Positions 1 through 64,000 of a stretch of DNA of 64,000 nt are shown here, in pieces. The stretch covers positions 832,001-896,000 of the forward strand of contig OZ218778.1 of NCBI GenBank assembly GCA_965112635.1, in the 5' to 3' direction. The translations under genes were made by a program, and so were the position numbers. The DNA is from an uncultured bacterium (GTDB lineage: Bacteria > Oederibacteriota > Oederibacteriia > Oederibacteriales > Oederibacteriaceae). Below the pieces are notes generated by a model, which saw only the letters and a program-made list of their open reading frames with translations, ran no database searches and had not been told where the DNA came from. The stretch's first letter is position 1. Every line of letters begins with the position of its first letter.

Positions 1-213
1 GACCATGACAAGAACGCTCCGGTGGCGACCGCAGAACCCGGCAATTTTGGAATAACACAGGAGGATAATAAAGCCCCCATGACCGGGTATTATAAGGGGA
101 ATGACGAAGATTTTTATGTGGATATGAAAAAATATATCGACGAAGTCAGCGGCGCCCAGGCACAAACCCCGGCGGCCACACCGGAACCGACCCCGGCGAC
201 CCTCAAGGAGTAA
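1..213 (+). CDS. 5'-truncated hypothetical protein; C-terminus homologous to the central domain of the next gene
   Basis: Frame 1 is open from base 1 (DHDKNAPVATAEPGNF...) to TAA at 213. EPGNFxIxxEDNKxPxxGxYKG...DEV recurs in the 220..2853 protein. Confidence 0.75.
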   Translation, partial: DHDKNAPVATAEPGNFGITQEDNKAPMTGYYKGNDEDFYVDMKKYIDEVSGAQAQTPAATPEPTPATLKE

Positions 214-219
214 AAGAGA

Positions 220-2853
220 ATGCGTGTTTATGTTCAAAAGATCTTATTCTGCTTATTAGTTATTTTTTGTTCCGGGGGCATTTTGCCTGCTATTCATGCC
301 GACACGCTCGGTGAGAAGATCATGTCCATGGATATTATGGTGGCCAGGAAAGCCCTTGAGACCCTAAAAGACGTGGACCAACCTACCTTTGAAGAGGCTT
401 TCCGCTATGCGATTAAGAAACTGGATGATCCATACAGGCTTTGCGATGCCGTAGATATGATGGGAAGAATGTATTCCTACAGCGGGAAAAAAAGCCCGGA
501 CCTCCAGAAGGTTATGCCAACACTCATAGGTTTGTTAAAGGATCCCAAAATGCGAGGTAATCGTACCAAGTTGATGGTCATAACTTCCTTGGGGAAGTTT
601 GGTTCCGATGCAATGGATGCTGTTCCAACGCTGATTGATACCATGAAATTTGAGTACTCCAGGGACATTGCAAGTTCTTTAGCCATCATTTGCATTGGCA
701 CGGATAAGGCAGTGCCGGCAGTGCCAGTACTACGAGAGGGATTAAAGGATCAAAACCCAAACTGGAGAGCGACATTTGCCAATGATTTAGGACTTATCGG
801 TCCAGGAGCTAAAGACGCCCTACCTGATTTGCAAGAGGCGTTAAAAGATTCGAACGATAATGTTCGTGCGGCTGCGGCTGATGCCATAAAAGCAATTAAT
901 CAATCCGCGAGTTCAGTCTATAAAGTTACTACTGCCACATCCACCCCAACGGTAACTCAGACCACGGCGCCCACCACAGCTCCGGCCACTGGGGCGGTGA
1001 GCCAGGGTCAGCCCGAGGAGGCCGCCACCGCTTTGCCTCCGGATGACAGCAGCCCCCAGGCCATGCAGGACAAGCTGGACGGCCAGGCCACGGCTTTTGG
1101 CGACAGCGTCAGGTTGCTGGCCAATGACTGGCATAACCAGAACTCCATTTTGTCCGAGATGGGGGAGGCCATCCATGACGCCTTGGCGGACCTCTACAAG
1201 GATAACAAAGCGACCCTGGTGGAGACCGCCGACTTGATGGGTCTCGCGGTCCAGCAGGGCTACCAGGAGATAGCCAAGAATCCCCAGCAGATGTGGGACC
1301 GGCACGGCAATACCACCTATGTGCTGACCCTGCGGGCCCTGAGCGTCGGCCAGCAGTTCATCGGGCCATGGAACCTGACCACGATGCAGTGTTACCATTT
1401 TGGGGCCCCTTACGGGGTTAAGACGGACATGACCGACGACCAGCTGGCTGATTTTCTCAAGCAAAACCCCAAGGTCCAGGCCATCATCGCCAGCCTCAGG
1501 CTGCAGGACCTCTATTCCAAATACGGCAAACGCGGCCCTTACAGTCTGCAGGCATATTTTGACCTAGGTGATTTTATCGAGGGCAAGGTCGGCCAGGGCA
1601 AATGGGATGACCCGGTGACACCGTCCAGGAATTCCGTAGCCGACCCCAAAGCCCTGGCGGCCACGGGATTTTTTGCCAAGCAGGTTTTGCTGGGCAGTAA
1701 GGCCGGGGTGGAGGGCGGTACGGGCGCCCTGGAATCGCCCTACGGCATCCTGTACTGGCTATGGGCCGTGCACGACAACGACGGCATCAAAAGGTCACTC
1801 CTGACCTGGAGAGACCAGGCCAAGGCCAAATGGGACAGCGCCACCGCCAGCGCGGCCATGACCGGCGAGCCGGGGAATTTTGAGATAAAGAAAGAAGACA
1901 ATAAAAACCCCCAAAGCGGAGATTATAAAGGCACCAACGCCCAATATTTCAGCGACCTTAATAAGCTCCTCGACGAGGTTGCGGCCATGCCGGGCAGGAA
2001 GTTCGCGGCAGCGGCGGCACCGGCAGAAGCCGCGCCAGTGCCAACGATCGTCCCCACTACTGCTCCCACGGTTCCAACCGTTGTGCAGACAAAAGCAAAG
2101 ACCATAGCTCCGACAGCCACCCCGACCAAAGTTATCGTTATGGCGACCAAGACGCCGGTGGCCAAGGCGGCCGGGATGGGGGTCGCGCCTACGCCCGTGA
2201 CCGGACCGGTGAGCGTGACCGTCATTGCCATTGATTGGGCCGGGCTGAAGAGCACCAACGTGGATGTGCGCCTCAAGGCGCTGCACGAGCTGCACCATGT
2301 GGGCGACCAGGCGGACAAGGTCATCCCCATGCTCATTGACGCGATGAAAACAGGGGACGGAGATGTCCGGGCCGAGGCTGCCGGGGTGTTCGGCGACTTG
2401 GACAAGCAGGACGCGGCCGCGGTCCCCCTACTGGTCAAGGCGCTCAAGAGCGACGACCCGGGTCTTAAGCGCGTGGCCATCTACAGCTTGATCAAGATAG
2501 GGCCGCCTGAGGCCAACGAGGCGGTCCCGGCCCTGCAGGACCTCCTCCAGGACGAAGACAAGCTCATTCAAGATTTGGCGAAGTTTGCCCTAAAGAAAAT
2601 TGCTGAACAACCCGAAGTGTCCGCGGTTCATACGCCTCAGCCGGCCAAGCCGGTGAATGTTGGCCCGGTCCCGACCAGCACCAGCACGCCTGGTGCGGCA
2701 GCGGCAGTAACAAAACCCGCCTATACCAGCACGCCTGTGGCGGCCCTCATCCCGGTCATTGTCCCTACCGCCAAACCGACCCCAAGGACGGTACCGACAG
2801 AGGACACTTCTCAACAAGCCCCCTCTTCATCCACTTTTAAGGACGCCTGGTAA
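220..2853 (+). CDS. Secreted modular HEAT/PBS-lyase-repeat protein with an unknown central domain and Pro/Thr-rich linkers
   Basis: N-terminal signal peptide. HEAT repeats (AVPxLxxxLKD..VRAAAA.A) lie at both ends, with TPT/APT-rich linkers. Confidence 0.8.
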   Translation: MRVYVQKILFCLLVIFCSGGILPAIHADTLGEKIMSMDIMVARKALETLKDVDQPTFEEAFRYAIKKLDDPYRLCDAVDMMGRMYSYSGKKSPDLQKVMPTLIGLLKDPKMRGNRTKLMVITSLGKFGSDAMDAVPTLIDTMKFEYSRDIASSLAIICIGTDKAVPAVPVLREGLKDQNPNWRATFANDLGLIGPGAKDALPDLQEALKDSNDNVRAAAADAIKAINQSASSVYKVTTATSTPTVTQTTAPTTAPATGAVSQGQPEEAATALPPDDSSPQAMQDKLDGQATAFGDSVRLLANDWHNQNSILSEMGEAIHDALADLYKDNKATLVETADLMGLAVQQGYQEIAKNPQQMWDRHGNTTYVLTLRALSVGQQFIGPWNLTTMQCYHFGAPYGVKTDMTDDQLADFLKQNPKVQAIIASLRLQDLYSKYGKRGPYSLQAYFDLGDFIEGKVGQGKWDDPVTPSRNSVADPKALAATGFFAKQVLLGSKAGVEGGTGALESPYGILYWLWAVHDNDGIKRSLLTWRDQAKAKWDSATASAAMTGEPGNFEIKKEDNKNPQSGDYKGTNAQYFSDLNKLLDEVAAMPGRKFAAAAAPAEAAPVPTIVPTTAPTVPTVVQTKAKTIAPTATPTKVIVMATKTPVAKAAGMGVAPTPVTGPVSVTVIAIDWAGLKSTNVDVRLKALHELHHVGDQADKVIPMLIDAMKTGDGDVRAEAAGVFGDLDKQDAAAVPLLVKALKSDDPGLKRVAIYSLIKIGPPEANEAVPALQDLLQDEDKLIQDLAKFALKKIAEQPEVSAVHTPQPAKPVNVGPVPTSTSTPGAAAAVTKPAYTSTPVAALIPVIVPTAKPTPRTVPTEDTSQQAPSSSTFKDAW

Positions 2854-2902
2854 CGAAAAGGATGAGTTTGTCTAGCGTTCAACCCACAGAGAGGATCGTC
2901 CC

Positions 2903-3460
2903 ATGTCCCTGGAACAACTGATCAACCATTATGGTTACTGGGCCCTGCTAGGCGGGACTTTTATAGAGGGCGAGACCATCCTGCTCATCGCGGGATTCCT
3001 GGCCCACCAGGGGAATTTCCAGCTGGGGCTGGTCATGCTGGCGGCTTTTGCCGGCAGCCTGGCCGGAGACCAGGCTTCGTATATCCTGGGACTTTTGTGG
3101 GGCAAACCTTTGCTGGCCAGGTCCAAAAAACTCCGTAAATCCGCTGAAAAAGTCTGGCGCTTCCTGGAAAGATACAATACGCCCATCATGGTCGGGTTCA
3201 GGTTCGTCTACGGCATCAGGCTGGCCACGCCTATTGCCATTGCCCAGACCAGGGTCAGCCCCAGGCGGTTCTTTTTCCTCAATGCCCTGGGCGCGCTTTT
3301 GTGGTCCGTGGCGGTGTCCGGCGCGGGGTATTTATTCGGCAGCACCCTGCAGTTCTTTTTCAACGACCTGCCGAAATATGAGCTGGGAGCCATGGGTTTC
3401 ATCCTTTTGGTCATGTTCAGCCTCGGGCTGACGGCCCATTATATATGGAAGAAGATCTGA
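2903..3460 (+). CDS. DedA family membrane protein
   Basis: GYWALLGGTFIEGETILLIAGFLA, GD..SY..G and RFVYGIR motifs. Confidence 0.9.
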   Translation: MSLEQLINHYGYWALLGGTFIEGETILLIAGFLAHQGNFQLGLVMLAAFAGSLAGDQASYILGLLWGKPLLARSKKLRKSAEKVWRFLERYNTPIMVGFRFVYGIRLATPIAIAQTRVSPRRFFFLNALGALLWSVAVSGAGYLFGSTLQFFFNDLPKYELGAMGFILLVMFSLGLTAHYIWKKI

Positions 3461-3589
3461 CCGTTCCCTGATGTCCAAAATCCGCCAAATTACCGTTATA
3501 AATAGGTTAGAAAGCATATTGCCAAAAAGCTTATCCGTGCTAACTTACTCTTATCAAGGTAATCCAATCCAAAAGAGGGGGTAATAAAG

Positions 3590-4180
3590 ATGGCCTATAC
3601 AGCGAACAATTATGAACAGCTTCTAGGATTGACCGGTTTCAGCGACACGCTTCTCAAGAACCACTTCACGCTTTACCAGGGCTATGTCACCAACGCCAAC
3701 AAACTCTCCGACCTGCTGCTGCAGATGGTCAAAGACGGCAAGACCGCGGTCCCGGAGTACGCCGAGACCAAGCGCCGGTTCGGCTGGGAGTTCAACGGCA
3801 TGAGGCTGCACGAGCTTTATTTCGGCAACCTGTCCAAGGGCGCAGCGGCCCTGGACAAAAATTCCGGGTTGGCCAAAAAAATAGCCGAGGAGTTCGGCTC
3901 GTACGAGAACTGGGAAAAGGACGCCAAGGCGACCGCCACCATGCGCGGCATCGGCTGGGTCGTCCTGTACCTGGACCCCGTGTCCAAGAGGCTTTTCAAC
4001 TGCTGGATCAACGAGCACGACGGAGGCCATCTGTCTGGAGCGGTCCCCTTGCTGGTCCTGGATGTATTCGAGCACGCTTTTATGATCGACTACGGACTCA
4101 AGAGGGCCGATTATATCGAGGCGTTCTTCAAAGCGCTCAACTGGGCCACGGTGGCTGAGCGGTTCAACAAGGCGGCCTGA
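3590..4180 (+). CDS. sod: Fe/Mn superoxide dismutase family protein
   Basis: NHFTLYQGYV, LHELYF, GIGW and DVFEHAF (DxxEHA) metal-ligand motifs; RBS GAGGGGG. Confidence 0.9.
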   Translation: MAYTANNYEQLLGLTGFSDTLLKNHFTLYQGYVTNANKLSDLLLQMVKDGKTAVPEYAETKRRFGWEFNGMRLHELYFGNLSKGAAALDKNSGLAKKIAEEFGSYENWEKDAKATATMRGIGWVVLYLDPVSKRLFNCWINEHDGGHLSGAVPLLVLDVFEHAFMIDYGLKRADYIEAFFKALNWATVAERFNKAA

Positions 4181-4212
4181 AAGACCATCCTTTCCTTTAA
4201 TACAGAGGCTCA

Positions 4213-5550
4213 ATGACACACCTGATGGAAGCCCGCGCCCAAATGGCGATGATGTTCGCTTTCCATATCCTTTTCGCCGTGGCCGGCATCACCATGCCTC
4301 TTTTAATGGCCATCGCTGAGGGCATGTGGCTCAAAACCAAAGATGCGGTCTACCTCAACCTGGCCAGACAATGGTCCAAAAGCACGGCTGTGTTGTTTGC
4401 CGTGGGCGCGGTGTCGGGCACGGTCCTTTCCTTTGAATTGGGGCTCCTGTGGCCCAGGTTCATGTCCTTTGCCGGGCCTATCATCGGCATGCCGTTCTCC
4501 CTCGAGGGGTTCGCGTTCTTCACCGAGGCTATTTTCCTGGGCATCTACATTTATGGGTGGGACAAACTCTCCGCCAAGATGCACTGGCTGGCGGGCCTTT
4601 TCATCTTTATAAGCGCCACGATGTCCGGCGTCCTGGTGGTCAGCGCCAACGCCTGGATGAATACGCCGACCGGGTTCGACCTTATGGCCGGGCAGGTCGT
4701 CCGGGTCAGGCCTTTCGAAGCCCTGGCCAATCCCTCCTGGTTTTCGGAAGCCTTGCACATGACCCTGGCCGCCTATACGGCCATGGCATTTTTTATGGCG
4801 GGCATCCACGGACTGGTCCTGTGGAAACGGCCCCAGAGCAGCCTCAACCGCAGGGCTTTCCTCATCACCCTCGGCGTCGGAACATTGGCGGTGCTGTTGG
4901 AAATAGTTTCCGGCGACATCAGCGCCAGACACGCGGCCGAAACCCAGCCCATGAAACTGGCGGCCATGGAAGGCCAGTGGGAGACTCAGAAGGGCGCGCC
5001 CCTGCGGATAGGCGGCTGGCCGGACCAGGACAAAGAACAAACCCCTTTTGCCCTGGAAATTCCCGGTGCTTTGAGCCTTTTGGCTTACCATGATGCCGGG
5101 GCTGAAGTGAAAGGGCTCAAAGCCTTTCCTCCGGAAAACAGGCCGCCGGTCCTGGTCGTCCATTTATCCTTTCAAATCATGGTCTTTTGCGGGTTGGCCA
5201 TGGCCTGCTGCGGGCTCTTGGGGGCCTTATTTTTATGGCTAAAAAAACAGGTGCCCACGCAAAGATGGTTCCTGGCCCTGGTCATAGGCTGCGCGCCGCT
5301 GGGCATGCTTGCCGTGGAAGCGGGCTGGGTGACCACCGAGGTGGGACGGCAGCCGTGGGTCATCAACAACCTGGTGCGTACGGCCGACGCGGTCACGCCG
5401 GTGCAGGGGCTGAGTTACCCCTTTGCCCTGTTCTTCCTGGTCTACGCGTTCCTGTTCGGGACGGTGTTCTATCTTCTCAAGCGGCAGGTCCTGAGGCTGG
5501 GGGAGATGGAAACCAAGCCGGCAAAAGCCAGGAGGCGCGGCCGTGGCTGA
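4213..5550 (+). CDS. cydA: Cytochrome bd ubiquinol oxidase subunit I
   Basis: AFHILF, FAVGAVSG, EGFAFFTEAIFLG, QPMKLAAMEG, GWVTTEVGRQPW. Confidence 0.95.
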   Translation: MTHLMEARAQMAMMFAFHILFAVAGITMPLLMAIAEGMWLKTKDAVYLNLARQWSKSTAVLFAVGAVSGTVLSFELGLLWPRFMSFAGPIIGMPFSLEGFAFFTEAIFLGIYIYGWDKLSAKMHWLAGLFIFISATMSGVLVVSANAWMNTPTGFDLMAGQVVRVRPFEALANPSWFSEALHMTLAAYTAMAFFMAGIHGLVLWKRPQSSLNRRAFLITLGVGTLAVLLEIVSGDISARHAAETQPMKLAAMEGQWETQKGAPLRIGGWPDQDKEQTPFALEIPGALSLLAYHDAGAEVKGLKAFPPENRPPVLVVHLSFQIMVFCGLAMACCGLLGALFLWLKKQVPTQRWFLALVIGCAPLGMLAVEAGWVTTEVGRQPWVINNLVRTADAVTPVQGLSYPFALFFLVYAFLFGTVFYLLKRQVLRLGEMETKPAKARRRGRG

Positions 5551-6571
5551 GACGCTGGGCTTACTTATTTTTGTGGCACTCCTGGTCTACAGCCTGACCG
5601 GCGGGGCAGACCTCGGGATAGGCGTCTGGGACCTCTTGGCCCTGGGGCCCAGGGCCCAGAAACAGCGGCAGACCATGCAACAGGCCATGGGCCCGGTCTG
5701 GGAAGCCAACCACGTGTGGCTCATCCTTTCCGTGGTCCTGATGTTCGTGGCGTTCCCCGGAGGTTTCAGCGCGATGTCCACGGCCTTGTTCATCCCCCTG
5801 ACGCTGATGCTTTTGGGGCTGGTGCTGCGGGGTTCCGCGTTCGCCTTCAGGCATTTTGACGCCCATGAAAACAGGAACAACAGATCATGGAACATGGTTT
5901 TCGGGATGGGAAGCGTTTTGGCGGCTCTGGCCATGGGCCTCATAGCCGGGGCCATGGCCGGCGGAGGCATCAGACTGGACAGCCAGTCCAGGCAGGTTTT
6001 GTCCGGGCCCTGGGAGTCCTGGCTGGGGCCGTTCCCCGTGATGATGGCTTTGCTGGCCGTCGGGATGTTCAGTTTAGTGGCGGGGAATTATCTCCTGTTG
6101 GAAACCAAGGACAGAAAACTAAAGAACGATTTCCGCAAGCGCGCTCTCGGGTCCGCCATAGCGACCGGATTGATCCTAACGGCCTGCGCTCTGACCGCGG
6201 CTGGTTATGCCCCGGACTTTTACAGGAGCCTGAGCCAAGGCATGGTTTCCGTCGGCCTGCATTTATTGCTGGAACTGGCGGTCGTTGGGGAGATCTGGGC
6301 CCTCTGGTCCAGGAGAAACAGGCTGGCCAGGCTGCTGGTCTGGCTGGTCGCCGGGCTGGTCTGGGCCGAATGGGTCGGCGCGCAGTTCCCGTGCCTTATA
6401 GTGCCGGACCTGGTGTTCAGCGCCTGCGCAGCGCCACCCTCATTTTTAGCGCCCCTGCTCATCGCCCTTGGCCTGGGGTCTCCTCTGCTGGTCGTGTGTT
6501 TCGTGTATCTTTTCCGGACGTTCAAAAAACAGCAGTTCTCCGGAATTTTTTCAATCAAAATAGATGAGTAA
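5543..6571 (+). CDS. cydB: Cytochrome bd ubiquinol oxidase subunit II
   Basis: GGADLGIG, GPVWEANHVWLI and LRGSAFAFR motifs; overlaps the cydA stop. Confidence 0.93.
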   Translation: MAETLGLLIFVALLVYSLTGGADLGIGVWDLLALGPRAQKQRQTMQQAMGPVWEANHVWLILSVVLMFVAFPGGFSAMSTALFIPLTLMLLGLVLRGSAFAFRHFDAHENRNNRSWNMVFGMGSVLAALAMGLIAGAMAGGGIRLDSQSRQVLSGPWESWLGPFPVMMALLAVGMFSLVAGNYLLLETKDRKLKNDFRKRALGSAIATGLILTACALTAAGYAPDFYRSLSQGMVSVGLHLLLELAVVGEIWALWSRRNRLARLLVWLVAGLVWAEWVGAQFPCLIVPDLVFSACAAPPSFLAPLLIALGLGSPLLVVCFVYLFRTFKKQQFSGIFSIKIDE

Positions 6572-6926
6572 ATCCGACCGCCTGGTCTATTCCACGGACC
6601 CTGCCCAGAATATCCGCTGTCCCAAGTGCAAAGAGCTTTTAGCTGCCTGCCGATGCGCTCCGAAAGCTGAACCCAAAACCGGTAACTACATTGCCCATCT
6701 GAGGATAGAAAGAACAGGACGCCAGGGCAAGACCGTGACCGTCATCGACGGCCTGCCCAAGATGGAGATCTTTTTGAAACCCCTGTGCAGGGAGCTCAAG
6801 GAAAAATGCGGGGCCGGAGGAACTTTCAAGATGGACAAAAAAGACGGGGTCATCGAAATCCAGGGGGATAATCGTGATAAAATCAGGGTATATCTGGCGA
6901 AAAAAAATATACGGACCAAAGGCTGA
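6564..6926 (+). CDS. yciH: SUI1 family translation initiation factor (YciH-like)
   Basis: LVYST, CPKC...CRC, GRQGKTVTVIDGL, LKEKCGAGGT, IEIQGD. Confidence 0.88.
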   Translation: MSKSDRLVYSTDPAQNIRCPKCKELLAACRCAPKAEPKTGNYIAHLRIERTGRQGKTVTVIDGLPKMEIFLKPLCRELKEKCGAGGTFKMDKKDGVIEIQGDNRDKIRVYLAKKNIRTKG

Positions 6927-6956
6927 ATACCCTTATTAAATCAGGAGAAAAGTGGA

Positions 6957-8045
6957 ATGGCTAAAAAGTTCCTTGTCTTAATATTAATCCTTGCCGCAGG
7001 GCCAGGATTTGTCCTGGCCGAAACAAGCGGGAGCCCTGCCACGGACAAGGAAATTCTGGACCTAGGTAAAGCCTTAAAAGACAAGGACTGGTCTGTCCGC
7101 AACCAAGCCGCCCTATCTTTGGCCAAGTTCGGGCCCCGAGCGGTCAAGGCCGTGCCTGCCCTTATCCAAGCGGCTAAAGACGAGAACAGCACGGTGCGGG
7201 AAAACGCCATTTACAGCCTGGGAAAGGTCGGAGAGGGAGCGAGCGAAGCCGTCCCTGTCCTCATCAAGGCCTTAAAAGACTTTGACCATGCCAAGATCAG
7301 GGAGAACGCAGGGCTGGCCCTGGGGCTTATCGGACCCAAGGCGGGCGAGTCCGTGACGGTCCTGGTCGAAACCCTGAAGGACGAAGATTATAAGGTCGCG
7401 GATAAAGCCGCTTTTGCCCTAGGCAGGATGGGAACAGCAGGCCAAAAAGCCGTTCCCGCCCTGATCGAGTCCCTAAGGGAAGATAATGCCGAACTCCGTT
7501 ACAGCGCCTCTCTCGCTTTAAAATCGCTGGGACCAGGAGCAGCGCCTCTTTTACTGGAAGCGCTCAGGGACCAGAACAAAAATTTCAGGAGAGACGCGGC
7601 CAGGGTTTTGGTGGACTTGGGGCCGCCCTGCCTCACCTTTTACGCCGGCGTCCTCAAAGAACAGAACAGAGGCACCCTGACCAGGATCGTGGTGGCCAAG
7701 AAGATATTGACCGCCGACCCCGCGCTGCTGACCGTGCCGCTGCCAGACCCGGACCGGAACAGTTTTATCCGCTACGAAGTCATCCGGGCCCTGGCCAAGA
7801 TTGGGCCGGCCGCAGTCCCGGCTTTGACCGAGGCCCTGACCAATAAATACAGCGACTGCCGCTACTACGCGGCCCAGGCCCTGGGGAACCTCAAAGCCGC
7901 GGGGGCGCCGGCCGTGGACCATCTGACCAAGGCGCTGAACGATGAGGACCCCGCTGTCAGGGTCAAAGCCCTGGAAGCCCTTAAAAAAATAGATACTCCC
8001 CAGGCGCGCGAGGCTGTCCGCGCCCTGGAAAGAGGAGAAAAGTGA
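6957..8045 (+). CDS. Secreted HEAT/PBS-lyase-repeat protein
   Basis: Signal peptide followed by many AVPALIxALxDxxxxVRxxAxxAL repeats. Confidence 0.88.
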   Translation: MAKKFLVLILILAAGPGFVLAETSGSPATDKEILDLGKALKDKDWSVRNQAALSLAKFGPRAVKAVPALIQAAKDENSTVRENAIYSLGKVGEGASEAVPVLIKALKDFDHAKIRENAGLALGLIGPKAGESVTVLVETLKDEDYKVADKAAFALGRMGTAGQKAVPALIESLREDNAELRYSASLALKSLGPGAAPLLLEALRDQNKNFRRDAARVLVDLGPPCLTFYAGVLKEQNRGTLTRIVVAKKILTADPALLTVPLPDPDRNSFIRYEVIRALAKIGPAAVPALTEALTNKYSDCRYYAAQALGNLKAAGAPAVDHLTKALNDEDPAVRVKALEALKKIDTPQAREAVRALERGEK

Positions 8046-8590
8046 AAAAGTACTCTGAGATCCTGGAAATCATCAAAGGCGACCTGTATCCCCGCGAAAA
8101 GGTCTACTGGCTGGGCCAGCCGAAGCCTGAGTTAAAAGTCCATCTGGTGGACCTGCTGCCCCTGATGGCGGGCCTGTGCATCTTCATTTTGGGTATCGTG
8201 ACCTGCGTCCACGCGGTCCTTCACCAGGGCCATCTCCAGGGGGGTCTCTTGGGCCAAAACGGGATATTTTTCGCGGGAGCGGTGGTGATCTTTTCCGGGA
8301 TCCTGGTCGCTTTGGGCAAGCCGATCTCCTTTTATTTCCGGCAGAGGAACATGTATTACGCGCTGACCAACCTGCGCATCCTCATCGAGGTAAGACGCTC
8401 GGCTAAGAACAAAGAAGTCAGATCGCTCCTGGTCAAAGAGATCAAGAACGCGGAACCGCTGATGGGGAAAAGGGGACAGGGGACCATCCAGTTCATCCCC
8501 AGTGAATATTTCGAAGGAGAAAAGTTCGCCTTTGAAAACATCATGGACGCGGACAAAGTTTACGAATTGATCACGGACATGAAATCCTGA
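8042..8590 (+). CDS. Two-TM membrane protein with a bacterial PH-like C-terminal domain
   Basis: EKVYWLGQP, two hydrophobic helices, YALTNLRILI, FENIMDADKVYELI; GTGA overlap with the upstream gene. Confidence 0.65.
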   Translation: MKKYSEILEIIKGDLYPREKVYWLGQPKPELKVHLVDLLPLMAGLCIFILGIVTCVHAVLHQGHLQGGLLGQNGIFFAGAVVIFSGILVALGKPISFYFRQRNMYYALTNLRILIEVRRSAKNKEVRSLLVKEIKNAEPLMGKRGQGTIQFIPSEYFEGEKFAFENIMDADKVYELITDMKS

Positions 8591-8614
8591 AAGGTCTGAA
8601 AAGGAAGCCTCGGT

Positions 8615-9856
8615 TTGATACAAAAACATAAACTCTTCAGGGTCTATTTTTATATACTGGTCCTGCCTCTGTTCATCCATTTTATCCCTTATTTCAGCAG
8701 CTTTTTCTATAGAAGCCCCGCGCTATCCCTTATCTTATCCGTGATTCCCTGGATAGGGCTGGCCATCTTGGGGTTTATGGGGCTCAAGCTCAACCAGAGC
8801 CGGTTTTTCCTGTCCTCCCTGATCCTGCTGGCCAGCTATTTTGCCCTGACCAACCCCGGCCTTTTCCTATGGATGAAGCTTGGACCCGGAGAGGTGCGCA
8901 ACATCCTCGGCGTCGCCTTGCCCCTGTCGCTGACCTTTGTTTTCCTCCTCAAGGAAAGCCCTTTAAGGGGAAGCCCGGGTCTGTTGCGGGCCTTGTTCAT
9001 CCTGGGTCCCTTCGCGGTCCTGGGAGGGATGTTCTTCCTTTATCAGGAGGCCTACCTGAAGATCATGGAGTTCAATTTTTATGTTTTGAAAGACCTCATC
9101 AAGTTCCCGCACGCCGCCCTTATTTCCATTTTTATTTTTGGCTTCACGGCTTTTTCCTTGAAGGACAAAAAAGTGAATCTTTTCGTGGAGGCTCTGTTCC
9201 TGGCGCAGCTCCCGGTCTATTTCATCCTGGCCCTGGACGCGGGACCGGGAGCGCCCAAGCCTCTTTTGGGGCTTTGCTGGACCGCGGTCTGCGGGGTGCT
9301 GTTGCACGCCATGTTCACGCTCTACTGGCAGAGGGTGTACCTGGACGAACTGACCGGTGTCCCCAACCGAAGGGCCCTGGAAGAACACCTGGTCCATCTG
9401 CCCGAGAAATATGTCCTGGCCATGATCGATATTGACCATTTCAAGAATTTCAACGACCTCTACGGGCATGACCAGGGCGACCATGTCCTCAGACTGGTGG
9501 CGCGGCATCTGGCCAAAGAACTGGACAACAAAGCCTACCGCTACGGCGGGGAAGAGTTCTGCGCGCTCCTGCCGGACAGTTCCATGGCAGAGGCCGACCG
9601 TATGGCGGAAAAGGCGCGTGCCCGGCTGGAGAGAAGGATCTTCCACATCCGGCCCTCCAGGGAGAATAAAGCGGAGGCCGGAGAGGACGCGGGCAAGAAT
9701 TCAGCGGCCCGGCACCAGGTCAAGATCACGGTCAGCATGGGTTTGGCCAGCCCCGATAAAAACCACAAGACACCCCTGGAAGTTTTGAGCTGGGCGGACC
9801 AGGCCTTGTACCAAGCCAAAGCAGACGGCAGGAACTGCGTCCGGGTGGCCTCGTAA
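8615..9856 (+). CDS. Membrane-bound diguanylate cyclase (GGEEF)
   Basis: Multiple TM helices, then DELTGVPNRR, DIDHFKNFNDLYGH..GD, RYGGEEF, ADQALYQAKADGRN; no RxxD I-site. Confidence 0.92.
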   Translation: MIQKHKLFRVYFYILVLPLFIHFIPYFSSFFYRSPALSLILSVIPWIGLAILGFMGLKLNQSRFFLSSLILLASYFALTNPGLFLWMKLGPGEVRNILGVALPLSLTFVFLLKESPLRGSPGLLRALFILGPFAVLGGMFFLYQEAYLKIMEFNFYVLKDLIKFPHAALISIFIFGFTAFSLKDKKVNLFVEALFLAQLPVYFILALDAGPGAPKPLLGLCWTAVCGVLLHAMFTLYWQRVYLDELTGVPNRRALEEHLVHLPEKYVLAMIDIDHFKNFNDLYGHDQGDHVLRLVARHLAKELDNKAYRYGGEEFCALLPDSSMAEADRMAEKARARLERRIFHIRPSRENKAEAGEDAGKNSAARHQVKITVSMGLASPDKNHKTPLEVLSWADQALYQAKADGRNCVRVAS

Positions 9857-9871
9857 GAAAACGGAGAAAAG

Positions 9872-11008
9872 ATGCGTTTAACCGATTACAGGATCTTAAA
9901 AAGAAAAAAGAACGCGGAGCCTGGATCAGACAGGATCCTGCTGTCCCAACCGAAGATCGGCTCCCTGAAAACCTTTTGGCCCGCGGTCCGTCGCTGCGGA
10001 AAGAACGACAAGATCTTTTTTATCGCTGACCGGACTGCCCTGGCGAAACTGGGAAGCTTTTTGCCGGGGCAGCCTATGGGGCCGTGCGGATGGGTGGCGG
10101 AATGCAGCGAAGAGCGGGTCAAGCAGCTGACCCACCAGGCGGAAAAGGAAAAGGCCGGACTGCTGGTCGGCGTGGGCGGAGGAAAAAGCCTGGATACGAC
10201 CAAGCTGGTCGGAGAAAAAACCGGACTGCCCCTCATACTGATACCCAGCAGCAGCGCCACCTGCGCGGCTTTTTCTCCCGTGGCTGTGGTCTATCACGAG
10301 ACCCACGAGTTTAGGGAGGTGGTCGACCTGGCCAAGCCCGGCAGCGTGGTCCTCGTTGACCTTGACCTTATTTTTGATTGCCCGCCCCGTTATCTGGCCG
10401 CAGGGATGGCAGACAGCCTGGCCAAATGGGTGGAGGCCAGGGCAGTTTTGTACAGCGCAGAGGCCGGCAGGCAAGATGGCCGGAACGAGACTGGAAACGT
10501 CCAGGCGGCTTTGGAAACGGCCCGGGATGTTTTTGAAAAGGTCATGGAAAAAGGGGCTAAAGCCTTTAAGGACCAGTCTAAACAACGCCGCAGTACGGAA
10601 TGGGAAGAGGCGGCCCAGGCGAACCTATTGTTGAGCGGGATGGTCAGTTTTATGGGGGGCAGGGGTTTCCCGGCAGGGCTGGCCCATTCCTTTGCCAACG
10701 GGTTGACCGTTTTGCCCCAGGCTGGCCATATCCTGCATGGGGAGGCTGTGGGGCTGGGCCTTTTGCTGGAAGAAACGCTTTTGGCCGAGCGCTGCCCGGC
10801 TTTGCCTAATTTAAGGGAAGATTTGAAGGGTTTTTTTAAACAAACAGGATTACCTTGCACCCTCCAGGAAGCGGGATTGCGGGGATTTTCACCGGAGTGG
10901 ACCGCTGGTGTAGCCGATAAAATGCTGGCTGCCGGAGAAAGCCTGTATTCTTTGGGGTTCAAAATAAGCAAGGAGGAGTTGCTGGGTCTGTTGGAAAACA
11001 CGGTTTAG
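9872..11008 (+). CDS. Iron-containing alcohol dehydrogenase, glycerol dehydrogenase (GldA)-like
   Basis: GVGGGKSLDTTK, PSSSATCAA, AGMADSLAKWVEA, AHS and LHGE motifs. Confidence 0.85.
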   Translation: MRLTDYRILKRKKNAEPGSDRILLSQPKIGSLKTFWPAVRRCGKNDKIFFIADRTALAKLGSFLPGQPMGPCGWVAECSEERVKQLTHQAEKEKAGLLVGVGGGKSLDTTKLVGEKTGLPLILIPSSSATCAAFSPVAVVYHETHEFREVVDLAKPGSVVLVDLDLIFDCPPRYLAAGMADSLAKWVEARAVLYSAEAGRQDGRNETGNVQAALETARDVFEKVMEKGAKAFKDQSKQRRSTEWEEAAQANLLLSGMVSFMGGRGFPAGLAHSFANGLTVLPQAGHILHGEAVGLGLLLEETLLAERCPALPNLREDLKGFFKQTGLPCTLQEAGLRGFSPEWTAGVADKMLAAGESLYSLGFKISKEELLGLLENTV

Positions 11009-11080
11009 AGCCTTGTGGCAAACGACTTTTTTTTATGGTATAAAACCAACACCCAAGCACCGGTCAACTAATTTTCAAGA

Positions 11081-12172
11081 ATGAATAAAATGAGCCGCCA
11101 GAAAAATCCTCATCATACCAACCCGATTTTTTCCAAAGAGATGTATTTCATCTTTGTCATCGCTTTTGTCGTCTTTTCCCTGCTCATCCCAGACTACCGC
11201 CAATCCTTCCTGATCTGCGCCCTGTTCTGCGGGCTGGCTTTTCTGTGGACCCAGCACCGCGGTTCCGTGATCATGACGAAGGTGCAGGAGTTCGATGAAG
11301 AGATCCAGCGGCCCCGCAGCGCAGCCGAGGGAGAACTGTTCCAAAAAGTCAGGGCGATCATCGTCAATTTCCAGAAAAATCCCAGACTGATCGCGCATTC
11401 TATTTTTTCCGCGGAGATGTGGTTCTTTCTGCTCAGTGTTTTTGTGATCTTTGCCATTTTGGCCCCACCTTTCCGCCAGGTCTTTCTTATCTGCGCCTTA
11501 TTGAGCGGGGCGGGATTTCTCTGGGTGGACCGGCGAGCCCTGAAGGTCATGGGCAGGGTGGAGGAGTTCACAAAAGAGATCCGAACGCTCGGTTTTTTTG
11601 AGGACGGAAAGCTTTTTGAAGAAGCCAAGGAACGGTACCAGACCCTGCTGGGCAAGTACAGGAACATTCCCGAGTTCTCCTGGATCATCAAGGTCAGTTT
11701 GCAGCGTTTGGAGACGGGCTATCAAGAGAAGTTGCAGAAGACGCGGATGAAACAGGAAGAGGTCATCGCACGCCAGTCCGCCGTAGAAAAAGAAAAAATC
11801 GACAGCGCCAAGAGCTTCGGGTTCGACGAGAAGAAAGACCGCCGCCGTCACCCCCGGTATCCCGTAGCCCTCACGGTCGGTTCGATCACTTCCATGAGCG
11901 AACCCGGGCAGAGCTATGAAGGCCAGGTCAAAAATCTCAGCCTCAGCGGAGCCCTCATTGAAAGTTTGCGTGAATTCAATTCCGGCGATACCGTCATGAT
12001 TTCGGGCATCCCTCTTCCTGAAAATGGGGAGTTGAAGGATATTTTTGCCAGGGTCGTCCGGGTAGCCGGTCCGGTCAGCCATCTAGCAGGATTAGAGTTC
12101 CTCTATATGACCGACCATGACGTGAGCACCATCGATTGTTTCCTCAAAAAGAGCAATACCCAGCCAGAATAA
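11081..12172 (+). CDS. Membrane protein with a tandem-duplicated 2-TM module and a C-terminal PilZ domain
   Basis: PilZ motifs RRRHPR and NLSLSG; internal repeat with a 92-aa period. Confidence 0.85.
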   Translation: MNKMSRQKNPHHTNPIFSKEMYFIFVIAFVVFSLLIPDYRQSFLICALFCGLAFLWTQHRGSVIMTKVQEFDEEIQRPRSAAEGELFQKVRAIIVNFQKNPRLIAHSIFSAEMWFFLLSVFVIFAILAPPFRQVFLICALLSGAGFLWVDRRALKVMGRVEEFTKEIRTLGFFEDGKLFEEAKERYQTLLGKYRNIPEFSWIIKVSLQRLETGYQEKLQKTRMKQEEVIARQSAVEKEKIDSAKSFGFDEKKDRRRHPRYPVALTVGSITSMSEPGQSYEGQVKNLSLSGALIESLREFNSGDTVMISGIPLPENGELKDIFARVVRVAGPVSHLAGLEFLYMTDHDVSTIDCFLKKSNTQPE

Positions 12173-12196
12173 ACCAGATTTGAGAAGGAGGCAGGC

Positions 12197-13540
12197 ATGA
12201 AAAGAAGCTTTTACGGATTGCTGATGGTCATGATGGCAGGATGTATCGCGACCGCGGAGGCCGAAATCGCGGTCACGGTCTATAACCAGAACCTGGGAGT
12301 GGTCAGGGAGGTCAGGCCTTTTGAGTTGAGCGAAGGGGTCCACAACCTGCTCTTCAAAGAGGTCGCGGCCCAGATAGACCCCACCTCCGTGAGCCTTACC
12401 GGTCCGGAGGGTTTCAAAGTGCTTGAACAGAACTATGATTTTGACTTGGTCTCTTCCGATAAACTCCTGGGGAAATACCTAGGCAAAAAGCTTTCCCTTG
12501 TGGACAAAAGCGGGAAAACCTTTGAAGGGCCGCTGCTTTCTTTTGACGGGGGCCAGATCGTCCTGGGGACCGAAGGCGGCGGAGCGAAGATGCTTTCCCG
12601 TCCTGAAATGGTTCAGATGGATTTTCCGTCCCTGCCGGGCGGGCTGATCACCGAACCTACTTTGGCCTGGATGGTCCGTTCGCCGGTCAGCGGGACCAAG
12701 GACCTGACCCTGACCTATATGACCGGCGGGATCAACTGGCATTGTGAATACGTGGCTTTAGTGGCACCGGACGAGAAAAACCTGGACCTGACCGGATGGG
12801 TTTCCGTGGATAACCAATGCGGGGCCAGTTTCAAGGAAGCCAAGCTGAAACTCGTGGCCGGCGAGGTGCACCGGGCCGAACCTAACGAAAAGGTCAGAAT
12901 TATGGAGCTTGCCGTTGCTGCCGCTCCGGCCCAAGACCAGGCTTTCCAGGAGAAGTCCTTTTTTGAATACCATTTGTACACCCTTAACCGGCCGGTGGAC
13001 CTGGCCAATGACCAGATCAAACAGGTAGAGCTTTTGAAGGCCGCCAGCGCGGCGGTCCGCAAAGTCTATACCTATGACGCGAGCGTGGACGCCAAAAAAG
13101 TCAAAGTGGAGCTGGAGCTCAAGAACAGCAAGGCGTCGGGGATGGGGTTGCCTCTGCCGGCCGGGAAAATGAGGGTCTATAAGGCCGACACGGACAAAAG
13201 CCTGGAATTCATCGGCGAGGACAGCGTGGACCACACGCCGGTGGACGAGAAGCTCCGGGTGGAGATGGGGAACTCCTTTGATATCATCGGAGAGCACCTG
13301 CAGCTCAAGCAGACCAAGGTCCGCGACAGGGTTTGGGATACTGAAGTAGAGATCAAGTTACGCAACCACCGCAAGGAGACCGCTCAGGTGGTGGCTGTGG
13401 AGCATGCCTGGGGAGACTGGGAGATCACCGCGAAGTCACAGGAGTACTATAAAAAGGACGCCAACACCTTTGAATTTTATCTGGATATTCCCGCGGACAA
13501 AGAAGCGGTCGTGACCTACACCGTCCGGATGGTGCGTTAA
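12197..13540 (+). CDS. DUF4139-domain secreted protein
   Basis: VTVYNQNLGVVREVR, IDPTSV, EQNYDFDL, FFEYHLYTL, GLPLPAGKMRVY, FIGEDSVDHTP. Confidence 0.85.
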   Translation: MKRSFYGLLMVMMAGCIATAEAEIAVTVYNQNLGVVREVRPFELSEGVHNLLFKEVAAQIDPTSVSLTGPEGFKVLEQNYDFDLVSSDKLLGKYLGKKLSLVDKSGKTFEGPLLSFDGGQIVLGTEGGGAKMLSRPEMVQMDFPSLPGGLITEPTLAWMVRSPVSGTKDLTLTYMTGGINWHCEYVALVAPDEKNLDLTGWVSVDNQCGASFKEAKLKLVAGEVHRAEPNEKVRIMELAVAAAPAQDQAFQEKSFFEYHLYTLNRPVDLANDQIKQVELLKAASAAVRKVYTYDASVDAKKVKVELELKNSKASGMGLPLPAGKMRVYKADTDKSLEFIGEDSVDHTPVDEKLRVEMGNSFDIIGEHLQLKQTKVRDRVWDTEVEIKLRNHRKETAQVVAVEHAWGDWEITAKSQEYYKKDANTFEFYLDIPADKEAVVTYTVRMVR

Positions 13541-13561
13541 GGCTGGTCAACCCGCTAAAAC

Positions 13562-14227
13562 CTACTGTTCATCCTTGTGATGCCGGATATCCTTGCCCTT
13601 GACCATAAAGATGACGTCCTCGGCCACATTGGTCGCGTGGTCGCTGATCCTCTCCAAATTGCGGGAGATGAGGATCAGGTCCAGGGACTGGTGGATGATG
13701 CTGGGATCATGCTGCATGATCTTTAACAGCTGGTCGAAGGTCTGCGCCTTGAGCTTGTCCTCTTCGTCGTCCATTTGCAGGACCTGGCGGGCCAGGGCTT
13801 CGTCCTTGTTGACATAGGCATCCAGGCTTTTCTTGACCATGGCCATGGCCACTTCGGCCATTTTAGGGATGTCAAAAAGCTTTTGCCTGAGCTGGGGCTG
13901 GTCCAGGAGGATCAGGGAGGTCTGGGAAACATTGACCGCCAGGTCGCCCATGCGCTCCAGGTCGGAAATGATCTTCATGGCCGAAGCGATGAAGCGAAGG
14001 TCCACGGCTGCCGGCTGATACAACGCCAGAAGCTTGATGCAATGCTCATCGATGTTCAGCTGCAAGACGTTGACCTGCTGTTCGCGGTTGGCGACCTCTT
14101 TGGCCAGATCGGCCTTGCGTTCCTCCAGCTCCTTGACCGCCAGGTGGATCATTTCCTCCACCAGGCCGCCCATCAGGAGGACCTGTTCTTTGATGACTTT
14201 CAGCTCCTCATCCAAGTGGCGTTCCAT
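13562..14227 (-). CDS. phoU: Phosphate signalling protein PhoU (copy 1)
   Basis: QPAAVDLR, DLERMGD, LERISDHATNVAEDVIF, DIRH. Confidence 0.95.
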   Translation of the reverse strand: MERHLDEELKVIKEQVLLMGGLVEEMIHLAVKELEERKADLAKEVANREQQVNVLQLNIDEHCIKLLALYQPAAVDLRFIASAMKIISDLERMGDLAVNVSQTSLILLDQPQLRQKLFDIPKMAEVAMAMVKKSLDAYVNKDEALARQVLQMDDEEDKLKAQTFDQLLKIMQHDPSIIHQSLDLILISRNLERISDHATNVAEDVIFMVKGKDIRHHKDEQ

Positions 14228-14248
14228 TGATTCTCCCTTCTTGTCTTT

Positions 14249-15028
14249 TTACCCAAAACGGCCGGTCAAATAATTTTCCGTGCGCTGGTCCTTTGGGTTA
14301 GTAAATATTTCCGAGGTCACGCCGTATTCGATCAAGTCCCCCAAGAGAAAGAACGCCGTGAAATCCGAAATCCTACCGGCCTGCTGCATGTTGTGCGTTA
14401 CGAGGACTATCGTATAGTTTTTTTTCAAATTTTGAAAGAGTTGTTCGATCTTGAGGGTAGAAATCGGGTCCAGGGCCGAACAGGGCTCATCCATGAGCAA
14501 AACCTCGGGTTCCACGGCCAAAAGGCGTGAAATGCAGAGCCGCTGCTGGGATTCCAACGGCAGGGAAAGGGCCGGACGGTGCAGTATATCCTTAACCTGC
14601 TCGAAAAGATCGGTGGCGGCAAGGCTTTTTTCCACGAGTTCATGGAGTTTTTTGCCTCTGGCCATGTCGTGGATCCTGGGGCCGTAAGCCACGTTCTCGT
14701 AGATGGACAGGGGGAAAGGGTTGGGCCGTTGGAAGACCATGCCCATCCGTTTCCTCAGGTCGCGCTTGTCCAGGGAGTAAATATTGGTGTTCTCCAAAAG
14801 GATCTCGCCGGTCAGGTGAAAGCCGGGGATTTTGTCGTTCATGCGGTTGAGGCAGCGGATAAAGGTGGACTTGCCGCAGCCGGACGGCCCGATGATGGCC
14901 GTAATAGCCCGCTCGGTGATCCCCATGGACACACTTTTCAAGGCAGGGAATGAGACATAATTAACGCTGAGATTTTTGGACTCCAGCTTGAAAGCCAGAG
15001 CGGTTTTAACCGAACTTGCCAGAGACAT
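14249..15028 (-). CDS. pstB: Phosphate ABC transporter ATPase with a degenerate ABC signature
   Basis: [24 protein letters not shown] and VTHNMQQA are intact, but the signature reads LPLESQQR. Start placed at MSLASS (GGAGGA upstream). Confidence 0.9.
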
Positions 15029-15776
15029 AGTCCTCCGTCCTTTTATCCTTGGGCGCCGTGAAAAGTTCTCCGGTCGGGCCATATTCCACCAGCTGGCCCA
15101 TCAATAGAAAAGCCGTATTGTCGGAGACCCGGGCGGCCTGTTTGACGTAGTTCGTGACCAGGATGATAGTGTATTCCTTTTTCAATTCCTGCAGGGCTTC
15201 CTCGATCTTGGCGGTGGAGATCGGGTCCAGGCCCGAGGAGGGCTCGTCGAGCAGAAGGAGTTTGGGACGCAGGGCCAGGATGCGGCTCAAGCACAGTCTC
15301 TGCTGCTGCCCGCCGGAAAGGTTGGAGGCGGGATCCTGCAGCCTGTCCTTGACCTCGTCCCAGAGGTAGGCGGCTTGGAGGGACTGTTCCACGCGGTTCT
15401 CGATCTCCTTCCGGCTCATGCCGTCCTTGAACAAGAGACCCAGGGCGATGTTGTTGAAGATGGTGCCGGGCAAGGTAATGGGTGAGGCGAAAACCATGCC
15501 GGCTTGGGCGCGGAGTTCGTAGAGGTCCACCTCCGGAGCGTTGATATCTTGGCCATCCATAAAGATCTGACCGGTCATTTTAAAACCCGGGGTGATGTCG
15601 TTAAGACGGTTGAGGCAGCGCAGGAAGGTGGTCTTGCCGCTCCGGGCCGGGCCGATCATTCCAAATATTTTATTACGGGGGATCTCCAGGGACAGGTCTT
15701 CTACGGCTTGTTCGCCATGGAACCAGACATTCAGATTTTTGACCTCGATGACGGCATTGCTTTCCATGGCGCTCAT
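15006..15776 (-). CDS. pstB: Phosphate ABC transporter ATPase with degenerate Q-loop and H-loop
   Basis: [15 protein letters not shown] (Q>A), intact [17 protein letters not shown] (H>N), [10 protein letters not shown]. Confidence 0.9.
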
Positions 15777-16684
15777 CTCCTAAACCTCAATTTGGCCCTG
15801 AGCTTGCCGCGGGCCAGGATGGCAAAGAAATTCAAAGTAAAGGTCAGGGTCAACAGCACGAGCACGGTACCGAATAGGATGGGCTTGGTGGCTTCGACAT
15901 CCGGGGACTGCGTGGCCATGACATAGATGGAGTAACCCAATTCCATGAACTGGTCGTTGAGTTTGTGAGGGAGATAGGGGAGATAATAGGCCACCCCGGT
16001 AAAAAGTTCCGGGGCCACCTCACCGGAGCCACGGCTGATGGCCAGGATGGCGCCGGTCAAAATCCCCGCGACCGCGTTGGGCAGGACCACCTGCCGGATG
16101 ACCTGGAACCGGGTGGCGCCCACCGCGTAGGCCGCTTCGCGGAAGGCGTCGGGGACGGCCCGCAAGGATTCCTCGGTCGTCACGATGACCGTGGGCAAGG
16201 TCAAGAACGCCATGGTCAGGGCCGACCAGATGATAGCGGGCTGCCCGAAGTGCAGGGTGCCGCCGAAGAAAAGTTTGTCTATGCCGACCCCGCAGAAGTG
16301 GATCAAAAATCCCAGGCCGAACAGGCCGAACACGATGGAGGGGACCCCGGCCAGGTTTTGCACGGCCATGCGGACGATCTTGACGTAAAAAGAGTCCTGG
16401 CGGGCGTATTCGTGCAGGTAAACCGCGGTGGCTACGCCCAAGGGCACGACGGCGATGGTCATGAGGATGACCAGGGAAATGGTCCCAAAAATGGCAGGGA
16501 ATATGCCGCCCCGCGTCATCCCGGCCTCAGGGGCCTTGGTCAAGAAGCCCCAGGAAATCACGTCTTTACCGTTGTAAATGATAATTCCCAGGATGACTGT
16601 CACCATGGCGATGATGATAAGAGCGCACAACCCGGTCAGGGCCGAGAAGGTGAGACCGCTCAAACGGGTCAGCCAGCGCTTCAT
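15773..16684 (-). CDS. pstA: Phosphate ABC transporter permease PstA
   Basis: GGIFPAIFGT, NLAGVPSIVFGLFG, REAAYAVGATR, SRGSGEVAP. Confidence 0.93.
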   Translation of the reverse strand: MKRWLTRLSGLTFSALTGLCALIIIAMVTVILGIIIYNGKDVISWGFLTKAPEAGMTRGGIFPAIFGTISLVILMTIAVVPLGVATAVYLHEYARQDSFYVKIVRMAVQNLAGVPSIVFGLFGLGFLIHFCGVGIDKLFFGGTLHFGQPAIIWSALTMAFLTLPTVIVTTEESLRAVPDAFREAAYAVGATRFQVIRQVVLPNAVAGILTGAILAISRGSGEVAPELFTGVAYYLPYLPHKLNDQFMELGYSIYVMATQSPDVEATKPILFGTVLVLLTLTFTLNFFAILARGKLRAKLRFRR

Positions 16685-16760
16685 CGAACACCTCTGTAAA
16701 AAATTTTTATGATGCGTTCCCGCTCAGGGGTGTTCGTGTCCAAAAGCTTTTTGGACAGTT

Positions 16761-17738
16761 TCATTTAGAGCCTCCCGTGAGTTTGCGCCGCAGGCGATTG
16801 ACGAACCATTGGCCGGCCAGGTTGGTCAAGAAAGTGAAGATGAACAGGAACAACCCTATGAAGAAAAGGACGTGATAGTGGGAACTGCCCCGGACCACTT
16901 CGGCCAGTTCCGCGGCGATGGTGGCGGACAGGGTCCTCACGGACTGTGTAAAATCAAGGGAAACCAGGGCCGCGTTGCCCGAAGCCATCAGGACGATCAT
17001 GGTCTCGCCGATGGCCCGGCCGAACCCCAGGACGCAGGCGGCGAACACGCCGGGAAAAGCCGCGGGCAGGATGACCCGCCAGGCGGTCTGCCAGCGGGTG
17101 GCGCCCAGGGCGTCGGAGCCTTCGCGGAAACGCGTGGGCACGGCCGACAGGGCATCCTCGGTCACGGTATAGATAATAGGAATGACGGCCAGGCCTACGC
17201 CGATCCCGGCGGTGATGGCGTTGAGGCGGAAGGTCCAATGGATCATCTGCTCCAGCCAGGAAGCTAAGACCATGAGGGCGAAAAATCCCATGACCACCGA
17301 AGGGATACCGGCCAAAAGTTCAATGGCGGGTTTCATGACCTGCAAGAGCCAGGGCGGGGCAAACTCGGAGGTGAAAAGGGCGGCGCCCAGGGCCAAAGGC
17401 ACGGCGAGCAAAAGGGCCACGGCCGTGATCTTGAGCGTGCCCGCCAGCAGGGGGATCAGGGAATATTTGGGAATCTCAGAGGTGGGGATCCAAAGGAATT
17501 TGTGGGCTTGGGAATAGTTAAGGTCCTGTGGGACGTTGGGCAGAAAGAGCTTACCCAGGTCAGCTTCCTGTCTCACCTCGGGAGAAGTGAAAATCGGCAA
17601 GGCTTCCTTGCCGATAAAGATAAAGATCAGCAGCAGGGTGGCGATCACGCCAAAGGCGCTGGCGCGGATCAGAAACTCAAAGAAGTTTTCTTTCCACCGG
17701 TTCTTTTTTAAAATGAAAGACCTTACTTTAGCGTCCAA
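16761..17738 (-). CDS. pstC: Phosphate ABC transporter permease PstC
   Basis: KPAIELLAGIPSVV, ALGATRWQT, GRAIGETMIVLMASGN. Start placed at the TTG just after the pstS stop. Confidence 0.92.
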   Translation of the reverse strand: MDAKVRSFILKKNRWKENFFEFLIRASAFGVIATLLLIFIFIGKEALPIFTSPEVRQEADLGKLFLPNVPQDLNYSQAHKFLWIPTSEIPKYSLIPLLAGTLKITAVALLLAVPLALGAALFTSEFAPPWLLQVMKPAIELLAGIPSVVMGFFALMVLASWLEQMIHWTFRLNAITAGIGVGLAVIPIIYTVTEDALSAVPTRFREGSDALGATRWQTAWRVILPAAFPGVFAACVLGFGRAIGETMIVLMASGNAALVSLDFTQSVRTLSATIAAELAEVVRGSSHYHVLFFIGLFLFIFTFLTNLAGQWFVNRLRRKLTGGSK

Positions 17739-17743
17739 GGGAA

Positions 17744-18586
17744 CTATTTCCCCGATCTTTTCAGCGGATAATAACCGACCTTTTGACAGACCTCCTGGCC
17801 CTGTTTGCCCGCGACCCAATCAATGAATTTCTTGGCGCTGGGAGAAGGCTGGCCGACCGTGTAAAAATAGAGGTAACGGCTAAGGGGATACTTTCTGCTC
17901 ATCACGTTCTTCATGGTCGGCTCCAGGGCTTTGCCAGTAGGCTCTTTGCTGATCTTCAGCACCTTGACCCCTTTGTTATAGCCGATGCCGCCGTAACCGA
18001 TGGCCTTTTCATCCTTGGAAACCGCGTTGACAATGGCGGCGGTGCCCGGCAAGGACTGGACCTCGGGAGCGAAATCCTTTTTGTCCAGCACATGCTCCTG
18101 GAAAAAAACATAGGTCCCGGAGTTGTTTTCCCGGCCGTAGGGCACGATGACCATATCCGCGCCCCCGACCTCTTTCCAGTTGTGGACCTGGCCCATAAAG
18201 ATCTTTTGGAGCTGGGGGAAGGAAAGCTGGTTCACCTTGTTGGAACTGTACACGTAGATACCGATGCCGTCCAAGGCCACAGGGATTTCCACGGCGGCTT
18301 TGCCCTGTTTTTCTTTTATTTCTCCCGATTCTTTGGGGCTGATGGGACGGGAGGCCATGCAGATATCCGTAGAGCCCGTGATCAAAGCGGAAATCCCGGT
18401 CCCTGACCCGCCGCCGGTGACTTGGACCACTTCGCCTGGATTGGTTTTCATATACTCCTCAGCCCATCGCTGGACCAGGATGATCATCGTGTCCGAGCCT
18501 TTGATGGTCAGGCTGCTCCCGGCCCAAAGGAGAACCGGTGTAAAGATTAATGACACAAGAAGAACGACGAGCAATTTTTTCATCAT
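17744..18586 (-). CDS. pstS: Phosphate ABC transporter substrate-binding protein (short GSDT type)
   Basis: Signal peptide, TIKGSDT, GGGSGTGI, MASR, RENNSGT, YPLSRYLY. Confidence 0.93.
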   Translation of the reverse strand: MMKKLLVVLLVSLIFTPVLLWAGSSLTIKGSDTMIILVQRWAEEYMKTNPGEVVQVTGGGSGTGISALITGSTDICMASRPISPKESGEIKEKQGKAAVEIPVALDGIGIYVYSSNKVNQLSFPQLQKIFMGQVHNWKEVGGADMVIVPYGRENNSGTYVFFQEHVLDKKDFAPEVQSLPGTAAIVNAVSKDEKAIGYGGIGYNKGVKVLKISKEPTGKALEPTMKNVMSRKYPLSRYLYFYTVGQPSPSAKKFIDWVAGKQGQEVCQKVGYYPLKRSGK

Positions 18587-18628
18587 TAAATCCTCCTTAA
18601 TATTTGGTATTCGCCTTGGCTGACAGGG

Positions 18629-18694
18629 ATATTACAGAGGTTTTCCTCGGAGGGGTATGGTTGGTTTGTAATTTATTTGTGACATGTTTGTGAC
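18629..18694 (-). promoter_or_regulatory. Pho box array plus -10 element upstream of pst operon 1
   Basis: The - strand reads GTCAC-aaacat-GTCAC-aaataa-ATTAC-aaacca-ACCAT (11-bp period, close to the E. coli CTGTCAT/CTGTCAC box), then TAATAT at 18634-18629. Confidence 0.85.
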
Positions 18695-18724
18695 AAAGCA
18701 AGAGGAGATCGCAGCAAAACAAGG

Positions 18725-18762
18725 AAAAAACCCTGTTGGGAGCCAACTCCAACAGGGTTTTT
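18725..18762 (-). terminator. Rho-independent terminator after phoU copy 2 (potentially bidirectional)
   Basis: AAAAAACCCTGTTGG...CCAACAGGGTTTTT inverted repeat with T tails on both strands. Confidence 0.85.
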
Positions 18763-18764
18763 GA

Positions 18765-19433
18765 TCAGCCCTTTGCTTCGCGGGTGTGGCGGATATCTTC
18801 ACCGGAGACCATGTAAATCACATCTTCGGCAATATTGGTCGCATGGTCGCCGATACGCTCCAAATTTCTGGAGATAAGGATCATTTCCAGGGCCTGGGGT
18901 ATGCAGGAGGTTTCCTTGGTCATGAGCTTGAGCATTTCATCAAATATTTCGGCCTTGAGCTCATCCTCCCGGTCGTCATTTTCGAGGATTCGGCGGGCCA
19001 GTTCCACATCATGATTGACATAGGCGTCCAGGCTGTCTTTAAGCATGGCCAGAGTATGCTGGGTCATCACGGAGATGTTGGACAATTTTTCCCGCAGCTG
19101 GGGCTGCTCCAGCATGATGAGCGAAGTCTGCGATATGTTGACGGCCTGGTCGCCGATGCGTTCCAGGTCAGAGATGATCTTCATCGCGACCGTGATGAAC
19201 CGCAGGTCCACTGCCTCGGGCTGGAACAGCGCCAGCAAACGAATGCAGTTCTCGTCCGTTTCTTTATGAAGCTGGTTCACTTCCTTCTCGCAGGTGGCCA
19301 CTTCCTGGGCAAGGTCTGGTTTTCTTTCCATAAGTTCCTTGAGGGCCAGGTGGATCATCTGCTCGACCATACCGCCCATATACAAGACCCGGTTCTTGAT
19401 GATCTTCAGTTCTTCATCAAAGCGCCTTTCCAT
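18765..19433 (-). CDS. phoU: Phosphate signalling protein PhoU (copy 2)
   Basis: QPEAVDLR, DLERIGD, LERIGDHATNIAEDVIY. Confidence 0.95.
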   Translation of the reverse strand: MERRFDEELKIIKNRVLYMGGMVEQMIHLALKELMERKPDLAQEVATCEKEVNQLHKETDENCIRLLALFQPEAVDLRFITVAMKIISDLERIGDQAVNISQTSLIMLEQPQLREKLSNISVMTQHTLAMLKDSLDAYVNHDVELARRILENDDREDELKAEIFDEMLKLMTKETSCIPQALEMILISRNLERIGDHATNIAEDVIYMVSGEDIRHTREAKG

Positions 19434-19473
19434 AGAGCTCCTTCCTTTTTGTTAAATTGGCTTGCTTGCTGGG

Positions 19474-20376
19474 CTATCCAAACCTGCCGGTGATATAAGC
19501 TTCGGTGCGTTTGTCCTGGGGAGTGGTGAACAGAATATCTGTCTTGTCAAATTCAATGAGCTGACCCATGAGCATAAAACCGGTCTTGTTGGAGACCCGG
19601 GCGGCCTGCTGCATGTTATGGGTGACGATGACGATGGTGTAGTTGGTCCGCAGTTCGTGCAGCAACTCTTCGATCTTTCCGGTCGAGATAGGGTCCAGGG
19701 CGGAGCAAGGCTCATCCATCAGGATCACTTCAGGTTCGATAGCCAGGGCCCGGGCCACGCAGAGGCGCTGCTGCTGGCCTCCGGAAAGGGCCAGCCCCGG
19801 CTTATTAAGAATATCTTTCACTTCTTCCCAAAGGGCCGCTTTGCGCAGACTTTGCTCCACGACGTCGTCGAGCTTTTTGTCCGAGGCCAGGCCGTTCAAG
19901 CGCAGTCCCACCGCGACATTTTCATAGATGGACATCGTGGGAAATGGGCTCGGCTTTTGGAAGACCATGCCGATACGGCGGCGGACCGTTACAGGGTCCA
20001 CGGATGCCCCAAAAATGCTTTTGCCGTCAAAGATGATGTCGCCTTTAAGGGTAGCGCCCGGGATGGTTTCGTGCATGCGGTTGATGCAGCGGATCAAGGT
20101 GGATTTGCCGCATCCGGAAGGGCCGATCAAGGCGGTGATCTCTCTTTCCCTAATATCCATATTTACAGAGAACAGGGCTTGTTTGGAACCGAACCAAGCG
20201 GATAGCCCGTCGATCTTAATTTTTATCTCCGCGGCCGGATTTTCCAGCTGTTCGCCTGTTTTTTCGACCGGTATTTTGACCGTTAATGTTTCCTTGGTAT
20301 TGTCCATAGGTCCTTCCTTTGGCAAGGCATTGAGGGGCTCCTTTGTCCCGACTTTATCGACCACATTGGTTTCCAT
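19474..20376 (-). CDS. pstB: Phosphate ABC transporter ATPase, canonical motifs
   Basis: [44 protein letters not shown]. Confidence 0.95.
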
Positions 20377-20388
20377 ATTTTTCCTTTT

Positions 20389-21240
20389 CTAAGCGCGTAT
20401 GTATTTAGCTCTTTTGAAAATCGTCCGGGCAATAAGATTGATCGTTATAACGAGGATCAAAAGGACCAAAGCGCCGCTCCAAGCCTGGGCGTGCCATTCA
20501 TTAAATGGAGAGATGGCGTAAGAGTAAACCTGGACCGTCAGCGAGGCGGTTGGCTGCAAAGCGGAAGACCAGAACTGGTTGTTAAAAGCCGTGAACAACA
20601 GAGGGGCGGTTTCGCCGCCAACCCTGGCGATAGAAAGCAGAATACCGGTCAAGATGCCGCTCCAGGCTGTTCTTACCACCACACTAAGAATGACCTTCCA
20701 ACGGGGGACTCCCAGAGCCAGGGCCGATTCGCGGACCGAATTAGGGACCAGTTTGATGAGCTCTTCGGTAGTCCTGGCCATGATGGGCACCATCATAAAG
20801 CTAAGCGCCAAGCCGCCCGCAAGCCCGGAAAAATGCCCCAGAGTCCTGACCGCCCAGGCATAGGTGACGATGCCGGTCACGATGGAGGGGACCCCGGAAA
20901 GCACATTGGAGGTGAACCTGACCAGGAACGCAAAGCGGCTTTCTTTGCCGAATTCCGCCATATAGATACCGGACAATACGCCACAAGGGATGCCAATAAC
21001 ACTGGCAATGAACAGGATGGTCAGGGAACCTACTATGGCGTTGGCCATCCCGCCTCCCGGGGTTCCGACCGGCACAGGCAAATGGGTGATAAAGGCCCAG
21101 TCCAAGCGGCCCCATCCCTGGATGACGATGTAGGTGATCAGGCTGGCTAGGGGCAAAAGGACTATCACGCAGGCCAGGCCGCAGAGAAAAACCATCAGGC
21201 GGTCCAGCAATCTCCGGCGTGCCGCTAAATTGGAGTTCAT
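20389..21240 (-). CDS. pstA: Phosphate ABC transporter permease PstA
   Basis: GGMANAIVGS, LSGVPSIV, RESALALGVPRW, ARVGGETAPLLFT. Confidence 0.95.
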   Translation of the reverse strand: MNSNLAARRRLLDRLMVFLCGLACVIVLLPLASLITYIVIQGWGRLDWAFITHLPVPVGTPGGGMANAIVGSLTILFIASVIGIPCGVLSGIYMAEFGKESRFAFLVRFTSNVLSGVPSIVTGIVTYAWAVRTLGHFSGLAGGLALSFMMVPIMARTTEELIKLVPNSVRESALALGVPRWKVILSVVVRTAWSGILTGILLSIARVGGETAPLLFTAFNNQFWSSALQPTASLTVQVYSYAISPFNEWHAQAWSGALVLLILVITINLIARTIFKRAKYIRA

Positions 21241-22250
21241 GCGGCCCCCTTTGCGGATTGTTGAAATTGCCGGGAGGTCAGCCAGATTAGCATATGAGCG
21301 GCGACGTTCAAAATAAGCGTGATGACCATCAGAAGCAGGCCGATCTCGATAAGAGAGGAAAGATAAAGATTACCGGTGGCTTCGCTGAACTCATTGGCGA
21401 TAACGCTGGCCATACTATGGGCCGGGGCCAGCAGGTTGGGGGAAACCTGGGCTTTGTTGCCGATGACCATGGCGACCGCCATGGTCTCTCCCAGGGCCCG
21501 GCCAAGGGCTAGCATGATCGCTCCAAGCATCCCGGGTTTGGAAGGTTTTAAAACCGCGATCCTGATCATCTCCCAGCGGGTCGTCCCCAGAGCCAACGCG
21601 GATTCCCGCATGGTGTTGGGGACGGTTTCAAAAACCTCGCGTGAGATGGAAACGATAGTAGGCACGATCATGATGGCCAGGATAATGCCGGCTGTAAAAA
21701 GAGAAAGTCCGATAGCCGGTGCGGCAAAGAAGGGTTTGCCGATCCATTGGATAAGAAAAGGACTGACGTGGACCCGTAAAAAGGGCGCTAAAGCGAAAAT
21801 ACCCCACAGGCCATACACCACGCTGGGAATGGCGACCAGGGTTTCGACGAGAAAGGCCAGCGGCTGACGCAGGGGATAGGGCGACAATTCGGTCAGAAAA
21901 AGCGCCACGCAAAGCCCGAGCGGCACAGCCAAAAGAAGGGCCAAAAGAGAAGAGGCGACCGTACCATAAACATAAGGCAGAGCCCCGAAAAGCTCTTTGA
22001 CGGGGTCCCAAGCGGAGCTGAACAGAAAGCCAAAACCAAATTTTTGGACAGCCGGCCAGGCTGAAATGCAAAGCTGCACGGTCATGGCCAGGGCCAGGGC
22101 CAGGATCAAAAGGGCAAAAAAACCGGTGGCAAATCGAAAAATACGGTCCGCCAGGCCTTGTTTGTTGACCCATGAAACCAATGAAAAGAGCGGGAAGGGT
22201 TGTTCGCCCTTCCCGCCCTCTTTTTTTGACACCATTACAGAAGCACTCAC
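21237..22250 (-). CDS. pstC: Phosphate ABC transporter permease PstC
   Basis: WDPV..FGALP, IPSVVYGLWG, ALGTTRWE, GRALGETMAV, IANEFSEA. Confidence 0.95.
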   Translation of the reverse strand: MSASVMVSKKEGGKGEQPFPLFSLVSWVNKQGLADRIFRFATGFFALLILALALAMTVQLCISAWPAVQKFGFGFLFSSAWDPVKELFGALPYVYGTVASSLLALLLAVPLGLCVALFLTELSPYPLRQPLAFLVETLVAIPSVVYGLWGIFALAPFLRVHVSPFLIQWIGKPFFAAPAIGLSLFTAGIILAIMIVPTIVSISREVFETVPNTMRESALALGTTRWEMIRIAVLKPSKPGMLGAIMLALGRALGETMAVAMVIGNKAQVSPNLLAPAHSMASVIANEFSEATGNLYLSSLIEIGLLLMVITLILNVAAHMLIWLTSRQFQQSAKGAA

Positions 22251-22275
22251 CCTTCGTTCCTTTTAAAACAAGGTC

Positions 22276-23310
22276 TTAGTACTTGATCTCGGCTATCTTT
22301 GCTTTTACTTTGGCCACCAGAGAGTCGGGCAGGGGGGCATAATACAGATCTTTTTCCATGCTCATCCCCTTGTCCATAGCCCAGTTCAGATAGCTCACAA
22401 CCGCTTCGCCAATATTGTGGTCCGAGTACTTGGCATAGACCAAGATCCAGGTAAACCCGGCGATCGGGTAGGAATTCTGGCCCGGTGCGTTGGTGAACAT
22501 GATCTTAAAATTCGAGGGCATGTGCGCCAGGGCGCCTGCAGCCGCCTCCGTCACATTATCAATGGTCGCGTCCGGATAGTTGCCGGCACGGTTGCGGATA
22601 CGTGCGTAAGACAGCTTGTTCTGGAGCGCGTAGGCCAGTTCGATATAGCCCAGAGTCCCAGGGACCTGGGTGATGACCCCGGCCACCCCGTCATTACCTT
22701 TGCCGCCGACCCCGACCGGCCAGTTGACCGCGGTGCCATAACCCGCGGTAGAAGCCCATTTGGTGCTCACTTTGGTCAGGTAGTTGGTGAAAATATTGGT
22801 CGTTCCGCTGCCGTCAGAGCGATGGGCCACGTTGATGGCCATATCCGGGAGGTTCATGCCCGGATTAAGGCTCACGAGGGCTTCATCGTTCCATTTGGTG
22901 ATGTTGCCGAGGAAAATATCGGCCAGCACTTTGGGGGTCATCTTGATGCCATCCGCAACTCCCGGCAGGTTGTAGGCCAGGACCACGGCGCCCATAGCTG
23001 CAGGAAGGTGGAATACCGCTTCCCCAACGGCTTTTTCCTGTTCGTCAGTCATATAGGCATCGGTCCCCGCGAAGTTGACGGTGTGGTTGGTCAATTGCTG
23101 GATACCGCCTCCGGAACCAATGGCCTGGTAGTTGATCTGCACACTGGTGTCTTTGTTGTACTCATAACCCCACTTTTGATAGAGGGGAGCAGGAAAAGTA
23201 GCTCCCGCCCCATTGAGCGACACTCCCGCGAAACCCAGGGAGCAGGTCACGATCACGGCCGTGAGGCCCAGGGCTACACCTGCCGCGCCTTTCTTGATTA
23301 AGTTCAACAT
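22276..23310 (-). CDS. pstS: Phosphate ABC transporter substrate-binding protein (E. coli PstS type)
   Basis: GAGATFPAPLY, NYQAIGSGGG, HRSDGSGTT, GKGNDGVA, YPIAGFTW. Confidence 0.96.
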   Translation of the reverse strand: MLNLIKKGAAGVALGLTAVIVTCSLGFAGVSLNGAGATFPAPLYQKWGYEYNKDTSVQINYQAIGSGGGIQQLTNHTVNFAGTDAYMTDEQEKAVGEAVFHLPAAMGAVVLAYNLPGVADGIKMTPKVLADIFLGNITKWNDEALVSLNPGMNLPDMAINVAHRSDGSGTTNIFTNYLTKVSTKWASTAGYGTAVNWPVGVGGKGNDGVAGVITQVPGTLGYIELAYALQNKLSYARIRNRAGNYPDATIDNVTEAAAGALAHMPSNFKIMFTNAPGQNSYPIAGFTWILVYAKYSDHNIGEAVVSYLNWAMDKGMSMEKDLYYAPLPDSLVAKVKAKIAEIKY

Positions 23311-23344
23311 TTTTTCAATCCTCCGATTTGATCAAATTTTTTAA

Positions 23345-24907
23345 CTAGAAGCGATAACGGGTGCCGATGGTATAGAGCGAAGTCTGGCTGATACCGCTTG
23401 TGGCGAACATACCGGCTGCTGTGGAGCTGCCAGCGCTGACTTTGCTGACACCCGCCGAAGTGGTTCCCGTGGAACCGGCCACCGAGCCGCCATCCAGGGC
23501 GCCAGAGAGGTTGCTGTAGCCATAGCAGATATATATATCGCTTTTTTTGCTGAGGTAATAATCAGCAGTGAATAAATAGGTATCACGCACTCCGGAGTCA
23601 CCCTCGTTGATGACATTGCCGGCGAAATCGTTGTAGTAGGAGCAGATGAACTCCCATTCCGTGACCGGTATATATTTGATGGAAGCGTTGATGACCTGGT
23701 CAAAACGATCCTGGGCCGGTGCAGAGGTCTCAGAGTTGGCATTAGCAATGGTGTCTCCGGTGTTAGTGCTGGCGCTACTGGTCACAGCAGCGTAGGATGA
23801 ACCCGGGACCATCTGATCGCCGGTGATGTTCATAAAACCACGGTCAAAGTTGGACTGCATATAGAAACCGTAGAGCTGGATCATGGCGGGCTGAGAGCCG
23901 AGGAGCTGGCCTTTCTGGTCCAGCAGGTTGCATACCATGGCTCCGGCTTCATCATAGTGGTTATGCATGGCGCCGTCATTCTCGTTCTGGAAAGCCGCCA
24001 CGAGTTTGGTCTGCATGGGGTCGCAGTTGTAAGTCAGGCTGGCCGCATACATGCAGTTCCCGTTCAGGTCGCCCGCGGGATTGCCGAACGCGTAATCAGC
24101 GCCGACGATGAACCCGAACCAGTTGCTGCTGATATATTTGACCGACTCATCCCAGCGCAGTCCCGAATAGTTCAGGAAAAAGGTGTTTTCCTCACCATTG
24201 GTGCCGCCGTAGTTGCCCGCTGTATTGCCGCTGCCGGTGGGTTTGAATAAGACCAAGTTGCCGTGGTTGACACCGAACACGTCGCCGAGCCCGATGGCGT
24301 CAGCAAGAGTCCCGTAGGTGCGGCCCATGGTGAGCTGACCCAGGACTGTGTTGTCCAGGCCTACCCAGGCTTGACGGCCGAATAGCTGGCCCTGCTGATC
24401 AATGGCGCCGGTGCCGGGATACAGACCGCCTTCAAGGGTGGCGATAGCTTTGGTGCCATTGCCGACATTTTCCACTGCCCTAATACCCCAGCGGCTGCCT
24501 TGAAAAACGCCTTGTCCGATATCTGTCCTTATTTGGCCGGTCCCCGAATTGGTTATGTCACCACCCCCAACTGATACACCGCCTTTTCCATTGGCGTATG
24601 GATACCCCATGTTCGTGGATGAGGCCACGTTGGAGTCGATTACGCCGTAGATGGAAATACCTTTTAAAATATCTTCGGTGGCGCTTACCCTCTTGGTCAT
24701 ATCGCCAAGCGCCATGCCGACCTCTGCTTTATAGTCATCCAGGCTGGCCTGCAAGTCCGTGTCACTTGGCTTGGCCATATCCTGGGCTGAGACTGCCATC
24801 ACTGTGCCCATGGTCGCGAGCGCCACGAGCATCATCAGAAGCGCCAGGGTTCCTTTCTTGAGAATTTTTGAGGCTGAAGATTGAAACCATTTCTTTTTCT
24901 GACTCAT
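23345..24907 (-). CDS. Outer-membrane porin (Gram-negative general porin family), first gene of pst operon 2
   Basis: Signal peptide, SIYGVID, SRWGIR, LFGRQAWVGL, LTMGR, YYLSKKSDIY, C-terminal Phe (YRF). Confidence 0.82.
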   Translation of the reverse strand: MSQKKKWFQSSASKILKKGTLALLMMLVALATMGTVMAVSAQDMAKPSDTDLQASLDDYKAEVGMALGDMTKRVSATEDILKGISIYGVIDSNVASSTNMGYPYANGKGGVSVGGGDITNSGTGQIRTDIGQGVFQGSRWGIRAVENVGNGTKAIATLEGGLYPGTGAIDQQGQLFGRQAWVGLDNTVLGQLTMGRTYGTLADAIGLGDVFGVNHGNLVLFKPTGSGNTAGNYGGTNGEENTFFLNYSGLRWDESVKYISSNWFGFIVGADYAFGNPAGDLNGNCMYAASLTYNCDPMQTKLVAAFQNENDGAMHNHYDEAGAMVCNLLDQKGQLLGSQPAMIQLYGFYMQSNFDRGFMNITGDQMVPGSSYAAVTSSASTNTGDTIANANSETSAPAQDRFDQVINASIKYIPVTEWEFICSYYNDFAGNVINEGDSGVRDTYLFTADYYLSKKSDIYICYGYSNLSGALDGGSVAGSTGTTSAGVSKVSAGSSTAAGMFATSGISQTSLYTIGTRYRF

Positions 24908-24938
24908 TGTTTCCCTCCTTGGTTAAAATTTTGCTGTA

Positions 24939-24992
24939 AGGTTATCTCCAGACAGTTAGGTTTTTGTTAGAGAACGGTTAAATGCTTGTAAA
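24939..24992 (-). promoter_or_regulatory. Pho-box-like array plus -10 element upstream of the porin-pst operon
   Basis: The - strand reads TTTAC-aagcat-TTAAC-cgttct-CTAAC-aaaaac-CTAAC (11-bp period), then TAACCT. Confidence 0.75.
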
Positions 24993-25006
24993 CAAAAACT
25001 GATCTT

Positions 25007-26038
25007 TTATTCTGCTTTTTCCTCCTTTCCATCGTTGGTGTCCAGATAAGAGGCCGCAAATCCCTCGATACGGTTTTTTCCCTGTTTTTTTGCCTGATAT
25101 AAACGCTGGTCCGCTTCCTGGAATATCTGTTTGGCGTGGGTATGGGAGGGAAGCCATTTGCTGACCCCTCCGGAAAGCGTCAGGGAATAAATACTGCCGT
25201 TGACGACAAAAACGGCTTTTTCAATCTCTCTACGGATCAATTCCCCCAAAATATAGGCTTTACGGAGACCGCAGTCGGGGAGGAGCACCAAGAATTCATC
25301 CCCTCCATAGCGCACCGGAATGTCCGCGTGCCTCACGTGTTTTTGGATCAGCTTACCCACTTTAAGGAGAGCTTCGTCGCCCGCAGAGTGGCCGTAAAGG
25401 TCGTTGATCTTTTTAAAATCGTCAATATCCAGGAGCAGGAGAGACATGTTCCCGCCGTATTGCCGGATCTTGACGAATTCGGTTTCCAGGGCCTGGTCAA
25501 AAATGTGACGGGTAAAAAGACCGGTCAGGGAGTCGACCTCGGCGATCTTCGTGGCCTCGGCCAGCTTGGTCTGTTCTCTCAGAAGCTGGCTCCTAGAAGC
25601 CTCTAAAATGTCCGTCTGGCTAATCAGTCCCGCAAGTTCCTGCTGAGGACTGACGACAAGTAAATAACGGACATTTTCGCCTCTGATCCTGTCAAAAGCC
25701 GTATGAATGCTTTCCTGAGGTTGTATGGTGGCGGCTTTTTCGAGGATATTTTGGAGGGGTATCTCATGATCCAGCATCACCGCCATGCATTTGATCAGAA
25801 GCTGGTCTGTGATCACCCCCAGAAGAGCGGAGCCTTCGACCACAGGCAGGCAGCCGATGCGGTATTGCATCATCAAACGAAGCGCGTCGACGATCCTGTC
25901 ATGGGGAGAAACCGTGATAACAGTCCGCGTCATGTAAAAGCCGATAGTTTCTTCTTCTATCATTATGGGCGTCAAAGGTGCGTGTTCGGAGGGCTTTATT
26001 CCTATGGGTAATTCCTTTGGTTTTGTAATGGTATTCAT
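25007..26038 (-). CDS. CBS-pair plus GGDEF diguanylate cyclase
   Basis: CBS motifs (MTRTVITVSP, IGCLPVV, GLISQTDIL), DSLTGL, RHAD I-site, RYGGDEF. Start placed at MNTITK. Confidence 0.9.
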   Translation of the reverse strand: MNTITKPKELPIGIKPSEHAPLTPIMIEEETIGFYMTRTVITVSPHDRIVDALRLMMQYRIGCLPVVEGSALLGVITDQLLIKCMAVMLDHEIPLQNILEKAATIQPQESIHTAFDRIRGENVRYLLVVSPQQELAGLISQTDILEASRSQLLREQTKLAEATKIAEVDSLTGLFTRHIFDQALETEFVKIRQYGGNMSLLLLDIDDFKKINDLYGHSAGDEALLKVGKLIQKHVRHADIPVRYGGDEFLVLLPDCGLRKAYILGELIRREIEKAVFVVNGSIYSLTLSGGVSKWLPSHTHAKQIFQEADQRLYQAKKQGKNRIEGFAASYLDTNDGKEEKAE

Positions 26039-26093
26039 ACTTTGTGGCCTTTCTTTCCAAGGTTCTGGAATCAATCTCTTCATTGCGCCAGGA

Positions 26094-26147
26094 AACATAC
26101 CGCCCGGAGGTTAGGAAGAGGCGAGAAATGGATTAGATTATTATTAC
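26094..26147 (-). promoter_or_regulatory. Pho-box-like array plus -10 element upstream of the CBS-GGDEF gene
   Basis: The - strand reads GTAAT-aataat-CTAAT-ccattt-CTCGC-ctcttc-CTAAC (11-bp period), then TATGTT. Confidence 0.6.
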
Positions 26148-26361
26148 TGGCAAGAAAACCACAGGCTGAAAGAGTAAGCCTGTGGCAGTTTATGTGGTAT
26201 TGGAGTTCTGAGGGGGAAAGAGTAAACTAATAGAAACACCTCCGCCCCAAGGGGCAGGGTATTTAAGTAAAGGAAAGGACCGTCACGCCCGCGGTGGAGC
26301 GGAACACCACTAGAGGATGAAAGAGAACTAAAATAAAAAATCAACTGACTGGAGCTGCAGA

Positions 26362-26529
26362 GTGAATAAATTAAGAAGGTACATAGTAAAAAAGAAGGGC
26401 TGGGTCTGGCTGGTCGAGGAAAAAGGCCTGATGATCAGGGTCATCAAAACCATCAAGGCAGGAGAAAAAGTGGAAGGTTACGTGCAAAGGCATAAACCCA
26501 ATCGGCGGAAACATAAGGTTTTGAGGTAA
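26362..26529 (+). CDS. Small basic hypothetical protein, 55 aa (absent from the ORF track)
   Basis: GGAG, then GTG start: MNKLRRYIVKKKGWVWLVEEKGLMIRVIKTIKAGEKVEGYVQRHKPNRRKHKVLR*. Confidence 0.5.
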   Translation: MNKLRRYIVKKKGWVWLVEEKGLMIRVIKTIKAGEKVEGYVQRHKPNRRKHKVLR

Positions 26530-26576
26530 TTTTATACGCTCGGGATGCGAGCGACAGAAAAAGAAGGAGGAGAGAC

Positions 26577-26852
26577 ATGGCAATAGAAAAAAAGATAAGG
26601 ACCGTGAGGCATACTTTTACCCTCAATTGGAAAGGCGCGAAACAGGTCAAGGTCACCGGGAGTTTTAACAGCTGGGACAAGAACGGGATCCCCATGGCGG
26701 CTCAGGGAGGCAATTGGACCGCGTCCGTGGACCTGGCGCCGGGAAGGTATGAGTATAAATATATCGTGGACGGGAAATGGCACGCTGACCCGGCCGCAGA
26801 ACGGGTCTGGAACGACCAGGGCTCGGAAAATTCAGTGTTAAATATCAAATAA
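26577..26852 (+). CDS. Stand-alone glycogen-binding (AMPK-beta/CBM48-like) domain protein
   Basis: AKQVKVTGSFNSW, WTASVDLAPGRYEYKYIVDGKWHADP, NSVL; strong RBS AAGGAGG. Confidence 0.88.
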   Translation: MAIEKKIRTVRHTFTLNWKGAKQVKVTGSFNSWDKNGIPMAAQGGNWTASVDLAPGRYEYKYIVDGKWHADPAAERVWNDQGSENSVLNIK

Positions 26853-26875
26853 TAATATTTTTTGCCTGGTTTTGG

Positions 26876-26912
26876 CCCCTCTTGTGCATCACAAGAGGGG
26901 TTTTTGTTTTTT
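26876..26912 (+). terminator. Rho-independent terminator
   Basis: CCCCTCTTGTG-cat-CACAAGAGGGG followed by TTTTTGTTTTTT. Confidence 0.85.
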
Positions 26913-26982
26913 AGAGTTCACTGGGGTGGAGACAATTTTAGGCGGGAGTTAAGGGCCTAACGGTTGTGTTTGGGGACCCTTG

Positions 26983-28179
26983 CTACGGAGCGCGGGCCGG
27001 CACATATTCAGCAGCGCCAATATCAGGTTTCGGTTTTCTGGGATGCCTGTCAAAATCCTCTTTGACCTCAGCCAGGTTGACCCCTTTTCCCAGCGCTTCC
27101 AGGGCAAAAGAAGTCAAATGAAGGTCGCCCTTTCTGGGATTAACGAAATAATTGGTAGGAGCAGGCGAGAAATTATTGGCGCCCTCGCACCCCGCTATGA
27201 GCTCGATTTTCCCGCGGACGAGATTATCGGCTATCTTGGCGTCAGAGACCAGTTCTATGCACCGGATGCCGCGGCCCTTGGGATCAGGCCTCCAGCAGGT
27301 GTTGCCGTAGACCCTGATATGCTTGGCCCAGGCCAGCTCAATGGCGCTGTCCGCCTGGTTGGCGATGAAATTGTTGCGGCAGATCGAGTCCGCCACGTGG
27401 TTGGCCGCGTCATTGGAGGAGCCGCTGGGGTTGCCAAAGGCGATGCCCCGGTCGCACCCGATGATGGTATTGCGTTCCACCACGACATTCCGCGAATGGA
27501 CCCAGATAAAAATAGCGGCCCGGCCCCCGCCGCTAGCGCCCTTGATATTGACGAATTTGTTGTCGCAAAAAGTCCATCCGTCCAGGCACATCATATCTAT
27601 CCCGGCGATATAGTTGCCCTGGTTGAACCAGTCGCTCCGGGGGACCTTGTCGCTTTTATTCTCAAAATAACAGTTCCTGACCGACCCCCCTACGGCCATT
27701 TCATGGCTGGATGAGGCGGTCCCCTTGATATGCCTAACCCCTATGTTCAGGAAACGGCAGTTCAGGATGTTGATGTTCCGGGGCTTGGTTTGCGCGTAGA
27801 TCTTGATGCCGAAATCCTGCGCCTCCTCGAAAGAAAGCGCCTCCACGGTGACATTGGTGCAGGCCTGTATCCACAAAATATCGTTGTTCTTGATCCTCTT
27901 GTAAAAACCCTGTCCCCGGAGAACGGCTTTTTTGGGGTCCTGGGAAGCGCTCCTCAGGACGATATTTTTAGCGTTTTCGAGCCAAAGGAAACGCTTGAGC
28001 TGGTATACGCCGTCAGCCAGGACAATTTCATCCCCGTTTTGGACATGGTCGATGGCGCTGACCAGTCCGGGCACATCCTTGACCTGCACCAGGCGATGGG
28101 GCTGGCCGCAGGACAGCAAAGCAATGCCGGCTATCACCAGGCCGCCACCTATCAGTTCCCCAATTTGGACTACGGTCAT
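26983..28179 (-). CDS. Right-handed parallel beta-helix (pectin-lyase-like) protein, possible lipoprotein
   Basis: GDEIVLADGVY, repeated N/C-stacked beta strands, DLHL...ALGKG...D.D..PR...PDIGAAE tail, LLSC lipobox-like. Start placed at MTVVQ after AAGGAAGG. Confidence 0.75.
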   Translation of the reverse strand: MTVVQIGELIGGGLVIAGIALLSCGQPHRLVQVKDVPGLVSAIDHVQNGDEIVLADGVYQLKRFLWLENAKNIVLRSASQDPKKAVLRGQGFYKRIKNNDILWIQACTNVTVEALSFEEAQDFGIKIYAQTKPRNINILNCRFLNIGVRHIKGTASSSHEMAVGGSVRNCYFENKSDKVPRSDWFNQGNYIAGIDMMCLDGWTFCDNKFVNIKGASGGGRAAIFIWVHSRNVVVERNTIIGCDRGIAFGNPSGSSNDAANHVADSICRNNFIANQADSAIELAWAKHIRVYGNTCWRPDPKGRGIRCIELVSDAKIADNLVRGKIELIAGCEGANNFSPAPTNYFVNPRKGDLHLTSFALEALGKGVNLAEVKEDFDRHPRKPKPDIGAAEYVPARAP

Positions 28180-28391
28180 AAACCTATACCTTCCTTTGGA
28201 AAGCAGTCTACGCCACTTGACCCAAAACACAAGGGCGGGAAGCGCAGGATGCTCCCATTTTCTCATTGTCTGGGTATCTCTACATAAAGGATTATTGTAG
28301 ATACCCGTTGAGTATCCATTCAGGATACTCAACCAATTTAGAAAATGCGAAAATGACAATTCTGACTTCATTAAGGACAGGTAGGGGGGAC

Positions 28392-28428
28392 TTGACGGAA
28401 CCCATAAAATGTATATGATAGATATACA
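28392..28428 (+). promoter_or_regulatory. TA operon promoter with an overlapping inverted-repeat operator
   Basis: TTGACG-16-TATGAT; TGTATAT-N5-ATATACA palindrome over the -10. Confidence 0.6.
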
Positions 28429-28448
28429 GATTAGGAAAGGGGTGTTTT

Positions 28449-28688
28449 ATGGAAGCTAATGTAGTGGATTTGCGGTACAAGATGAACAAGGTGCTCAAAG
28501 CCCTGGACAGGCGTGAGGAAGTGAACCTCCTGTTCCATGGAAAATTGAAGGGAACGATCTATCCTAACCGGACCTCCCATGAACTCAAGGTCAAGGAGTC
28601 CGCTTTTTATGGGATGCTGAAACATGACCGCCGGCCGGTCCAGGATGTGATGGAAAGCCTCAGGGGGGGCCGACACCATGCTCTTTGA
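28449..28688 (+). CDS. Type II antitoxin, Phd/YefM-like
   Basis: MEANVVDLRYKMNKVLKALDRREEV...HGK; overlaps the PIN toxin gene. Confidence 0.8.
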   Translation: MEANVVDLRYKMNKVLKALDRREEVNLLFHGKLKGTIYPNRTSHELKVKESAFYGMLKHDRRPVQDVMESLRGGRHHAL

Positions 28689-29055
28689 TACGGATATGTT
28701 CATCTGGGTCCAGCGCGGGAACACTCGCGCCGCCCAGGTTATAGATGCCGCCCCGGAGAGGTTTTTATCGGTCCAGACCTACCTGGAACTCCTGCAGGGA
28801 GCCGGGGACCGCCAGCAGCAGAAGCAGGTCAAGCGGTTCCTCTCGGAGTATTCGTTCATCATCCTCCCTTTGAGCGCCAATATCGGACATCGCGCCGCTA
28901 TCTACATCGAAGAATACGGCCTTTCATCCGGTTTGAGGGCCGGGGACGCGCTTATCGCCGCGACAGCCGTTGAAAACGATATGGTTCTTGTCACTTCGAA
29001 TGGCAGGCACTTGCAACCGATCCATGACCTTGAGCTAAAAATATTCAAACCCTAA
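28678..29055 (+). CDS. vapC: Type II toxin, VapC PIN-domain ribonuclease
   Basis: LFDTD, SVQTYLELLQG, DALIAATA, LVTSN..H. Confidence 0.9.
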   Translation: MLFDTDMFIWVQRGNTRAAQVIDAAPERFLSVQTYLELLQGAGDRQQQKQVKRFLSEYSFIILPLSANIGHRAAIYIEEYGLSSGLRAGDALIAATAVENDMVLVTSNGRHLQPIHDLELKIFKP

Positions 29056-29298
29056 TTTCCCAATTTTTCCGCTGACGATTAGCCTCTAAAAATCTTAACC
29101 ATTCAATGTTCCCATTTTCTCATTTGCACACTTGTTCAAATGTGCAAATGACAATCCGGGGAGATGGGTGATTTGACAGAGGGGGGATGGGGGAGGAAAA
29201 TCAAGATATTGCTTCTAGGTTGTGCGGGTAAGGGTAATGCAAGAAGCAAGACACGGCACCTTTTTGCAAAGATTGAAATAAGACGGAAGGAAACAATA

Positions 29299-30882
29299 TT
29301 GAATATTAATGATATTTTTTCAGGGATGATAATATTAGTTTCCTTAGTCACCATAATACGTTGTTTCCGTTTATCCTACCAGGTCTACCGCGCATGGATC
29401 TTTCAGTCTTCATTAGTTTTGATCGTTACGGTCATTCTGAGATTTTTTGCTCCGGATGTCGCAGGTTTTGTAGGTGCCACTTTATGGTTTCTCCTTATCA
29501 TGACACCCTCCTTGTTAATGCAGTATGCCCATCGGCTCACTTTAAAACAAAATTATAAAGGGGCTTATTTTATCGCCCGTGCCATCAGCCTGATAATTCC
29601 TGAAAAAAACACTAGGGTAGGCGCGGAAATGTTGCAGGCAGAGGTCTATTTACAAACCGGGCTTCCTGAACAGGCTCTGGAGATATTTAAAAAGTACAGC
29701 GATCCTTCCACCTACAGCGGTCGTTCGGCTATAGTTGGCGTTTTTCGTTCGCAAAACCAATGGGCTGAAATGGAGCAATGGACCGAAAGCATCCTTGAGA
29801 AGGAGGATGTCCAAAAAGACCCAGCACTGGTGACGTATCATCTAAGGGCTTTGGGAGAAACAGGCAAGTTTGCTCTGCTCTTACAAACCTATCACCGTTT
29901 CAAGGCCTTATTGGCCAAGACCAACCCGGCTACATTTAAAAATTACAGCAGGATGTATATTTTCAGTTTTACTGGAAGGAAGGAAGAGCTAGAAAAAATG
30001 TTTCAGGGTCCGTTGTTGGAATTACCCTCTGCTTATAAACAGTTCTGGCTGGCAACGGCAGAGTTCGCCCTGGGTCATGATCAGGTGGCACGGACGATGC
30101 TGGAGGGCATCAAAGATAAAGTCGATCCTTTTGTCCGTGCCGGAGTTGAAAAAAGATTGTCTTCTCCTCCAGCCGCTGCAGCGAACACCATTGGCTCAGA
30201 CACTCGCCAGTTGATAGATGACATGGTAAAGGAGATGGAGCAGGAAAAAAAATACGGGATCGGGCCGACTGTGGGAATGAAAAACGCACCAATCACAAAA
30301 ATCCTGGTTGGTTTGATTCTCATGGTATTCATTGCCGAGGAATATTTTGGCGGGAGCACCAATAGTGGAGTGCTTTATTTTCTAGGTGCCTTTGTGCCGG
30401 AAACGGTCCTGGCAGGGCAATGGTGGAGGGTTCTAGCCTCTCTTTTCCTGCATTACGGCTATATTCATCTTATTTTTAATCTAGTGGCATTGATGATATT
30501 TGGCCCCTTTTTGGAAAAGTCTTTAGGAAAGATTAAGTACTTACTGGTTTATTTTGTATCCGGAATTTTAGGCATGATGGTTATACTACCCCTGACCATG
30601 TGGAATATGGTGGATTCGTACATGGCTATTGGGGCATCAGGGTGCATCATGGGGGTTGTGGGGGCCACCGCGGCCATTCAGCTTAAAGGATGGCTCTCTG
30701 AAAAAGCCCTGACTGCTTATAACAGGTTGATCCCTTTGCTTTCTATTGTGGTTTTGCAGGCGGCTTTTGACCTATTCTATCTTAAAGGAAGTTTCCTGAT
30801 CCATTTATCAGGTGCCCTGGTGGGTTTTCTAATAACTCCCATTTTGACAGCCAAAATATTTTCTTTAAAGAGAAGAACGTAA
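29299..30882 (+). CDS. Rhomboid family intramembrane serine protease with N-terminal TM and TPR-like region
   Basis: WWRV...FLH...HLIFN, catalytic GASG and HLSG. TTG start placed after GGAAGGA. Confidence 0.88.
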   Translation: MNINDIFSGMIILVSLVTIIRCFRLSYQVYRAWIFQSSLVLIVTVILRFFAPDVAGFVGATLWFLLIMTPSLLMQYAHRLTLKQNYKGAYFIARAISLIIPEKNTRVGAEMLQAEVYLQTGLPEQALEIFKKYSDPSTYSGRSAIVGVFRSQNQWAEMEQWTESILEKEDVQKDPALVTYHLRALGETGKFALLLQTYHRFKALLAKTNPATFKNYSRMYIFSFTGRKEELEKMFQGPLLELPSAYKQFWLATAEFALGHDQVARTMLEGIKDKVDPFVRAGVEKRLSSPPAAAANTIGSDTRQLIDDMVKEMEQEKKYGIGPTVGMKNAPITKILVGLILMVFIAEEYFGGSTNSGVLYFLGAFVPETVLAGQWWRVLASLFLHYGYIHLIFNLVALMIFGPFLEKSLGKIKYLLVYFVSGILGMMVILPLTMWNMVDSYMAIGASGCIMGVVGATAAIQLKGWLSEKALTAYNRLIPLLSIVVLQAAFDLFYLKGSFLIHLSGALVGFLITPILTAKIFSLKRRT

Positions 30883-30898
30883 ATCCCTCTGCAAACAC

Positions 30899-31492
30899 AT
30901 GCGCGGTGCCCAAGATGGAAAGGATGAATATATGGTATGTCCGTGGTGGTTGGGGTATTCGCTGCTGACCCCATTCCGGCGCTGGATACAGAGGCAGGAC
31001 CCTGCCAAAATGCTCAGTCCTTATGTGACCTCCGGGATGACCGTGCTGGAACCAGGGCCGGGGATGGGGTATTTGACCCTGGACTTGGCGAAGTTGGTGG
31101 GGGAGCAGGGCCGGGTGATAGCTGTGGATTTGCAGGCCAAGATGCTGGAAAGACTCGAAAAGCGAGCCCAAAAAGCCGGGCTGGCGAAGCGTATCGAGTT
31201 CAGGCAGGCCAAATCAGGGGCTGAGCTGGGCATCGAGGATATCCGGGTCAGGGCCGATTTTATGGTAGTTTTTTACATGGCTCATGAGGTTGCTGACCAG
31301 GAACGTTTTTTTAAAGACCTGTTCCAGGCTGGGAAACCGGGTTGCAAGCTCTTGCTGGTCGAGCCGCCTTTTCATGTCAAAAAGAAGGATTTTGAGGTTA
31401 CCCTGCAAAAAGCCCAGTCTTGCGGGTTCCAGTTGGCTGAGCGCCTGTCCATTCCCAGCAGTTATTCCGCCCTCCTAGTTAAACCCCGCTAA
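30899..31492 (+). CDS. Class I SAM-dependent methyltransferase (UbiE-like)
   Basis: VCPWW, VLEPGPGMG, VIAVDLQAKML, HEV. The start may be at MVCPWW. Confidence 0.85.
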   Translation: MRGAQDGKDEYMVCPWWLGYSLLTPFRRWIQRQDPAKMLSPYVTSGMTVLEPGPGMGYLTLDLAKLVGEQGRVIAVDLQAKMLERLEKRAQKAGLAKRIEFRQAKSGAELGIEDIRVRADFMVVFYMAHEVADQERFFKDLFQAGKPGCKLLLVEPPFHVKKKDFEVTLQKAQSCGFQLAERLSIPSSYSALLVKPR

Positions 31493-31548
31493 AAACAATT
31501 ATTTGACAAATTGGACTAAGCAGGCCTATGCTTCCAAAGGAGGAAAAA

Positions 31549-31896
31549 ATGAAAAGTAACAGGGCAAAAGGACTGTTCCAATCAAGTTTAAAAGAGGCTG
31601 TTAAATACGCGCAAGGCAAGAGTGCCAAGGTAAAAGTTAAAACCCTGCTTGTACGCACTACGGGAGAAGATATAAAGGAGGCAAGGCATATCTTGAAAGT
31701 TTCCCAGCCTCAATTCGCCCGTTTAATGGTGGTAAGCCCGGAGACTGTAAAAAAATGGGAGCAAGGGAAAAACCCAATACCGGCAGCGGTGGGCTATTGG
31801 GCGGAAGGGTTAAAAACCCATCCCTCTCAAACAAAACGGCTTTTGTATGAAATGACCAGCAAATTGACAGGACTGGCTCATTCAGCAGGGCATTAG
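31549..31896 (+). CDS. XRE-family HTH protein, HigA-like antitoxin without a toxin
   Basis: LFQSSLKEAVKYAQG, IKEAR...SQPQFARLMVVSPETVKKWEQGKNP; RBS AAGGAGG; TTGACA...TATGCT promoter at about 31503-31532. Confidence 0.78.
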   Translation: MKSNRAKGLFQSSLKEAVKYAQGKSAKVKVKTLLVRTTGEDIKEARHILKVSQPQFARLMVVSPETVKKWEQGKNPIPAAVGYWAEGLKTHPSQTKRLLYEMTSKLTGLAHSAGH

Positions 31897-32210
31897 TTAG
31901 ACCCCCACGGCTATCCCCACACCTTCACGTCCTTACGTCATTAATGACGCCTGCACTCGAATATATAAGGATTTTTTGGCGACAATGGCCAAAAACCATT
32001 ATTTTATAAGGGGAAAATCATTTTAGGGTAGGGTGCTGAGGGTTGTTTATAACTTCGACACGAAGCCAGCGGACTCGAGGCTTCGTTATTAGGGTATAAG
32101 TTAGTTCCCCATGTTTTGGGTTAGGGTATAAATATCTTTATTTCACCAGCACAAAACAAGGCATAAAAAGTTCGTGTAAAATATTAGGGCATATTCCTAT
32201 GCCATAATTT

Positions 32211-32447
32211 CTACTGGGCTAGGGCGTTCATCCTTATATTTTTCAGGTTTTCTTCGATCCTGAAAATTTTATCCGCATAAACGGTTTTATTGATGTCGAA
32301 CACGACCGGGATGCGTCCTTCGTCGTCCAAGTCCAGCAAAAGATCCTGCAGTTGGGTCATCTGGGATTTGATGCTTTCCAGGACTATCTGCTGAAAATTA
32401 GGACTTTTGGAAATACTCTTAATAATCACCAAATTATCCATATCCAT
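32211..32447 (-). CDS. Small hypothetical protein (78 aa) with its own Pho-box-like promoter
   Basis: Perfect SD GGAGGTG before MDMDNL; helical-looking sequence. Confidence 0.7.
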   Translation of the reverse strand: MDMDNLVIIKSISKSPNFQQIVLESIKSQMTQLQDLLLDLDDEGRIPVVFDINKTVYADKIFRIEENLKNIRMNALAQ

Positions 32448-32473
32448 TGTTTTCACCTCCTTCATTTATAGCA

Positions 32474-32527
32474 ACTATAGGCCGGGGAGGTTAGGGTTGG
32501 TTGAGGGAAAGGTTAGATTGTTGTAAA
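32474..32527 (-). promoter_or_regulatory. Pho-box-like array plus -10 element upstream of the 78-aa ORF
   Basis: The - strand reads TTTAC-aacaat-CTAAC-ctttcc-CTCAA-ccaacc-CTAAC, then TATAGT. Confidence 0.7.
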
Positions 32528-32561
32528 AAATCCAGGTTTTATAAGGTGTTTTTTAAGCAGA

Positions 32562-34334
32562 TCAAAGGGTTTTGGGCAGGTGGATGAAAAAAGTGCTTCC
32601 CTGTCCAGGGGTGCTTTCCACCGAGACCGTGCCTTTGTGCGCCTGGACAATGTGTTTGACAATGGCCAGCCCCAGGCCGGTGCCGCCCAGTTTCCTGCTC
32701 CGGGCCTTATCCACCCTGTAAAACCGTTCAAATAGATGAGGAAGGTGGGCTGACTCGATGCCTATCCCGCGGTCGCGAACACTGATCAATATCTCCGAGA
32801 CAGTATCCCTGGCCTCCAGTTCGATCCGGGATTCAGGGCCGCTGTATTTGATGGCGTTATCCAAAAGATTGACCACGGCCTGCTCCAGGAGCGGGGCGTT
32901 GATGCCGGCTTCCAGGTCGTCCGGGCATTCCAGTTTTACGGCCACTTTTTGCTCTTTGGCCTTGGTTTCACAAACAGCTTTGGCGGATTCCAGCACCCTT
33001 TTGACCGGAGCATTGACCAGGGGGAGCTGGTCTTTTTGGGATTCCTGTTCGATGCGGGAAAGGTTCAAAAGGTCTTCCACGATGGAGTTCAAGCGGTCTG
33101 ACTGCTTGGCCAAAATATCCAGGAAACGGCCGGCTTCCTGGGGATCGGCCAGGGCGCCTTCCCGCAGGGTCTCCACAAAACCTTTGATGGAAGTGATGGG
33201 GGTTTTGAGCTCGTGGGAGACATTGGCCACGAACTCCTGGCGCATGGTCTCCAGTTTTTTCAGGCGGGTGATGTCGTTCAAAACCACCAGGGCTCCCATA
33301 TCCCGGCCCTGGGCATCCGAGAGCCGCGTGCCATGGCCCTGCAGGACCATATTTTTTTCAAAAAGGGATATTTCATCCTCCGCGGGCAGATTGCTCTTGA
33401 GGGTTTTTTCCACAAAACGGCCAAAATCGGGATTGCGTATTATTTCAGGAAGAGTGGCTGATTGAAAATCGACCGGGCCTATGTCAAAAAGTTCCCGGGC
33501 CGCTTTGTTCACCATCAGGATATGGTTGTGATGGTCCACGGCCACCACGGCCTCGGCCATGCTGGATAACAGCGCTTCCTGTTCCCCTTTTTTTTGGGCG
33601 AGAGCCTGGATGCGGTCCTGCAGCTCCTGCGCCATTTTGTTCATATCCTGGGCCAGGCTGTGGACCTCGGCGATCTTGAAAGAAGGAAGACGGTAGGAAA
33701 GGTCGCCCTGGGCAAAATGCCGGGCCCCCTGCTGGATCTCCTGCAGGGGCTGGGCGATCTTTTGGGAAACTCTGAGGCCCACCAGGGCCGCCAGGGCAGC
33801 CACGACAAGGAAGGTCAAAATGATCTTGAGCTGGATGGAATGGATGGCCTTGTCCAAGTCTCGGACATGCCGGGAGGTGCGGATGATGCCGACGACTTTA
33901 TCGTCTTTCATCAAAGGCAAAGCGGCGTACATCATGGTCTGGTGCACTGTTTTGCTGAAGCGCAGAGAATGACCTGTGTGGCCGGCCAGGGCTTCCATGA
34001 TTTCCGGCCTGGTCGCGTGGTTGTCCATGATCCTGGGATCCTCTTCAGAATCCCCCAGTACCTTGCCTGTGGGCAGGATCACGGTGACGCGGGTGCCGGT
34101 AGACTGGCCGATCTGTTTGCAGAGGATGTCCAAAAATTTCGCGTGGGCGGTGTCGAGCTTGGCGGAGACCTGATAGGAGATGATGCGGCTGCTGTTCTCC
34201 AGCTCCAAGGTCACCCGTTCCAAGAATAACCGGCTCAAAGCGGCAGAGGTGAACCAGGCCAGGACCAACAGGCTGATGAGGATAAGGACCAGGTAGGTCG
34301 GGTAAAGCTGCCAGATAAAATGTTTTTTACGCAC
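32562..34334 (-). CDS. phoR: Phosphate regulon sensor histidine kinase (Cache-like, HAMP, PAS, HisKA, HATPase)
   Basis: MDNHATRPEI, RQEFVANVSHELKTPITSIKGFVETL, NLLDNAIKYS, FERFYRVDKARSR..GGTGLGL. Confidence 0.93.
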   Translation of the reverse strand: MRKKHFIWQLYPTYLVLILISLLVLAWFTSAALSRLFLERVTLELENSSRIISYQVSAKLDTAHAKFLDILCKQIGQSTGTRVTVILPTGKVLGDSEEDPRIMDNHATRPEIMEALAGHTGHSLRFSKTVHQTMMYAALPLMKDDKVVGIIRTSRHVRDLDKAIHSIQLKIILTFLVVAALAALVGLRVSQKIAQPLQEIQQGARHFAQGDLSYRLPSFKIAEVHSLAQDMNKMAQELQDRIQALAQKKGEQEALLSSMAEAVVAVDHHNHILMVNKAARELFDIGPVDFQSATLPEIIRNPDFGRFVEKTLKSNLPAEDEISLFEKNMVLQGHGTRLSDAQGRDMGALVVLNDITRLKKLETMRQEFVANVSHELKTPITSIKGFVETLREGALADPQEAGRFLDILAKQSDRLNSIVEDLLNLSRIEQESQKDQLPLVNAPVKRVLESAKAVCETKAKEQKVAVKLECPDDLEAGINAPLLEQAVVNLLDNAIKYSGPESRIELEARDTVSEILISVRDRGIGIESAHLPHLFERFYRVDKARSRKLGGTGLGLAIVKHIVQAHKGTVSVESTPGQGSTFFIHLPKTL

Positions 34335-34337
34335 GGG

Positions 34338-35033
34338 TCAGTCCTTTAATTTATAGCCGATGCCCCTGACCGTCTCGATCAATTTGCCTGAGGAGCCCAG
34401 TTTTTTCCTAAGGCCGACGATCTGGACATCCACGGACCTTTCCGTGACCGCGTAATCCGCGCCTTTGACCCCGTCCACGATCTGGTAGCGCGTAAAAACA
34501 CGGCCGGGCCGGCGGGCAAAATACTCCAGGAGCTTGAACTCGGTGAAGGTCAGGTCGATGAGTTTGTTTTTGACCATGATCTCATGGCGGGAGGGGTCGA
34601 TGACCAGGTCGTGGACTTTGACCGTGGTGGATTCCTCCGGGGAGGCAGTTGTTTTTTTCCTCCGTAATACCGCCTTGATCCTGGCCAGGAGCACGCGGGG
34701 GCTGAAAGGCTTGGTGATATAGTCGTCCGCTCCCATTTCCAGCCCGGTCACGATGTCCGCTTCCTCGCCTTTGGCGGTCACCATCATGATGCTGATACCT
34801 TTGGTTTTTGGCTCGTTTTTGAGGGTCCGGCAGATCTCCAGGCCGTCCAGGCCGGGGAGCATCAGGTCCAGGAGGATCAGATCGGGCATCTTGGTTCTGG
34901 CTGTCTGGAGAGCCGCGTCACCCGCTGTTTCGGTGAAGACCTGATACCCTTCCTTGACGACATTGTATTTCATCAATTCCAGGATATCCTCGTCGTCTTC
35001 CACGATGAATATTTTTTCTTTGGGGTCGGACAT
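34338..35033 (-). CDS. phoB: Phosphate regulon response regulator, OmpR/PhoB family
   Basis: VEDD, LLDLMLPG, GADDYITKPFS, RSVDVQIVGLRKKL, ETVRGIGY; directly upstream of phoR. Confidence 0.9.
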   Translation of the reverse strand: MSDPKEKIFIVEDDEDILELMKYNVVKEGYQVFTETAGDAALQTARTKMPDLILLDLMLPGLDGLEICRTLKNEPKTKGISIMMVTAKGEEADIVTGLEMGADDYITKPFSPRVLLARIKAVLRRKKTTASPEESTTVKVHDLVIDPSRHEIMVKNKLIDLTFTEFKLLEYFARRPGRVFTRYQIVDGVKGADYAVTERSVDVQIVGLRKKLGSSGKLIETVRGIGYKLKD

Positions 35034-35088
35034 GGTCCCTCCTGCTCATACTATTTTCACAAATCTGAGTCAATAATCCCACTGATTT

Positions 35089-35126
35089 GTTAGCCAGAAA
35101 TGAGCGGTATGTAAAATGGATGTGAC
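35089..35126 (-). promoter_or_regulatory. Pho-box-like array upstream of phoBR (autoregulation)
   Basis: The - strand reads GTCAC-atccat-TTTAC-ataccg-CTCAT-ttctgg-CTAAC (11-bp period). Confidence 0.7.
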
Positions 35127-35272
35127 AACCCCTCCTGCAAAATTTCTAATAAAGCGTTACCTTTCAGGAGGGGTTGCACCCAAACAGCAGGGTTTGGGTG
35201 CTAACCCCGTGTTCCTTATATAATATATAGGCCAACCCCTTCCTCCGGGCCATCCAGTTCAGCCAGGCTTTT

Positions 35273-35325
35273 CTTACCATTTTCTTATGCTTTCTTAATA
35301 ACCGGGAAACAGAAATTGTGATAAT
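35273..35325 (+). promoter_or_regulatory. Pho-box-like array upstream of the glycolipid synthase
   Basis: CTTAC-catttt-CTTAT-gctttc-TTAAT (11-bp period), then TGtGATAAT extended -10. Confidence 0.55.
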
Positions 35326-35395
35326 ACCTATTGAGTGACAGAGCAGAACCTGGGTTGCCATTTTCGAACAGGGGGAATAGAACATTCCACCAGTC

Positions 35396-36625
35396 ATGCG
35401 CAAAAAAATTTTCATTCTGATCACGGACAGCGGAGGCGGCCACCGGGGCACGGCCAACAGCCTTAAAGCCGCCATTGAACAGAGAGGATTGACCTGGGAC
35501 GTTCATATCATCAACGTGTTCAGGGATATCCGCATCAAGAACCATTTGGCCTATCTGATCGTCTCCCTCCTGGGAACGGTCGGAGAAAATATCTATAATT
35601 TCATCCTCAAACACGACCTGCTTTTTTGCAGCCACCTTTGCCGCAAGACCGTGCTTTTATTGGTCAAGTTATGCGAACCCCGTGTTGCCCGGATCTTTGA
35701 AAAGGTCTTTTCCAGGGAAAAGCCGGACATGGTCCTTTCGCTGATGCCTTTTATGAACGGCGTATACAGCAGGGCCCTGGCCCATGACCGGACCTATTTC
35801 GGGCTGCTCATCACCGACCTCATAGACACGCGGCCGTTCATGTGGCTCAACCCGAGAATCTGCAACCGCGCGGACGTGATCGGGGTCAGCGGCGAGGAAG
35901 CCGCGGACCAGGCCAGAAGGCAGGGCGCCGGCGACCGGGTGCTGGAATGCGGGTTGGTGATCCATCCCAACTATTTTTCCCGGGAGACCAGGGGCCTCAC
36001 TCCGGCCCAGGCGCGGCACAGGTTCGGCCTGAGCCAGGAACTGTTCACGGTCATGATCCTGATGGGAGGGTTTGGGAGCAGTATCATCGCCAGTTTCGTC
36101 AAGCAGTTCGAAAAGTCCTCCCGGCGCTGGCAGATCGTGGCCTGCTGCGGCAGGAATGAAAAGCTTTTTAAACAGATCGGCCGGATGGCTCCCAAGCTGA
36201 AAAATAAAGTGAAGGCGCTGGGTTTTTGCCGTGAACTGCCCGGTCTCATGCGCAGCGCTGATCTGATGATCACCAAGCCCGGGCCTGCCTCGATCATGGA
36301 GGCCCTGGCGGTCCAGACGCCGCTGGTCCTGGACAACTATGAGACCATGCCGCAGGAGATACCCAACGTGGATTTTGTAGTCAGGAACAAACTGGGCCTT
36401 GCCGTATTAAAAAGGAAAGAGATGTTCCAGGCCGTGAACACGCTTTTTAAAGACCCGTCCAGGCTTGAGGCATTGAGGACCAGGATGAAAGAGTACGGGC
36501 TCAGGGACGCTTCGGAACCGCTGATCAATACCATCTATGAAAAACTGTACGACAAGCCTTCCACGGAAACCCCGATTTCTTCTCCAGAAACAGACCGCCT
36601 CTGGCTGCTGCCGGACACTGTTTAA
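35396..36625 (+). CDS. MGDG synthase/UgtP-like diacylglycerol glycosyltransferase (GT28)
   Basis: DSGGGHRGTA, ITDL, MGGFGS, CGRNEKL, ITKPGPASIMEA, MPQE..N. Confidence 0.88.
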   Translation: MRKKIFILITDSGGGHRGTANSLKAAIEQRGLTWDVHIINVFRDIRIKNHLAYLIVSLLGTVGENIYNFILKHDLLFCSHLCRKTVLLLVKLCEPRVARIFEKVFSREKPDMVLSLMPFMNGVYSRALAHDRTYFGLLITDLIDTRPFMWLNPRICNRADVIGVSGEEAADQARRQGAGDRVLECGLVIHPNYFSRETRGLTPAQARHRFGLSQELFTVMILMGGFGSSIIASFVKQFEKSSRRWQIVACCGRNEKLFKQIGRMAPKLKNKVKALGFCRELPGLMRSADLMITKPGPASIMEALAVQTPLVLDNYETMPQEIPNVDFVVRNKLGLAVLKRKEMFQAVNTLFKDPSRLEALRTRMKEYGLRDASEPLINTIYEKLYDKPSTETPISSPETDRLWLLPDTV

Positions 36626-36638
36626 TTTAAAAACCCTT

Positions 36639-38048
36639 TTAGCCTTCCAGAGCAATCCCTGCCTGTGTTCTTCTGTTGCGTTCTAAAACTATTTTCCAGG
36701 CATTGTGTTTCAAGGAATTAAGGCTTTGGAAGGCTTTTAAGGAGAATTGTGCCAGGGCGGTTTTCATAGTGCCGGCGAAAAGCCTGGCCCGGCCCGGGTC
36801 AAATACGTATTCCGGATAGTGGACGGGCACCTGGGGAACAGGCAGGGAATCGGGAGTGTTTTGCCGCGGAGCATCAAGAGAGACGACACGCGTAAAGGAG
36901 CTGGCCTGGGCATCGCGCTCCGTGAGGGGCTCCAAACCGAAAATGTTCTCTATGGTGGCGGGAATGGAGGAGTGGTCGTAAATGGTCTTGTCCACAGTGC
37001 CCCGGGGGATAAGGGGAGAGATGAGGACAGCGGGGACGCGGAAACCCAGCCGGGTAAAGTCAAAATAAGGTTTTCTAGCCTGGGTTTTTTTGCCTGGGGC
37101 GGGCATATGGTCAGGAGGAAGCACATGGTCGTATAGCCCCCCGTGTTCATCGTAAACCACGGCCAACAGGCTTTGTTCCCAGGCCGGGGAACGGCGGAGG
37201 GCCTGGTAGACCTGGCTGATCAAAACCTCGCCGTAGCGGATGTCCGTGGAAAATCCTGGAAAATACGGCGGGTGCTGGTCATTGGACGGCTGGAGGATGC
37301 GGCCGGCCCTGTCCATCTGATGATGGTAACGCGGTTCAATAAAGCTGTAACTGGGAAGAGAGCCCGCTGCCGCGTCCTGAAAGAAGTTGGTGACCCCGCG
37401 GAAGCAGCTGCGGAAAAAAGCTTTTTCCCAAAGATTGACAATGGCCATGGCCTGGCAGGAGTCGTGATAGTAGATCTTCCAGGGGAGGTGCTTTTGGCTG
37501 AGGCTGTCAAAAATAGTCCTGGCCACGATGGGGTTGTCGCCCACAACACCCTGCGAGGTGGCCGCGTGGGCGAAAAAACGGTTGGGCCAGGTGGGCCCCG
37601 GTAAAGAGGAGAACCAATGGTCACAAACGGCGTATTCCCTGGCTAAGGTGTCCAGGACAGGCAGCTTTTCGGGGGAATAACATTTCATGACGTTTTCCGG
37701 ATGGGATACCTGAAACGGCCCCCCCGGCGTGCTGTAAGTCTGCCTGGCGTAATTCAGGGCAAACCCATTGTTCGGCCGGCTCTGGGGGGAGGGCTGTTTT
37801 GATTCTCCAAAAAGCTGTTCCAAAACGTCCGGAACCTCATGACCGGGGTCCATTTCCAGGTCGCCGGAATAGGAGGCGTCCCGGGAAACCTGGACGGACC
37901 GGCCGTCGGGCAAGGGATTGGATTCAGAACCGGTCAGACCCTCAATACCGGGGATGCCGGAAAAGCCGAGCATATGGTCAAAGGAGCGGTTCTCCATCAT
38001 CAAGACGACCACATGCTTGATCCTGTTCGTGTTGCCGACGCTTTTCAT
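36639..38048 (-). CDS. Phosphoesterase family protein (non-specific phospholipase C / acid phosphatase), no clear signal peptide
   Basis: IKHVVVLMMENRSFDHMLG, CDHWFSSLPGPTWPNR, YDEHGGLYDHV, LGFRVP, YDHSSI. Start placed at MKSVG after GGAGG. Confidence 0.92.
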   Translation of the reverse strand: MKSVGNTNRIKHVVVLMMENRSFDHMLGFSGIPGIEGLTGSESNPLPDGRSVQVSRDASYSGDLEMDPGHEVPDVLEQLFGESKQPSPQSRPNNGFALNYARQTYSTPGGPFQVSHPENVMKCYSPEKLPVLDTLAREYAVCDHWFSSLPGPTWPNRFFAHAATSQGVVGDNPIVARTIFDSLSQKHLPWKIYYHDSCQAMAIVNLWEKAFFRSCFRGVTNFFQDAAAGSLPSYSFIEPRYHHQMDRAGRILQPSNDQHPPYFPGFSTDIRYGEVLISQVYQALRRSPAWEQSLLAVVYDEHGGLYDHVLPPDHMPAPGKKTQARKPYFDFTRLGFRVPAVLISPLIPRGTVDKTIYDHSSIPATIENIFGLEPLTERDAQASSFTRVVSLDAPRQNTPDSLPVPQVPVHYPEYVFDPGRARLFAGTMKTALAQFSLKAFQSLNSLKHNAWKIVLERNRRTQAGIALEG

Positions 38049-38145
38049 AATCCCTCCCTTCTCTACTTGCCAGGTTTGTTTTTTTACCACTTTATATTTC
38101 GCAAGCCGTGGGAAGAGTTACCCTACACCCTTACTAAACAACTTT

Positions 38146-38188
38146 AAGTTACAAAAATTGGGTTACAGGCGTATTAAAAGAAGATGAG
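38146..38188 (-). promoter_or_regulatory. Weaker Pho-box-like array upstream of the phosphoesterase
   Basis: The - strand reads CTCAT-cttctt-TTAAT-acgcct-GTAAC, then TAACTT at the same spacing as in the other arrays. Confidence 0.5.
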
Positions 38189-38302
38189 AATTTAACGAGG
38201 GATTATTAGATGAAGAATGATATTCCACGCAAAAGGGAAGCCTGTGCGGAAAAACCTGGCGTATATCATTCCATGCCAGCTCAATTAACCGAGCAAATCC
38301 TA

Positions 38303-38698
38303 TTAAGCAGCAGCGGGCTGAACAGGAGGAACGGGTTTAGCGACCTTTGCCGGGGCAGCTTTTTTTGGTTTGCTCTTTACGGGTTTTTTAATTTTTATTT
38401 TGCGGATGGTTTTTTCAATGACCTTGTGGACCCTGACCAGGTCTTTTAAACGTCCTTTGTTGGGTTTTAATTTGAGGGAATCGGATTTTTTGATCAGGTA
38501 AGCCACGGCTTTTTTGCTCAATCCCGCGTTATCATCCAAGGCATTTTTTTGGGAGAGGAGCAAGGCGAGCTTGACCATATCCGCGTTCAATTTGACCGAA
38601 AAATGTTCCATAGCCTCGTTCACCTGGGTCCGCAGCAGCTTGACGGATTTCAGGGCCTCCAGGTATCTATTAACTTTTTTCTGTTCTTTGTTTTTCAT
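38303..38698 (-). CDS. Lys-rich hypothetical protein with a Lys/Ala/Pro tail, last gene of the ppx operon
   Basis: RBS AAGGAGG; LKPNKGRLKDL core; KKPVKSKPKKAAPAKVAKP tail. Confidence 0.8.
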   Translation of the reverse strand: MKNKEQKKVNRYLEALKSVKLLRTQVNEAMEHFSVKLNADMVKLALLLSQKNALDDNAGLSKKAVAYLIKKSDSLKLKPNKGRLKDLVRVHKVIEKTIRKIKIKKPVKSKPKKAAPAKVAKPVPPVQPAAA

Positions 38699-38728
38699 TT
38701 TAATGCCTCCTTTTAGAATTTTTGTTCC

Positions 38729-39427
38729 CTATATATAAAATTCCTCGAGTACGGCTTCAATTTTGGACCTTAGTTCAGTGTTGATGGTCTTGACCGAATG
38801 GTTGGCGTTGATCACGGTAAGGCCGTATTCTTCCTGCAGTTCAGCGAACTTTTTCCTGACCATTTTCTGGTATTTGATCATGCTCTCGAACCAGTCCCGG
38901 GAAAGCCCCAGGTCCATGCCCGACTCCCAATAATCGAGGGTGGAGTTGGACCTTAAGGTCCGGTCAATGAGCATATTTTGGGAGGCCGAGAGCAAAAAGA
39001 CCGCGTCAGGTACCAGGGCCATGGAATAGAGCGACTGGTTCCAATCCTTGTCCGCGCCCCTGACCATGTCCCTGACCATGAGCGTAAAAATATACCGGTC
39101 AGCCAGGACCACGCAGCCCGCGTCCATGGCCGGGATGATCTTGTTCTCCAGCTGATCGTAAAAATCCGTGGCGTAAAAAAGAGACATGGTCCTGGGCGAA
39201 AGCACGTTGCCTCTCTTGGCTTCGTTGAGCTCTTCGCTCACCAGGAACGACCGTTTGAGCCCCGTCTCCACCACGGCATACCCTTTTTCCTCTAGCCATT
39301 GGCAGAGAAGACGGATATGGGTGGACCGGCCTGTGGAGTCCATGCCTTCGATCACGATCAACGCCCCTTTGAGTTTGGATGGGTTCACTCCGGCCGGGGG
39401 TTTTACAAAGAACTTTTTACTTTTCAT
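38729..39427 (-). CDS. Thymidylate-kinase-like protein with a degenerate P-loop
   Basis: LIVIEGMDSTGRST (K>R), LADRY, LDYWESGMDL; ATGA-coupled to the upstream paralog. Confidence 0.85.
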   Translation of the reverse strand: MKSKKFFVKPPAGVNPSKLKGALIVIEGMDSTGRSTHIRLLCQWLEEKGYAVVETGLKRSFLVSEELNEAKRGNVLSPRTMSLFYATDFYDQLENKIIPAMDAGCVVLADRYIFTLMVRDMVRGADKDWNQSLYSMALVPDAVFLLSASQNMLIDRTLRSNSTLDYWESGMDLGLSRDWFESMIKYQKMVRKKFAELQEEYGLTVINANHSVKTINTELRSKIEAVLEEFYI

Positions 39428-40110
39428 CGCGCACCTCTTTTGTGATGTTCGGATATGTCAATCTTTTCCGTGATGATCTTCCTGACCTTGGTTTGTTGCG
39501 TGTTGATATTCTCCGTGGCATCGATCTCAACAAAACCGTATTCTTTGGACATTTTGTTGTACTGCTCCATAATTTTCCCCTGGAAAATCTTGAAGCTCTC
39601 GTTGACGTCAGGGGAAAAGTTCAGGTCCATTCCTGCCTCAAAATATTTCAATTCCGGCCGGCCTTCCAGGATGCGGCCCAGGGCTGTGTCCAGGGGAAGC
39701 TTGAAATACAGGATGATATCCGGCACCTTGGCGAATCCGTAGAGTTTCCTAAGCCAGGCCGGGTCGCAGCCCCTGACGGTATCCCGGGCAAAAGAGGTGA
39801 AGATGTACCTGTCGCAGAGGACAATATAGCCACCCTGGAGCATGGGATGGATCTGCCTTTCATACCTGTCGGCAAAATCCGTCGCGTGGATCAGGCTGAA
39901 AGTGGTCGGGGTGAGCAGGTGTCTTTTTTTGGCTTTTTTGGTGGCTTCCTTGACCAGTTCGCTGGAATTCCACTCCGTAAAGAACACCCGGTACCCCAAG
40001 CCCGAAAGCCATTTGTGCAAAAGGTACATCTGGGTCGATTTTCCAGACCCATCCAACCCTTCCACGGCGATCAATTTACCGGGGATCTTATTTTGTTCTT
40101 TTTCAGCCAT
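39424..40110 (-). CDS. Thymidylate-kinase-like protein with an intact P-loop
   Basis: LIAVEGLDGSGKST, TEWNSS (not the canonical TREP), LCDRY, LKYFEAGMDL. Confidence 0.88.
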   Translation of the reverse strand: MAEKEQNKIPGKLIAVEGLDGSGKSTQMYLLHKWLSGLGYRVFFTEWNSSELVKEATKKAKKRHLLTPTTFSLIHATDFADRYERQIHPMLQGGYIVLCDRYIFTSFARDTVRGCDPAWLRKLYGFAKVPDIILYFKLPLDTALGRILEGRPELKYFEAGMDLNFSPDVNESFKIFQGKIMEQYNKMSKEYGFVEIDATENINTQQTKVRKIITEKIDISEHHKRGAR

Positions 40111-40126
40111 AGTTTTTCACCGCCCT

Positions 40127-41692
40127 TTATTTTTTTAGCTTAACTTTCATTTTGTAAACCCTGTTGAACATCTTTGATTTTTTTTCAAAAGACCAGTCGT
40201 CCAATAGAGTTTTACCGATGGTCAGGGGCTTGATCTGGACCTGGGAGCCTTTGACCCGGACCTTGACGTCCCGCACTCTCTGTAAATGGTCCTTGTCCAG
40301 GGAATCCGCGATGCGCAGTATCGGGGAAAGATGGAGCACGGTATCCCTGTCGTTGGAACTGAGCTTCATAAACAGAGGGTGGGAAGCTTGCGGTTCGCTT
40401 TTGCGGTGATAGCGCGCGATGTTGGCCGCCACGCACATCTGCCTGGAGGATAAACTCGGCAGCTCAGACTGGGAAAGAATATACAGTGAATGTTTATGAT
40501 GGCTCTTATAGTTTATGAAAGTCCCTACATCATGGAGCATGGAAGCGGCGAGGAGTATCTTGCGGTCCTCATCGGACAATCCATGGACGAACTTCAACTG
40601 GTCAAATATAGAAAGGGACAGGCGGGCCACATGGCGGTTATGAGGTTCCTCAAAGTTGTACCTGCGTCCCAGATTGACGGCTGCGGAAAAAAGCAGCGCT
40701 TCCTGCTGTTTGCTCCGCTCTTTGTGGGTGAACAGGTCGTCGATGATGTCGTAGATGATCCCTTCTTTGAGTCCCACGAAAGGAACGAGGATGGAGGGCG
40801 AATGGTAGAGTGAGGCAATATGTTCATAGACCATGGCGGCGGGCAGGATCACATCCGCCCGGTCTTCCTTGAGCGCAAGTTTTTTCATGCGCTGAGCTAT
40901 GGTCATTTTGGAAAGCTTTTGGACCAGGTGCCTGAGCTGGGAGGTCTGGATCACGCCTGTACCGTTCCGACCTGTTTTGACTTTGACCAGATTGGCGATC
41001 TTTTCAATATTGCCTCCGGTCGCGATCAGGGAAGTGGAACGAACAGCGTGCGGGATCTTTATGATAGAGATGAAATCAGAGAGGATCTTTTTCATTTTTT
41101 CCGGATTGTTCTTGACCCGGTGGAACTCCTCCAGCAACCTTACGGCACCCACCCCTCTTGTTTCCGTCCACTGGATGCCTGAGGCATGGATCTGGGAGAT
41201 TTCAGCGCTGCCGCCGCCCAGGTCGGTCAGGATCCAGTCTTTTTTGGCCAGGGGGACTTTTTTTTGGACCGCCAGATAAACCAGCCTGGCCTCTTCGGAC
41301 CCGGAGATGATTTCTATCTTCATCCCCAGGTTCAGCTGGACCTCCTCCACAAATAACATCCCATTGCTGGCTTCGCGCACCGCGCTGGTGGCCACGGCCC
41401 GGTAATGGTGGATGTCCATGTTTTTCATTTTGAGCTGGAACGTGGAAAGCACGGCGATGGCATTTTCTATAGTGGCTTTATTGAGGGCTCCCGCCGAAAA
41501 CACGCTTTGGCCCAATCTGAGGGGCGCTCTTTCCGAATAGATAATGTTGTGGTTGTTGTGATCATAGAATTCGGTGGCCAGGAACCTGATGGCGTTGGAC
41601 CCGATGTCAATGCTGGCCACCCGGATGGGAAAGAAAAGACCGGTGCTTTGAAATTTGAACATCCTGGGCAATATCGCTTTGTGATGTTTCAT
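40127..41692 (-). CDS. ppx: Exopolyphosphatase Ppx/GppA with a C-terminal HD domain
   Basis: IDIGSNAIR, ATSAVREASN, ISGSEEARL, DLGGGSAE, RADVI, GLKEG, LHDVG, ARYHRK. Start uncertain (41698, 41692 or 41662). Confidence 0.93.
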   Translation of the reverse strand: MKHHKAILPRMFKFQSTGLFFPIRVASIDIGSNAIRFLATEFYDHNNHNIIYSERAPLRLGQSVFSAGALNKATIENAIAVLSTFQLKMKNMDIHHYRAVATSAVREASNGMLFVEEVQLNLGMKIEIISGSEEARLVYLAVQKKVPLAKKDWILTDLGGGSAEISQIHASGIQWTETRGVGAVRLLEEFHRVKNNPEKMKKILSDFISIIKIPHAVRSTSLIATGGNIEKIANLVKVKTGRNGTGVIQTSQLRHLVQKLSKMTIAQRMKKLALKEDRADVILPAAMVYEHIASLYHSPSILVPFVGLKEGIIYDIIDDLFTHKERSKQQEALLFSAAVNLGRRYNFEEPHNRHVARLSLSIFDQLKFVHGLSDEDRKILLAASMLHDVGTFINYKSHHKHSLYILSQSELPSLSSRQMCVAANIARYHRKSEPQASHPLFMKLSSNDRDTVLHLSPILRIADSLDKDHLQRVRDVKVRVKGSQVQIKPLTIGKTLLDDWSFEKKSKMFNRVYKMKVKLKK

Positions 41693-41698
41693 GAGCAC

Positions 41699-41753
41699 AG
41701 TATAAGCGCTATGTGTTTATGGGCAAGTTAGAATTATGTTAGGAGTAGGTTAG
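41699..41753 (-). promoter_or_regulatory. Pho-box-like array plus -10 element upstream of the ppx operon
   Basis: The - strand reads CTAAC-ctactc-CTAAC-ataatt-CTAAC (three perfect repeats, 11-bp period), then TATACT. Confidence 0.8.
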
Positions 41754-41923
41754 TTCCAGAATGGCCGGGGGTTGCGTATGTGTTCGCAGCGGGGACTTGT
41801 TCCCTTACAGGAACCTAGCTTGACAGTCCTGGCGGACCCGGTTAACCTGCATCCATAGTTTCCAAAAGTCTGTTGGATAGGGTGGATCCAACCACCATTC
41901 AACTTTTAACCGGGAAGGTATAT

Positions 41924-42625
41924 ATGAAAAAAACCGCGATACTATTGATGCTTTTTTTACTTTTTCCAGCGTCCTGGGCAAACTCTTTTTCCGCCCTGCC
42001 TTATATAGATCCGGGGGAATTGGAGCTGGCCAAATTTTTGGCACCGCCTCCTGCGCAGGATTCCACTCAGACCAGGAAGGAAATCGAGGAGATCCTGGCG
42101 TTCCAAAGGGCAAGGTCCAGCGAAACCGTGGCGTACGCGGTCGCGGACCAGGACATTTCCGTTTTCAGGTTTGCCGTGGTGCTGGGCACCGCTTTTAAAA
42201 AAGACAAACTTCCCCTGACCGACGCTTTTTTTGACAAGGTCCTCAAAGATATCAGGCCCATTGTCGACCAGGCCAAAGGTCATTGGAACAGGCCCAGGCC
42301 GTATATTTTCGACCACAGGGTCAAACCGTGCGTTAGGAAACCCGGAAACGCCGCTTATCCCAGCGGGCATGCTACCGCGGGAAACCTGATGGCCGTCCTT
42401 TTGGCCAACATGGTTCCGGAAAAAAACGCCCTGATCTTTGCGCGCGGCTGGGAGTTCAGCCTAAATAGGGTCATCGGCGGGGTCCATTACCGCAGCGATA
42501 TCGAAGCCGGGAGAATTGCCGCCAGCCTGATCGCGTATGAGCTGTTTAAAAAAGAGGAGTTCAAGAAAGATTTTGCGGATGCTAAAAAGGAACTGCGCCA
42601 GGTCCTGGGATGCCAAGGCCCATGA
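41924..42625 (+). CDS. Secreted class A non-specific acid phosphatase (PAP2 family)
   Basis: Signal peptide, K...NRPRP, YPSGH, NRVIGGVHYRSDI. Confidence 0.92.
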   Translation: MKKTAILLMLFLLFPASWANSFSALPYIDPGELELAKFLAPPPAQDSTQTRKEIEEILAFQRARSSETVAYAVADQDISVFRFAVVLGTAFKKDKLPLTDAFFDKVLKDIRPIVDQAKGHWNRPRPYIFDHRVKPCVRKPGNAAYPSGHATAGNLMAVLLANMVPEKNALIFARGWEFSLNRVIGGVHYRSDIEAGRIAASLIAYELFKKEEFKKDFADAKKELRQVLGCQGP

Positions 42626-42647
42626 AACCAAGGTCTATGAAGAAGAT

Positions 42648-44177
42648 TTAAGCTTTATGCACTTCACCCATGATGTTGTCCAGATGGCGGCGGAGACTAG
42701 GTTCCAGATAATCAAAGTTGATGACCCGGTCGGTCACTTCCCAAAATTCCTGTTCCTGGACCTGCTTGATCTCCTCCACCGAGGTTTGCAGGAGAGCTGA
42801 AGGGACCTTTTTCAAGGTGGCCAAAATGGCAGGATATGAAACAACGATTTTGTTTTCCTTATAGAAGGCCGCAAGGGCGAGATAGTTCTTCACTATCCCC
42901 TTAAGGGAATTTTGATTTTTGGCCAGAGGTATTTCATAAAGAGATAAAAAGACCGACAAAATTTTATCTTGTAACGGAGAGTGCTTGGTGGTCGCCTGCT
43001 CGCACAGATTTTTCAAGTCATGCGCCACGGTATCCTGGATATAAATGATCCCGAGATTTTCGGCGATCTGTCCGTAGTATTTGAAATACGACGCGATGGA
43101 CAAAGCCTTTTCCGGTTCCTGGTCCAAAACGGTTTCGGCGAAAAGGCGGTACTGGTACAACACGTTGTAAAGAGAGGAGTTGTCCCGATGATTGATGGCG
43201 TGACGCAGGTAAGTGTTGAAGAACTTGATGATGACGGTGAGAAGGTCCATGTCTTTTTCAGCAAGGGCTGCCTGGCCCAAAGACCGGGTACTAGCGGCCA
43301 CCGCCGAGGTCACGTCCTTGATGCGGTTGGTCGCGGCGCCGAAAATAAAGGTCATCTGGCGCAGGCCCTTGACCTCCAGCCAGAGGCGTTCCCGGGAAAG
43401 GACCCCTTCGACTTTTCCGCTGACCGGTATTTTCTCCTGGACGGACTCGAACCAGGCAGCAGGCAGGTCTTTCCGTTTTTTTAAATAGGTCAGCAAAACC
43501 TGCTCCAGAGCTTCCACGGCTTGAAGGCTCACCTCAGTGTCCATTTTTTCCGTGGAGGTCATGGCGATGTCTGAGAGCTCTTCCAGTTTTTTTATGGTTT
43601 CTTCCTTGGAATAGTTCAGGTTGTGGCCGGAGGTTTTTTGGCGGTCAAAAAAAGAGATGGCGGTGGTTTTGATGTTCAATATGAGCGAAGAGGGCTTTAA
43701 CAATTCAAAGACATAATAGAAGTAGGGGAGCAGAGCCCCGAAACACATGCTCATGAGGACCAGCGAGAACAGAATCCCTATGGTCGGTATAAAAAAGGTC
43801 TGCAGGCAATGGGTCAGCCATAAGCTATAAACGATAGAGATCACGAACAGGCTCAGAACAGCCCGGGTCAGGCGGTCCTTGACGAACAAGTCTATGACTT
43901 TGGCGCTATACCTGTCGGCGGTCAGTTGGACGATCAAAGCCACGACCATAAAAGAAATCCCCAAGGTCGAGGCCAAACATTGAGCCACAGAGGTCACCAG
44001 GTAGCGGGCGGTTTCCAGGTTGGCGGAAAATATCACCTCAAAAAATGACCTGCCCGGAGAGGATAAAACCAGGTCCCACAAGGTCGATATAAAGAGTAGT
44101 AAGGCGGTGACGCCCAAACTAGTGCCTGCCAAGGAAAGCCAGAAGAACCTGTCGCGAGCTGTAAAAGGTTTTTTCAT
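42648..44177 (-). CDS. Membrane protein, DUF2254-like
   Basis: N-terminal TM helices with IVQLTADRYS..VIDLF, LLPYFYYVFELLKP, then a helical domain (KFFNTYLR.AIN...NVLYQYR). Confidence 0.7.
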   Translation of the reverse strand: MKKPFTARDRFFWLSLAGTSLGVTALLLFISTLWDLVLSSPGRSFFEVIFSANLETARYLVTSVAQCLASTLGISFMVVALIVQLTADRYSAKVIDLFVKDRLTRAVLSLFVISIVYSLWLTHCLQTFFIPTIGILFSLVLMSMCFGALLPYFYYVFELLKPSSLILNIKTTAISFFDRQKTSGHNLNYSKEETIKKLEELSDIAMTSTEKMDTEVSLQAVEALEQVLLTYLKKRKDLPAAWFESVQEKIPVSGKVEGVLSRERLWLEVKGLRQMTFIFGAATNRIKDVTSAVAASTRSLGQAALAEKDMDLLTVIIKFFNTYLRHAINHRDNSSLYNVLYQYRLFAETVLDQEPEKALSIASYFKYYGQIAENLGIIYIQDTVAHDLKNLCEQATTKHSPLQDKILSVFLSLYEIPLAKNQNSLKGIVKNYLALAAFYKENKIVVSYPAILATLKKVPSALLQTSVEEIKQVQEQEFWEVTDRVINFDYLEPSLRRHLDNIMGEVHKA

Positions 44178-44370
44178 TTGTTTTTCCTAAAATTCCTTGT
44201 AGAACATGTAGTTAATTTGATGTGTCTCAGATAACTCATTAAATCTCTTAGAAAAAAATGTGGAGCCAGAATACAATTTTTCCGGAGAGGTTTCAAGCAA
44301 AAGCCTCCACCTCAAGATGTTTTGCATGAAAATGATGGATTTTTAATACGAATTTCACGGGTGATTTGCA

Positions 44371-44399
44371 TTGACAGGCCTATCTTCTTTTGGTATAGA
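44371..44399 (+). promoter_or_regulatory. Sigma-70 type promoter
   Basis: TTGACA-17-TATAGA with an extended TG. Confidence 0.7.
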
Positions 44400-44436
44400 T
44401 ACACTAATTTTTTAACCGAGGGGAGGTGAATATTAA

Positions 44437-44640
44437 ATGAAGAGGATTTTGGCCGCAATTTTAGGTTTATCCTTGTTTTTAGGCGTTGCAGCCGTTAGCT
44501 CGGCTGATATGCCAGCTGGTGTTACTTCAACTGCAAAAACCATGAAGAAAATGCCGAAAAAGTCTAAACCACATAAAATGCATAAGATGAAAACACCGGT
44601 TGCAGCAGTGACGCCTGCAGCAGCGCCTGCAACTAAGTAA
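44437..44640 (+). CDS. Small secreted Lys/His/Ala/Pro-rich protein
   Basis: SD GGAGGTG, signal peptide ending VSSA, KKMPKKSKPHKMHKMK core; has its own promoter and terminator. Confidence 0.75.
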   Translation: MKRILAAILGLSLFLGVAAVSSADMPAGVTSTAKTMKKMPKKSKPHKMHKMKTPVAAVTPAAAPATK

Positions 44641-44673
44641 AGGAAGTTGTTTTTACACTGTGTAAAAGACAAA

Positions 44674-44706
44674 GCGGGGGAGATTTATTCTCCCCCGTAT
44701 TGTTTT
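44674..44706 (+). terminator. Probable terminator
   Basis: GCGGGGGAGA-tttat-TCTCCCCCGT followed by a T-rich tract. Confidence 0.6.
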
Positions 44707-44727
44707 AGGGCTTAATTTGCAAATATC

Positions 44728-44756
44728 TTGACAAGGCAATTGGTTTTTGCTAGTTT
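44728..44756 (+). promoter_or_regulatory. Sigma-70 type promoter of the tRNA-Thr/tuf operon
   Basis: TTGACA-17-TAGTTT with a TGc extension. Confidence 0.65.
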
Positions 44757-44795
44757 AAAATCCCTTTAAAAACTATGTTTTTTTAAAGGTTTTTA

Positions 44796-44871
<76 letters not shown>

Positions 44872-44966
44872 GTGGAATATTAATTCCTCGGTCTCATACT
44901 TAATTTCAAAATGTTAGTGAATTAAAAATCCTTATCTTCGACAGAAGAAGGAACGGAGGGAGAAAG

Positions 44967-46166
44967 ATGTCCAAGGCAAAATTTGAGAGGACGAAGCCGC
45001 ATGTAAATATAGGGACGATAGGGCACATCGACCACGGGAAGACGACATTGACGTCAGCGATCACGAAGGTATTGGCGACGGTAGGGAAAGCGACGGCGAA
45101 GAGGTTCGATGAGATAGACAACGCGCCGGAGGAGAAAGAGCGCGGGATCACGATAGCGATAGCGCACGTAGAGTACGAGTCGGACAAGAGGCACTATGCG
45201 CACGTAGACTGTCCCGGGCATGCGGATTACGTGAAGAACATGATCACGGGGGCGGCGCAGATGGACGGAGCGATCCTGGTGGTATCGGCAGCGGACGGAC
45301 CGATGCCGCAGACGCGGGAGCATATCTTGCTGGCGAGGCAGGTTGGGGTTCCGTATATCGTGGTTTATTTGAACAAAGTGGACATGGTGGATGACGCGGA
45401 ACTGATCGACCTGGTAGAGACGGAAGTGCGGGAATTGCTGACGAAATACGGATTTCCTGGGGACAAGACGCCGATCGTGAGAGGGTCGGCTTTGAAAGCG
45501 ATGGAGCACGCGTGCGGGAAAGCGGATTGTCCGCAGTGCGGGTCGATCTTCAAGCTGTTGGAAGCGGTAGACGCGTATATCCCGACGCCCAAGAGAGAGA
45601 TAGACAAGCCGTTCTTGATGTCGATCGAAGACGTATTTTCGATCACGGGTCGAGGGACGGTAGTGACGGGAAGGGTAGAGAAAGGGATCATCAAGATTGG
45701 GGAAGAGGTAGAGATCGTGGGGATCAAGGACACGGTGAAGACGGTGGTGACGGGGCTGGAGATGTTCCGGAAGCTTTTGGATGATGCGCAGGCAGGGGAC
45801 AATGTAGGGGCGTTATTGAGAGGGATAGAGAAGGACGGGGTAGAGAGGGGCCAGGTGTTAGCGAAGCCAGGGACGATCACTCCGCACAAGAAATTCAAAG
45901 GGGAAGTATACGTATTGACGAAAGAGGAAGGCGGAAGGCACACGCCGTTTTTCAATGGATACCGTCCGCAGTTTTATTTTAGGACGACGGACGTGACGGG
46001 AGTGGTGACATTGCCGAAGGGGGTCGAGATGGTGATGCCCGGGGACAATATCACGATGGATATAGAGCTGATCACGCCGATCGCGATGCAGAAGGAGCTA
46101 AGGTTCGCTATCCGAGAGGGTGGCCACACGGTCGGTTCCGGCGTTATCACTGAAGTCGTACAGTAA
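44967..46166 (+). CDS. tuf: Elongation factor Tu
   Basis: [23 protein letters not shown]; full-length EF-Tu. Confidence 0.99.
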
Positions 46167-46205
46167 AAGGCTGCCTGGGCAGTCGATTAGTCAGGGAGGA
46201 AAGGT

Positions 46206-46355
46206 TTGAGAGAGATTATCGCGCTTTCGTGCACGGAATGCAAAAGGCGTAATTACACATGCACCAAAAACAAAAAAAAGCATACCGATCGCTTAGAAGT
46301 TAAAAAATATTGCCGTTTTTGCAAAAAGCACGTTATGCATAGGGAAGTCAAATAG
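46206..46355 (+). CDS. rpmG: 50S ribosomal protein L33, Zn-binding type (absent from the ORF track)
   Basis: TTG start after GGAGG: [49 protein letters not shown]. Confidence 0.95.
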
Positions 46356-46384
46356 CTGTGTATTTATCCCGCACTAGAAAATAT

Positions 46385-46461
46385 AGGCCAGTAGCTCTAA
46401 CGGCTAGAGCGGCGGACTCCAAATCCGCGGGTTGGGGGTTCAAATCCCTCCTGGCCTGCCA
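46385..46461 (+). tRNA. tRNA-Trp(CCA)
   Basis: Anticodon arm GCGGA-CTCCAAA-TCCGC, GGTTCAAATCC, encoded CCA; typical position before secE. Confidence 0.96.
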
Positions 46462-46511
46462 GAGACTTTTCCGGGAAAATCTTAAGGCATAAACTGGTTG
46501 GAGAGGGTTTT

Positions 46512-46697
46512 ATGTGGGCAAAGATCACTAATTTCATACAGGAAGTGATCGTAGAATTAAGGAAGGTCTCCTGGCCTGACCGTAAAGAAATGATCGGGTC
46601 CACTTCGGTGGTGATCTTGTCCGTGATTATCTTGACCGTGTTTATCATGGTTTGCGATTATGTTTTAACCAGAGGTTTAGGCTTCTTCATAAGGTAG
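46512..46697 (+). CDS. secE: Preprotein translocase subunit SecE
   Basis: ELRKVSWPDRKE followed by a single TM. Confidence 0.95.
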   Translation: MWAKITNFIQEVIVELRKVSWPDRKEMIGSTSVVILSVIILTVFIMVCDYVLTRGLGFFIR

Positions 46698-46706
46698 GAG
46701 GGAACA

Positions 46707-47237
46707 TTGGGAAGGCAATGGTATGTGGTCAATACTTATTCCGGTTATGAGAACAAGGTCAAAACAAATTTAGAGAACCGGATCAAGTCCATGAAAATGG
46801 AAAACAAGATCTTTAAGGTCATGGTCCCCTCGGAAGAGGTCAGTGAGACGCGGGGCGGCAAAAAGACAGTGAGCAGCAAGAACTACTTTCCCGGTTATAT
46901 CCTGGTGGAAATGGACCTGGACGAAGATTCCTGGTATGTGGTCCGCTACACCCCCAAGGTGACAGGTTTTGTGGGTTCCGGTAAAAAACCAGTTTCCTTG
47001 ACCGAGCAAGAAGTCACCGAGATCCTGGAGCAGGAAAAAGGCGAGAAGCCGCGCTTTAAAGCGAAGAGCCTCTTTGAAAAAGGGGAGCAGGTCAAAATCA
47101 TTGACGGGCCGTTCGCCAGTTTTATCGGCGCGGTGGATGAGGTCAATCCGGAAAAGGGCAAGCTCAAAGCAATGGTCACCATCTTCGGAAGGTCCACTTC
47201 GGTAGAATTGGAATTTACCCAAGTAGAAAAAATGTAG
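46707..47237 (+). CDS. nusG: Transcription factor NusG
   Basis: WYVVNTYSGYENKVK, FPGYILVEM, TPKVTGFVG, KOW domain. Confidence 0.98.
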   Translation: MGRQWYVVNTYSGYENKVKTNLENRIKSMKMENKIFKVMVPSEEVSETRGGKKTVSSKNYFPGYILVEMDLDEDSWYVVRYTPKVTGFVGSGKKPVSLTEQEVTEILEQEKGEKPRFKAKSLFEKGEQVKIIDGPFASFIGAVDEVNPEKGKLKAMVTIFGRSTSVELEFTQVEKM

Positions 47238-47253
47238 TTGAGGGAGAACAAAC

Positions 47254-47682
47254 ATGGCACCTAAAAAAGTCGTCGCGCAAGTGAAATTGCAAGTGGCTGC
47301 CGCCAAGGCCAATCCGGCTCCTCCCGTGGGCCCGGCTTTGGGACAGCACGGGATCAACATCATGGAGTTTTGCAAGGCCTTTAACGCCAAGACCCAGAAC
47401 CAGGAAGGCCTGATCATTCCCGTTATCGTCACCATTTACCAGGACCGTTCTTTTACTTTTATTCTTAAAACTCCTCCTGCCTCTGTCCTGCTCAAAAGGG
47501 CGGCCGGGATCGCCAAAGCTTCGGCGGTACCAAACAGGACCAAAATAGGCAAAGTGACCATGGCCCAGGTCAAGGAGATCGCGACCCTCAAGATGCCCGA
47601 TCTGAACGCCAATACCGTAGACAAGGCAATGTCCATGGTTTGCGGTACGGCTCGGAGCATGGGCATCGAAGTGGTCGGTTAA
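47254..47682 (+). CDS. rplK: 50S ribosomal protein L11
   Basis: [28 protein letters not shown]. Confidence 0.98.
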
Positions 47683-47693
47683 GGGAGAATCCG

Positions 47694-48389
47694 ATGAGCA
47701 AACGTTTTGAAGCATTGAAAAAGAACCTGGAAAGCAAAATGTATTCCCTCCAGGAGGCGGTGGCGGTCGTCAAGAAAAACGCCACGGCCAAATTTGACGA
47801 AACCATGGAGGTCGCCATCCGCCTGGGACTTGATTCCAAAAAGAGCGACCAGGGGGTACGGGGCACCGTGGCGCTGCCTGCGGGGACCGGCAGAAAGGTC
47901 CGCGTGATCGTGTTCACCAAAGGCGAGAAAGAAAAAGAGGCCCAAGACGCCGGCGCTGACATGATAGGCTCCACGGACCTGATCGAAAAAATACAAAAAG
48001 GGTGGCTGGACTTCGACGTGGCCATTGCTTCGCCCGACCTGATGAAAGACCTGGGCAAGGTTGCCAAGATCCTGGGCCCGCGGGGGTTGATGCCCAATCC
48101 CAAATCCGGAACCGTGACCTTCGAGATCGCCAAGGCGGTCAAAGAGGTTAAAGCCGGCAAGATAGAGTATAAATCAGACGCTGCGGGGATCGTCCATGCG
48201 GGGATCGGCAAATGTTCTTTTACTGAAAACGCTTTGATGGAGAACGCCAAGACCCTCATCGACAGCGTGGTCAAAGCAAAACCTTCCACCAGCAAAGGTC
48301 AGTACTTGCGCAGTGTGAGCGTTTCTAGTACTATGGGTGGCGGTGTCGGGGTCGACATCAAAGAATTTATTAAGTCAAAAGAAGAATAA
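47694..48389 (+). CDS. rplA: 50S ribosomal protein L1
   Basis: KFDET, VRGTVALPAGTG, LGPRGLMPNPKSGTVT; start at MSKRF. Confidence 0.98.
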   Translation: MSKRFEALKKNLESKMYSLQEAVAVVKKNATAKFDETMEVAIRLGLDSKKSDQGVRGTVALPAGTGRKVRVIVFTKGEKEKEAQDAGADMIGSTDLIEKIQKGWLDFDVAIASPDLMKDLGKVAKILGPRGLMPNPKSGTVTFEIAKAVKEVKAGKIEYKSDAAGIVHAGIGKCSFTENALMENAKTLIDSVVKAKPSTSKGQYLRSVSVSSTMGGGVGVDIKEFIKSKEE

Positions 48390-48434
48390 TCAAACGCGGG
48401 TTAATGCCCGCGGGGATGTTTGTATCAAGCTTTA

Positions 48435-48572
48435 CGGTCAAAGACAGCAGGCGGATCCCAGAGGATCCTTAAAACCAAACGGTAAGCCAGACGTGAAAGC
48501 CCGCCGAGATCGGAGTGACTGAACGCAATTTTTAACCTCCGGTTATTTTTGACCGGGGGTTTTTTGTTTTTT
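48435..48572 (+). ncRNA. L10 (rplJ) leader with an attenuator hairpin
   Basis: AAGACAGCAGG...CCCGCCGAG leader hallmarks, then AACCTCCGGTTA-tttt-TGACCGGGGGTT with a poly-T tail. Confidence 0.7.
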
Positions 48573-48627
48573 AAGTGATGATGAGGACAAGGGTGTTTTC
48601 CATTATATATATGGAGAAGGAGAGGCA

Positions 48628-49149
48628 ATGAGCAAAAATCTGGAAGAAAAGCAGAAAAAGGTCAAGGAGTTTGCCGAATCCTTGAAAGGAGTGCAGACCC
48701 TGGTCGTGACCGAATACAAAGGCCTTAATGTGGCTGAAGTTACGGAGTTACGCAGGAAATTAAGGCAGAATAAGGTCAATTATTGCGTCGTGAAAAATAC
48801 TTTGGCCAAATTGAGCTTTGACGCCCTTGGCTATAAAGACCTTAATCCGTTCCTCCAAAATCCCGTGGCCTTGGCCTATACTTCGACCGACCCGGTTTCC
48901 TGCGCCAAGGTCCTGGTAGATTTTCGAAAGGAACACGAATCCTTAAAATTAAAAGCCGGCTGGCTGAACCAAAAGATGATGAACCTTAAAGAAATTGAAG
49001 CTTTAGCCAAGCTCCCCAGCCGAGAAGTGCTGTTGGCGAAATTAGCCTGCAGTTTGCAGGGGCCTCTGGCCGGATTAGCTAGGGTGCTCAATGGTCCCCC
49101 GACCAAGCTGGTCCAGGTTTTAGACGCGATCGCAAAGAAAAAAAAGTAA
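48628..49149 (+). CDS. rplJ: 50S ribosomal protein L10
   Basis: YKGLNVAEVTELR, VVKNTL, LAKLPSREVLLAKL. Confidence 0.97.
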   Translation: MSKNLEEKQKKVKEFAESLKGVQTLVVTEYKGLNVAEVTELRRKLRQNKVNYCVVKNTLAKLSFDALGYKDLNPFLQNPVALAYTSTDPVSCAKVLVDFRKEHESLKLKAGWLNQKMMNLKEIEALAKLPSREVLLAKLACSLQGPLAGLARVLNGPPTKLVQVLDAIAKKKK

Positions 49150-49192
49150 ACGGAATAATTTTTTTAAAAAAAACTAAAGGGAGGTGAACAGA

Positions 49193-49570
49193 ATGGCAAA
49201 TATAGAGGAGTTGCTCCAGACGATAGAGAAAATGAACGTGTTGGAGCTTTCAGAGCTTGTAAAAGCTTTGGAGACAAAATTTGGTGTTTCCGCTGCTCCG
49301 ATGGCTATGGCCATGGCGGGAGGAGCTGCTGCTGGAGACGCTCCCAAAGCCGCTGAGCAGACATCTTTTGGGGTGCATCTCAACGCGGCTGGAGACAAAA
49401 AAATTCAGGTTGTTAAAATCGTCCGTGAAATCACCGGCCTGGGTTTAGCCGAGTCCAAAGCCCTAGTCGATGGAGCGCCTAAAGCTGTCAAGGATGGCGT
49501 TTCCAAAGAGGAAGCAGAAGCTATCAAGGCGAAATTTGACGGTAGTGGTGCTACAATAGAAATCAAGTAA
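49193..49570 (+). CDS. rplL: 50S ribosomal protein L7/L12
   Basis: [38 protein letters not shown]; SD GGAGGTG. Confidence 0.98.
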
Positions 49571-49632
49571 GCAGAAACTGCCAAGTGTTCCAAAACAATC
49601 GAATATAGCCTGCTGATAAGGGAGATAAGGGT

Positions 49633-49911
49633 ATGACGCCTGTTGAAAGAGTTGCTGATAGCCTGAAAAACGAAGCTAAAAGGCTCTGTCCCACGGCTTT
49701 TGTGAATACGGTTTCTGAGAGCGATAAATTGGCCAATGTCTATATTTATGCGCCACGCAAGTACGCTGATATGCTGCAAGACAGACTGAAGAGTTTAAGA
49801 ACCCAGATTTTTAAAACCACCACGGGTACTATGGACGTAAGGATCCTGATGGATGATCTGGAAAACGTACCTGCTGCATTAAAGGAAAAAATGGCCAAAG
49901 AGCAGAGATAG
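49633..49911 (+). CDS. Hypothetical 92-aa protein, probably co-transcribed with rplJL
   Basis: SD-like GGAG/AAGGG; lies between rplL and the terminator. Confidence 0.7.
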   Translation: MTPVERVADSLKNEAKRLCPTAFVNTVSESDKLANVYIYAPRKYADMLQDRLKSLRTQIFKTTTGTMDVRILMDDLENVPAALKEKMAKEQR

Positions 49912-49943
49912 ATAACGAAGTTTGCTTTTAAAACTTAACAAGT

Positions 49944-49979
49944 AAAAAAATCCCAATCAGATGATTGGGATTTTTTTTT
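49944..49979 (+). terminator. Rho-independent terminator ending the rplJL operon
   Basis: AAAAAAATCCCAATCA-ga-TGATTGGGATTTTTTTTT. Confidence 0.85.
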
Positions 49980-50114
49980 GGACTAGGACCAAGGAAATGG
50001 AGCCGGCCAGCCTTTCCTGCCAGACGGATCCTGATCCTAGGACGCGAGGCCCCTCATTGCATTCTGGAGTGGTCAAGGTAAAATTAAAACATTCTTCGGA
50101 TAGCAGGAGAGACA

Positions 50115-50849
50115 TTGTTTCAAAAAGCCCTTAAAATTTGGTTTTGGAGATGTTTTGATCCCTTAGGGCGGCTGATAATCCTCAATTCTTGCTGGGTTTT
50201 AGCGGTTATCGGTTTGATCTTGGTCTTAAGAATTGTAATGGCCTATTCCCGGACAATTTTTGTTCTTTCTTGTATAACATTCGTGGCTTTTTTATTACCT
50301 TTACTGCTCATAGTTCTGTTCAAGCTCGTGCAGATCATTAATGAAGAAGGGGTCCAGAGCAACCAACCTTTTAAGCCGTTCCTCCAGAGCAGGGTGTGGG
50401 GGTGTTTGCCCCTATACTGGCTTGATCTTGGGGCATTTTTGCTTTTGGCCAGTAATATTTATTTTTATGCCGGGATCTATACCAAGCACCCTTGGGCAGG
50501 AGGCATCTTGGTGGGCTTATTTTTTTGGCTGACCATGATGTGGATGGTTTTGCAGGCTTATATCATTCCGCTCTTTTTAGAAGGGAAAAGAAATTTGCCT
50601 ACCATCTTGAAGCACGCGGCCATACTAACTTTGGATAATCCAACCTATACCTTATTGAATATGTTTATGTCCCTTTTCATTATCGTTGTTTCTGTCTGTA
50701 CCGTGCTGGGTTTATTCCTCCTGATGATGAGTGTTTTGGCGGTTTGGCAAAACACAGCTTGTCTGGTTTTATTAGAAAAATACAGGCAACAAGCACCCTT
50801 AACTGAGCAAAGGGGCTGGCGCCAGCTGTTCAAACCATGGGAGATCTGA
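50115..50849 (+). CDS. Membrane protein, YesL/DUF624-like
   Basis: About five TM helices; LILNSCW, NIYFY, YIIPL..., LKHAAILTLDNP pattern. Confidence 0.6.
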   Translation: MFQKALKIWFWRCFDPLGRLIILNSCWVLAVIGLILVLRIVMAYSRTIFVLSCITFVAFLLPLLLIVLFKLVQIINEEGVQSNQPFKPFLQSRVWGCLPLYWLDLGAFLLLASNIYFYAGIYTKHPWAGGILVGLFFWLTMMWMVLQAYIIPLFLEGKRNLPTILKHAAILTLDNPTYTLLNMFMSLFIIVVSVCTVLGLFLLMMSVLAVWQNTACLVLLEKYRQQAPLTEQRGWRQLFKPWEI

Positions 50850-50850
50850 C

Positions 50851-51222
50851 ATGTTTAGACCGTTCCAAAGGAGTTTAGTGAGACTGCGTTATTCCAGAAC
50901 CTTGCGGACCAAATGGGGAGGATTGCGGAACAAGTTCTTTTCTTGGGAATACGTTGTTTTATCCGTATTGCTCGTAGGTTTGTTCTTTTTTTTCACAGGG
51001 AAGAACGGGATCCTGGCGTTGATCCGGTTATCCAGTGAAAAGCAAAGAATAACAAGAGAGTTGGTAGAATTAAAAGCGAGCCAGCAGGAAATACAACGCA
51101 GGATCAATTCCCTAAAAAACAACCCCTATGAGGAAGAGAAAATCGCCAGAGAACAATTGGGTATGGCCAAACCAGATGAATATATCTACCGGTTCATCCA
51201 AGACCCAAAGGCAAAACATTAA
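50851..51222 (+). CDS. Septum formation initiator FtsB/DivIC family
   Basis: TM, GKNG, coiled coil, EKIAREQLGMAKPDEYIY. Confidence 0.88.
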   Translation: MFRPFQRSLVRLRYSRTLRTKWGGLRNKFFSWEYVVLSVLLVGLFFFFTGKNGILALIRLSSEKQRITRELVELKASQQEIQRRINSLKNNPYEEEKIAREQLGMAKPDEYIYRFIQDPKAKH

Positions 51223-51265
51223 TAAATGGTGGTAGAAGGGGGAGGAAGGCTTCAGGTATCAGGTC

Positions 51266-51295
51266 TTGACAATGGTTGCAATAGTTTTTTATACT
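51266..51295 (+). promoter_or_regulatory. Sigma-70 type promoter
   Basis: TTGACA-18-TATACT. Confidence 0.65.
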
Positions 51296-51434
51296 CAATT
51301 ATTCGTATTTTCGTTCCATAAGCATTCCACCAGATGACCCGCCCTTCTCATGGTGCATCGTTTGGCCTGAGCAGGATAGATTAGACCCGTCAGGTCATGG
51401 GGCAAATCTATAGACAACCAAGGGGAACAGCATC

Positions 51435-51839
51435 ATGAACTATTCCGTAGGGGATATTGTCGAGGGTACCGTAACAAAAATAAGCAAGTTTAACGCCACC
51501 ATCGGCCTGCCAGACGGCAAACATGGTCAGGTGCGCATCTCAGAGATTGCCGTTACTTATGTCAAAGATATCAGGCACCACCTCAAAGAAAACCAAAAAA
51601 TCAAAGCCAAGGTGTTAGGCATAGGGCAGGACGGCCATCTGGATCTTTCCATCAAAAAGACCCTTTCCGACCAGGAACCCGTCCAGAAAAATAAGCAGGA
51701 AAAAAACGCCGTTCCCGAAAGCAAAAACCAGCCCCAATCTTCTTTGGGTCTGCCCGTTCCTTTTGAGGAAAGATTGAACCGCATTGCGAGGAACAGCGAA
51801 ACAAAATTGGATGAATTGAAAAAAAATATCCAGGGGTGA
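51435..51839 (+). CDS. S1 RNA-binding domain protein (YabR/YugI-like)
   Basis: VGDIVEGTVTKI, ISEIA..YVKDI, LDLSIKK, FEERL. Confidence 0.85.
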   Translation: MNYSVGDIVEGTVTKISKFNATIGLPDGKHGQVRISEIAVTYVKDIRHHLKENQKIKAKVLGIGQDGHLDLSIKKTLSDQEPVQKNKQEKNAVPESKNQPQSSLGLPVPFEERLNRIARNSETKLDELKKNIQG

Positions 51840-51885
51840 GCGGGACCTGGAAAGCAGATCAAATTGTTTTGATTAAGGAAACCCC

Positions 51886-52374
51886 ATGGTTGAAATGAAA
51901 GTTAAGGGTATCGCGATCGACGCCACCAAGTATAACACCCCCGTCGTAATCCTCACCGATATGGAAGAGAAGCATATGCTTCCCATCTGGATAGGGCTTT
52001 TTGAGGCCAACGCCATCATCACGGCCATGGAAAACATCAGTGTGCCCCGCCCGCTCACGCATGATCTTATGAAGACCATGCTGGATACCCTGGGGGCCAC
52101 GATGACCAGCATTGTCGTGACCAAGTTCAGCGAAGGAACTTTTTACGCCGAGATCACTTTGGAAGCCAAAGAGGCCAAATACGTCATTGATGCAAGGCCT
52201 TCGGATGCAGTGGCTTTGGCTCTGAGGACCAAATCCCCGATCTATGTTTCGGAGAACGTGGTCCTAGAGGCCACCATCCTGGACGAGATGAAGATCAGTA
52301 AAGAAACCGAAGAGCTGAAAAAATGGCTGGAGAATCTGAAGCCCAGCGATTTCGGCAACAGCCCCATGCAATGA
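51886..52374 (+). CDS. Bifunctional nuclease family (DUF151) protein
   Basis: LPIWIGLFEA.AI, PRPLTHDL, FYA, IDARPSDAVALALR. Confidence 0.93.
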   Translation: MVEMKVKGIAIDATKYNTPVVILTDMEEKHMLPIWIGLFEANAIITAMENISVPRPLTHDLMKTMLDTLGATMTSIVVTKFSEGTFYAEITLEAKEAKYVIDARPSDAVALALRTKSPIYVSENVVLEATILDEMKISKETEELKKWLENLKPSDFGNSPMQ

Positions 52375-52377
52375 TCC

Positions 52378-52605
52378 ATGGAAAAAAAAGACTGGCGTCT
52401 GGTCCGGCAGCTCGGTGAGTTAAGTACAATAGGTCTCACTTTAGTTCTATCAACTTTTGTGGGTTTGGCTATTGGAATGGGATTAGATTATTGGCTAAAA
52501 TTCACCTATCCTTGGGGCTCAATATTTTTTTTATTGTTGGGAATAGTATCTGGATTCTGGAATATTATTAATACCGCTTTACCCAAGCAGGATAAAAAAA
52601 ATTAA
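52378..52605 (+). CDS. ATP synthase accessory protein, AtpZ/AtpI (gene 1) family
   Basis: IGLTLV...G..IG..LD.W....PW......LLGIVSGF.N. Confidence 0.88.
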   Translation: MEKKDWRLVRQLGELSTIGLTLVLSTFVGLAIGMGLDYWLKFTYPWGSIFFLLLGIVSGFWNIINTALPKQDKKN

Positions 52606-52624
52606 TAATTTTCTACACAATAAG

Positions 52625-53030
52625 GTGGAATATTCAAATAATGAGCAAGGAATACTTATGTATATTTTTTTATTTCAGCTATTAAAAAGAACCATATGGG
52701 TAGGGTTAGTTCTTTCCGCTCTATGCCTATTCCTGGGTAAAGGTTGGTGGGCTTTTGGAGTTCTTATCGGAGCAAGTTTGACATTAATTAGTTTAGTTAT
52801 AATGTCACGCGGGGTTGAAAAGGCATTACAACTAACAGTCCTAAAAGCGAAGGTTTATATGTGGGTTACCAGTTTTGTAAGACTAATTTTTGTTTCTCTA
52901 ATTGTCGTTTTACTATTTGAACTGAAAATTGCGCTAGGATTAGGTGCTATAATTGGCCTTTTATCAGTTGTTATAGCATTGACAACTTCATTACTTATCC
53001 CTTTTAAAAGAATTCAAAAGGAGATTGTTT

Positions 53031-53044
<14 letters not shown>
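52625..53044 (+). CDS. atpI: ATP synthase protein I (4 TM)
   Basis: Four hydrophobic helices, SFVRL; located directly before atpB. Confidence 0.7.
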
Positions 53045-54213
<1,169 letters not shown>

Positions 54214-54231
54214 ATTAAAAAGGAAGACTCA

Positions 54232-54726
54232 ATGGTTGAGATTGACTTAAAAACACTTTTAGTACAAGTTTTTACTTTTCTAATTGGTGCTTTTTTGCTG
54301 TGGAAGACCGGTATCAGGTATTTTGCCGCGATCCTGGAAAAACGCAAAGAGCAAATTAAAAAAGACCTGGATCAGGCCCAAAATACCCGTCTCGAGGTCG
54401 AGAAGATCAAAGCGGATTTCGAAAAGCAATTGGCCGAGATGAAACAGAGGAGCCAGCAGCGCCTGGCAGAAGCCGTGCAGGAAGGCAACCAACAAAAGGC
54501 CAGAATGCTGGAAGAGACCAAAGCTGAGGCCAAAGCCCTGCTGGACAAAGCCAGCCAGGATATCGAGCGGCAGATGCAGTCTGTAAAAAAAGAGATCAAG
54601 AACGAAGTGGTTTCCTTGGCTATGCAGGCGGCGGAAAAGGTAGTGGGACGAACCGTGGACCAAGCTGCCCAGAAAAAACTGGTCGAGGATTTCTTGAAAG
54701 ATTTGGCCGGCAGCACCATAAATTAA
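54232..54726 (+). CDS. atpF: F0 ATP synthase subunit b
   Basis: N-terminal TM, LEKRKEQI, coiled coil, AAEKVVG. Confidence 0.93.
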   Translation: MVEIDLKTLLVQVFTFLIGAFLLWKTGIRYFAAILEKRKEQIKKDLDQAQNTRLEVEKIKADFEKQLAEMKQRSQQRLAEAVQEGNQQKARMLEETKAEAKALLDKASQDIERQMQSVKKEIKNEVVSLAMQAAEKVVGRTVDQAAQKKLVEDFLKDLAGSTIN

Positions 54727-54780
54727 CACCTTTTTGCCGAGCTAAGAAAATTTATTTCAGAAGAAGATCAGGAGAGAAGA

Positions 54781-55320
54781 TTGAAGCACCCCTTATTGGC
54801 CAAGCGGTATGCCCGGTCGCTCTGGGCGGTCGCGGCTGAACAAAAGAATACGGACCAGGTGGAACAAGCTCTTGGCCGGTTCTGCGGTTTATTGGAGCAG
54901 AACCCGGACCTGGCCAAATTCGTCAGCCATCCTTTAGCCAGCAAGCAGGACAAGCTCAAGGTGGCCCAAGAGGTGTTGGGTGGTGAAGCTCCAGAGGTGT
55001 TTATAAAATTTCTCTCTCTGATTTTCGAAAAAAGGGCAGACCTTTCCTTCCGCCAAATCTTTGAGCAGTACCAACTGTTTTCTCGGGAATCCAAGGGACA
55101 GGTCCAGGCCGAGGTTGTTTCCAGCGCTTTGCTTTCCGAACAGGAAAAAAAGCAGCTACAGGAGATACTCAAGGGAAAACTGCAAAAAGATGTTCTTTTA
55201 AAAGAGAGCGTGGACCCCGGGCTCATGGGTGGTCTCATCGTCAAGGTAGGCGACAAAGTGTGGGACGGATCGTTGGGCGCCAGACTCAGAGCTTTAAGAG
55301 AGCAGCTGCTGCAGAATTGA
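54781..55320 (+). CDS. atpH: F1 ATP synthase subunit delta
   Basis: AKRYARSL, VDPGLMGGLIVKVGDKVWDGS. Confidence 0.94.
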   Translation: MKHPLLAKRYARSLWAVAAEQKNTDQVEQALGRFCGLLEQNPDLAKFVSHPLASKQDKLKVAQEVLGGEAPEVFIKFLSLIFEKRADLSFRQIFEQYQLFSRESKGQVQAEVVSSALLSEQEKKQLQEILKGKLQKDVLLKESVDPGLMGGLIVKVGDKVWDGSLGARLRALREQLLQN

Positions 55321-55369
55321 AAGTCTTAGATCTTGAATTAGAAAATAAAAAAGAAAAGAGGGGATTGCA

Positions 55370-56884
55370 GTGCAGATCAAGGCGGAAGAAATAACTTCCA
55401 TCATCAAGAAACAGATCCAGGGTTTTGACCAAAAATTGCAGATGGCCGAGGTTGGGACGGTCATCCAGGTCGGGGACGGCATCGCCCGTGTCTGGGGCCT
55501 ATCCCGAGCCATGTCCTCGGAGCTGGTGGAATTCCCCAACAACGTCTTTGGACTGGTCCTCAACCTGGAGCAAGAGAACGTGGGCTGCGTCATTTTAGGC
55601 GATGACAAGTTGATTAAGGAAGGCGATACGGTCAAATGTACCGGCCGCATCATGCAGGTCCCTTCCGGGGAAGCCCTTTTAGGAAGGGTGGTCAACGCTT
55701 TGGGCCAGCCCCTAGACGGCAAAGGCCCCATCAACACCAAGACTTTCCGACCCATTGAGTACAAGGCCGCCGGGGTCGTGGACCGCCAGCCGGTCAAAGA
55801 ACCCCTGCAGACCGGCCTCAAGTGCATTGATGCCATGACCGCCATTGGGCGGGGGCAACGCGAACTCATCATCGGGGACCGCCAGACCGGCAAGACTGCG
55901 GTTGCGATTGACACCATTATCAACCAAAAAGGCGGGGACGTCATCTGCATCTATGTGGCCATTGGACAAAAGCAATCTACCGTAGCTCAGGTCATCAAGA
56001 CCCTGACGGATTTTGGCTGCATGTCCTATACCATCGTAGTCTCGGCCACGGCGTCTGACCCGGCCCCTTTGCAGTATATTGCTCCTTACGCGGGATGTGC
56101 CATGGGAGAAGAGTTTATGCTCCGGGGCAAACATGTACTTATTATTTATGACGATCTGTCCAAGCAGGCCACGGCTTACCGCCAGCTGTCCCTATTACTG
56201 CGCCGTCCTCCGGGTCGTGAAGCCTATCCGGGGGATGTCTTTTATCTCCACTCCCGGTTGTTGGAGAGGGCGGTCAAGCTCTCCGATGAAAAAGGCGGAG
56301 GCTCCATCACCGCGCTGCCCATTATTGAAACGCAGGAAGGCGACTTTTCTGCTTATATCCCGACCAATGTCATTTCTATCACGGACGGCCAGATCTATTT
56401 GGAAAGCAATTTGTTCTACTCCGGCATCCGTCCGGCCATGAACACCGGGCTTTCGGTCTCCCGTGTGGGAGGCAATGCCCAGGTCAAGGCCATGAAACAG
56501 GTGGCAGGTCTTCTTAAGCTCGAACTGGCCCAGTACCGCGACCTAGCGGCTTTTGCCCAGTCGGGGAGTGACCTGGACAAGGCCACACTGGCCCAGTTGC
56601 GGCGCGGGGAACGCATGGTGGAGCTTTTAAAGCAGGACCAATTCAGGCCCATGCCCGTGGAACAGCAGATTATTTCCATATATGCGGGAACCAGCGGCGC
56701 CATTGATGACCTGGCCGTGGACTCGATCGCCAAGTTTGAAAAGGGACTGCTGGAGTTCTGCCGGAAAAAATACAGCGATGTGCTCTCGACCATCAAAGAG
56801 AAGAAAAATTTGACAGACGATTTGAAAAAGAAAATGGACCAGATCATTCAGGAATACAAAACCCAGTTCAAGGCGAACCAATAA
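55370..56884 (+). CDS. atpA: F1 ATP synthase subunit alpha
   Basis: [23 protein letters not shown]. Confidence 0.99.
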
Positions 56885-56887
56885 AAA

Positions 56888-57757
56888 ATGGCCCAGTCAC
56901 GTGAACTCAGACAGCGAATCAAGAGCGTCGGCAACATTCAGAAGATCACCAAGGCCATGAAAATGGTGGCCGCGGTCAAGATTCGCAAAGCGCAGGAGAC
57001 CATAGTCAAGGCCAGGCCCTATGCCCTCAAGATGAAAGAAGTGCTGCAGGATGTGGCCTCCACGGTGCCTGCGGACGATCATCCTTTGCTGCGGGCCAAG
57101 GTTACCAAAGGCCTTGTCCCCAAGACCCTGCTGGTGGTCGTCACCGCGGACAAAGGGATGTGCGGCTCGTTCAACGCCAACATAGTGCGGCGGGCCAACG
57201 CGTTCCTTAAAAATTTTGACAAGGATAAAGTAGAGCTCCTGATCGTGGGCCGTAAAGGCCGTTCTTCGATGGGAAAGACGAACTTCCCGATCTATAAGGA
57301 TTATGTCAATATTTTCAGGAACCTGGGATATGATGCCGCTTCGGCCATCGGCCAGGATGTCATTGACCGGTTCGTCCGGAGGGACATCCAGGAGGTCACG
57401 ATCATCTACAACGAGTTCAAGTCGGCCCTGCAGCAGAGGGTAGTCGAGGAAAGGCTGCTGCCCCTGGCCCGGCCCGAAGGGGGAGATAAAAAAAGAGGTT
57501 CGGAATATATGTTCGAGCCCGCGGGCAAGGCGCTGCTGGAGGTCCTGCTTCCCCGGTCCTTGAAGATCCAGGTTTACCGGGTGCTTTTGGAGTCCCAGGC
57601 GGCCGAGCTATCCGCACGGTTGATGGCCATGGACGCGGCCACCAAGAACGCGGGGGAGATGATCATTACCCTGACCCGGACGTACAACCGCATCCGACAG
57701 GCCGGCATCACCAAGGAAATTCTGGAAGTGGTCTCGGGCGCGGAGGCTTTGAACTAG
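56888..57757 (+). CDS. atpG: F1 ATP synthase subunit gamma
   Basis: KITKAMKMVAA, DKGMCGSFN, YNRIRQAGITKEI. Confidence 0.98.
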   Translation: MAQSRELRQRIKSVGNIQKITKAMKMVAAVKIRKAQETIVKARPYALKMKEVLQDVASTVPADDHPLLRAKVTKGLVPKTLLVVVTADKGMCGSFNANIVRRANAFLKNFDKDKVELLIVGRKGRSSMGKTNFPIYKDYVNIFRNLGYDAASAIGQDVIDRFVRRDIQEVTIIYNEFKSALQQRVVEERLLPLARPEGGDKKRGSEYMFEPAGKALLEVLLPRSLKIQVYRVLLESQAAELSARLMAMDAATKNAGEMIITLTRTYNRIRQAGITKEILEVVSGAEALN

Positions 57758-57785
57758 TTTAAAAAATGGTCTAAATTTTAAATAG

Positions 57786-59207
<1,422 letters not shown>

Positions 59208-59228
59208 TTAATCTAAAGAAGAGGAAGC

Positions 59229-59654
59229 ATGGCCCAAGAGGTAGCGCTAAAGACATTTGAGGTGGAACTTTTGACCCCGGAGCGGATGGTTTTGAAACAA
59301 ACGGCCAGGTCCGTGGTCTTGCCGGGCAGCCAGGGTGAGCTGGGAGTTTTAGCGGGCCACGCCTCGCTTCTTACCGCTTTGACCCGGGGCAGGCTCAAGA
59401 TTAGCGACAGCCAGGGCAAAGCGCAGATCTTCAGCGTGACTGGCGGGTTCGCCGAGGTGCAGGGTAAAAGGGTCATTATCCTGGCTGACGCGGCTGAAAG
59501 AGCCGACCTTATTGACGTGGAGCGAGCTCAGCGGGCCAAACAGCGCGCCCTGGAACGCCTGGCTCAGAAAAAAGAAGACATTGACCTGGCCAGGGCCAGA
59601 GCTGCCTTGGCCAGAGCCGAAAACCGTCTCAAAGTTTCTGGTAAAGAAGAATAA
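59229..59654 (+). CDS. atpC: F1 ATP synthase subunit epsilon
   Basis: LLTPE, GELGVLAGHA, GGFAEV, IDVERA. Confidence 0.97.
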   Translation: MAQEVALKTFEVELLTPERMVLKQTARSVVLPGSQGELGVLAGHASLLTALTRGRLKISDSQGKAQIFSVTGGFAEVQGKRVIILADAAERADLIDVERAQRAKQRALERLAQKKEDIDLARARAALARAENRLKVSGKEE

Positions 59655-59689
59655 TCGATTTCAATATCTTCCTTAAAGGTGGGTAAAAG

Positions 59690-60208
59690 TTGAGAAAGGG
59701 ATTTATTGCAGGTTTGACCATCGGATTGGTCTGGCTGACAACGGCCTGCGCTCCGGGCGGGGTCAGCATCATCAAAAATCTACCGGGGCCATTGACCCAA
59801 TACCAGAGCGTAGCGGTCAGCGTCGTGGGCCCGCAGGCAAGCGCAGAGCAGAAGACCATGGTCAAGAACCTCCTGATGGCCAGCCTGGGGAGCACGAGGA
59901 AATTTCAGAACATCTACGACTACGACAACGGCAATGATTCCGAGAAAACCCAGCTTTTGCTCAGGGTCTTCATCACCAAGATAGCCGAGATAGACCGTTC
60001 AACTTTGAACATGTCCCATGCCCTGGAGGCCCCTCCGTCATCCATCACCATGGATGTCAGTTTTGTGGATGCCAAAACAAGCGCGACTACAGGGGAGATA
60101 TCAGCCTACGGAGAGAGCATCCGGAAGAGCCAGGGCCAGTCAGAGATCGAAGTGGCGGCTTCCGCGGCCATCCAGCATGTGGTTGATTTCATCAATCAAA
60201 ATCAGTAG
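59690..60208 (+). CDS. Hypothetical lipoprotein
   Basis: Lipobox-like TTAC after a hydrophobic signal; alpha/beta pattern. Confidence 0.65.
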   Translation: MRKGFIAGLTIGLVWLTTACAPGGVSIIKNLPGPLTQYQSVAVSVVGPQASAEQKTMVKNLLMASLGSTRKFQNIYDYDNGNDSEKTQLLLRVFITKIAEIDRSTLNMSHALEAPPSSITMDVSFVDAKTSATTGEISAYGESIRKSQGQSEIEVAASAAIQHVVDFINQNQ

Positions 60209-60313
60209 ACACTCCAGCGTTTTTCAGCAAAAAATCAATTCTGTGTAACTTTTTGGTCTTGTTATTTGTATATATATACAGAAGGTCAGAGAAAGCCTAA
60301 AAAGGAGGAAAAC

Positions 60314-61024
60314 ATGGAAAAGCTCAGAAAATGCAAGGTTTTGGTCATGCTGGTATTTTTATGCTTGTTCGTCATTTCTTATTCCAATAGTTTTGCCTGG
60401 TGGCATGGCGGGCCGGGAGCAAGGTATTTCTGGCATGACGGCCGATGGTGGTGGAGGCACGGCTGGTACGGCTTGGATGTCGTGGTTCCCGCACTTTATA
60501 TCGGGGCAATGGTAGAGAGCCTTCCCTATGGTTATACGGTCGTCAGAGCTGGCGGTGTACCCTACTATTATTATGACGGTTGGTATTATCGGCCCTGCCC
60601 CGAAGGATATATGGTCGTGAACAGACCCGTGATCGTCGATAACACCACGGCTGCCCCAGCGCCTTTACTAGCTACGCCCATTCCCGTTGCGAGCGACGAG
60701 GGTAAAGCAGTGACCATCAGGGTCCCCAACAATAAAGGCGGTTTTACTCCGGTCACTTTGACCAAACATAACAACGGTTATATTGGGCCAGAGGGTGAGT
60801 TTTATGAAGGCAATCCCAGCGTGGAAAAACTAAAAGCTTTATACGGTAACAAAGAGGCAACCATTGCCGATGTCAACACTGTGACCATAAAAATTCCTAA
60901 TGCGGACGGTAGTTTTTCTTCCGTGACCCTGACCAAGTATAAAAAAGGGTACCTGGGACCACAGGGAGAATACTACGAAGGCCATCCCAGCGTTGATGAG
61001 TTAAAGGCGCTTTACGGGAAATAA
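60314..61024 (+). CDS. Secreted DUF6515-like protein with two C-terminal ~46-aa repeats
   Basis: SD AAGGAGG, signal peptide, W/H-rich stretch, IGAMVESLPYGY...YYYYDGWYY...GYMVV, two PN..G.F..V.LTK...GY.GP.GE.YEG.PSV..LKALYG repeats. Confidence 0.75.
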   Translation: MEKLRKCKVLVMLVFLCLFVISYSNSFAWWHGGPGARYFWHDGRWWWRHGWYGLDVVVPALYIGAMVESLPYGYTVVRAGGVPYYYYDGWYYRPCPEGYMVVNRPVIVDNTTAAPAPLLATPIPVASDEGKAVTIRVPNNKGGFTPVTLTKHNNGYIGPEGEFYEGNPSVEKLKALYGNKEATIADVNTVTIKIPNADGSFSSVTLTKYKKGYLGPQGEYYEGHPSVDELKALYGK

Positions 61025-61036
61025 ATGAGGTAAAAA

Positions 61037-61984
61037 GTGAAGATGCAGAAGTTACTACCCATCATGGCAACATTACTGTACATCTTTGTACCTAATCTCT
61101 GGGCTGGAAGCCGGGAGGGTGAATTAGGTTTAAATCTTGACATGCAGTTCGACAATGCCGCCATGCAAGATTTTAATAATAGCTTGACCAGCCAGGGGTT
61201 TTCCAGCCTAGCCAGCGGATTGGGTGGAGGTTTTGGCCTGACCTACGGCTTGACGAAACATCTGGAGGCTGGGATAGGTATTGATTTTCTGGATGTTTAC
61301 AGCACTACGGACGCCGTATTTGGCCATGGGCCATGGAGCAACTACACCCTTGACCTTCCTTTGGACGAGTTTCAGTTCAAGATAGGGTATGTTTTCCCCG
61401 ATGTGGTCAAGCGAGTCGATCTCAAGGCCAACATAGGTATTGCTTATGAGTCCATGACAGGAGGAGACAGCAGTAATGTGCCTGGCTTTTCAGGCACTAA
61501 TTTTAACGCTAGTGGATTAGGAATGCTGTATTCAGTGGGAGCGGAATTTTTTGGATTTTCCAATGTTTCCTTTGGGTTGGATTTGGGTTACCGGCAGGCT
61601 GATCTAAGTCCCGTCAGCTTATCTGGGGCCAATACAGGTAATATGATTTCTGCTAGTGGGTCCAATGCCATGGCTAATTTCGGCGGGCTTTTCACTAAAC
61701 TGAGTTTTAATTGTTATTTTGGACCTCCCATGGAAAAACCAGAGTATGTTATTCACCGGCGTTTAGCGCCTGGTGTTTACGAGGTCGTTCCCAACCAGGA
61801 GAACATCACTCCGCAATCTCCTCTCCAGCAGAGTGAGGTTGTCAACATCAATGTCCCTAATTCCAATGGGGGCTACACCCCGGTCAAGCTGACCAGGCAC
61901 GGCCAGGGCTATGTCGGGCCGCAAGGCGAGTATTACGAGGGTTATCCAAGCATCGACCAACTCAAGGTTTTGTATGGTAATTAG
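61037..61984 (+). CDS. Outer-membrane beta-barrel protein with the same ~46-aa C-terminal domain
   Basis: Signal peptide, alternating Gly/aromatic strands (GFGLTYG, FGLDLGYR, KLSFNCYFG), then the repeat. Confidence 0.7.
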   Translation: MKMQKLLPIMATLLYIFVPNLWAGSREGELGLNLDMQFDNAAMQDFNNSLTSQGFSSLASGLGGGFGLTYGLTKHLEAGIGIDFLDVYSTTDAVFGHGPWSNYTLDLPLDEFQFKIGYVFPDVVKRVDLKANIGIAYESMTGGDSSNVPGFSGTNFNASGLGMLYSVGAEFFGFSNVSFGLDLGYRQADLSPVSLSGANTGNMISASGSNAMANFGGLFTKLSFNCYFGPPMEKPEYVIHRRLAPGVYEVVPNQENITPQSPLQQSEVVNINVPNSNGGYTPVKLTRHGQGYVGPQGEYYEGYPSIDQLKVLYGN

Positions 61985-62127
61985 GGGTTAGCTTATCAAG
62001 TTAAAAAATTTTGAATTTTATTCTTTTAAACAACCAAATGGCTTACTTAAAACCATAAGTTGTTATTTTCTTTTTACCTTCCCTTGGCATGGTAGAATGA
62101 AAGAAATTTTAATGGGGAGTCATTGCG

Positions 62128-62874
62128 GTGTTTAGAAAATATTGGACAGGAAAACTGGTCGCTTTTGTCATCTTCATTATTTTCCTGAGCTGTTCCCAAC
62201 CCAGCCATGAATCCATCAAAATTAACCACCTGGAAAAAGGCATTGAGCTTTATAAAACCGAGCATTTCGCAGCAGCACGGCTGGAGCTGGAACAGGCGGT
62301 CCGAGAAGACCCGGAAGAAGTTTTGGCCCATAATTTTCTTGGCCTGCTCTACAAGCGCCGCGGGATGATCAGCATGGCCATCAAGGAATTTGAGGCGGTC
62401 ATTACACTGGACGAGGATAATGCCCAGGCTTATGTGACCCTTGCCAGGCTTTACCAGCGGGTAGGCAACTATGACCAAGCCGTGGCTGCGGCCATGCAGG
62501 CCAGTCAATTGGACCCCAAGGTCGGCGGCATGCATGATGTGCTGGGGCTGGCCTATCTCAACCAGGGTAAATATGACCAGGCACTCAAAGAGTTCGCGGG
62601 AGCCGTGGAGGATAAAAAGAATCTCGCTTGGGTTTATAACAACATGGGCCTTACCTATATCGTGATGGCCAATTATCATAAAGCTGTTGGAGCCCTTTTG
62701 AAATCCATCCAAGCCGACCCTAAGAATCCTTTAGTCTATAATAATTTGGGGATTGCTTATGAACATCTGGGGCTATATCCCATGGCCGCGGATCAATATA
62801 GAAAAGCGCTCAAAATTGACCAAAATTACGTTAAGGCCAAACAAAACCTCCTCCGCATCGCCTCCAAGGGTTGA
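62128..62874 (+). CDS. TPR-repeat lipoprotein
   Basis: FLSC lipobox; AHNFLGLLY, VYNNMGLTY and VYNNLGIAY TPR motifs. Confidence 0.88.
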   Translation: MFRKYWTGKLVAFVIFIIFLSCSQPSHESIKINHLEKGIELYKTEHFAAARLELEQAVREDPEEVLAHNFLGLLYKRRGMISMAIKEFEAVITLDEDNAQAYVTLARLYQRVGNYDQAVAAAMQASQLDPKVGGMHDVLGLAYLNQGKYDQALKEFAGAVEDKKNLAWVYNNMGLTYIVMANYHKAVGALLKSIQADPKNPLVYNNLGIAYEHLGLYPMAADQYRKALKIDQNYVKAKQNLLRIASKG

Positions 62875-62886
62875 TCCGTTTCTCTT

Positions 62887-63537
62887 ATGAATCATGCCAA
62901 ACAAATAAAAGTTGGGATAAAGTTTCTGGCCAAAAGGGACAGGGTTTTAAGAGGACTCATCAAACAGGCCGGGCCCCTGGAACTAAAACCCGGCCTCAGT
63001 CAAGATCTTTTTTTACCGCTGGCCAGAACCATTATTTTCCAGCAACTGCACGCTAAGGCCGCGTCCAAGATTTTGGGCAGGCTGCAAAACCTTTTTCCAG
63101 GCAAAAAAATGACTCCCCAAAGACTTTTGCAAAAGTCCAACAGGCTGCTGCGCCAAGCCGGTCTATCCCAAAATAAGATGCTGGCGCTCCAAGATCTGGC
63201 CACCAAACACAGCCAGGGGCTTGTTCCTACCAAAAAGCAGCTGTCTGGCCTGACTGACCTGGAGATAATTGACAGGCTCACGCAGATCAGGGGCATCGGC
63301 CCCTGGACCGTGCACATGCTGTTGATCTTCAGGCTGGGGAGGTTGGATGTGCTGCCCACCGGAGATTTTGGGGTGAGGAACGGGTTCCGCCTGGCCTATA
63401 AAAAGAGAAAAATGCCCACGCCCAAGGAGTTGGAAACTTTTGGGGAGGGGTGGAAACCTTACCGTTCCTTAGCTGCCCTTTATTTATGGCGTGTGGTGGA
63501 TTTGCAAAACGGTACTGACTCTACAGGATGGAATTAA
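62887..63537 (+). CDS. DNA-3-methyladenine glycosylase II (AlkA/HhH-GPD family)
   Basis: IIFQQL, LRQAGLS, IRGIGPWT, DVLPTGDFGV, WKPYRSLAALYLW. Confidence 0.93.
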   Translation: MNHAKQIKVGIKFLAKRDRVLRGLIKQAGPLELKPGLSQDLFLPLARTIIFQQLHAKAASKILGRLQNLFPGKKMTPQRLLQKSNRLLRQAGLSQNKMLALQDLATKHSQGLVPTKKQLSGLTDLEIIDRLTQIRGIGPWTVHMLLIFRLGRLDVLPTGDFGVRNGFRLAYKKRKMPTPKELETFGEGWKPYRSLAALYLWRVVDLQNGTDSTGWN

Positions 63538-63556
63538 TAATTAATAGGGAGGAAAA

Positions 63557-64000
63557 ATGGTTGAGCAAAAAATAAATCCCACCCAGTTTATGGCGCAGCC
63601 CATGAAAACCGTGAAGGTAAGGGACAATATTTACATGACCACGGGCGGAGCCGGAGCCAATACCGGTTTTTTCGCAGGCAAAAACAGCGTGCTGGTCATA
63701 GACGCGAAAATGACGTTTGAGGCCGGCAGCGAATTCATAGGACAGATCAAAGAAGTGGCAGCTGCGCCGCTCACGCAGATGGTGATCACGCACAGCGACC
63801 TGGATCACGTGAACGGTCTGGCCGCTTTCCCGAAAACCATGAAAATAACAGCCCATAAAAACACCAGGAATGATATGGAGCAGGCATTTGATGAGCCGGA
63901 ATTAAAGGTTCTGAGCAGTTACCTGCCCAATGATACTTTTGAAAACGGCAGGGAGTTTATTTTTGATGGGATTAAGGTCAAGATATTTCATTTTGGGCCG
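63557..64000 (+). CDS. 3'-truncated MBL-fold metallo-hydrolase
   Basis: SD GGAGG; MVEQK...GGAGANTGFF...VLVIDAK...ITHSDLDHVNG; frame open to the window end. Confidence 0.8.
   Translation, partial: MVEQKINPTQFMAQPMKTVKVRDNIYMTTGGAGANTGFFAGKNSVLVIDAKMTFEAGSEFIGQIKEVAAAPLTQMVITHSDLDHVNGLAAFPKTMKITAHKNTRNDMEQAFDEPELKVLSSYLPNDTFENGREFIFDGIKVKIFHFGP

Follow-up and report, generated by a model that had tools for sequence, protein, structure and literature searches.

Complementary motif losses in a tandem PstB pair point to an asymmetric ATPase in a bacterial phosphate importer

Results

Two pst operons lie in tandem, one of them with two overlapping pstB genes

The window analysed here, i.e. the whole stretch of 64,000 nucleotides from an uncultured bacterium (GCA_965112635.1, OZ218778.1:832001-896000), carries two complete pst operons in tandem on its minus strand: a canonical operon upstream and an operon of the order pstS-pstC-pstA-pstB-alpha-pstB-beta-phoU downstream. 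All window positions given in the following refer to this strand. The downstream operon starts with pstS (17744..18586), which encodes a PstS-family binding protein (TIGR02136, 239.1 bits, cut-off 206.6), followed by pstC (16761..17819; TIGR02138, 247.9 bits, cut-off 196.45; start codon uncertain) and pstA (15773..16684; TIGR00974, 250.8 bits, cut-off 193.45). Then come the two pstB genes, pstB-alpha (15006..15776; protein P0002, 256 aa) and pstB-beta (14249..15028; protein P0001, 259 aa), hereafter alpha and beta, and the operon ends with phoU (13562..14227; TIGR02135, 215.2 bits, cut-off 130.25). The pair is co-encoded with pstS, pstC, pstA and phoU, and these four neighbours all score above the curated cut-offs of their families.

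The neighbouring canonical operon (18765..23310), which lies outside the pair and serves as context only, consists of pstS (22276-23310), pstC (21237-22250), pstA (20389-21240), pstB (19474-20376) and phoU (18765-19433), with pstS, pstC, pstA and phoU above the curated NCBIfam cut-offs. Its PstB (P0003; TIGR00972, 385.7 bits) bears the full canonical motif set and is encoded 3.7 kb upstream of the alpha/beta pair on the same strand. In the whole genome, which is represented by one contig of 2.88 Mb, these three are the only genes at PstB level. A terminator-like hairpin is located between the operons at 18735-18747; as it is a consensus match only, it is weak evidence.

The reading frames of alpha and beta overlap by 23 nt. 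The junction (15006..15036) comprises a GGAGG motif (15032-15036), the ATG of beta (15026-15028) and the TAA of alpha (15006-15008). The beta start at 15028 is backed by this GGAGG, 3 nt upstream of it, and a longer beta reading frame from 15082 probably does not represent the start that is used. Overlap and ribosome-binding site together suggest that translation of the two genes is coupled, so that alpha and beta may be expressed at a ratio of 1:1.

Alpha and beta deviate from PstB in complementary motifs

Both proteins were translated and aligned to the canonical P0003. Alpha has an intact signature, LSGGQ (L153-Q157; 15306..15320), and retains the Asp-Glu pair of Walker B (LLLDEP). Its Q-loop reads MVFASP compared to the canonical MVFQxP, with A97 (codon 15486..15488) at the position of the Gln of canonical PstB (Q98 in Escherichia coli), and its H-loop reads VTNY compared to VTHN, with N209 (codon 15150..15152) at the position of the His (H210 in E. 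coli). The D-loop is SGLD compared to SALD. Alpha thereby has an incomplete set of catalytic motifs, without Q-loop Gln and without H-loop His. Beta shows the reverse picture: Walker A, Q-loop (MVFQRP), Walker B (LLMDEP) and H-loop (VTHN) are intact, and its catalytic set is incomplete in the signature, which lacks GG and reads LPLESQ instead of LSGGQQ (L156-Q161; 14546..14563), with E159 in the place of the second Gly.

The original prediction, which had assigned these motifs to the two genes, agrees in both cases with translation and alignment. It had also counted the Walker A of alpha, GPARSGKT, among the losses. This sequence does depart from the PstB consensus; it still matches GxxxxGK[ST], however, and is therefore not degenerate. 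Likewise, the description of the locus as two paralogs is correct with respect to their motifs and has to be extended by the adjoining canonical pstB at 19474-20376, which had not been mentioned.

Despite its deviations, alpha is a PstB-type protein. TIGR00972 is its best family, at 325.0 bits compared to a cut-off of 343.2, which beta passes with 354.9 bits, and both match the Pfam family PF00005 (ABC_tran; E = 5.3e-24 for alpha, 6.4e-23 for beta). Alpha aligns with E. coli PstB (PDB 9k3x) over its full length at 50% identity (E = 1.9e-73), and its fold is fixed by this homology. The alignment is ungapped across most of its length, with residue n of alpha corresponding to residue n+1 of E. 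coli PstB; E178 of alpha is equivalent to E179 of E. coli.

Both patterns recur together in many lineages

The survey of the phylum covered 41 genomes, the source genome among them. Alpha had a match in 37 of them and none in the other four, and loci were taken from the 30 best places; matches in the remaining seven genomes were weaker and canonical-PstB-like (44-47% identity). Among these 30 loci, an alpha-type gene (GPxxSGKT, MVFA, LSGGQ, VTN) was present in 11 genomes, namely the source genome and 10 others, the latter at 56-58% identity. All nine complete loci have a beta-type gene (signature ...[LA]EQ; VTH) next after alpha, and the two other alpha loci are truncated at a contig end.

A similar picture emerged from a collection of 5.8 billion proteins. 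The best 120 homologues of alpha have the Q-loop Ala (120/120), the H-loop Asn (119/120), LSGGQ (120/120) and the Walker B Asp-Glu pair (119/120). The best 119 homologues of beta all keep Walker A, the Q-loop Gln, the Walker B Asp-Glu pair and the H-loop His; 70 of them have a canonical signature, and 49 have a signature without GG, of the pattern L[SPT]xE[QAS]Q, where the second Gly is replaced by Glu (47) or Asp (2). When a library of 1.84 billion representatives was searched with a profile of the alpha alignment, canonical PstB made up most of the best 150 hits and about 10 were alpha-like. No cultured organism occurred among the cluster members of 10 alpha proteins from long contigs.

To cover named genomes, one genome per GTDB species was scanned; there were at least 80 matching loci, and the 80 listed serve as a sample. 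Alpha occurs in 12 of these 80, and in 10 of the 12 beta is found alongside: directly downstream in eight, upstream of pstS in one (L050) and divergently oriented in one (L078). The two alpha loci without a visible beta are L037, where the contig ends soon past alpha, and L044, a locus with a Bacillota alpha variant that starts at pstC and has no beta within it. An upstream beta as in L050 would lie outside the L044 locus. The 68 canonical-only loci among the 80 listed did not contain any beta-type gene. The full order pstS-pstC-pstA-alpha-beta-phoU recurs among the alpha loci; alpha-beta-phoU was found in this order in 10 of 22, the rest being for the most part truncated or devoid of a phoU match.

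According to the names in the source records, alpha/beta lineages occur in Planctomycetota, Verrucomicrobiota, Kiritimatiellia, Ignavibacteria, Elusimicrobia, Omnitrophica, Desantisbacteria, Margulisiibacteriota, WOR-1, Acidobacteria, Thermodesulfobacteriota, Chloroflexota and Bacillota. The two-operon arrangement of the window is also present in the genomes G009 and G022 and in a WOR-1 locus (L041). In three other genomes, G010 (90% complete), G028 (96% complete) and G041, alpha and beta are the sole PstB proteins; a Pst system can therefore have this pair as its only motor. When the order to which G041 belongs was searched (41 genomes) for an alpha variant that is fully dead (Walker A Lys to Ile, Walker B Glu to Arg), two PstB matches occurred only in G041 and the other 29 fetched loci were canonical. 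Among 120 long homologues listed, two single reading frames (P0243 and P0246) were considered as alpha-beta fusions and rejected. In both, a stretch without any match to PstB, apparently out of frame, stands in place of the C-terminal part of alpha, so that they look like frameshift artefacts; no genuine fusion was found among the 120.

As judged from these homologues and loci, the pattern recurs far beyond chance. That the substitutions are private to this genome, which the original prediction had named as a possible objection, is ruled out by the phylum loci, the best homologues of alpha (120) and beta and the named loci, and the proposed survey of tandem pstB genes showed co-occurrence of both patterns in 9/9 complete phylum loci and in 10/12 alpha loci among the named loci listed.

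Alpha and beta are under purifying selection with class-specific constraint

The evolutionary analyses drew on 373 sequences (144 alpha, 69 beta, 160 canonical; window copies included), with the classes defined by motifs. Trees were calculated on subsets in which 22 diagnostic columns had been blanked. Alpha was monophyletic in a masked FastTree phylogeny of 141 rows (48/48 alpha rows, support 98) as well as in a masked quick IQ-TREE phylogeny of 91 rows (30/30 alpha rows, SH-aLRT 99), and on these trees shows a single evolutionary origin. Beta requires three changes on both masked trees and may also have originated once.

Nei-Gojobori estimates were obtained on stop-to-stop reading frames for six genome pairs, in four of which dS was unsaturated. 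For the pairs with measurable dS, dN/dS of alpha and beta ranged from 0.04 to 0.22. The pN values of alpha and beta (0.07-0.21) resemble those of canonical pstB, which were 0.06 and 0.19 in two genome pairs. Alpha and beta are both under purifying selection, and there is no sign of the relaxation that the original prediction had named as a possible objection.

We then looked for positions at which two classes have different majority residues, each with a share of 80% or more in its class. Between alpha and canonical PstB there are ten (38, 46, 49, 97, 102, 182, 194, 206, 209 and 212). These include two exchanges in Walker A (46, Cys to Ser; 49, Ser to Thr), the Q-loop residue 97, position 102 (PFP to PLP), the D-loop (182, Ala to Gly), the H-loop residue 209 and position 212 (Gln to Lys). 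For beta there is just one, position 156 in the numbering of alpha, where the second Gly of the signature is exchanged for Glu; 64 of the 69 beta-type sequences have Glu and two have Asp at this place. The signature core of alpha (G155, G156, Q157) is invariant in all 144 alpha-type sequences. Since motifs defined the classes, the counts at 97, 209 and 155-156 are partly circular, and the masked trees serve as the independent check. Walker A, Q-loop, Walker B and H-loop of beta are invariant in 50/50 aligned sequences. Among the alpha-type sequences, the aromatic residue of the A-loop is conserved in 139/144, the Walker A Lys in 142/144 and the Walker B Glu in 141/144, the latter being lost only in two Bacillota variants (DRP) and one other sequence (DA). 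This asymmetric constraint is the pattern expected if alpha donated a perfect LSGGQ to the catalytic site of beta, and it suggests that the Glu in the beta signature is selected for, beyond being merely tolerated.

Alpha and beta also covary between sub-lineages. In the main lineage, alpha with VTN goes with a beta of the xE type. A Chloroflexota/Syntrophobacteraceae lineage has an alpha that keeps the His (VPH), and it is paired with a milder beta signature, LSLGQ. In two Bacillota loci, alpha has lost both the Lys of Walker A and the Glu of Walker B; in one of them (L050), the partner signature is LTTEQ. At the paired loci, the combinations of alpha residue 212 and the beta signature residue are Lys-Glu (13), Ala-Glu (2), Gln-Gly (3) and Gln-Glu (1), a covariation that is suggestive, with few independent events behind it. 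K212 is specific to alpha and is located three residues past the H-loop Asn.

The membrane subunits of alpha/beta operons were compared with those of canonical operons as well (PstA, 21 versus 65 rows; PstC, 22 versus 55 rows). The only position that passed the threshold lies in the EAA loop of PstC, which has Gln in 22/22 alpha/beta-operon rows, including that of the window, and Glu in 78% of the canonical rows. As these rows are mutually related, the Gln can be taken as a lead only as to which membrane subunit would carry alpha.

Discussion

A proposed heterodimer in which a single ATP site is catalytic

In the E. coli PstSCAB complex, each ATP is described as lying where Walker A/B of one PstB meets the LSGGQ of the other, with one PstB located on PstA and one on PstC (PMC12976172). 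When the motifs of alpha and beta are mapped onto this geometry, all deviations of the two non-identical nucleotide-binding domains (NBDs) fall into one composite site and the other is fully consensus, just as the original prediction had proposed for a heterodimer. A head-to-tail dimer would form two composite ATP sites. Site 1 would combine Walker A, Q-loop, Walker B and H-loop of beta with the LSGGQ of alpha; having the full consensus, it would be hydrolytic. Site 2 would be built from the P-loop, the Q-loop Ala and the H-loop Asn of alpha and the LSxEQ-type signature of beta, and is predicted to be non-catalytic. In an alpha-alpha or a beta-beta homodimer, both sites would be impaired.

We therefore propose, with a probability of roughly 0.78, that alpha and beta are obligate partners in a heterodimer of which one ATP site is catalytic and the other is not. 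The pair is best read as the ATPase that would power the second PstS-PstC-PstA importer of this genome. Heterodimer formation, hydrolysis at one site and the nucleotide occupancy of site 2 are all inferred from sequence. The transporter would then spend one hydrolysed ATP per cycle. Site 2 has probably retained nucleotide binding, because alpha has the P-loop Lys and Thr, the Walker B Asp-Glu pair and the aromatic residue of the A-loop; since the Walker B Glu is retained, some residual hydrolysis could take place there. Site 2 could act as a stable nucleotide-bound hinge, could close without nucleotide or could serve as a sensor.

A more far-reaching version would see the degenerate pocket as a purpose-built allosteric site, with one ATP used per phosphate and site 2 reporting energy or phosphate status to PhoU. 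The Glu of the beta signature, the H-loop Asn of alpha and K212 would here replace the usual contacts to the γ-phosphate of ATP, and site 2 would hold nucleotide unsplit or close without it. We regard this version as speculative and rather unlikely as it stands. If true, a one-ATP design would suit the mostly uncultured carriers, assuming that these are limited in energy.

Alternative roles of the two proteins

Beta homodimers might constitute the motor, with alpha, an NBD-like protein, in an accessory or regulatory role, such as that of a signalling subunit facing PhoU or PhoR or of a conditional stand-in. Enterococcus faecalis provides a precedent in which PstB1 is reported as accessory and overexpressed PstB2 as sufficient (PMC12096839); as one PstB is enough there when overexpressed, adjacent pstB genes need not be obligate partners. 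Beta is moreover canonical apart from its signature and exceeds the TIGR00972 cut-off, with alpha staying below it. However, the motifs of the E. faecalis paralogues are both canonical, so that the two cases are not equivalent, and a beta homodimer would have the Gly-to-Glu exchange in both of its sites. In CFTR, G551 is the second Gly of LSGGQ. The acidic side chain of the variants G551D/E is described as repelling the γ-phosphate, making ATP inhibitory at this site and disabling ATP-driven NBD closure (PMC4178940), a defect that a beta homodimer would accordingly be expected to bear twice. The invariant LSGGQ of alpha (144/144) would be hard to explain unless it completes the catalytic site of a partner, and beta was never seen without alpha at the 68 canonical-only loci (80 named loci listed). 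Taken together, this makes beta homodimers an improbable motor.

The proximity of a canonical pstB on the same strand raises a further question, as its product could pair with either subunit and both an alpha-canonical and a beta-canonical dimer would likewise possess one consensus site. Such mixed dimers as the main assembly in this genome would fit the recurrence of the two-operon arrangement in G009, G022 and L041. Against them speak G010, G028 and G041, in which no canonical PstB was found, although G010 is 90% and G028 96% complete, as well as the overlap and constant co-encoding of alpha and beta; the terminator-like site that splits the operons weakly points the same way. We consider pairing mainly with the canonical PstB to be very improbable. 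That alpha and beta are decaying duplicates or sequencing artefacts without a special function can practically be dismissed. Nothing except their departures from the consensus would speak for decay, and against it stand intact reading frames, the same substitutions across many phyla, the low dN/dS (0.04-0.22) and genomes in which the two are the sole PstB. These considerations leave the alpha/beta heterodimer as our preferred reading.

Significance

Asymmetric ATP sites are central to the working of many ABC exporters and of CFTR. Binding-protein-dependent type I importers, in contrast, are usually viewed as symmetric machines that use perhaps two ATP per cycle. We did not find a description of an asymmetric or degenerate PstB pair in a Pst importer in open-access full text or on bioRxiv, in line with the original prediction; an asymmetric ABC ATPase, known in exporters, is apparently undescribed in a type I phosphate importer. 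The alpha/beta operons represent a widely conserved, natural Pst importer that seems to work with a single catalytic site. It could offer an experimental handle on how many ATP an importer needs per substrate and what the second site contributes, and another on how PstB conformation is linked to PhoU and PhoR signalling. The findings also bear on annotation, as alpha falls under the curated PstB cut-off and the source records call both subunits simply 'PstB'.

Comparison with known systems

The alpha/beta operon resembles the E. coli system (PDB 9k3x, 9k3y, 9k3s) in its gene set of pstS, pstC, pstA, pstB and phoU. In the E. coli transporter, however, the two PstB subunits are the same protein and both ATP sites are consensus, whereas in the assembly predicted here one site is left without Q-loop Gln, H-loop His and signature GG. 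In E. coli PstB, E179 was the residue mutated to block hydrolysis (PMC12976172).

Degenerate sites are described as frequent among exporters (PMC3971661; PMC7756269). TM287/288, TAP1/2, CFTR, BmrCD and MsRv1273c/72c likewise have non-identical NBDs with the deviations in one composite site (PMC3971661). While these exporters and channels consist of fused TMD-NBD half-transporters, the NBDs of the pair described here are free subunits, and the importer that they would serve is a binding-protein-dependent one of type I. Loss of the Walker B Glu is given as a hallmark of degenerate sites (PMC7544095), and the degenerate sites of exporters usually lack it; alpha, by contrast, keeps this residue in 141/144 sequences. 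The likeness to CFTR, TAP and TM287/288 drawn earlier for this locus thus extends to the presence of one consensus and one degenerate site, and does not extend to the Walker B Glu.

With respect to the signature, a counterpart is yeast Pdr5, whose degenerate site with LNVEQ is reported to still hold ATP; turning this site into an active one is stated to have abolished the ATPase activity of Pdr5 (PMC8421411). LNVEQ, found in Pdr5 and Candida Cdr1, has Glu in the place of the second Gly, as has LSxEQ of the beta family. Pdr5 is a single-chain eukaryotic exporter, however, and its degenerate site is also devoid of the Walker B Glu; since the Pdr5 and PstB families are unrelated, the resemblance would be convergent. 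Among importers, RbsA and NupO are described as having fused NBDs with one of two ATP sites degenerate (PMC11466899). Their NBDs reside in one polypeptide of another transporter family, with the Walker A Lys missing from the degenerate site, whereas alpha and beta are encoded by separate, overlapping genes and do not represent fused NBDs of the RbsA/NupO type.

Finally, tandem pstB genes are known in Firmicutes. PstB1 and PstB2 of E. faecalis are reported to be functionally non-equivalent, both with canonical motifs, and according to the authors of that study tandem PstB paralogues had not been compared before (PMC12096839). The Bacillus subtilis Pst system has been modelled as PstBA-PstBB-PstC-PstA-PstS (PMC11466899). 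In both species, the two pstB genes are adjacent within one pst-phoU operon, as they are here. Unlike the canonical tandem PstB of E. faecalis, the pair in the window deviates in Q-loop, H-loop and signature.

The alpha/beta operon lies behind a complete canonical pst operon

In the window, the operon encoding the proposed PstB heterodimer of alpha (LSGGQ intact, Q-loop and H-loop substituted) and beta (signature substituted) is directly preceded upstream by a complete canonical pstSCAB-phoU operon (18765-23310, minus strand). The same tandem order also occurs in the WOR-1 locus L041 and in two of the compared genomes, G009 and G022; in these two, the upstream distance to the canonical pstB, on the same contig and strand, is 3.8 kb and 4.6 kb, respectively. 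The canonical PstB of the window is encoded by a 300-aa ORF (19474-20376, minus strand) whose match to the PstB model starts only at residue 53; either the protein bears an N-terminal extension of 50 residues or its true start is located further on.

Just upstream of the canonical pstS, a 520-aa ORF (23345-24907, minus strand) gave no match among the NCBIfam models and hit Pfam Porin_1 below threshold (E 2.4e-4, 21.1 bits vs. a cut-off of 23.7). It may encode a phosphate-selective outer-membrane porin. The pst region is also flanked by cyclic-di-GMP genes: a gene matching GGDEF diguanylate cyclase models (25007-26098, minus strand), a membrane protein with a GGEEF motif, read by eye from the translation (8615-9856, plus strand), and a protein with a C-terminal PilZ domain (11081-12172, plus strand).

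PstB pairs range from fully canonical to strongly degenerate

A Gemmatimonadales locus (L098:3108-4750) harbors two pstB genes side by side, both with fully canonical motifs, and therefore tandem pstB alone does not imply a degenerate site. A milder grade of the alpha/beta pattern was found in three Syntrophobacteraceae and Anaerolineae loci (L039, L078 and L089). There, alpha retains the H-loop histidine (VPH) and has Ala or Thr at the Q-loop position, while in beta a single signature glycine is substituted (LSLGQ).

Motifs read from the sequences of two Bacillota proteins of the alpha clade (L050:3986-4765 and L044:1894-2655) revealed further losses: the Walker A lysine (GSGITT) and the Walker B glutamate (DRP) are gone, and MVFD stands in place of the usual Q-loop. 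Despite this, both retain LSGGQ. At L050, the beta partner (signature LTTEQ) is encoded upstream of pstS, and the pair constitutes the sole PstB of its genome, G041; among 41 genomes of that order, the variant was found in G041 only.

P0243 and P0246, both database entries with a length of about 507 aa, combine alpha and beta within one ORF, with a stretch lacking any PstB match in place of part of the C-terminal region of alpha. These are probably assembly frameshifts or pseudogenes.

A glutamine in the PstC EAA loop accompanies the alpha/beta operons

In the window, PstC of the alpha/beta operon (16761-17819, minus strand) has the EAA loop ALGATRWQT, with glutamine at residue 244. This glutamine is present in 22/22 PstC proteins from alpha/beta operons, the window's copy included, compared to glutamate at this position in 78% (n = 55) of those from canonical operons, the compared sequences being phylogenetically related to each other. 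The same comparison of PstA revealed no comparable position. Judged from these alignments, Gln244 of PstC may mark the docking side for one NBD.

What the first reader, a model, noticed from the sequence alone, without database searches (positions are those of the whole stretch)
38303..41753. Pho-boxed operon of ppx, an active/inactive TMK-like pair and a basic protein: candidate non-canonical polyphosphate kinase system
Seen: one operon of ppx, two translationally coupled thymidylate-kinase-fold paralogs and a Lys-rich protein, behind three perfect 11-bp-phased CTAAC repeats. One paralog keeps the P-loop (EGLDGSGKST). The other has it altered (EGMDSTGRST, Lys>Arg). Both lack the canonical TMK TREP/SxAYQ motifs and share a Y(F/W)E(A/S)GMDL motif. 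No ppk1 or ppk2 is in the window. Known: PPK2 enzymes share the TMK-like P-loop fold. From memory, and not verifiable here, a heteromeric polyP kinase made of two TMK-annotated genes was described in Sulfolobus. Inference: a catalytic plus regulatory heteromer synthesises or uses polyP here, is packaged with its phosphatase and a granule protein, and is under PhoB control.
Basis: partly seen in the sequence, partly recalled or inferred. Interest (0 to 1): 0.85.

Follow-up and report, generated by a model that had tools for sequence, protein, structure and literature searches.

The report
Bacterial PPK3 polyphosphate kinase operon
This is a bacterial copy of the recently described two-subunit "PPK3" polyphosphate kinase, encoded next to its phosphatase and a small uncharacterised basic protein, and it appears to be switched on by the cell's phosphate-starvation regulator.

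Summary
A minus-strand operon runs ppx (41698-40127), TMK-like A (40110-39424), TMK-like B (39427-38729, ATGA overlap with A) and a basic protein (38698-38303). It sits behind three CTAAC repeats in 11-bp phase.

A is a clear cPPK3 orthologue: E=1e-60 to S. tokodaii STK_15430, against about 5e-12 to true Tmk. B belongs to the partner clade. In all 81 bacterial pairs examined, B has Walker-A Lys replaced by Arg and keeps DRY. The paper describes a different lesion for rPPK3, loss of the DRX Arg.

The genome has a canonical tmk elsewhere and no PPK1, PPK2 or CHAD match.

The phased NTAAC triple occurs only twice in the 2.88-Mb genome, here and upstream of the porin-like/pstS operon 17 kb away. 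A PhoR/PhoB-like pair lies between the two sites.

The basic protein belongs to a small, Pfam-less family found directly after B in other phyla.

Verdict: a new bacterial member of a known family, with some undescribed details. No biochemistry was possible.

The parts
41727..41753 (-). Three CTAAC direct repeats at 11-bp spacing. Candidate Pho-box-type operator for an OmpR/PhoB-family regulator.
   Evidence: Seen in the sequence. It is the only exact triple in the genome. It is one of only two NTAAC-N6-NTAAC-N6-NTAAC sites genome-wide, against 0.046 expected.
41699..41726 (-). Sigma-70-like promoter TTGCCC-16 nt-TATACT. It abuts the third repeat. The -10 element ends 1 nt before GTG 41698 and 6 nt before ATG 41692, so the mRNA may be leaderless.
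   Evidence: Consensus scan, 9 of 12 matches. This is a consensus match only. The leaderless reading is inference.
40127..41698 (-). ppx, an exopolyphosphatase of the Ppx/GppA family. The start codon is uncertain: GTG 41698, ATG 41692 or ATG 41662.
   Evidence: Pfam PF02541 1.5e-45, PF21447 1.4e-26, HD 7e-09. TIGR03706 scores 228.5 bits, below its 307-bit cut-off.
39424..40110 (-). Protein A, a cPPK3-type catalytic subunit. It is a dTMPK-fold P-loop kinase with GSGKST and DRY intact.
   Evidence: phmmer against PDB: STK_15430 (2plr/5h70) E=1e-60; best canonical Tmk 5.6e-12. K24 and D100-R101-Y102 are invariant in 37 of 37 orthologues and 81 of 81.
38729..39427 (-). Protein B, the partner (rPPK3-like) subunit. 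Walker-A Lys is replaced by Arg (GRST) and DRY is retained. It is translationally coupled to A by an ATGA overlap.
   Evidence: phmmer against PDB: STK_15430 2e-36; canonical Tmk 2.4e-10. R34 and DRY are invariant in 36 of 36 and 81 of 81. The B-type clade has SH-aLRT 97. The co-fold with A scores 0.66 against a best control of 0.40.
38303..38698 (-). Basic protein of 131 aa. It has a three-helix core with an invariant KPxKG..DL motif and a Lys/Pro/Ala-rich disordered C-terminal tail. It belongs to a small uncharacterised family found directly after B.
   Evidence: Strong AAGGAGG ribosome-binding site. No Pfam or NCBIfam hit. The family is in 9 of 80 loci. 43 database proteins match and none has a Pfam domain. 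AF2 pLDDT is 76. No PDB fold match at E<=0.001.
24955..24981 (-). Second phased triple (TTAAC, CTAAC, CTAAC). It lies 47 nt upstream of a 520-aa porin-like ORF that heads a pstS-pstC-pstA-pstB operon.
   Evidence: Porin_1 is a weak hit (2.4e-4, below cut-off).
34338..35033 (-). PhoB-like OmpR-family response regulator. It is the candidate binder of the repeats.
   Evidence: Best TIGR02154 hit in the genome: 250.8 bits, below the 296-bit cut-off, first of 5 hits. Response_reg plus Trans_reg_C domains.
32562..34334 (-). PhoR-like histidine kinase (HAMP, PAS, HisKA, HATPase). It lies immediately downstream of the regulator gene.
32490..32516 (-). Third, weaker phased site (CTAAC, CTCAAC-type; 2 mismatches). 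It lies 24 nt upstream of an 84-aa ORF at 32211..32465(-).
   Evidence: The ORF has no Pfam family.

Best explanation
The locus is a bacterial PPK3 operon.

**The enzyme.** Protein A is the catalytic subunit of a dTMP-kinase-fold polyphosphate kinase. It transfers phosphate reversibly between ATP/ADP and polyP. Protein B is an ancient paralogue that has lost the Walker-A lysine (Arg in its place) while keeping the DRY arginine. It most likely acts as a non-catalytic partner that binds A and raises its activity, as Saci_2020 does for Saci_2019 in Sulfolobus.

**The other operon genes.** Ppx, encoded first, releases Pi from polyP ends. The last gene encodes a helical protein with a Lys-rich tail. 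It may bind polyP, but this step is the weakest.

**Regulation.** The operon is driven by a sigma-70-type promoter. Its -35 region abuts three 11-bp-phased CTAAC repeats. The nearby PhoB-like regulator probably binds these under phosphate limitation. The same element precedes the high-affinity phosphate transporter operon.

**Role in the cell.** No PPK1 or PPK2 was found, so PPK3 would be this organism's only polyP kinase.

**Shown here.** Homology, gene order, conservation, motif statistics, and absence of the other PPK families by profile search.

**Inferred.** Enzyme activity, heteromer stoichiometry, which regulator binds the repeats, and the role of the basic protein.
For: 1. **Sequence placement.** A hits S. 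tokodaii STK_15430, named the cPPK3 homologue in PMC12995831, at E=1e-60 over 209 residues. The best canonical Tmk is 5.6e-12. B hits the same chain at 2e-36, against 2.4e-10 for Tmk.
2. **Published biochemistry.** Saci_2019 makes polyP and has no dTMPK activity. Saci_2020 is inactive but stimulates it, and the complex is a2b2 (sections 4 and 7).
3. **Own genome.** A canonical tmk scores 171 bits and carries TKEPGGT and AYQG. There is no match to PF03976, PF02503, PF13090 or PF05235.
4. **Pair conservation.** A is followed by a second paralogue in 80 of 80 loci from at least 14 named bacterial phyla.
5. **Catalytic motifs.** A has Walker Lys plus DRY in 81 of 81. B has Walker Arg plus DRY in 81 of 81.
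6. **Tree.** B-type proteins form one clade (SH-aLRT 97, 104 of 144 rows). The A and B subtrees show the same groupings of loci.
7. **Fusions.** There are natural A-B fusions, and fusions to Ppx domain III/HD, NUDIX and pyrophosphatase.
8. **Neighbourhoods.**
   - ppx is within the flank in 35 of 80 loci.
   - The closest relative has pstB-phoU-ppx-A-B.
   - A Bacteroidota locus has PhoB/PhoR, then CHAD-SixA-A-B-Ppx.
9. **Co-fold of A and B.**
   - Score 0.66; best of 3 controls 0.40.
   - The mark was reached by 58 of 80 solved complexes and 2 of 110 mismatched pairs. These counts hold only roughly because my own alignments were used.
   - The runs agree in at least 93% of contacts, and partner pLDDT is at least 85.
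   - Tmk homodimers are solved, so the pass may reflect likeness.
10. **Operator.**
   - The NTAAC x3 element at 11-bp phase occurs exactly twice in the genome (expected 0.046), upstream of ppx and of the porin-like/pstS operon, both in the gene's orientation.
   - At up to 2 mismatches, 3 of 6 distinct genomic sites lie within 17 kb of this Pho island.
   - An Ignavibacteriota locus has TTAAC x3 in the same phase 56 nt upstream of its SixA-A-B-Ppx operon. It is the only triple in 766 kb of related loci.
11. **Phylum survey.** Across 99 genomes of the phylum, PPK3 is in 36 and PPK1 in 11, with no overlap.
Against: - No enzyme activity, complex or transcript was measured, so everything functional rests on homology to one archaeal enzyme.
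- B does not show the lesion the paper gives for rPPK3 (DRX Arg replaced). DRY is kept in 81 of 81. B could therefore retain some activity or ligand binding and be more than a scaffold.
- I could not obtain Saci_2020 to test orthology directly.
- One co-fold control scored 0.40 (A replaced, B kept). The predicted interface uses A 52-85/113-126 and B 62-95/126-136. From recalled Tmk structures, not tested here, this looks like the usual Tmk dimer face. The published model instead has an r-r core.
- ppx linkage is absent in 45 of 80 loci, 32 of them with adequate flanks, mostly Chthoniobacterales.
- Chthoniobacter flavus also carries PPK1 and two PPK2. 25 of 36 PPK3 genomes in the phylum also carry PPK2. 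So 'sole PPK' is not general.
- The PhoB-like regulator scores below the TIGR02154 cut-off, and three other OmpR-family regulators exist in the genome.
- No phased repeat was found upstream of the PlcP-like gene or in the phoB/glycosyltransferase intergenic region.
- The related-locus operator was seen in only 1 of 85 loci scanned.
Confidence: 0.78

Rival explanations
1. The pair works mainly in one direction, as a polyP-dependent ADP (nucleotide) kinase. Together with Ppx it mobilises stored polyP during phosphate or energy stress, and polyP is made by some other, unrecognised enzyme.
For: SaPPK3 strongly favours ATP formation from ADP and polyP (abstract of PMC12995831). Here the operon is co-encoded with the degrading enzyme Ppx. 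It sits behind an element shared with the phosphate-scavenging pst operon, which suits induction when Pi is scarce.
Against: No PPK1 or PPK2 match exists in a 96.9%-complete single-contig genome. If polyP is made at all, PPK3 is the only recognisable candidate. SaPPK3 is reversible and does make polyP at high ATP/ADP. PPK3 and PPK1 never co-occur in the 99 genomes of the phylum, whereas PPK3 and PPK2 often do. This fits PPK3 filling the PPK1 (synthase) niche.
Confidence: 0.3
2. B is not a dead regulatory subunit. It is a second active or ligand-sensing kinase-like protein, and the conserved Arg at the Walker position with intact DRY serves binding of polyP, a nucleotide or another phosphate ester.
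For: Arg (never a random residue) and DRY are kept in 81 of 81 B proteins. 43 columns are invariant across 36 B orthologues, which shows strong purifying selection on the active-site region. Among 150 representatives the Walker position reads R in 77 and C in 6.
Against: From general knowledge of P-loop NTPases, Lys-to-Arg at this position usually abolishes phosphoryl transfer. The archaeal counterpart is inactive alone. Fewer basic residues are invariant in B than in A.
Confidence: 0.3
3. A and B are ordinary nucleotide or deoxynucleotide monophosphate kinases, as the annotation 'dTMP kinase' says, and have nothing to do with polyP.
For: Both pass the gathering score of PF02223. They narrowly pass TIGR00041 (86.9 and 87.2 bits against a cut-off of 83.25). 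Public sources name the relatives 'dTMP kinase'.
Against: A canonical tmk with the dTMP-binding motifs is elsewhere in the genome. A and B lack those motifs. The closest characterised relative lacks dTMPK activity. Linkage to ppx, PhoU, SixA, CHAD and PhoB/R is recurrent.
Confidence: 0.04
4. The CTAAC repeats are bound by a regulator other than PhoB, or are a chance or structural repeat, so the operon is not phosphate-regulated.
For: No binding or expression data exist. The regulator next door scores below the PhoB equivalog cut-off. Other presumed Pho genes in the island lack the motif, namely the PlcP-like gene and the phoB/glycosyltransferase intergenic region.
Against: The only two phased triples in 2.88 Mb precede ppx and the porin-like/pstS operon. 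None of 100 window shuffles reached the observed count. From general knowledge, direct repeats at 11-bp phase abutting a weak -35 are the standard layout of PhoB/OmpR-family activator sites. The closest relative places ppx-A-B directly after pstB-phoU.
Confidence: 0.2

Closest known systems
SaPPK3 of Sulfolobus acidocaldarius (Saci_2019 cPPK3 + Saci_2020 rPPK3), in the operon sixA-ppx-cPPK3-rPPK3-CHAD (PMC12995831)
   Same: - Two adjacent dTMPK-fold paralogues sit next to ppx.
- One paralogue has intact P-loop and DRX motifs.
- A canonical tmk lies elsewhere in the genome.
- There is no PPK1 or PPK2.
- A heteromer is predicted.
   Different: - This organism is a bacterium.
- The partner subunit keeps the DRX Arg and instead has Walker-A Lys replaced by Arg.
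- There is no CHAD in the genome, and SixA was not seen in this operon.
- A KPxKG-motif basic protein occupies the last position.
- A Pho-box-like operator is present.
- Activity is untested.
STK_15430 of Sulfurisphaera tokodaii (PDB 2plr, 4nzy, 4rzx, 5h70), deposited as 'probable thymidylate kinase'
   Same: It is the best solved relative of both A (E=1e-60) and B (2e-36). It shares the TEWNSS, HATDF(A/S)DRYER, DRYI(F/Y)T and EAG(M/A)D blocks with A.
   Different: It is an archaeal thermophile protein solved alone. No partner-bound structure is available.
Canonical dTMP kinase (Tmk; TIGR00041/PF02223)
   Same: Same fold, P-loop and DRY/DRH motif. A and B pass the Pfam model.
   Different: The dTMP-binding motifs (TxEPGGT, AYQG) are replaced. 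The similarity is much weaker (E about 1e-10 to 1e-12). The genome has its own true Tmk at 2794692-2795285.
Two-domain PPK2 enzymes (for example P. aeruginosa PA3455), as discussed in PMC12995831
   Same: An active P-loop kinase module is paired with a degenerate one. The enzyme is a polyP-nucleotide phosphotransferase.
   Different: They belong to a different family (PF03976, not matched here). The modules are fused rather than on two chains. The paper states that the ADP and polyP binding sites are switched.
PhoB/Pho box regulation of phosphate-starvation operons. E. coli pst and cyanobacterial three-repeat Pho boxes are recalled from general knowledge and were not fetched here.
   Same: Direct repeats at 11-bp periodicity sit next to or over the -35 region. 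The element is shared with the pst operon, and a PhoR/PhoB-like pair is nearby.
   Different: The core here is (C/T)TAAC, not CTGTCAT. Binding is untested.
CHAD proteins and the histone-H1-like AlgP of P. aeruginosa. For AlgP, only the title and abstract start of PMC9239181 were seen in a search listing.
   Same: They are small accessory proteins tied to polyP. AlgP has a Lys/Pro/Ala-rich tail like residues 100-131 here.
   Different: There is no sequence or fold match to either. The conserved part here is a three-helix core with KPxKG..DL. The Lys-rich tail is N-terminal in Acidobacteriota, C-terminal here and absent in Sumerlaeota.

Membership tests
PPK3 catalytic subunit (cPPK3) | dTMPK-fold protein in the clade of Saci_2019/STK_15430, separate from canonical Tmk | tested here: met
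   A: E=1e-60 to STK_15430 against 5.6e-12 to the best Tmk. In the tree it groups with the Lys-bearing A-type proteins, apart from the genome's own Tmk.
PPK3 catalytic subunit (cPPK3) | Intact P-loop Lys and DRX Arg | tested here: met
   GSGKST and DRY are present. They are invariant in 37 of 37 and 81 of 81.
PPK3 catalytic subunit (cPPK3) | dTMP-binding residues of Tmk not conserved | tested here: met
   TEWNSS and TSFARD stand where the genome's own Tmk has TKEPGGT and ATLAYQG. This is a motif-level comparison only.
PPK3 catalytic subunit (cPPK3) | Reversible ATP:polyP phosphotransferase activity and no dTMPK activity | not testable with these tools
   This needs purified protein.
PPK3 regulatory subunit (rPPK3) | Second dTMPK-fold paralogue encoded next to cPPK3 | tested here: met
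   ATGA overlap with A. Conserved in 80 of 80 loci.
PPK3 regulatory subunit (rPPK3) | Arg of the DRX motif replaced (the paper's explanation of inactivity, section 7) | tested here: not met
   B keeps D110-R111-Y112, in 36 of 36 and 81 of 81. Instead the Walker-A Lys is Arg. The paper's Fig. S16 is in supplements I could not open. Whether Saci_2020 also lacks the Walker Lys is unknown to me.
PPK3 regulatory subunit (rPPK3) | Orthology to Saci_2020 | not tested
   No tool gave me the Saci_2020 sequence. One representative (P0311) has Walker Lys and EQ in place of DR. It sits at the base of the B-type clade, but its organism could not be learned.
PPK3 holoenzyme | c and r subunits bind each other (a2b2 in Sulfolobus) | tested here: inconclusive
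   A 1:1 co-fold passes: 0.66 against a best control of 0.40 (58 of 80 solved complexes and 2 of 110 mismatched pairs reach the mark, roughly). Natural A-B fusions exist. Stoichiometry was not modelled, and likeness to solved Tmk dimers may explain the pass.
PPK3 operon context | Neighbourhood of polyP/phosphate genes (ppx, SixA, CHAD, PstS/C, NUDIX) | tested here: met
   ppx is in the same operon. In relatives: ppx in 35 of 80; PhoU, SixA, CHAD and PhoB/R in named loci. CHAD is absent from this genome.
PPK3 operon context | Canonical Tmk elsewhere, with PPK1/PPK2 usually absent | tested here: met
Canonical dTMP kinase | TxEPGGT and (S/T)xxAYQ substrate-binding motifs, and best similarity to characterised Tmk | tested here: not met
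   The motifs are absent. Tmk structures score 50 and 26 orders of magnitude worse than STK_15430 for A and B respectively.
PPK2 | Match to PF03976 | tested here: not met
   A and B have no PF03976 hit at E<=0.01, and there is none in the genome.
Pho regulon member (PhoB-type operator) | Direct repeats at about 11-bp phase at or near -35, shared with pst genes | tested here: met
Pho regulon member (PhoB-type operator) | Bound by phosphorylated PhoB and induced by Pi limitation | not testable with these tools
   No RNA data were usable. This needs EMSA and expression assays.
CHAD polyP-granule protein | Match to PF05235 | tested here: not met
   The basic protein has no Pfam hit. Two relatives have none at E<=0.1. 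No CHAD match exists in the genome.

The most novel reading that the evidence does not exclude
Bacterial PPK3 may be a distinct and widespread form of the enzyme, not a rare offshoot of an archaeal one. This reading has three parts.

- **The partner subunit.** It belongs to an ancient clade defined by an invariant Walker-A Lys-to-Arg (sometimes Cys) change with the DRY arginine kept. This would make it a ligand-sensing pseudokinase rather than a simple scaffold.
- **A new accessory family.** A previously undescribed KPxKG-motif protein family with movable Lys-rich tails would be a dedicated polyP-binding partner that stands in for CHAD.
- **Regulation and role.** In lineages such as this one, the enzyme is the sole polyP kinase and is directly wired into the Pho regulon through a (C/T)TAAC x3 operator.
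Probability: 0.3. Interest if true: 0.62.

Novelty: new member of a known kind. Interest (0 to 1): 0.45.

Why it matters
PolyP is universal, yet many bacteria lack PPK1 and PPK2, so their route to polyP is unknown. The PPK3 paper describes the family as mainly crenarchaeal with 'a few bacteria'.

**The pair is common in bacteria.**
- One narrow pattern scan found 231 species genomes. The 80 loci kept from it span at least 14 named phyla.
- It is in 36 of 99 genomes of this phylum.
- More than 8000 clusters at 90% identity match A at E<=1e-10, because the scored set was capped at 8000.

**In this phylum it is mutually exclusive with PPK1**.

**The locus gives testable handles:**
- a complete genome where PPK3 is the only candidate PPK;
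- a defined operator shared with pst;
- a partner subunit with a different lesion from the one published;
- a new accessory protein family.

Cultured carriers exist, for example Chthoniobacter flavus Ellin428 (locus L016).

The locus also shows that thousands of 'dTMP kinase' annotations are probably wrong.

Tried and rejected
- **Saci_2020 not obtained.** No tool returned the Saci_2020 sequence, so orthology of B to archaeal rPPK3 was not tested directly.
  - I tried to name basal representatives through the listing of cluster members (switched off).
  - I then tried the ESM Atlas on P0311. Its neighbours are Acidobacteriota and Nitrososphaerota clusters, which is not decisive.
- **Basic protein.**
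  - tblastn with the window protein alone found 0 of 80 loci.
  - A small HMM found 9 loci. Three of them were seeds of the model.
  - Foldseek against PDB gave nothing at E<=0.001.
  - The Atlas gave scores under 0.8.
  - No Pfam, NCBIfam or CHAD match was found.
- **Operator in relatives.** Only 1 of 85 loci has a phased NTAAC triple. 11 other FCB-group (Bacteroidota, Ignavibacteriota, Chlorobiota and allied) loci inspected by eye show none.
- **Other Pho-island promoters.** The regions upstream of the PlcP-like gene, the phoB/glycosyltransferase intergenic region and DUF2254 have no phased repeat.
- **Terminators.** The scan gave no more hits than the shuffles (6 found against a mean of 6.1), and none lies after the basic gene. 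The 3' end of the operon is therefore undefined, and read-through into the PlcP-like gene is possible.
- **Expression.** No RNA holder was listed.
- **Rejected idea: 'PPK3 genomes mostly lack PPK2'.** In this phylum 25 of 36 PPK3 genomes carry PPK2.
- **Tree limits.** The tree is a quick LG+G4 search rooted on a single long-branched outgroup. 43 of the 150 representatives were left out for length (under 195 or over 300 aa). I did not run an AU test.
- **Supplements.** The supplements of PMC12995831 (Figs S15-S19, Data S1) were not opened. They may already list these bacterial pairs and their motifs.

Full report
**What is there**

On the minus strand of the window lie four close-packed genes.
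- ppx is at 41698..40127 (523 aa). Pfam gives Ppx-GppA 1.5e-45, Ppx domain III 1.4e-26 and HD 7e-09.
- Protein A is at 40110..39424 (228 aa).
- Protein B is at 39427..38729 (232 aa).
- A basic protein is at 38698..38303 (131 aa).

The junctions fit one operon.
- ppx and A are 16 nt apart.
- A's TGA stop overlaps B's ATG as ATGA.
- The basic gene starts 30 nt after B, behind an AAGGAGG ribosome-binding site.

A and B both match the thymidylate-kinase model PF02223 (2.1e-21 and 2.2e-21). A carries EGLDGSGKST and B carries EGMDSTGRST. Both carry DRY. Both replace the dTMP-binding blocks that the genome's own Tmk shows (TKEPGGT, ATLAYQG) and share YFEAGMDL / YWESGMDL.

Upstream, at 41753..41727(-), is CTAACctactcCTAACataattCTAAC.

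**The remembered precedent exists**

A full-text search found Hofmann et al., J Biol Chem 2026 (PMC12995831), and its preprint. I read the abstract and sections 4, 7 and 8 and searched the rest for terms. The paper reports the following.
[quoted passage not shown] They lie in an operon with sixA, ppx and a CHAD gene.
- They encode a heteromeric (a2b2) reversible polyP kinase named PPK3.
- Saci_2019 (cPPK3) makes polyP and has no dTMPK activity.
- Saci_2020 (rPPK3) is inactive alone but raises activity about tenfold.
- rPPK3s lack the Arg of the DRX motif.
- The crystal structure 5h70 (S. tokodaii STK_15430) is a cPPK3 homologue.
- Genomes with PPK3 have a canonical Tmk elsewhere and mostly lack PPK1 and PPK2.
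- The family is 'mainly' crenarchaeal with 'a few taxonomically scattered bacteria'.

The preprint says only a few bacterial homologues were found, many from Candidatus organisms or Acidobacteriota.

**Placement of A and B**

Against all PDB sequences:
- A hits STK_15430 (2plr/4nzy/4rzx/5h70) at E=1e-60 over residues 11-219. The best canonical Tmk reaches 5.6e-12.
- B hits the same chain at 2e-36. The best canonical Tmk reaches 2.4e-10.

The window's genome is one contig of 2,876,006 bp with 51.3% GC, scored 96.9% complete.
- It has a canonical tmk at 2794692-2795285 (171 bits) and a weak fourth paralogue that looks like a deoxynucleoside kinase.
- Profile searches found no PPK2 (PF03976), no PPK1 (PF02503, PF13090) and no CHAD (PF05235). 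The control genomes responded as expected in each search.

**Conservation of the pair**

A pattern scan of one genome per species found 282 candidate stretches, of which 231 encode a relative of A. The best 80 loci were kept. All are bacterial, and their record titles name at least 14 phyla:

| Phylum | Loci |
|---|---|
| Verrucomicrobiota | 38 |
| Bacteroidota | 9 |
| Acidobacteriota | 7 |
| Ignavibacteriota | 4 |
| Candidatus Sumerlaeota | 3 |
| Planctomycetota | 3 |
| Pseudomonadota | 3 |
| Chlorobiota | 3 |
| Six further named phyla | 1 each |
| No phylum named | 4 |

- In 80 of 80 loci, A is followed on the same strand by a second paralogue.
- Across these loci plus the window, all 81 A proteins have Walker Lys and DRY. 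All 81 B proteins have Walker Arg and DRY.
It is a different lesion from the one the paper gives for rPPK3.

A search of 1.84 billion representatives with B found 5932 proteins at E<=1e-3, 1133 at E<=1e-10 and 156 at E<=1e-30. Among the best 150, the Walker position reads as follows:

| Walker-position residue | Representatives |
|---|---|
| R | 77 |
| K (A-type and others) | 30 |
| C | 6 |
| Mixed, in two-domain proteins | 6 |
| No motif found (mostly fragments) | 31 |

I built a quick maximum-likelihood tree of 144 rows. The rows were 107 of the 150 representatives (43 dropped for length), 6 halves of three fusion proteins, A and B from 14 loci, the window's A and B, and the genome's own Tmk as outgroup.
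- It puts all B-type proteins in one clade of 104 rows (SH-aLRT 97). All A-type proteins lie outside it.
- The same locus groupings recur in the A and B subtrees. This points to one old duplication followed by co-inheritance.
- The tree is a short search with a single long outgroup, so deep branches should be read cautiously.

**Physical and functional linkage**

Natural fusions exist among the representatives.
- Two TMK-like domains in one chain: P0164, P0221, P0248. The C-terminal halves fall in the B clade. The N-half of P0164 groups with A-type proteins. The N-halves of P0221 and P0248 sit near the tree base outside the B clade.
- Two TMK-like domains plus Ppx domain III/HD: P0169, P0201, P0208.
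- TMK plus HD: P0293.
- NUDIX plus TMK: P0276, P0285.
- Pyrophosphatase plus TMK: P0313.

The co-fold of A with B used my own alignments of 37 and 36 rows.
- It scored 0.66, and the best of 3 controls scored 0.40.
- That mark was reached by 58 of 80 solved complexes and 2 of 110 mismatched pairs. These counts hold only roughly with my alignments.
- The runs agree in at least 93% of contacts, and the partner's pLDDT is at least 85.
- Tmk homodimers are solved and the predicted contact uses the helices of that region, so the pass may reflect likeness. It supports binding but does not show it.

ppx lies within the flank in 35 of 80 loci.
- 31 of these are adjacent on the same strand: 15 upstream of A and 16 downstream of B.
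- The other 45 loci show none. 32 of them have adequate flanks, and these are mostly Chthoniobacterales.

Named neighbourhoods (with PhoB/PhoR):
- The closest relative (L005, 82% identical A) has pstB-phoU-ppx-A-B.
- A Bacteroidota locus (L061) has PhoB/PhoR-like genes, then CHAD, a SixA-type histidine phosphatase, A, B and Ppx. This is the same gene content as the Sulfolobus operon.
- Chthoniobacter loci show unrelated neighbours.

**Distribution against the other PPKs**

In the 99 genomes held for this phylum:

| Feature | Genomes of 99 |
|---|---|
| PPK3 (A at E<=1e-40) | 36 |
| PPK1 | 11 |
| PPK2 | 36 |
| PPK3 and PPK1 together | 0 |
| PPK3 and PPK2 together | 25 |
| PPK3 alone, including this genome | 11 |

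- Relatives are not independent, so this is a pattern, not a test.
- The pattern fits the paper's idea that PPK3 replaces PPK1 in place. It does not fit 'neither PPK1 nor PPK2' for this phylum.
- Chthoniobacter flavus has PPK1, two PPK2 and the pair.

**Regulation**

The window is a phosphate island.
- PhoU is at 13562-14227.
- There are two pst transporter gene sets. One is headed by a 520-aa porin-like ORF and PstS (24907..19474).
- A PhoR-like kinase is at 32562-34334.
- A PhoB-like regulator is at 34338-35033. It is the best TIGR02154 hit in the genome but scores below the cut-off.
- A GT28-type glycosyltransferase and a PlcP-like phosphoesterase are at 35396-38090.
- A PAP2 acid phosphatase at 41873-42625 is transcribed divergently from ppx.

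Genome-wide motif counts:
- NTAAC-N6-NTAAC-N6-NTAAC occurs exactly twice (expected 0.046 from the pentamer's frequency). One site is upstream of ppx. The other is at 24981..24955(-), 47 nt upstream of the porin-like/pstS operon. Both are in the orientation of the gene.
- With up to 2 mismatches to CTAAC x3 there are 6 distinct sites in the genome. 3 of them lie within 17 kb of this island.
- In the window, 4 matches were found against 0.06 expected, and none of 100 shuffles reached 4.

A sigma-70-like promoter, TTGCCC-16-TATACT, abuts the third repeat. Its -10 element ends 6 nt before ATG 41692, so the message may be leaderless. This last point is inference.

In an Ignavibacteriota locus (L066), TTAAC x3 at the same phase lies 56 nt upstream of SixA-A-B-Ppx. 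It is the only such triple in 766 kb of related loci. The other loci did not show it.

From general knowledge, direct repeats at 11-bp phase next to a weak -35 are the usual layout of PhoB/OmpR-family activator sites. I did not test which regulator binds.

**The basic protein**

It has no Pfam or NCBIfam match.
- An HMM built from it and three Acidobacteriota ORFs found the family in 9 of 80 loci: 7 Acidobacteriota and 2 Sumerlaeota. Three of these loci were seeds of the model.
- In the own genome the HMM hit only this gene. In every locus with a hit, the gene lies directly after B.
- The ten-row alignment shows an invariant KPxKG..DL motif in a core of about 90 residues. The Lys-rich tail is N-terminal in Acidobacteriota, C-terminal here and missing in Sumerlaeota.
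- A profile search of 5.8 billion proteins returned 43 hits. None has a Pfam domain. All named hits are 'hypothetical', except one labelled thioesterase domain-containing.
- AlphaFold gives three helices (2-52, 62-74, 84-100) and a disordered tail, with mean pLDDT 76.
- Foldseek found no PDB match at E<=0.001.
- A role at polyP is plausible from position and charge, by analogy with CHAD and AlgP, but nothing here shows it.

**Verdict**

Every computational test I could run bears this out. It matches a family published in 2026, so the core is not new.

As far as I could see without the paper's supplements, these points are new:
- the breadth of the family in bacteria;
- the fixed Walker-Arg/DRY-kept state of the bacterial partner subunit;
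- the KPxKG accessory family;
- the (C/T)TAAC x3 operator shared with pst.

No biochemical or expression evidence was available.

The search of earlier findings and the listing of cluster members were closed, and no RNA run was listed.

Noticed in passing
window 32490-32516 (-) and ORF 32211-32465 (-): A third phased CTAAC-type site (2 mismatches) lies just after the PhoR-like gene and 24 nt upstream of an 84-aa ORF with no Pfam family. It may be a small Pho-regulated gene.
   Followed up: partly
window 23345-24907 (-): A 520-aa ORF with a signal-like N-terminus heads the pstS operon. It has only a weak Porin_1 hit (2.4e-4, below cut-off). It may be a phosphate-selective porin of an undescribed type.
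   Followed up: partly
window 35396-38090: A GT28-type glycosyltransferase gene lies tail-to-tail with a PlcP-like phosphoesterase gene (PF04185) next to the operon. From general knowledge, this resembles the PlcP/Agt lipid-remodelling pair used under phosphate starvation. No phased repeat was seen upstream of either.
   Followed up: partly
window 13562-22250: There are two pst transporter gene sets in the same island. One has two pstB-like genes in tandem (14249-15082 and about 15009-15749), followed by phoU.
   Followed up: no
whole genome: The pentamer CTAAC is rare: 1562 copies on both strands of 2.88 Mb. Uniform base use would predict about 5600.
   Followed up: no
genome 998027-998042 (-): A two-repeat CTAAC-N6-CTAAC site lies 36 nt upstream of a 243-aa secreted, beta-barrel-like ORF. 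It may be another target of the same regulator.
   Followed up: no
genome 489543 (-) and 1220019 (+): The same stretch of about 85 nt (containing TTAACTCTAACTTAAC) occurs at two distant places. It is a dispersed repeat of unknown nature.
   Followed up: no
proteins P0169, P0201, P0208, P0293, P0276, P0285, P0313: These are natural fusions of PPK3-type TMK-like domains. The partners are the HD/domain III part of Ppx, NUDIX hydrolases and an inorganic pyrophosphatase domain.
   Followed up: partly
G021:C19:10274-13217 (same phylum): A PPK2 gene lies within about 0.9 kb downstream of the B gene, so PPK3 and PPK2 lie close together there.
   Followed up: no
L016:6426-9287 (Chthoniobacter flavus): The gene after the A-B pair encodes a TOTE conflict-system primase/helicase protein (AEP-TOTE 1.7e-95). 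It is unrelated to phosphate metabolism.
   Followed up: no
L064 and L070 (Bacteroidota MAGs): ppx downstream of B matches in two or three separate tblastn pieces. This suggests a frameshift or assembly error in those records.
   Followed up: no
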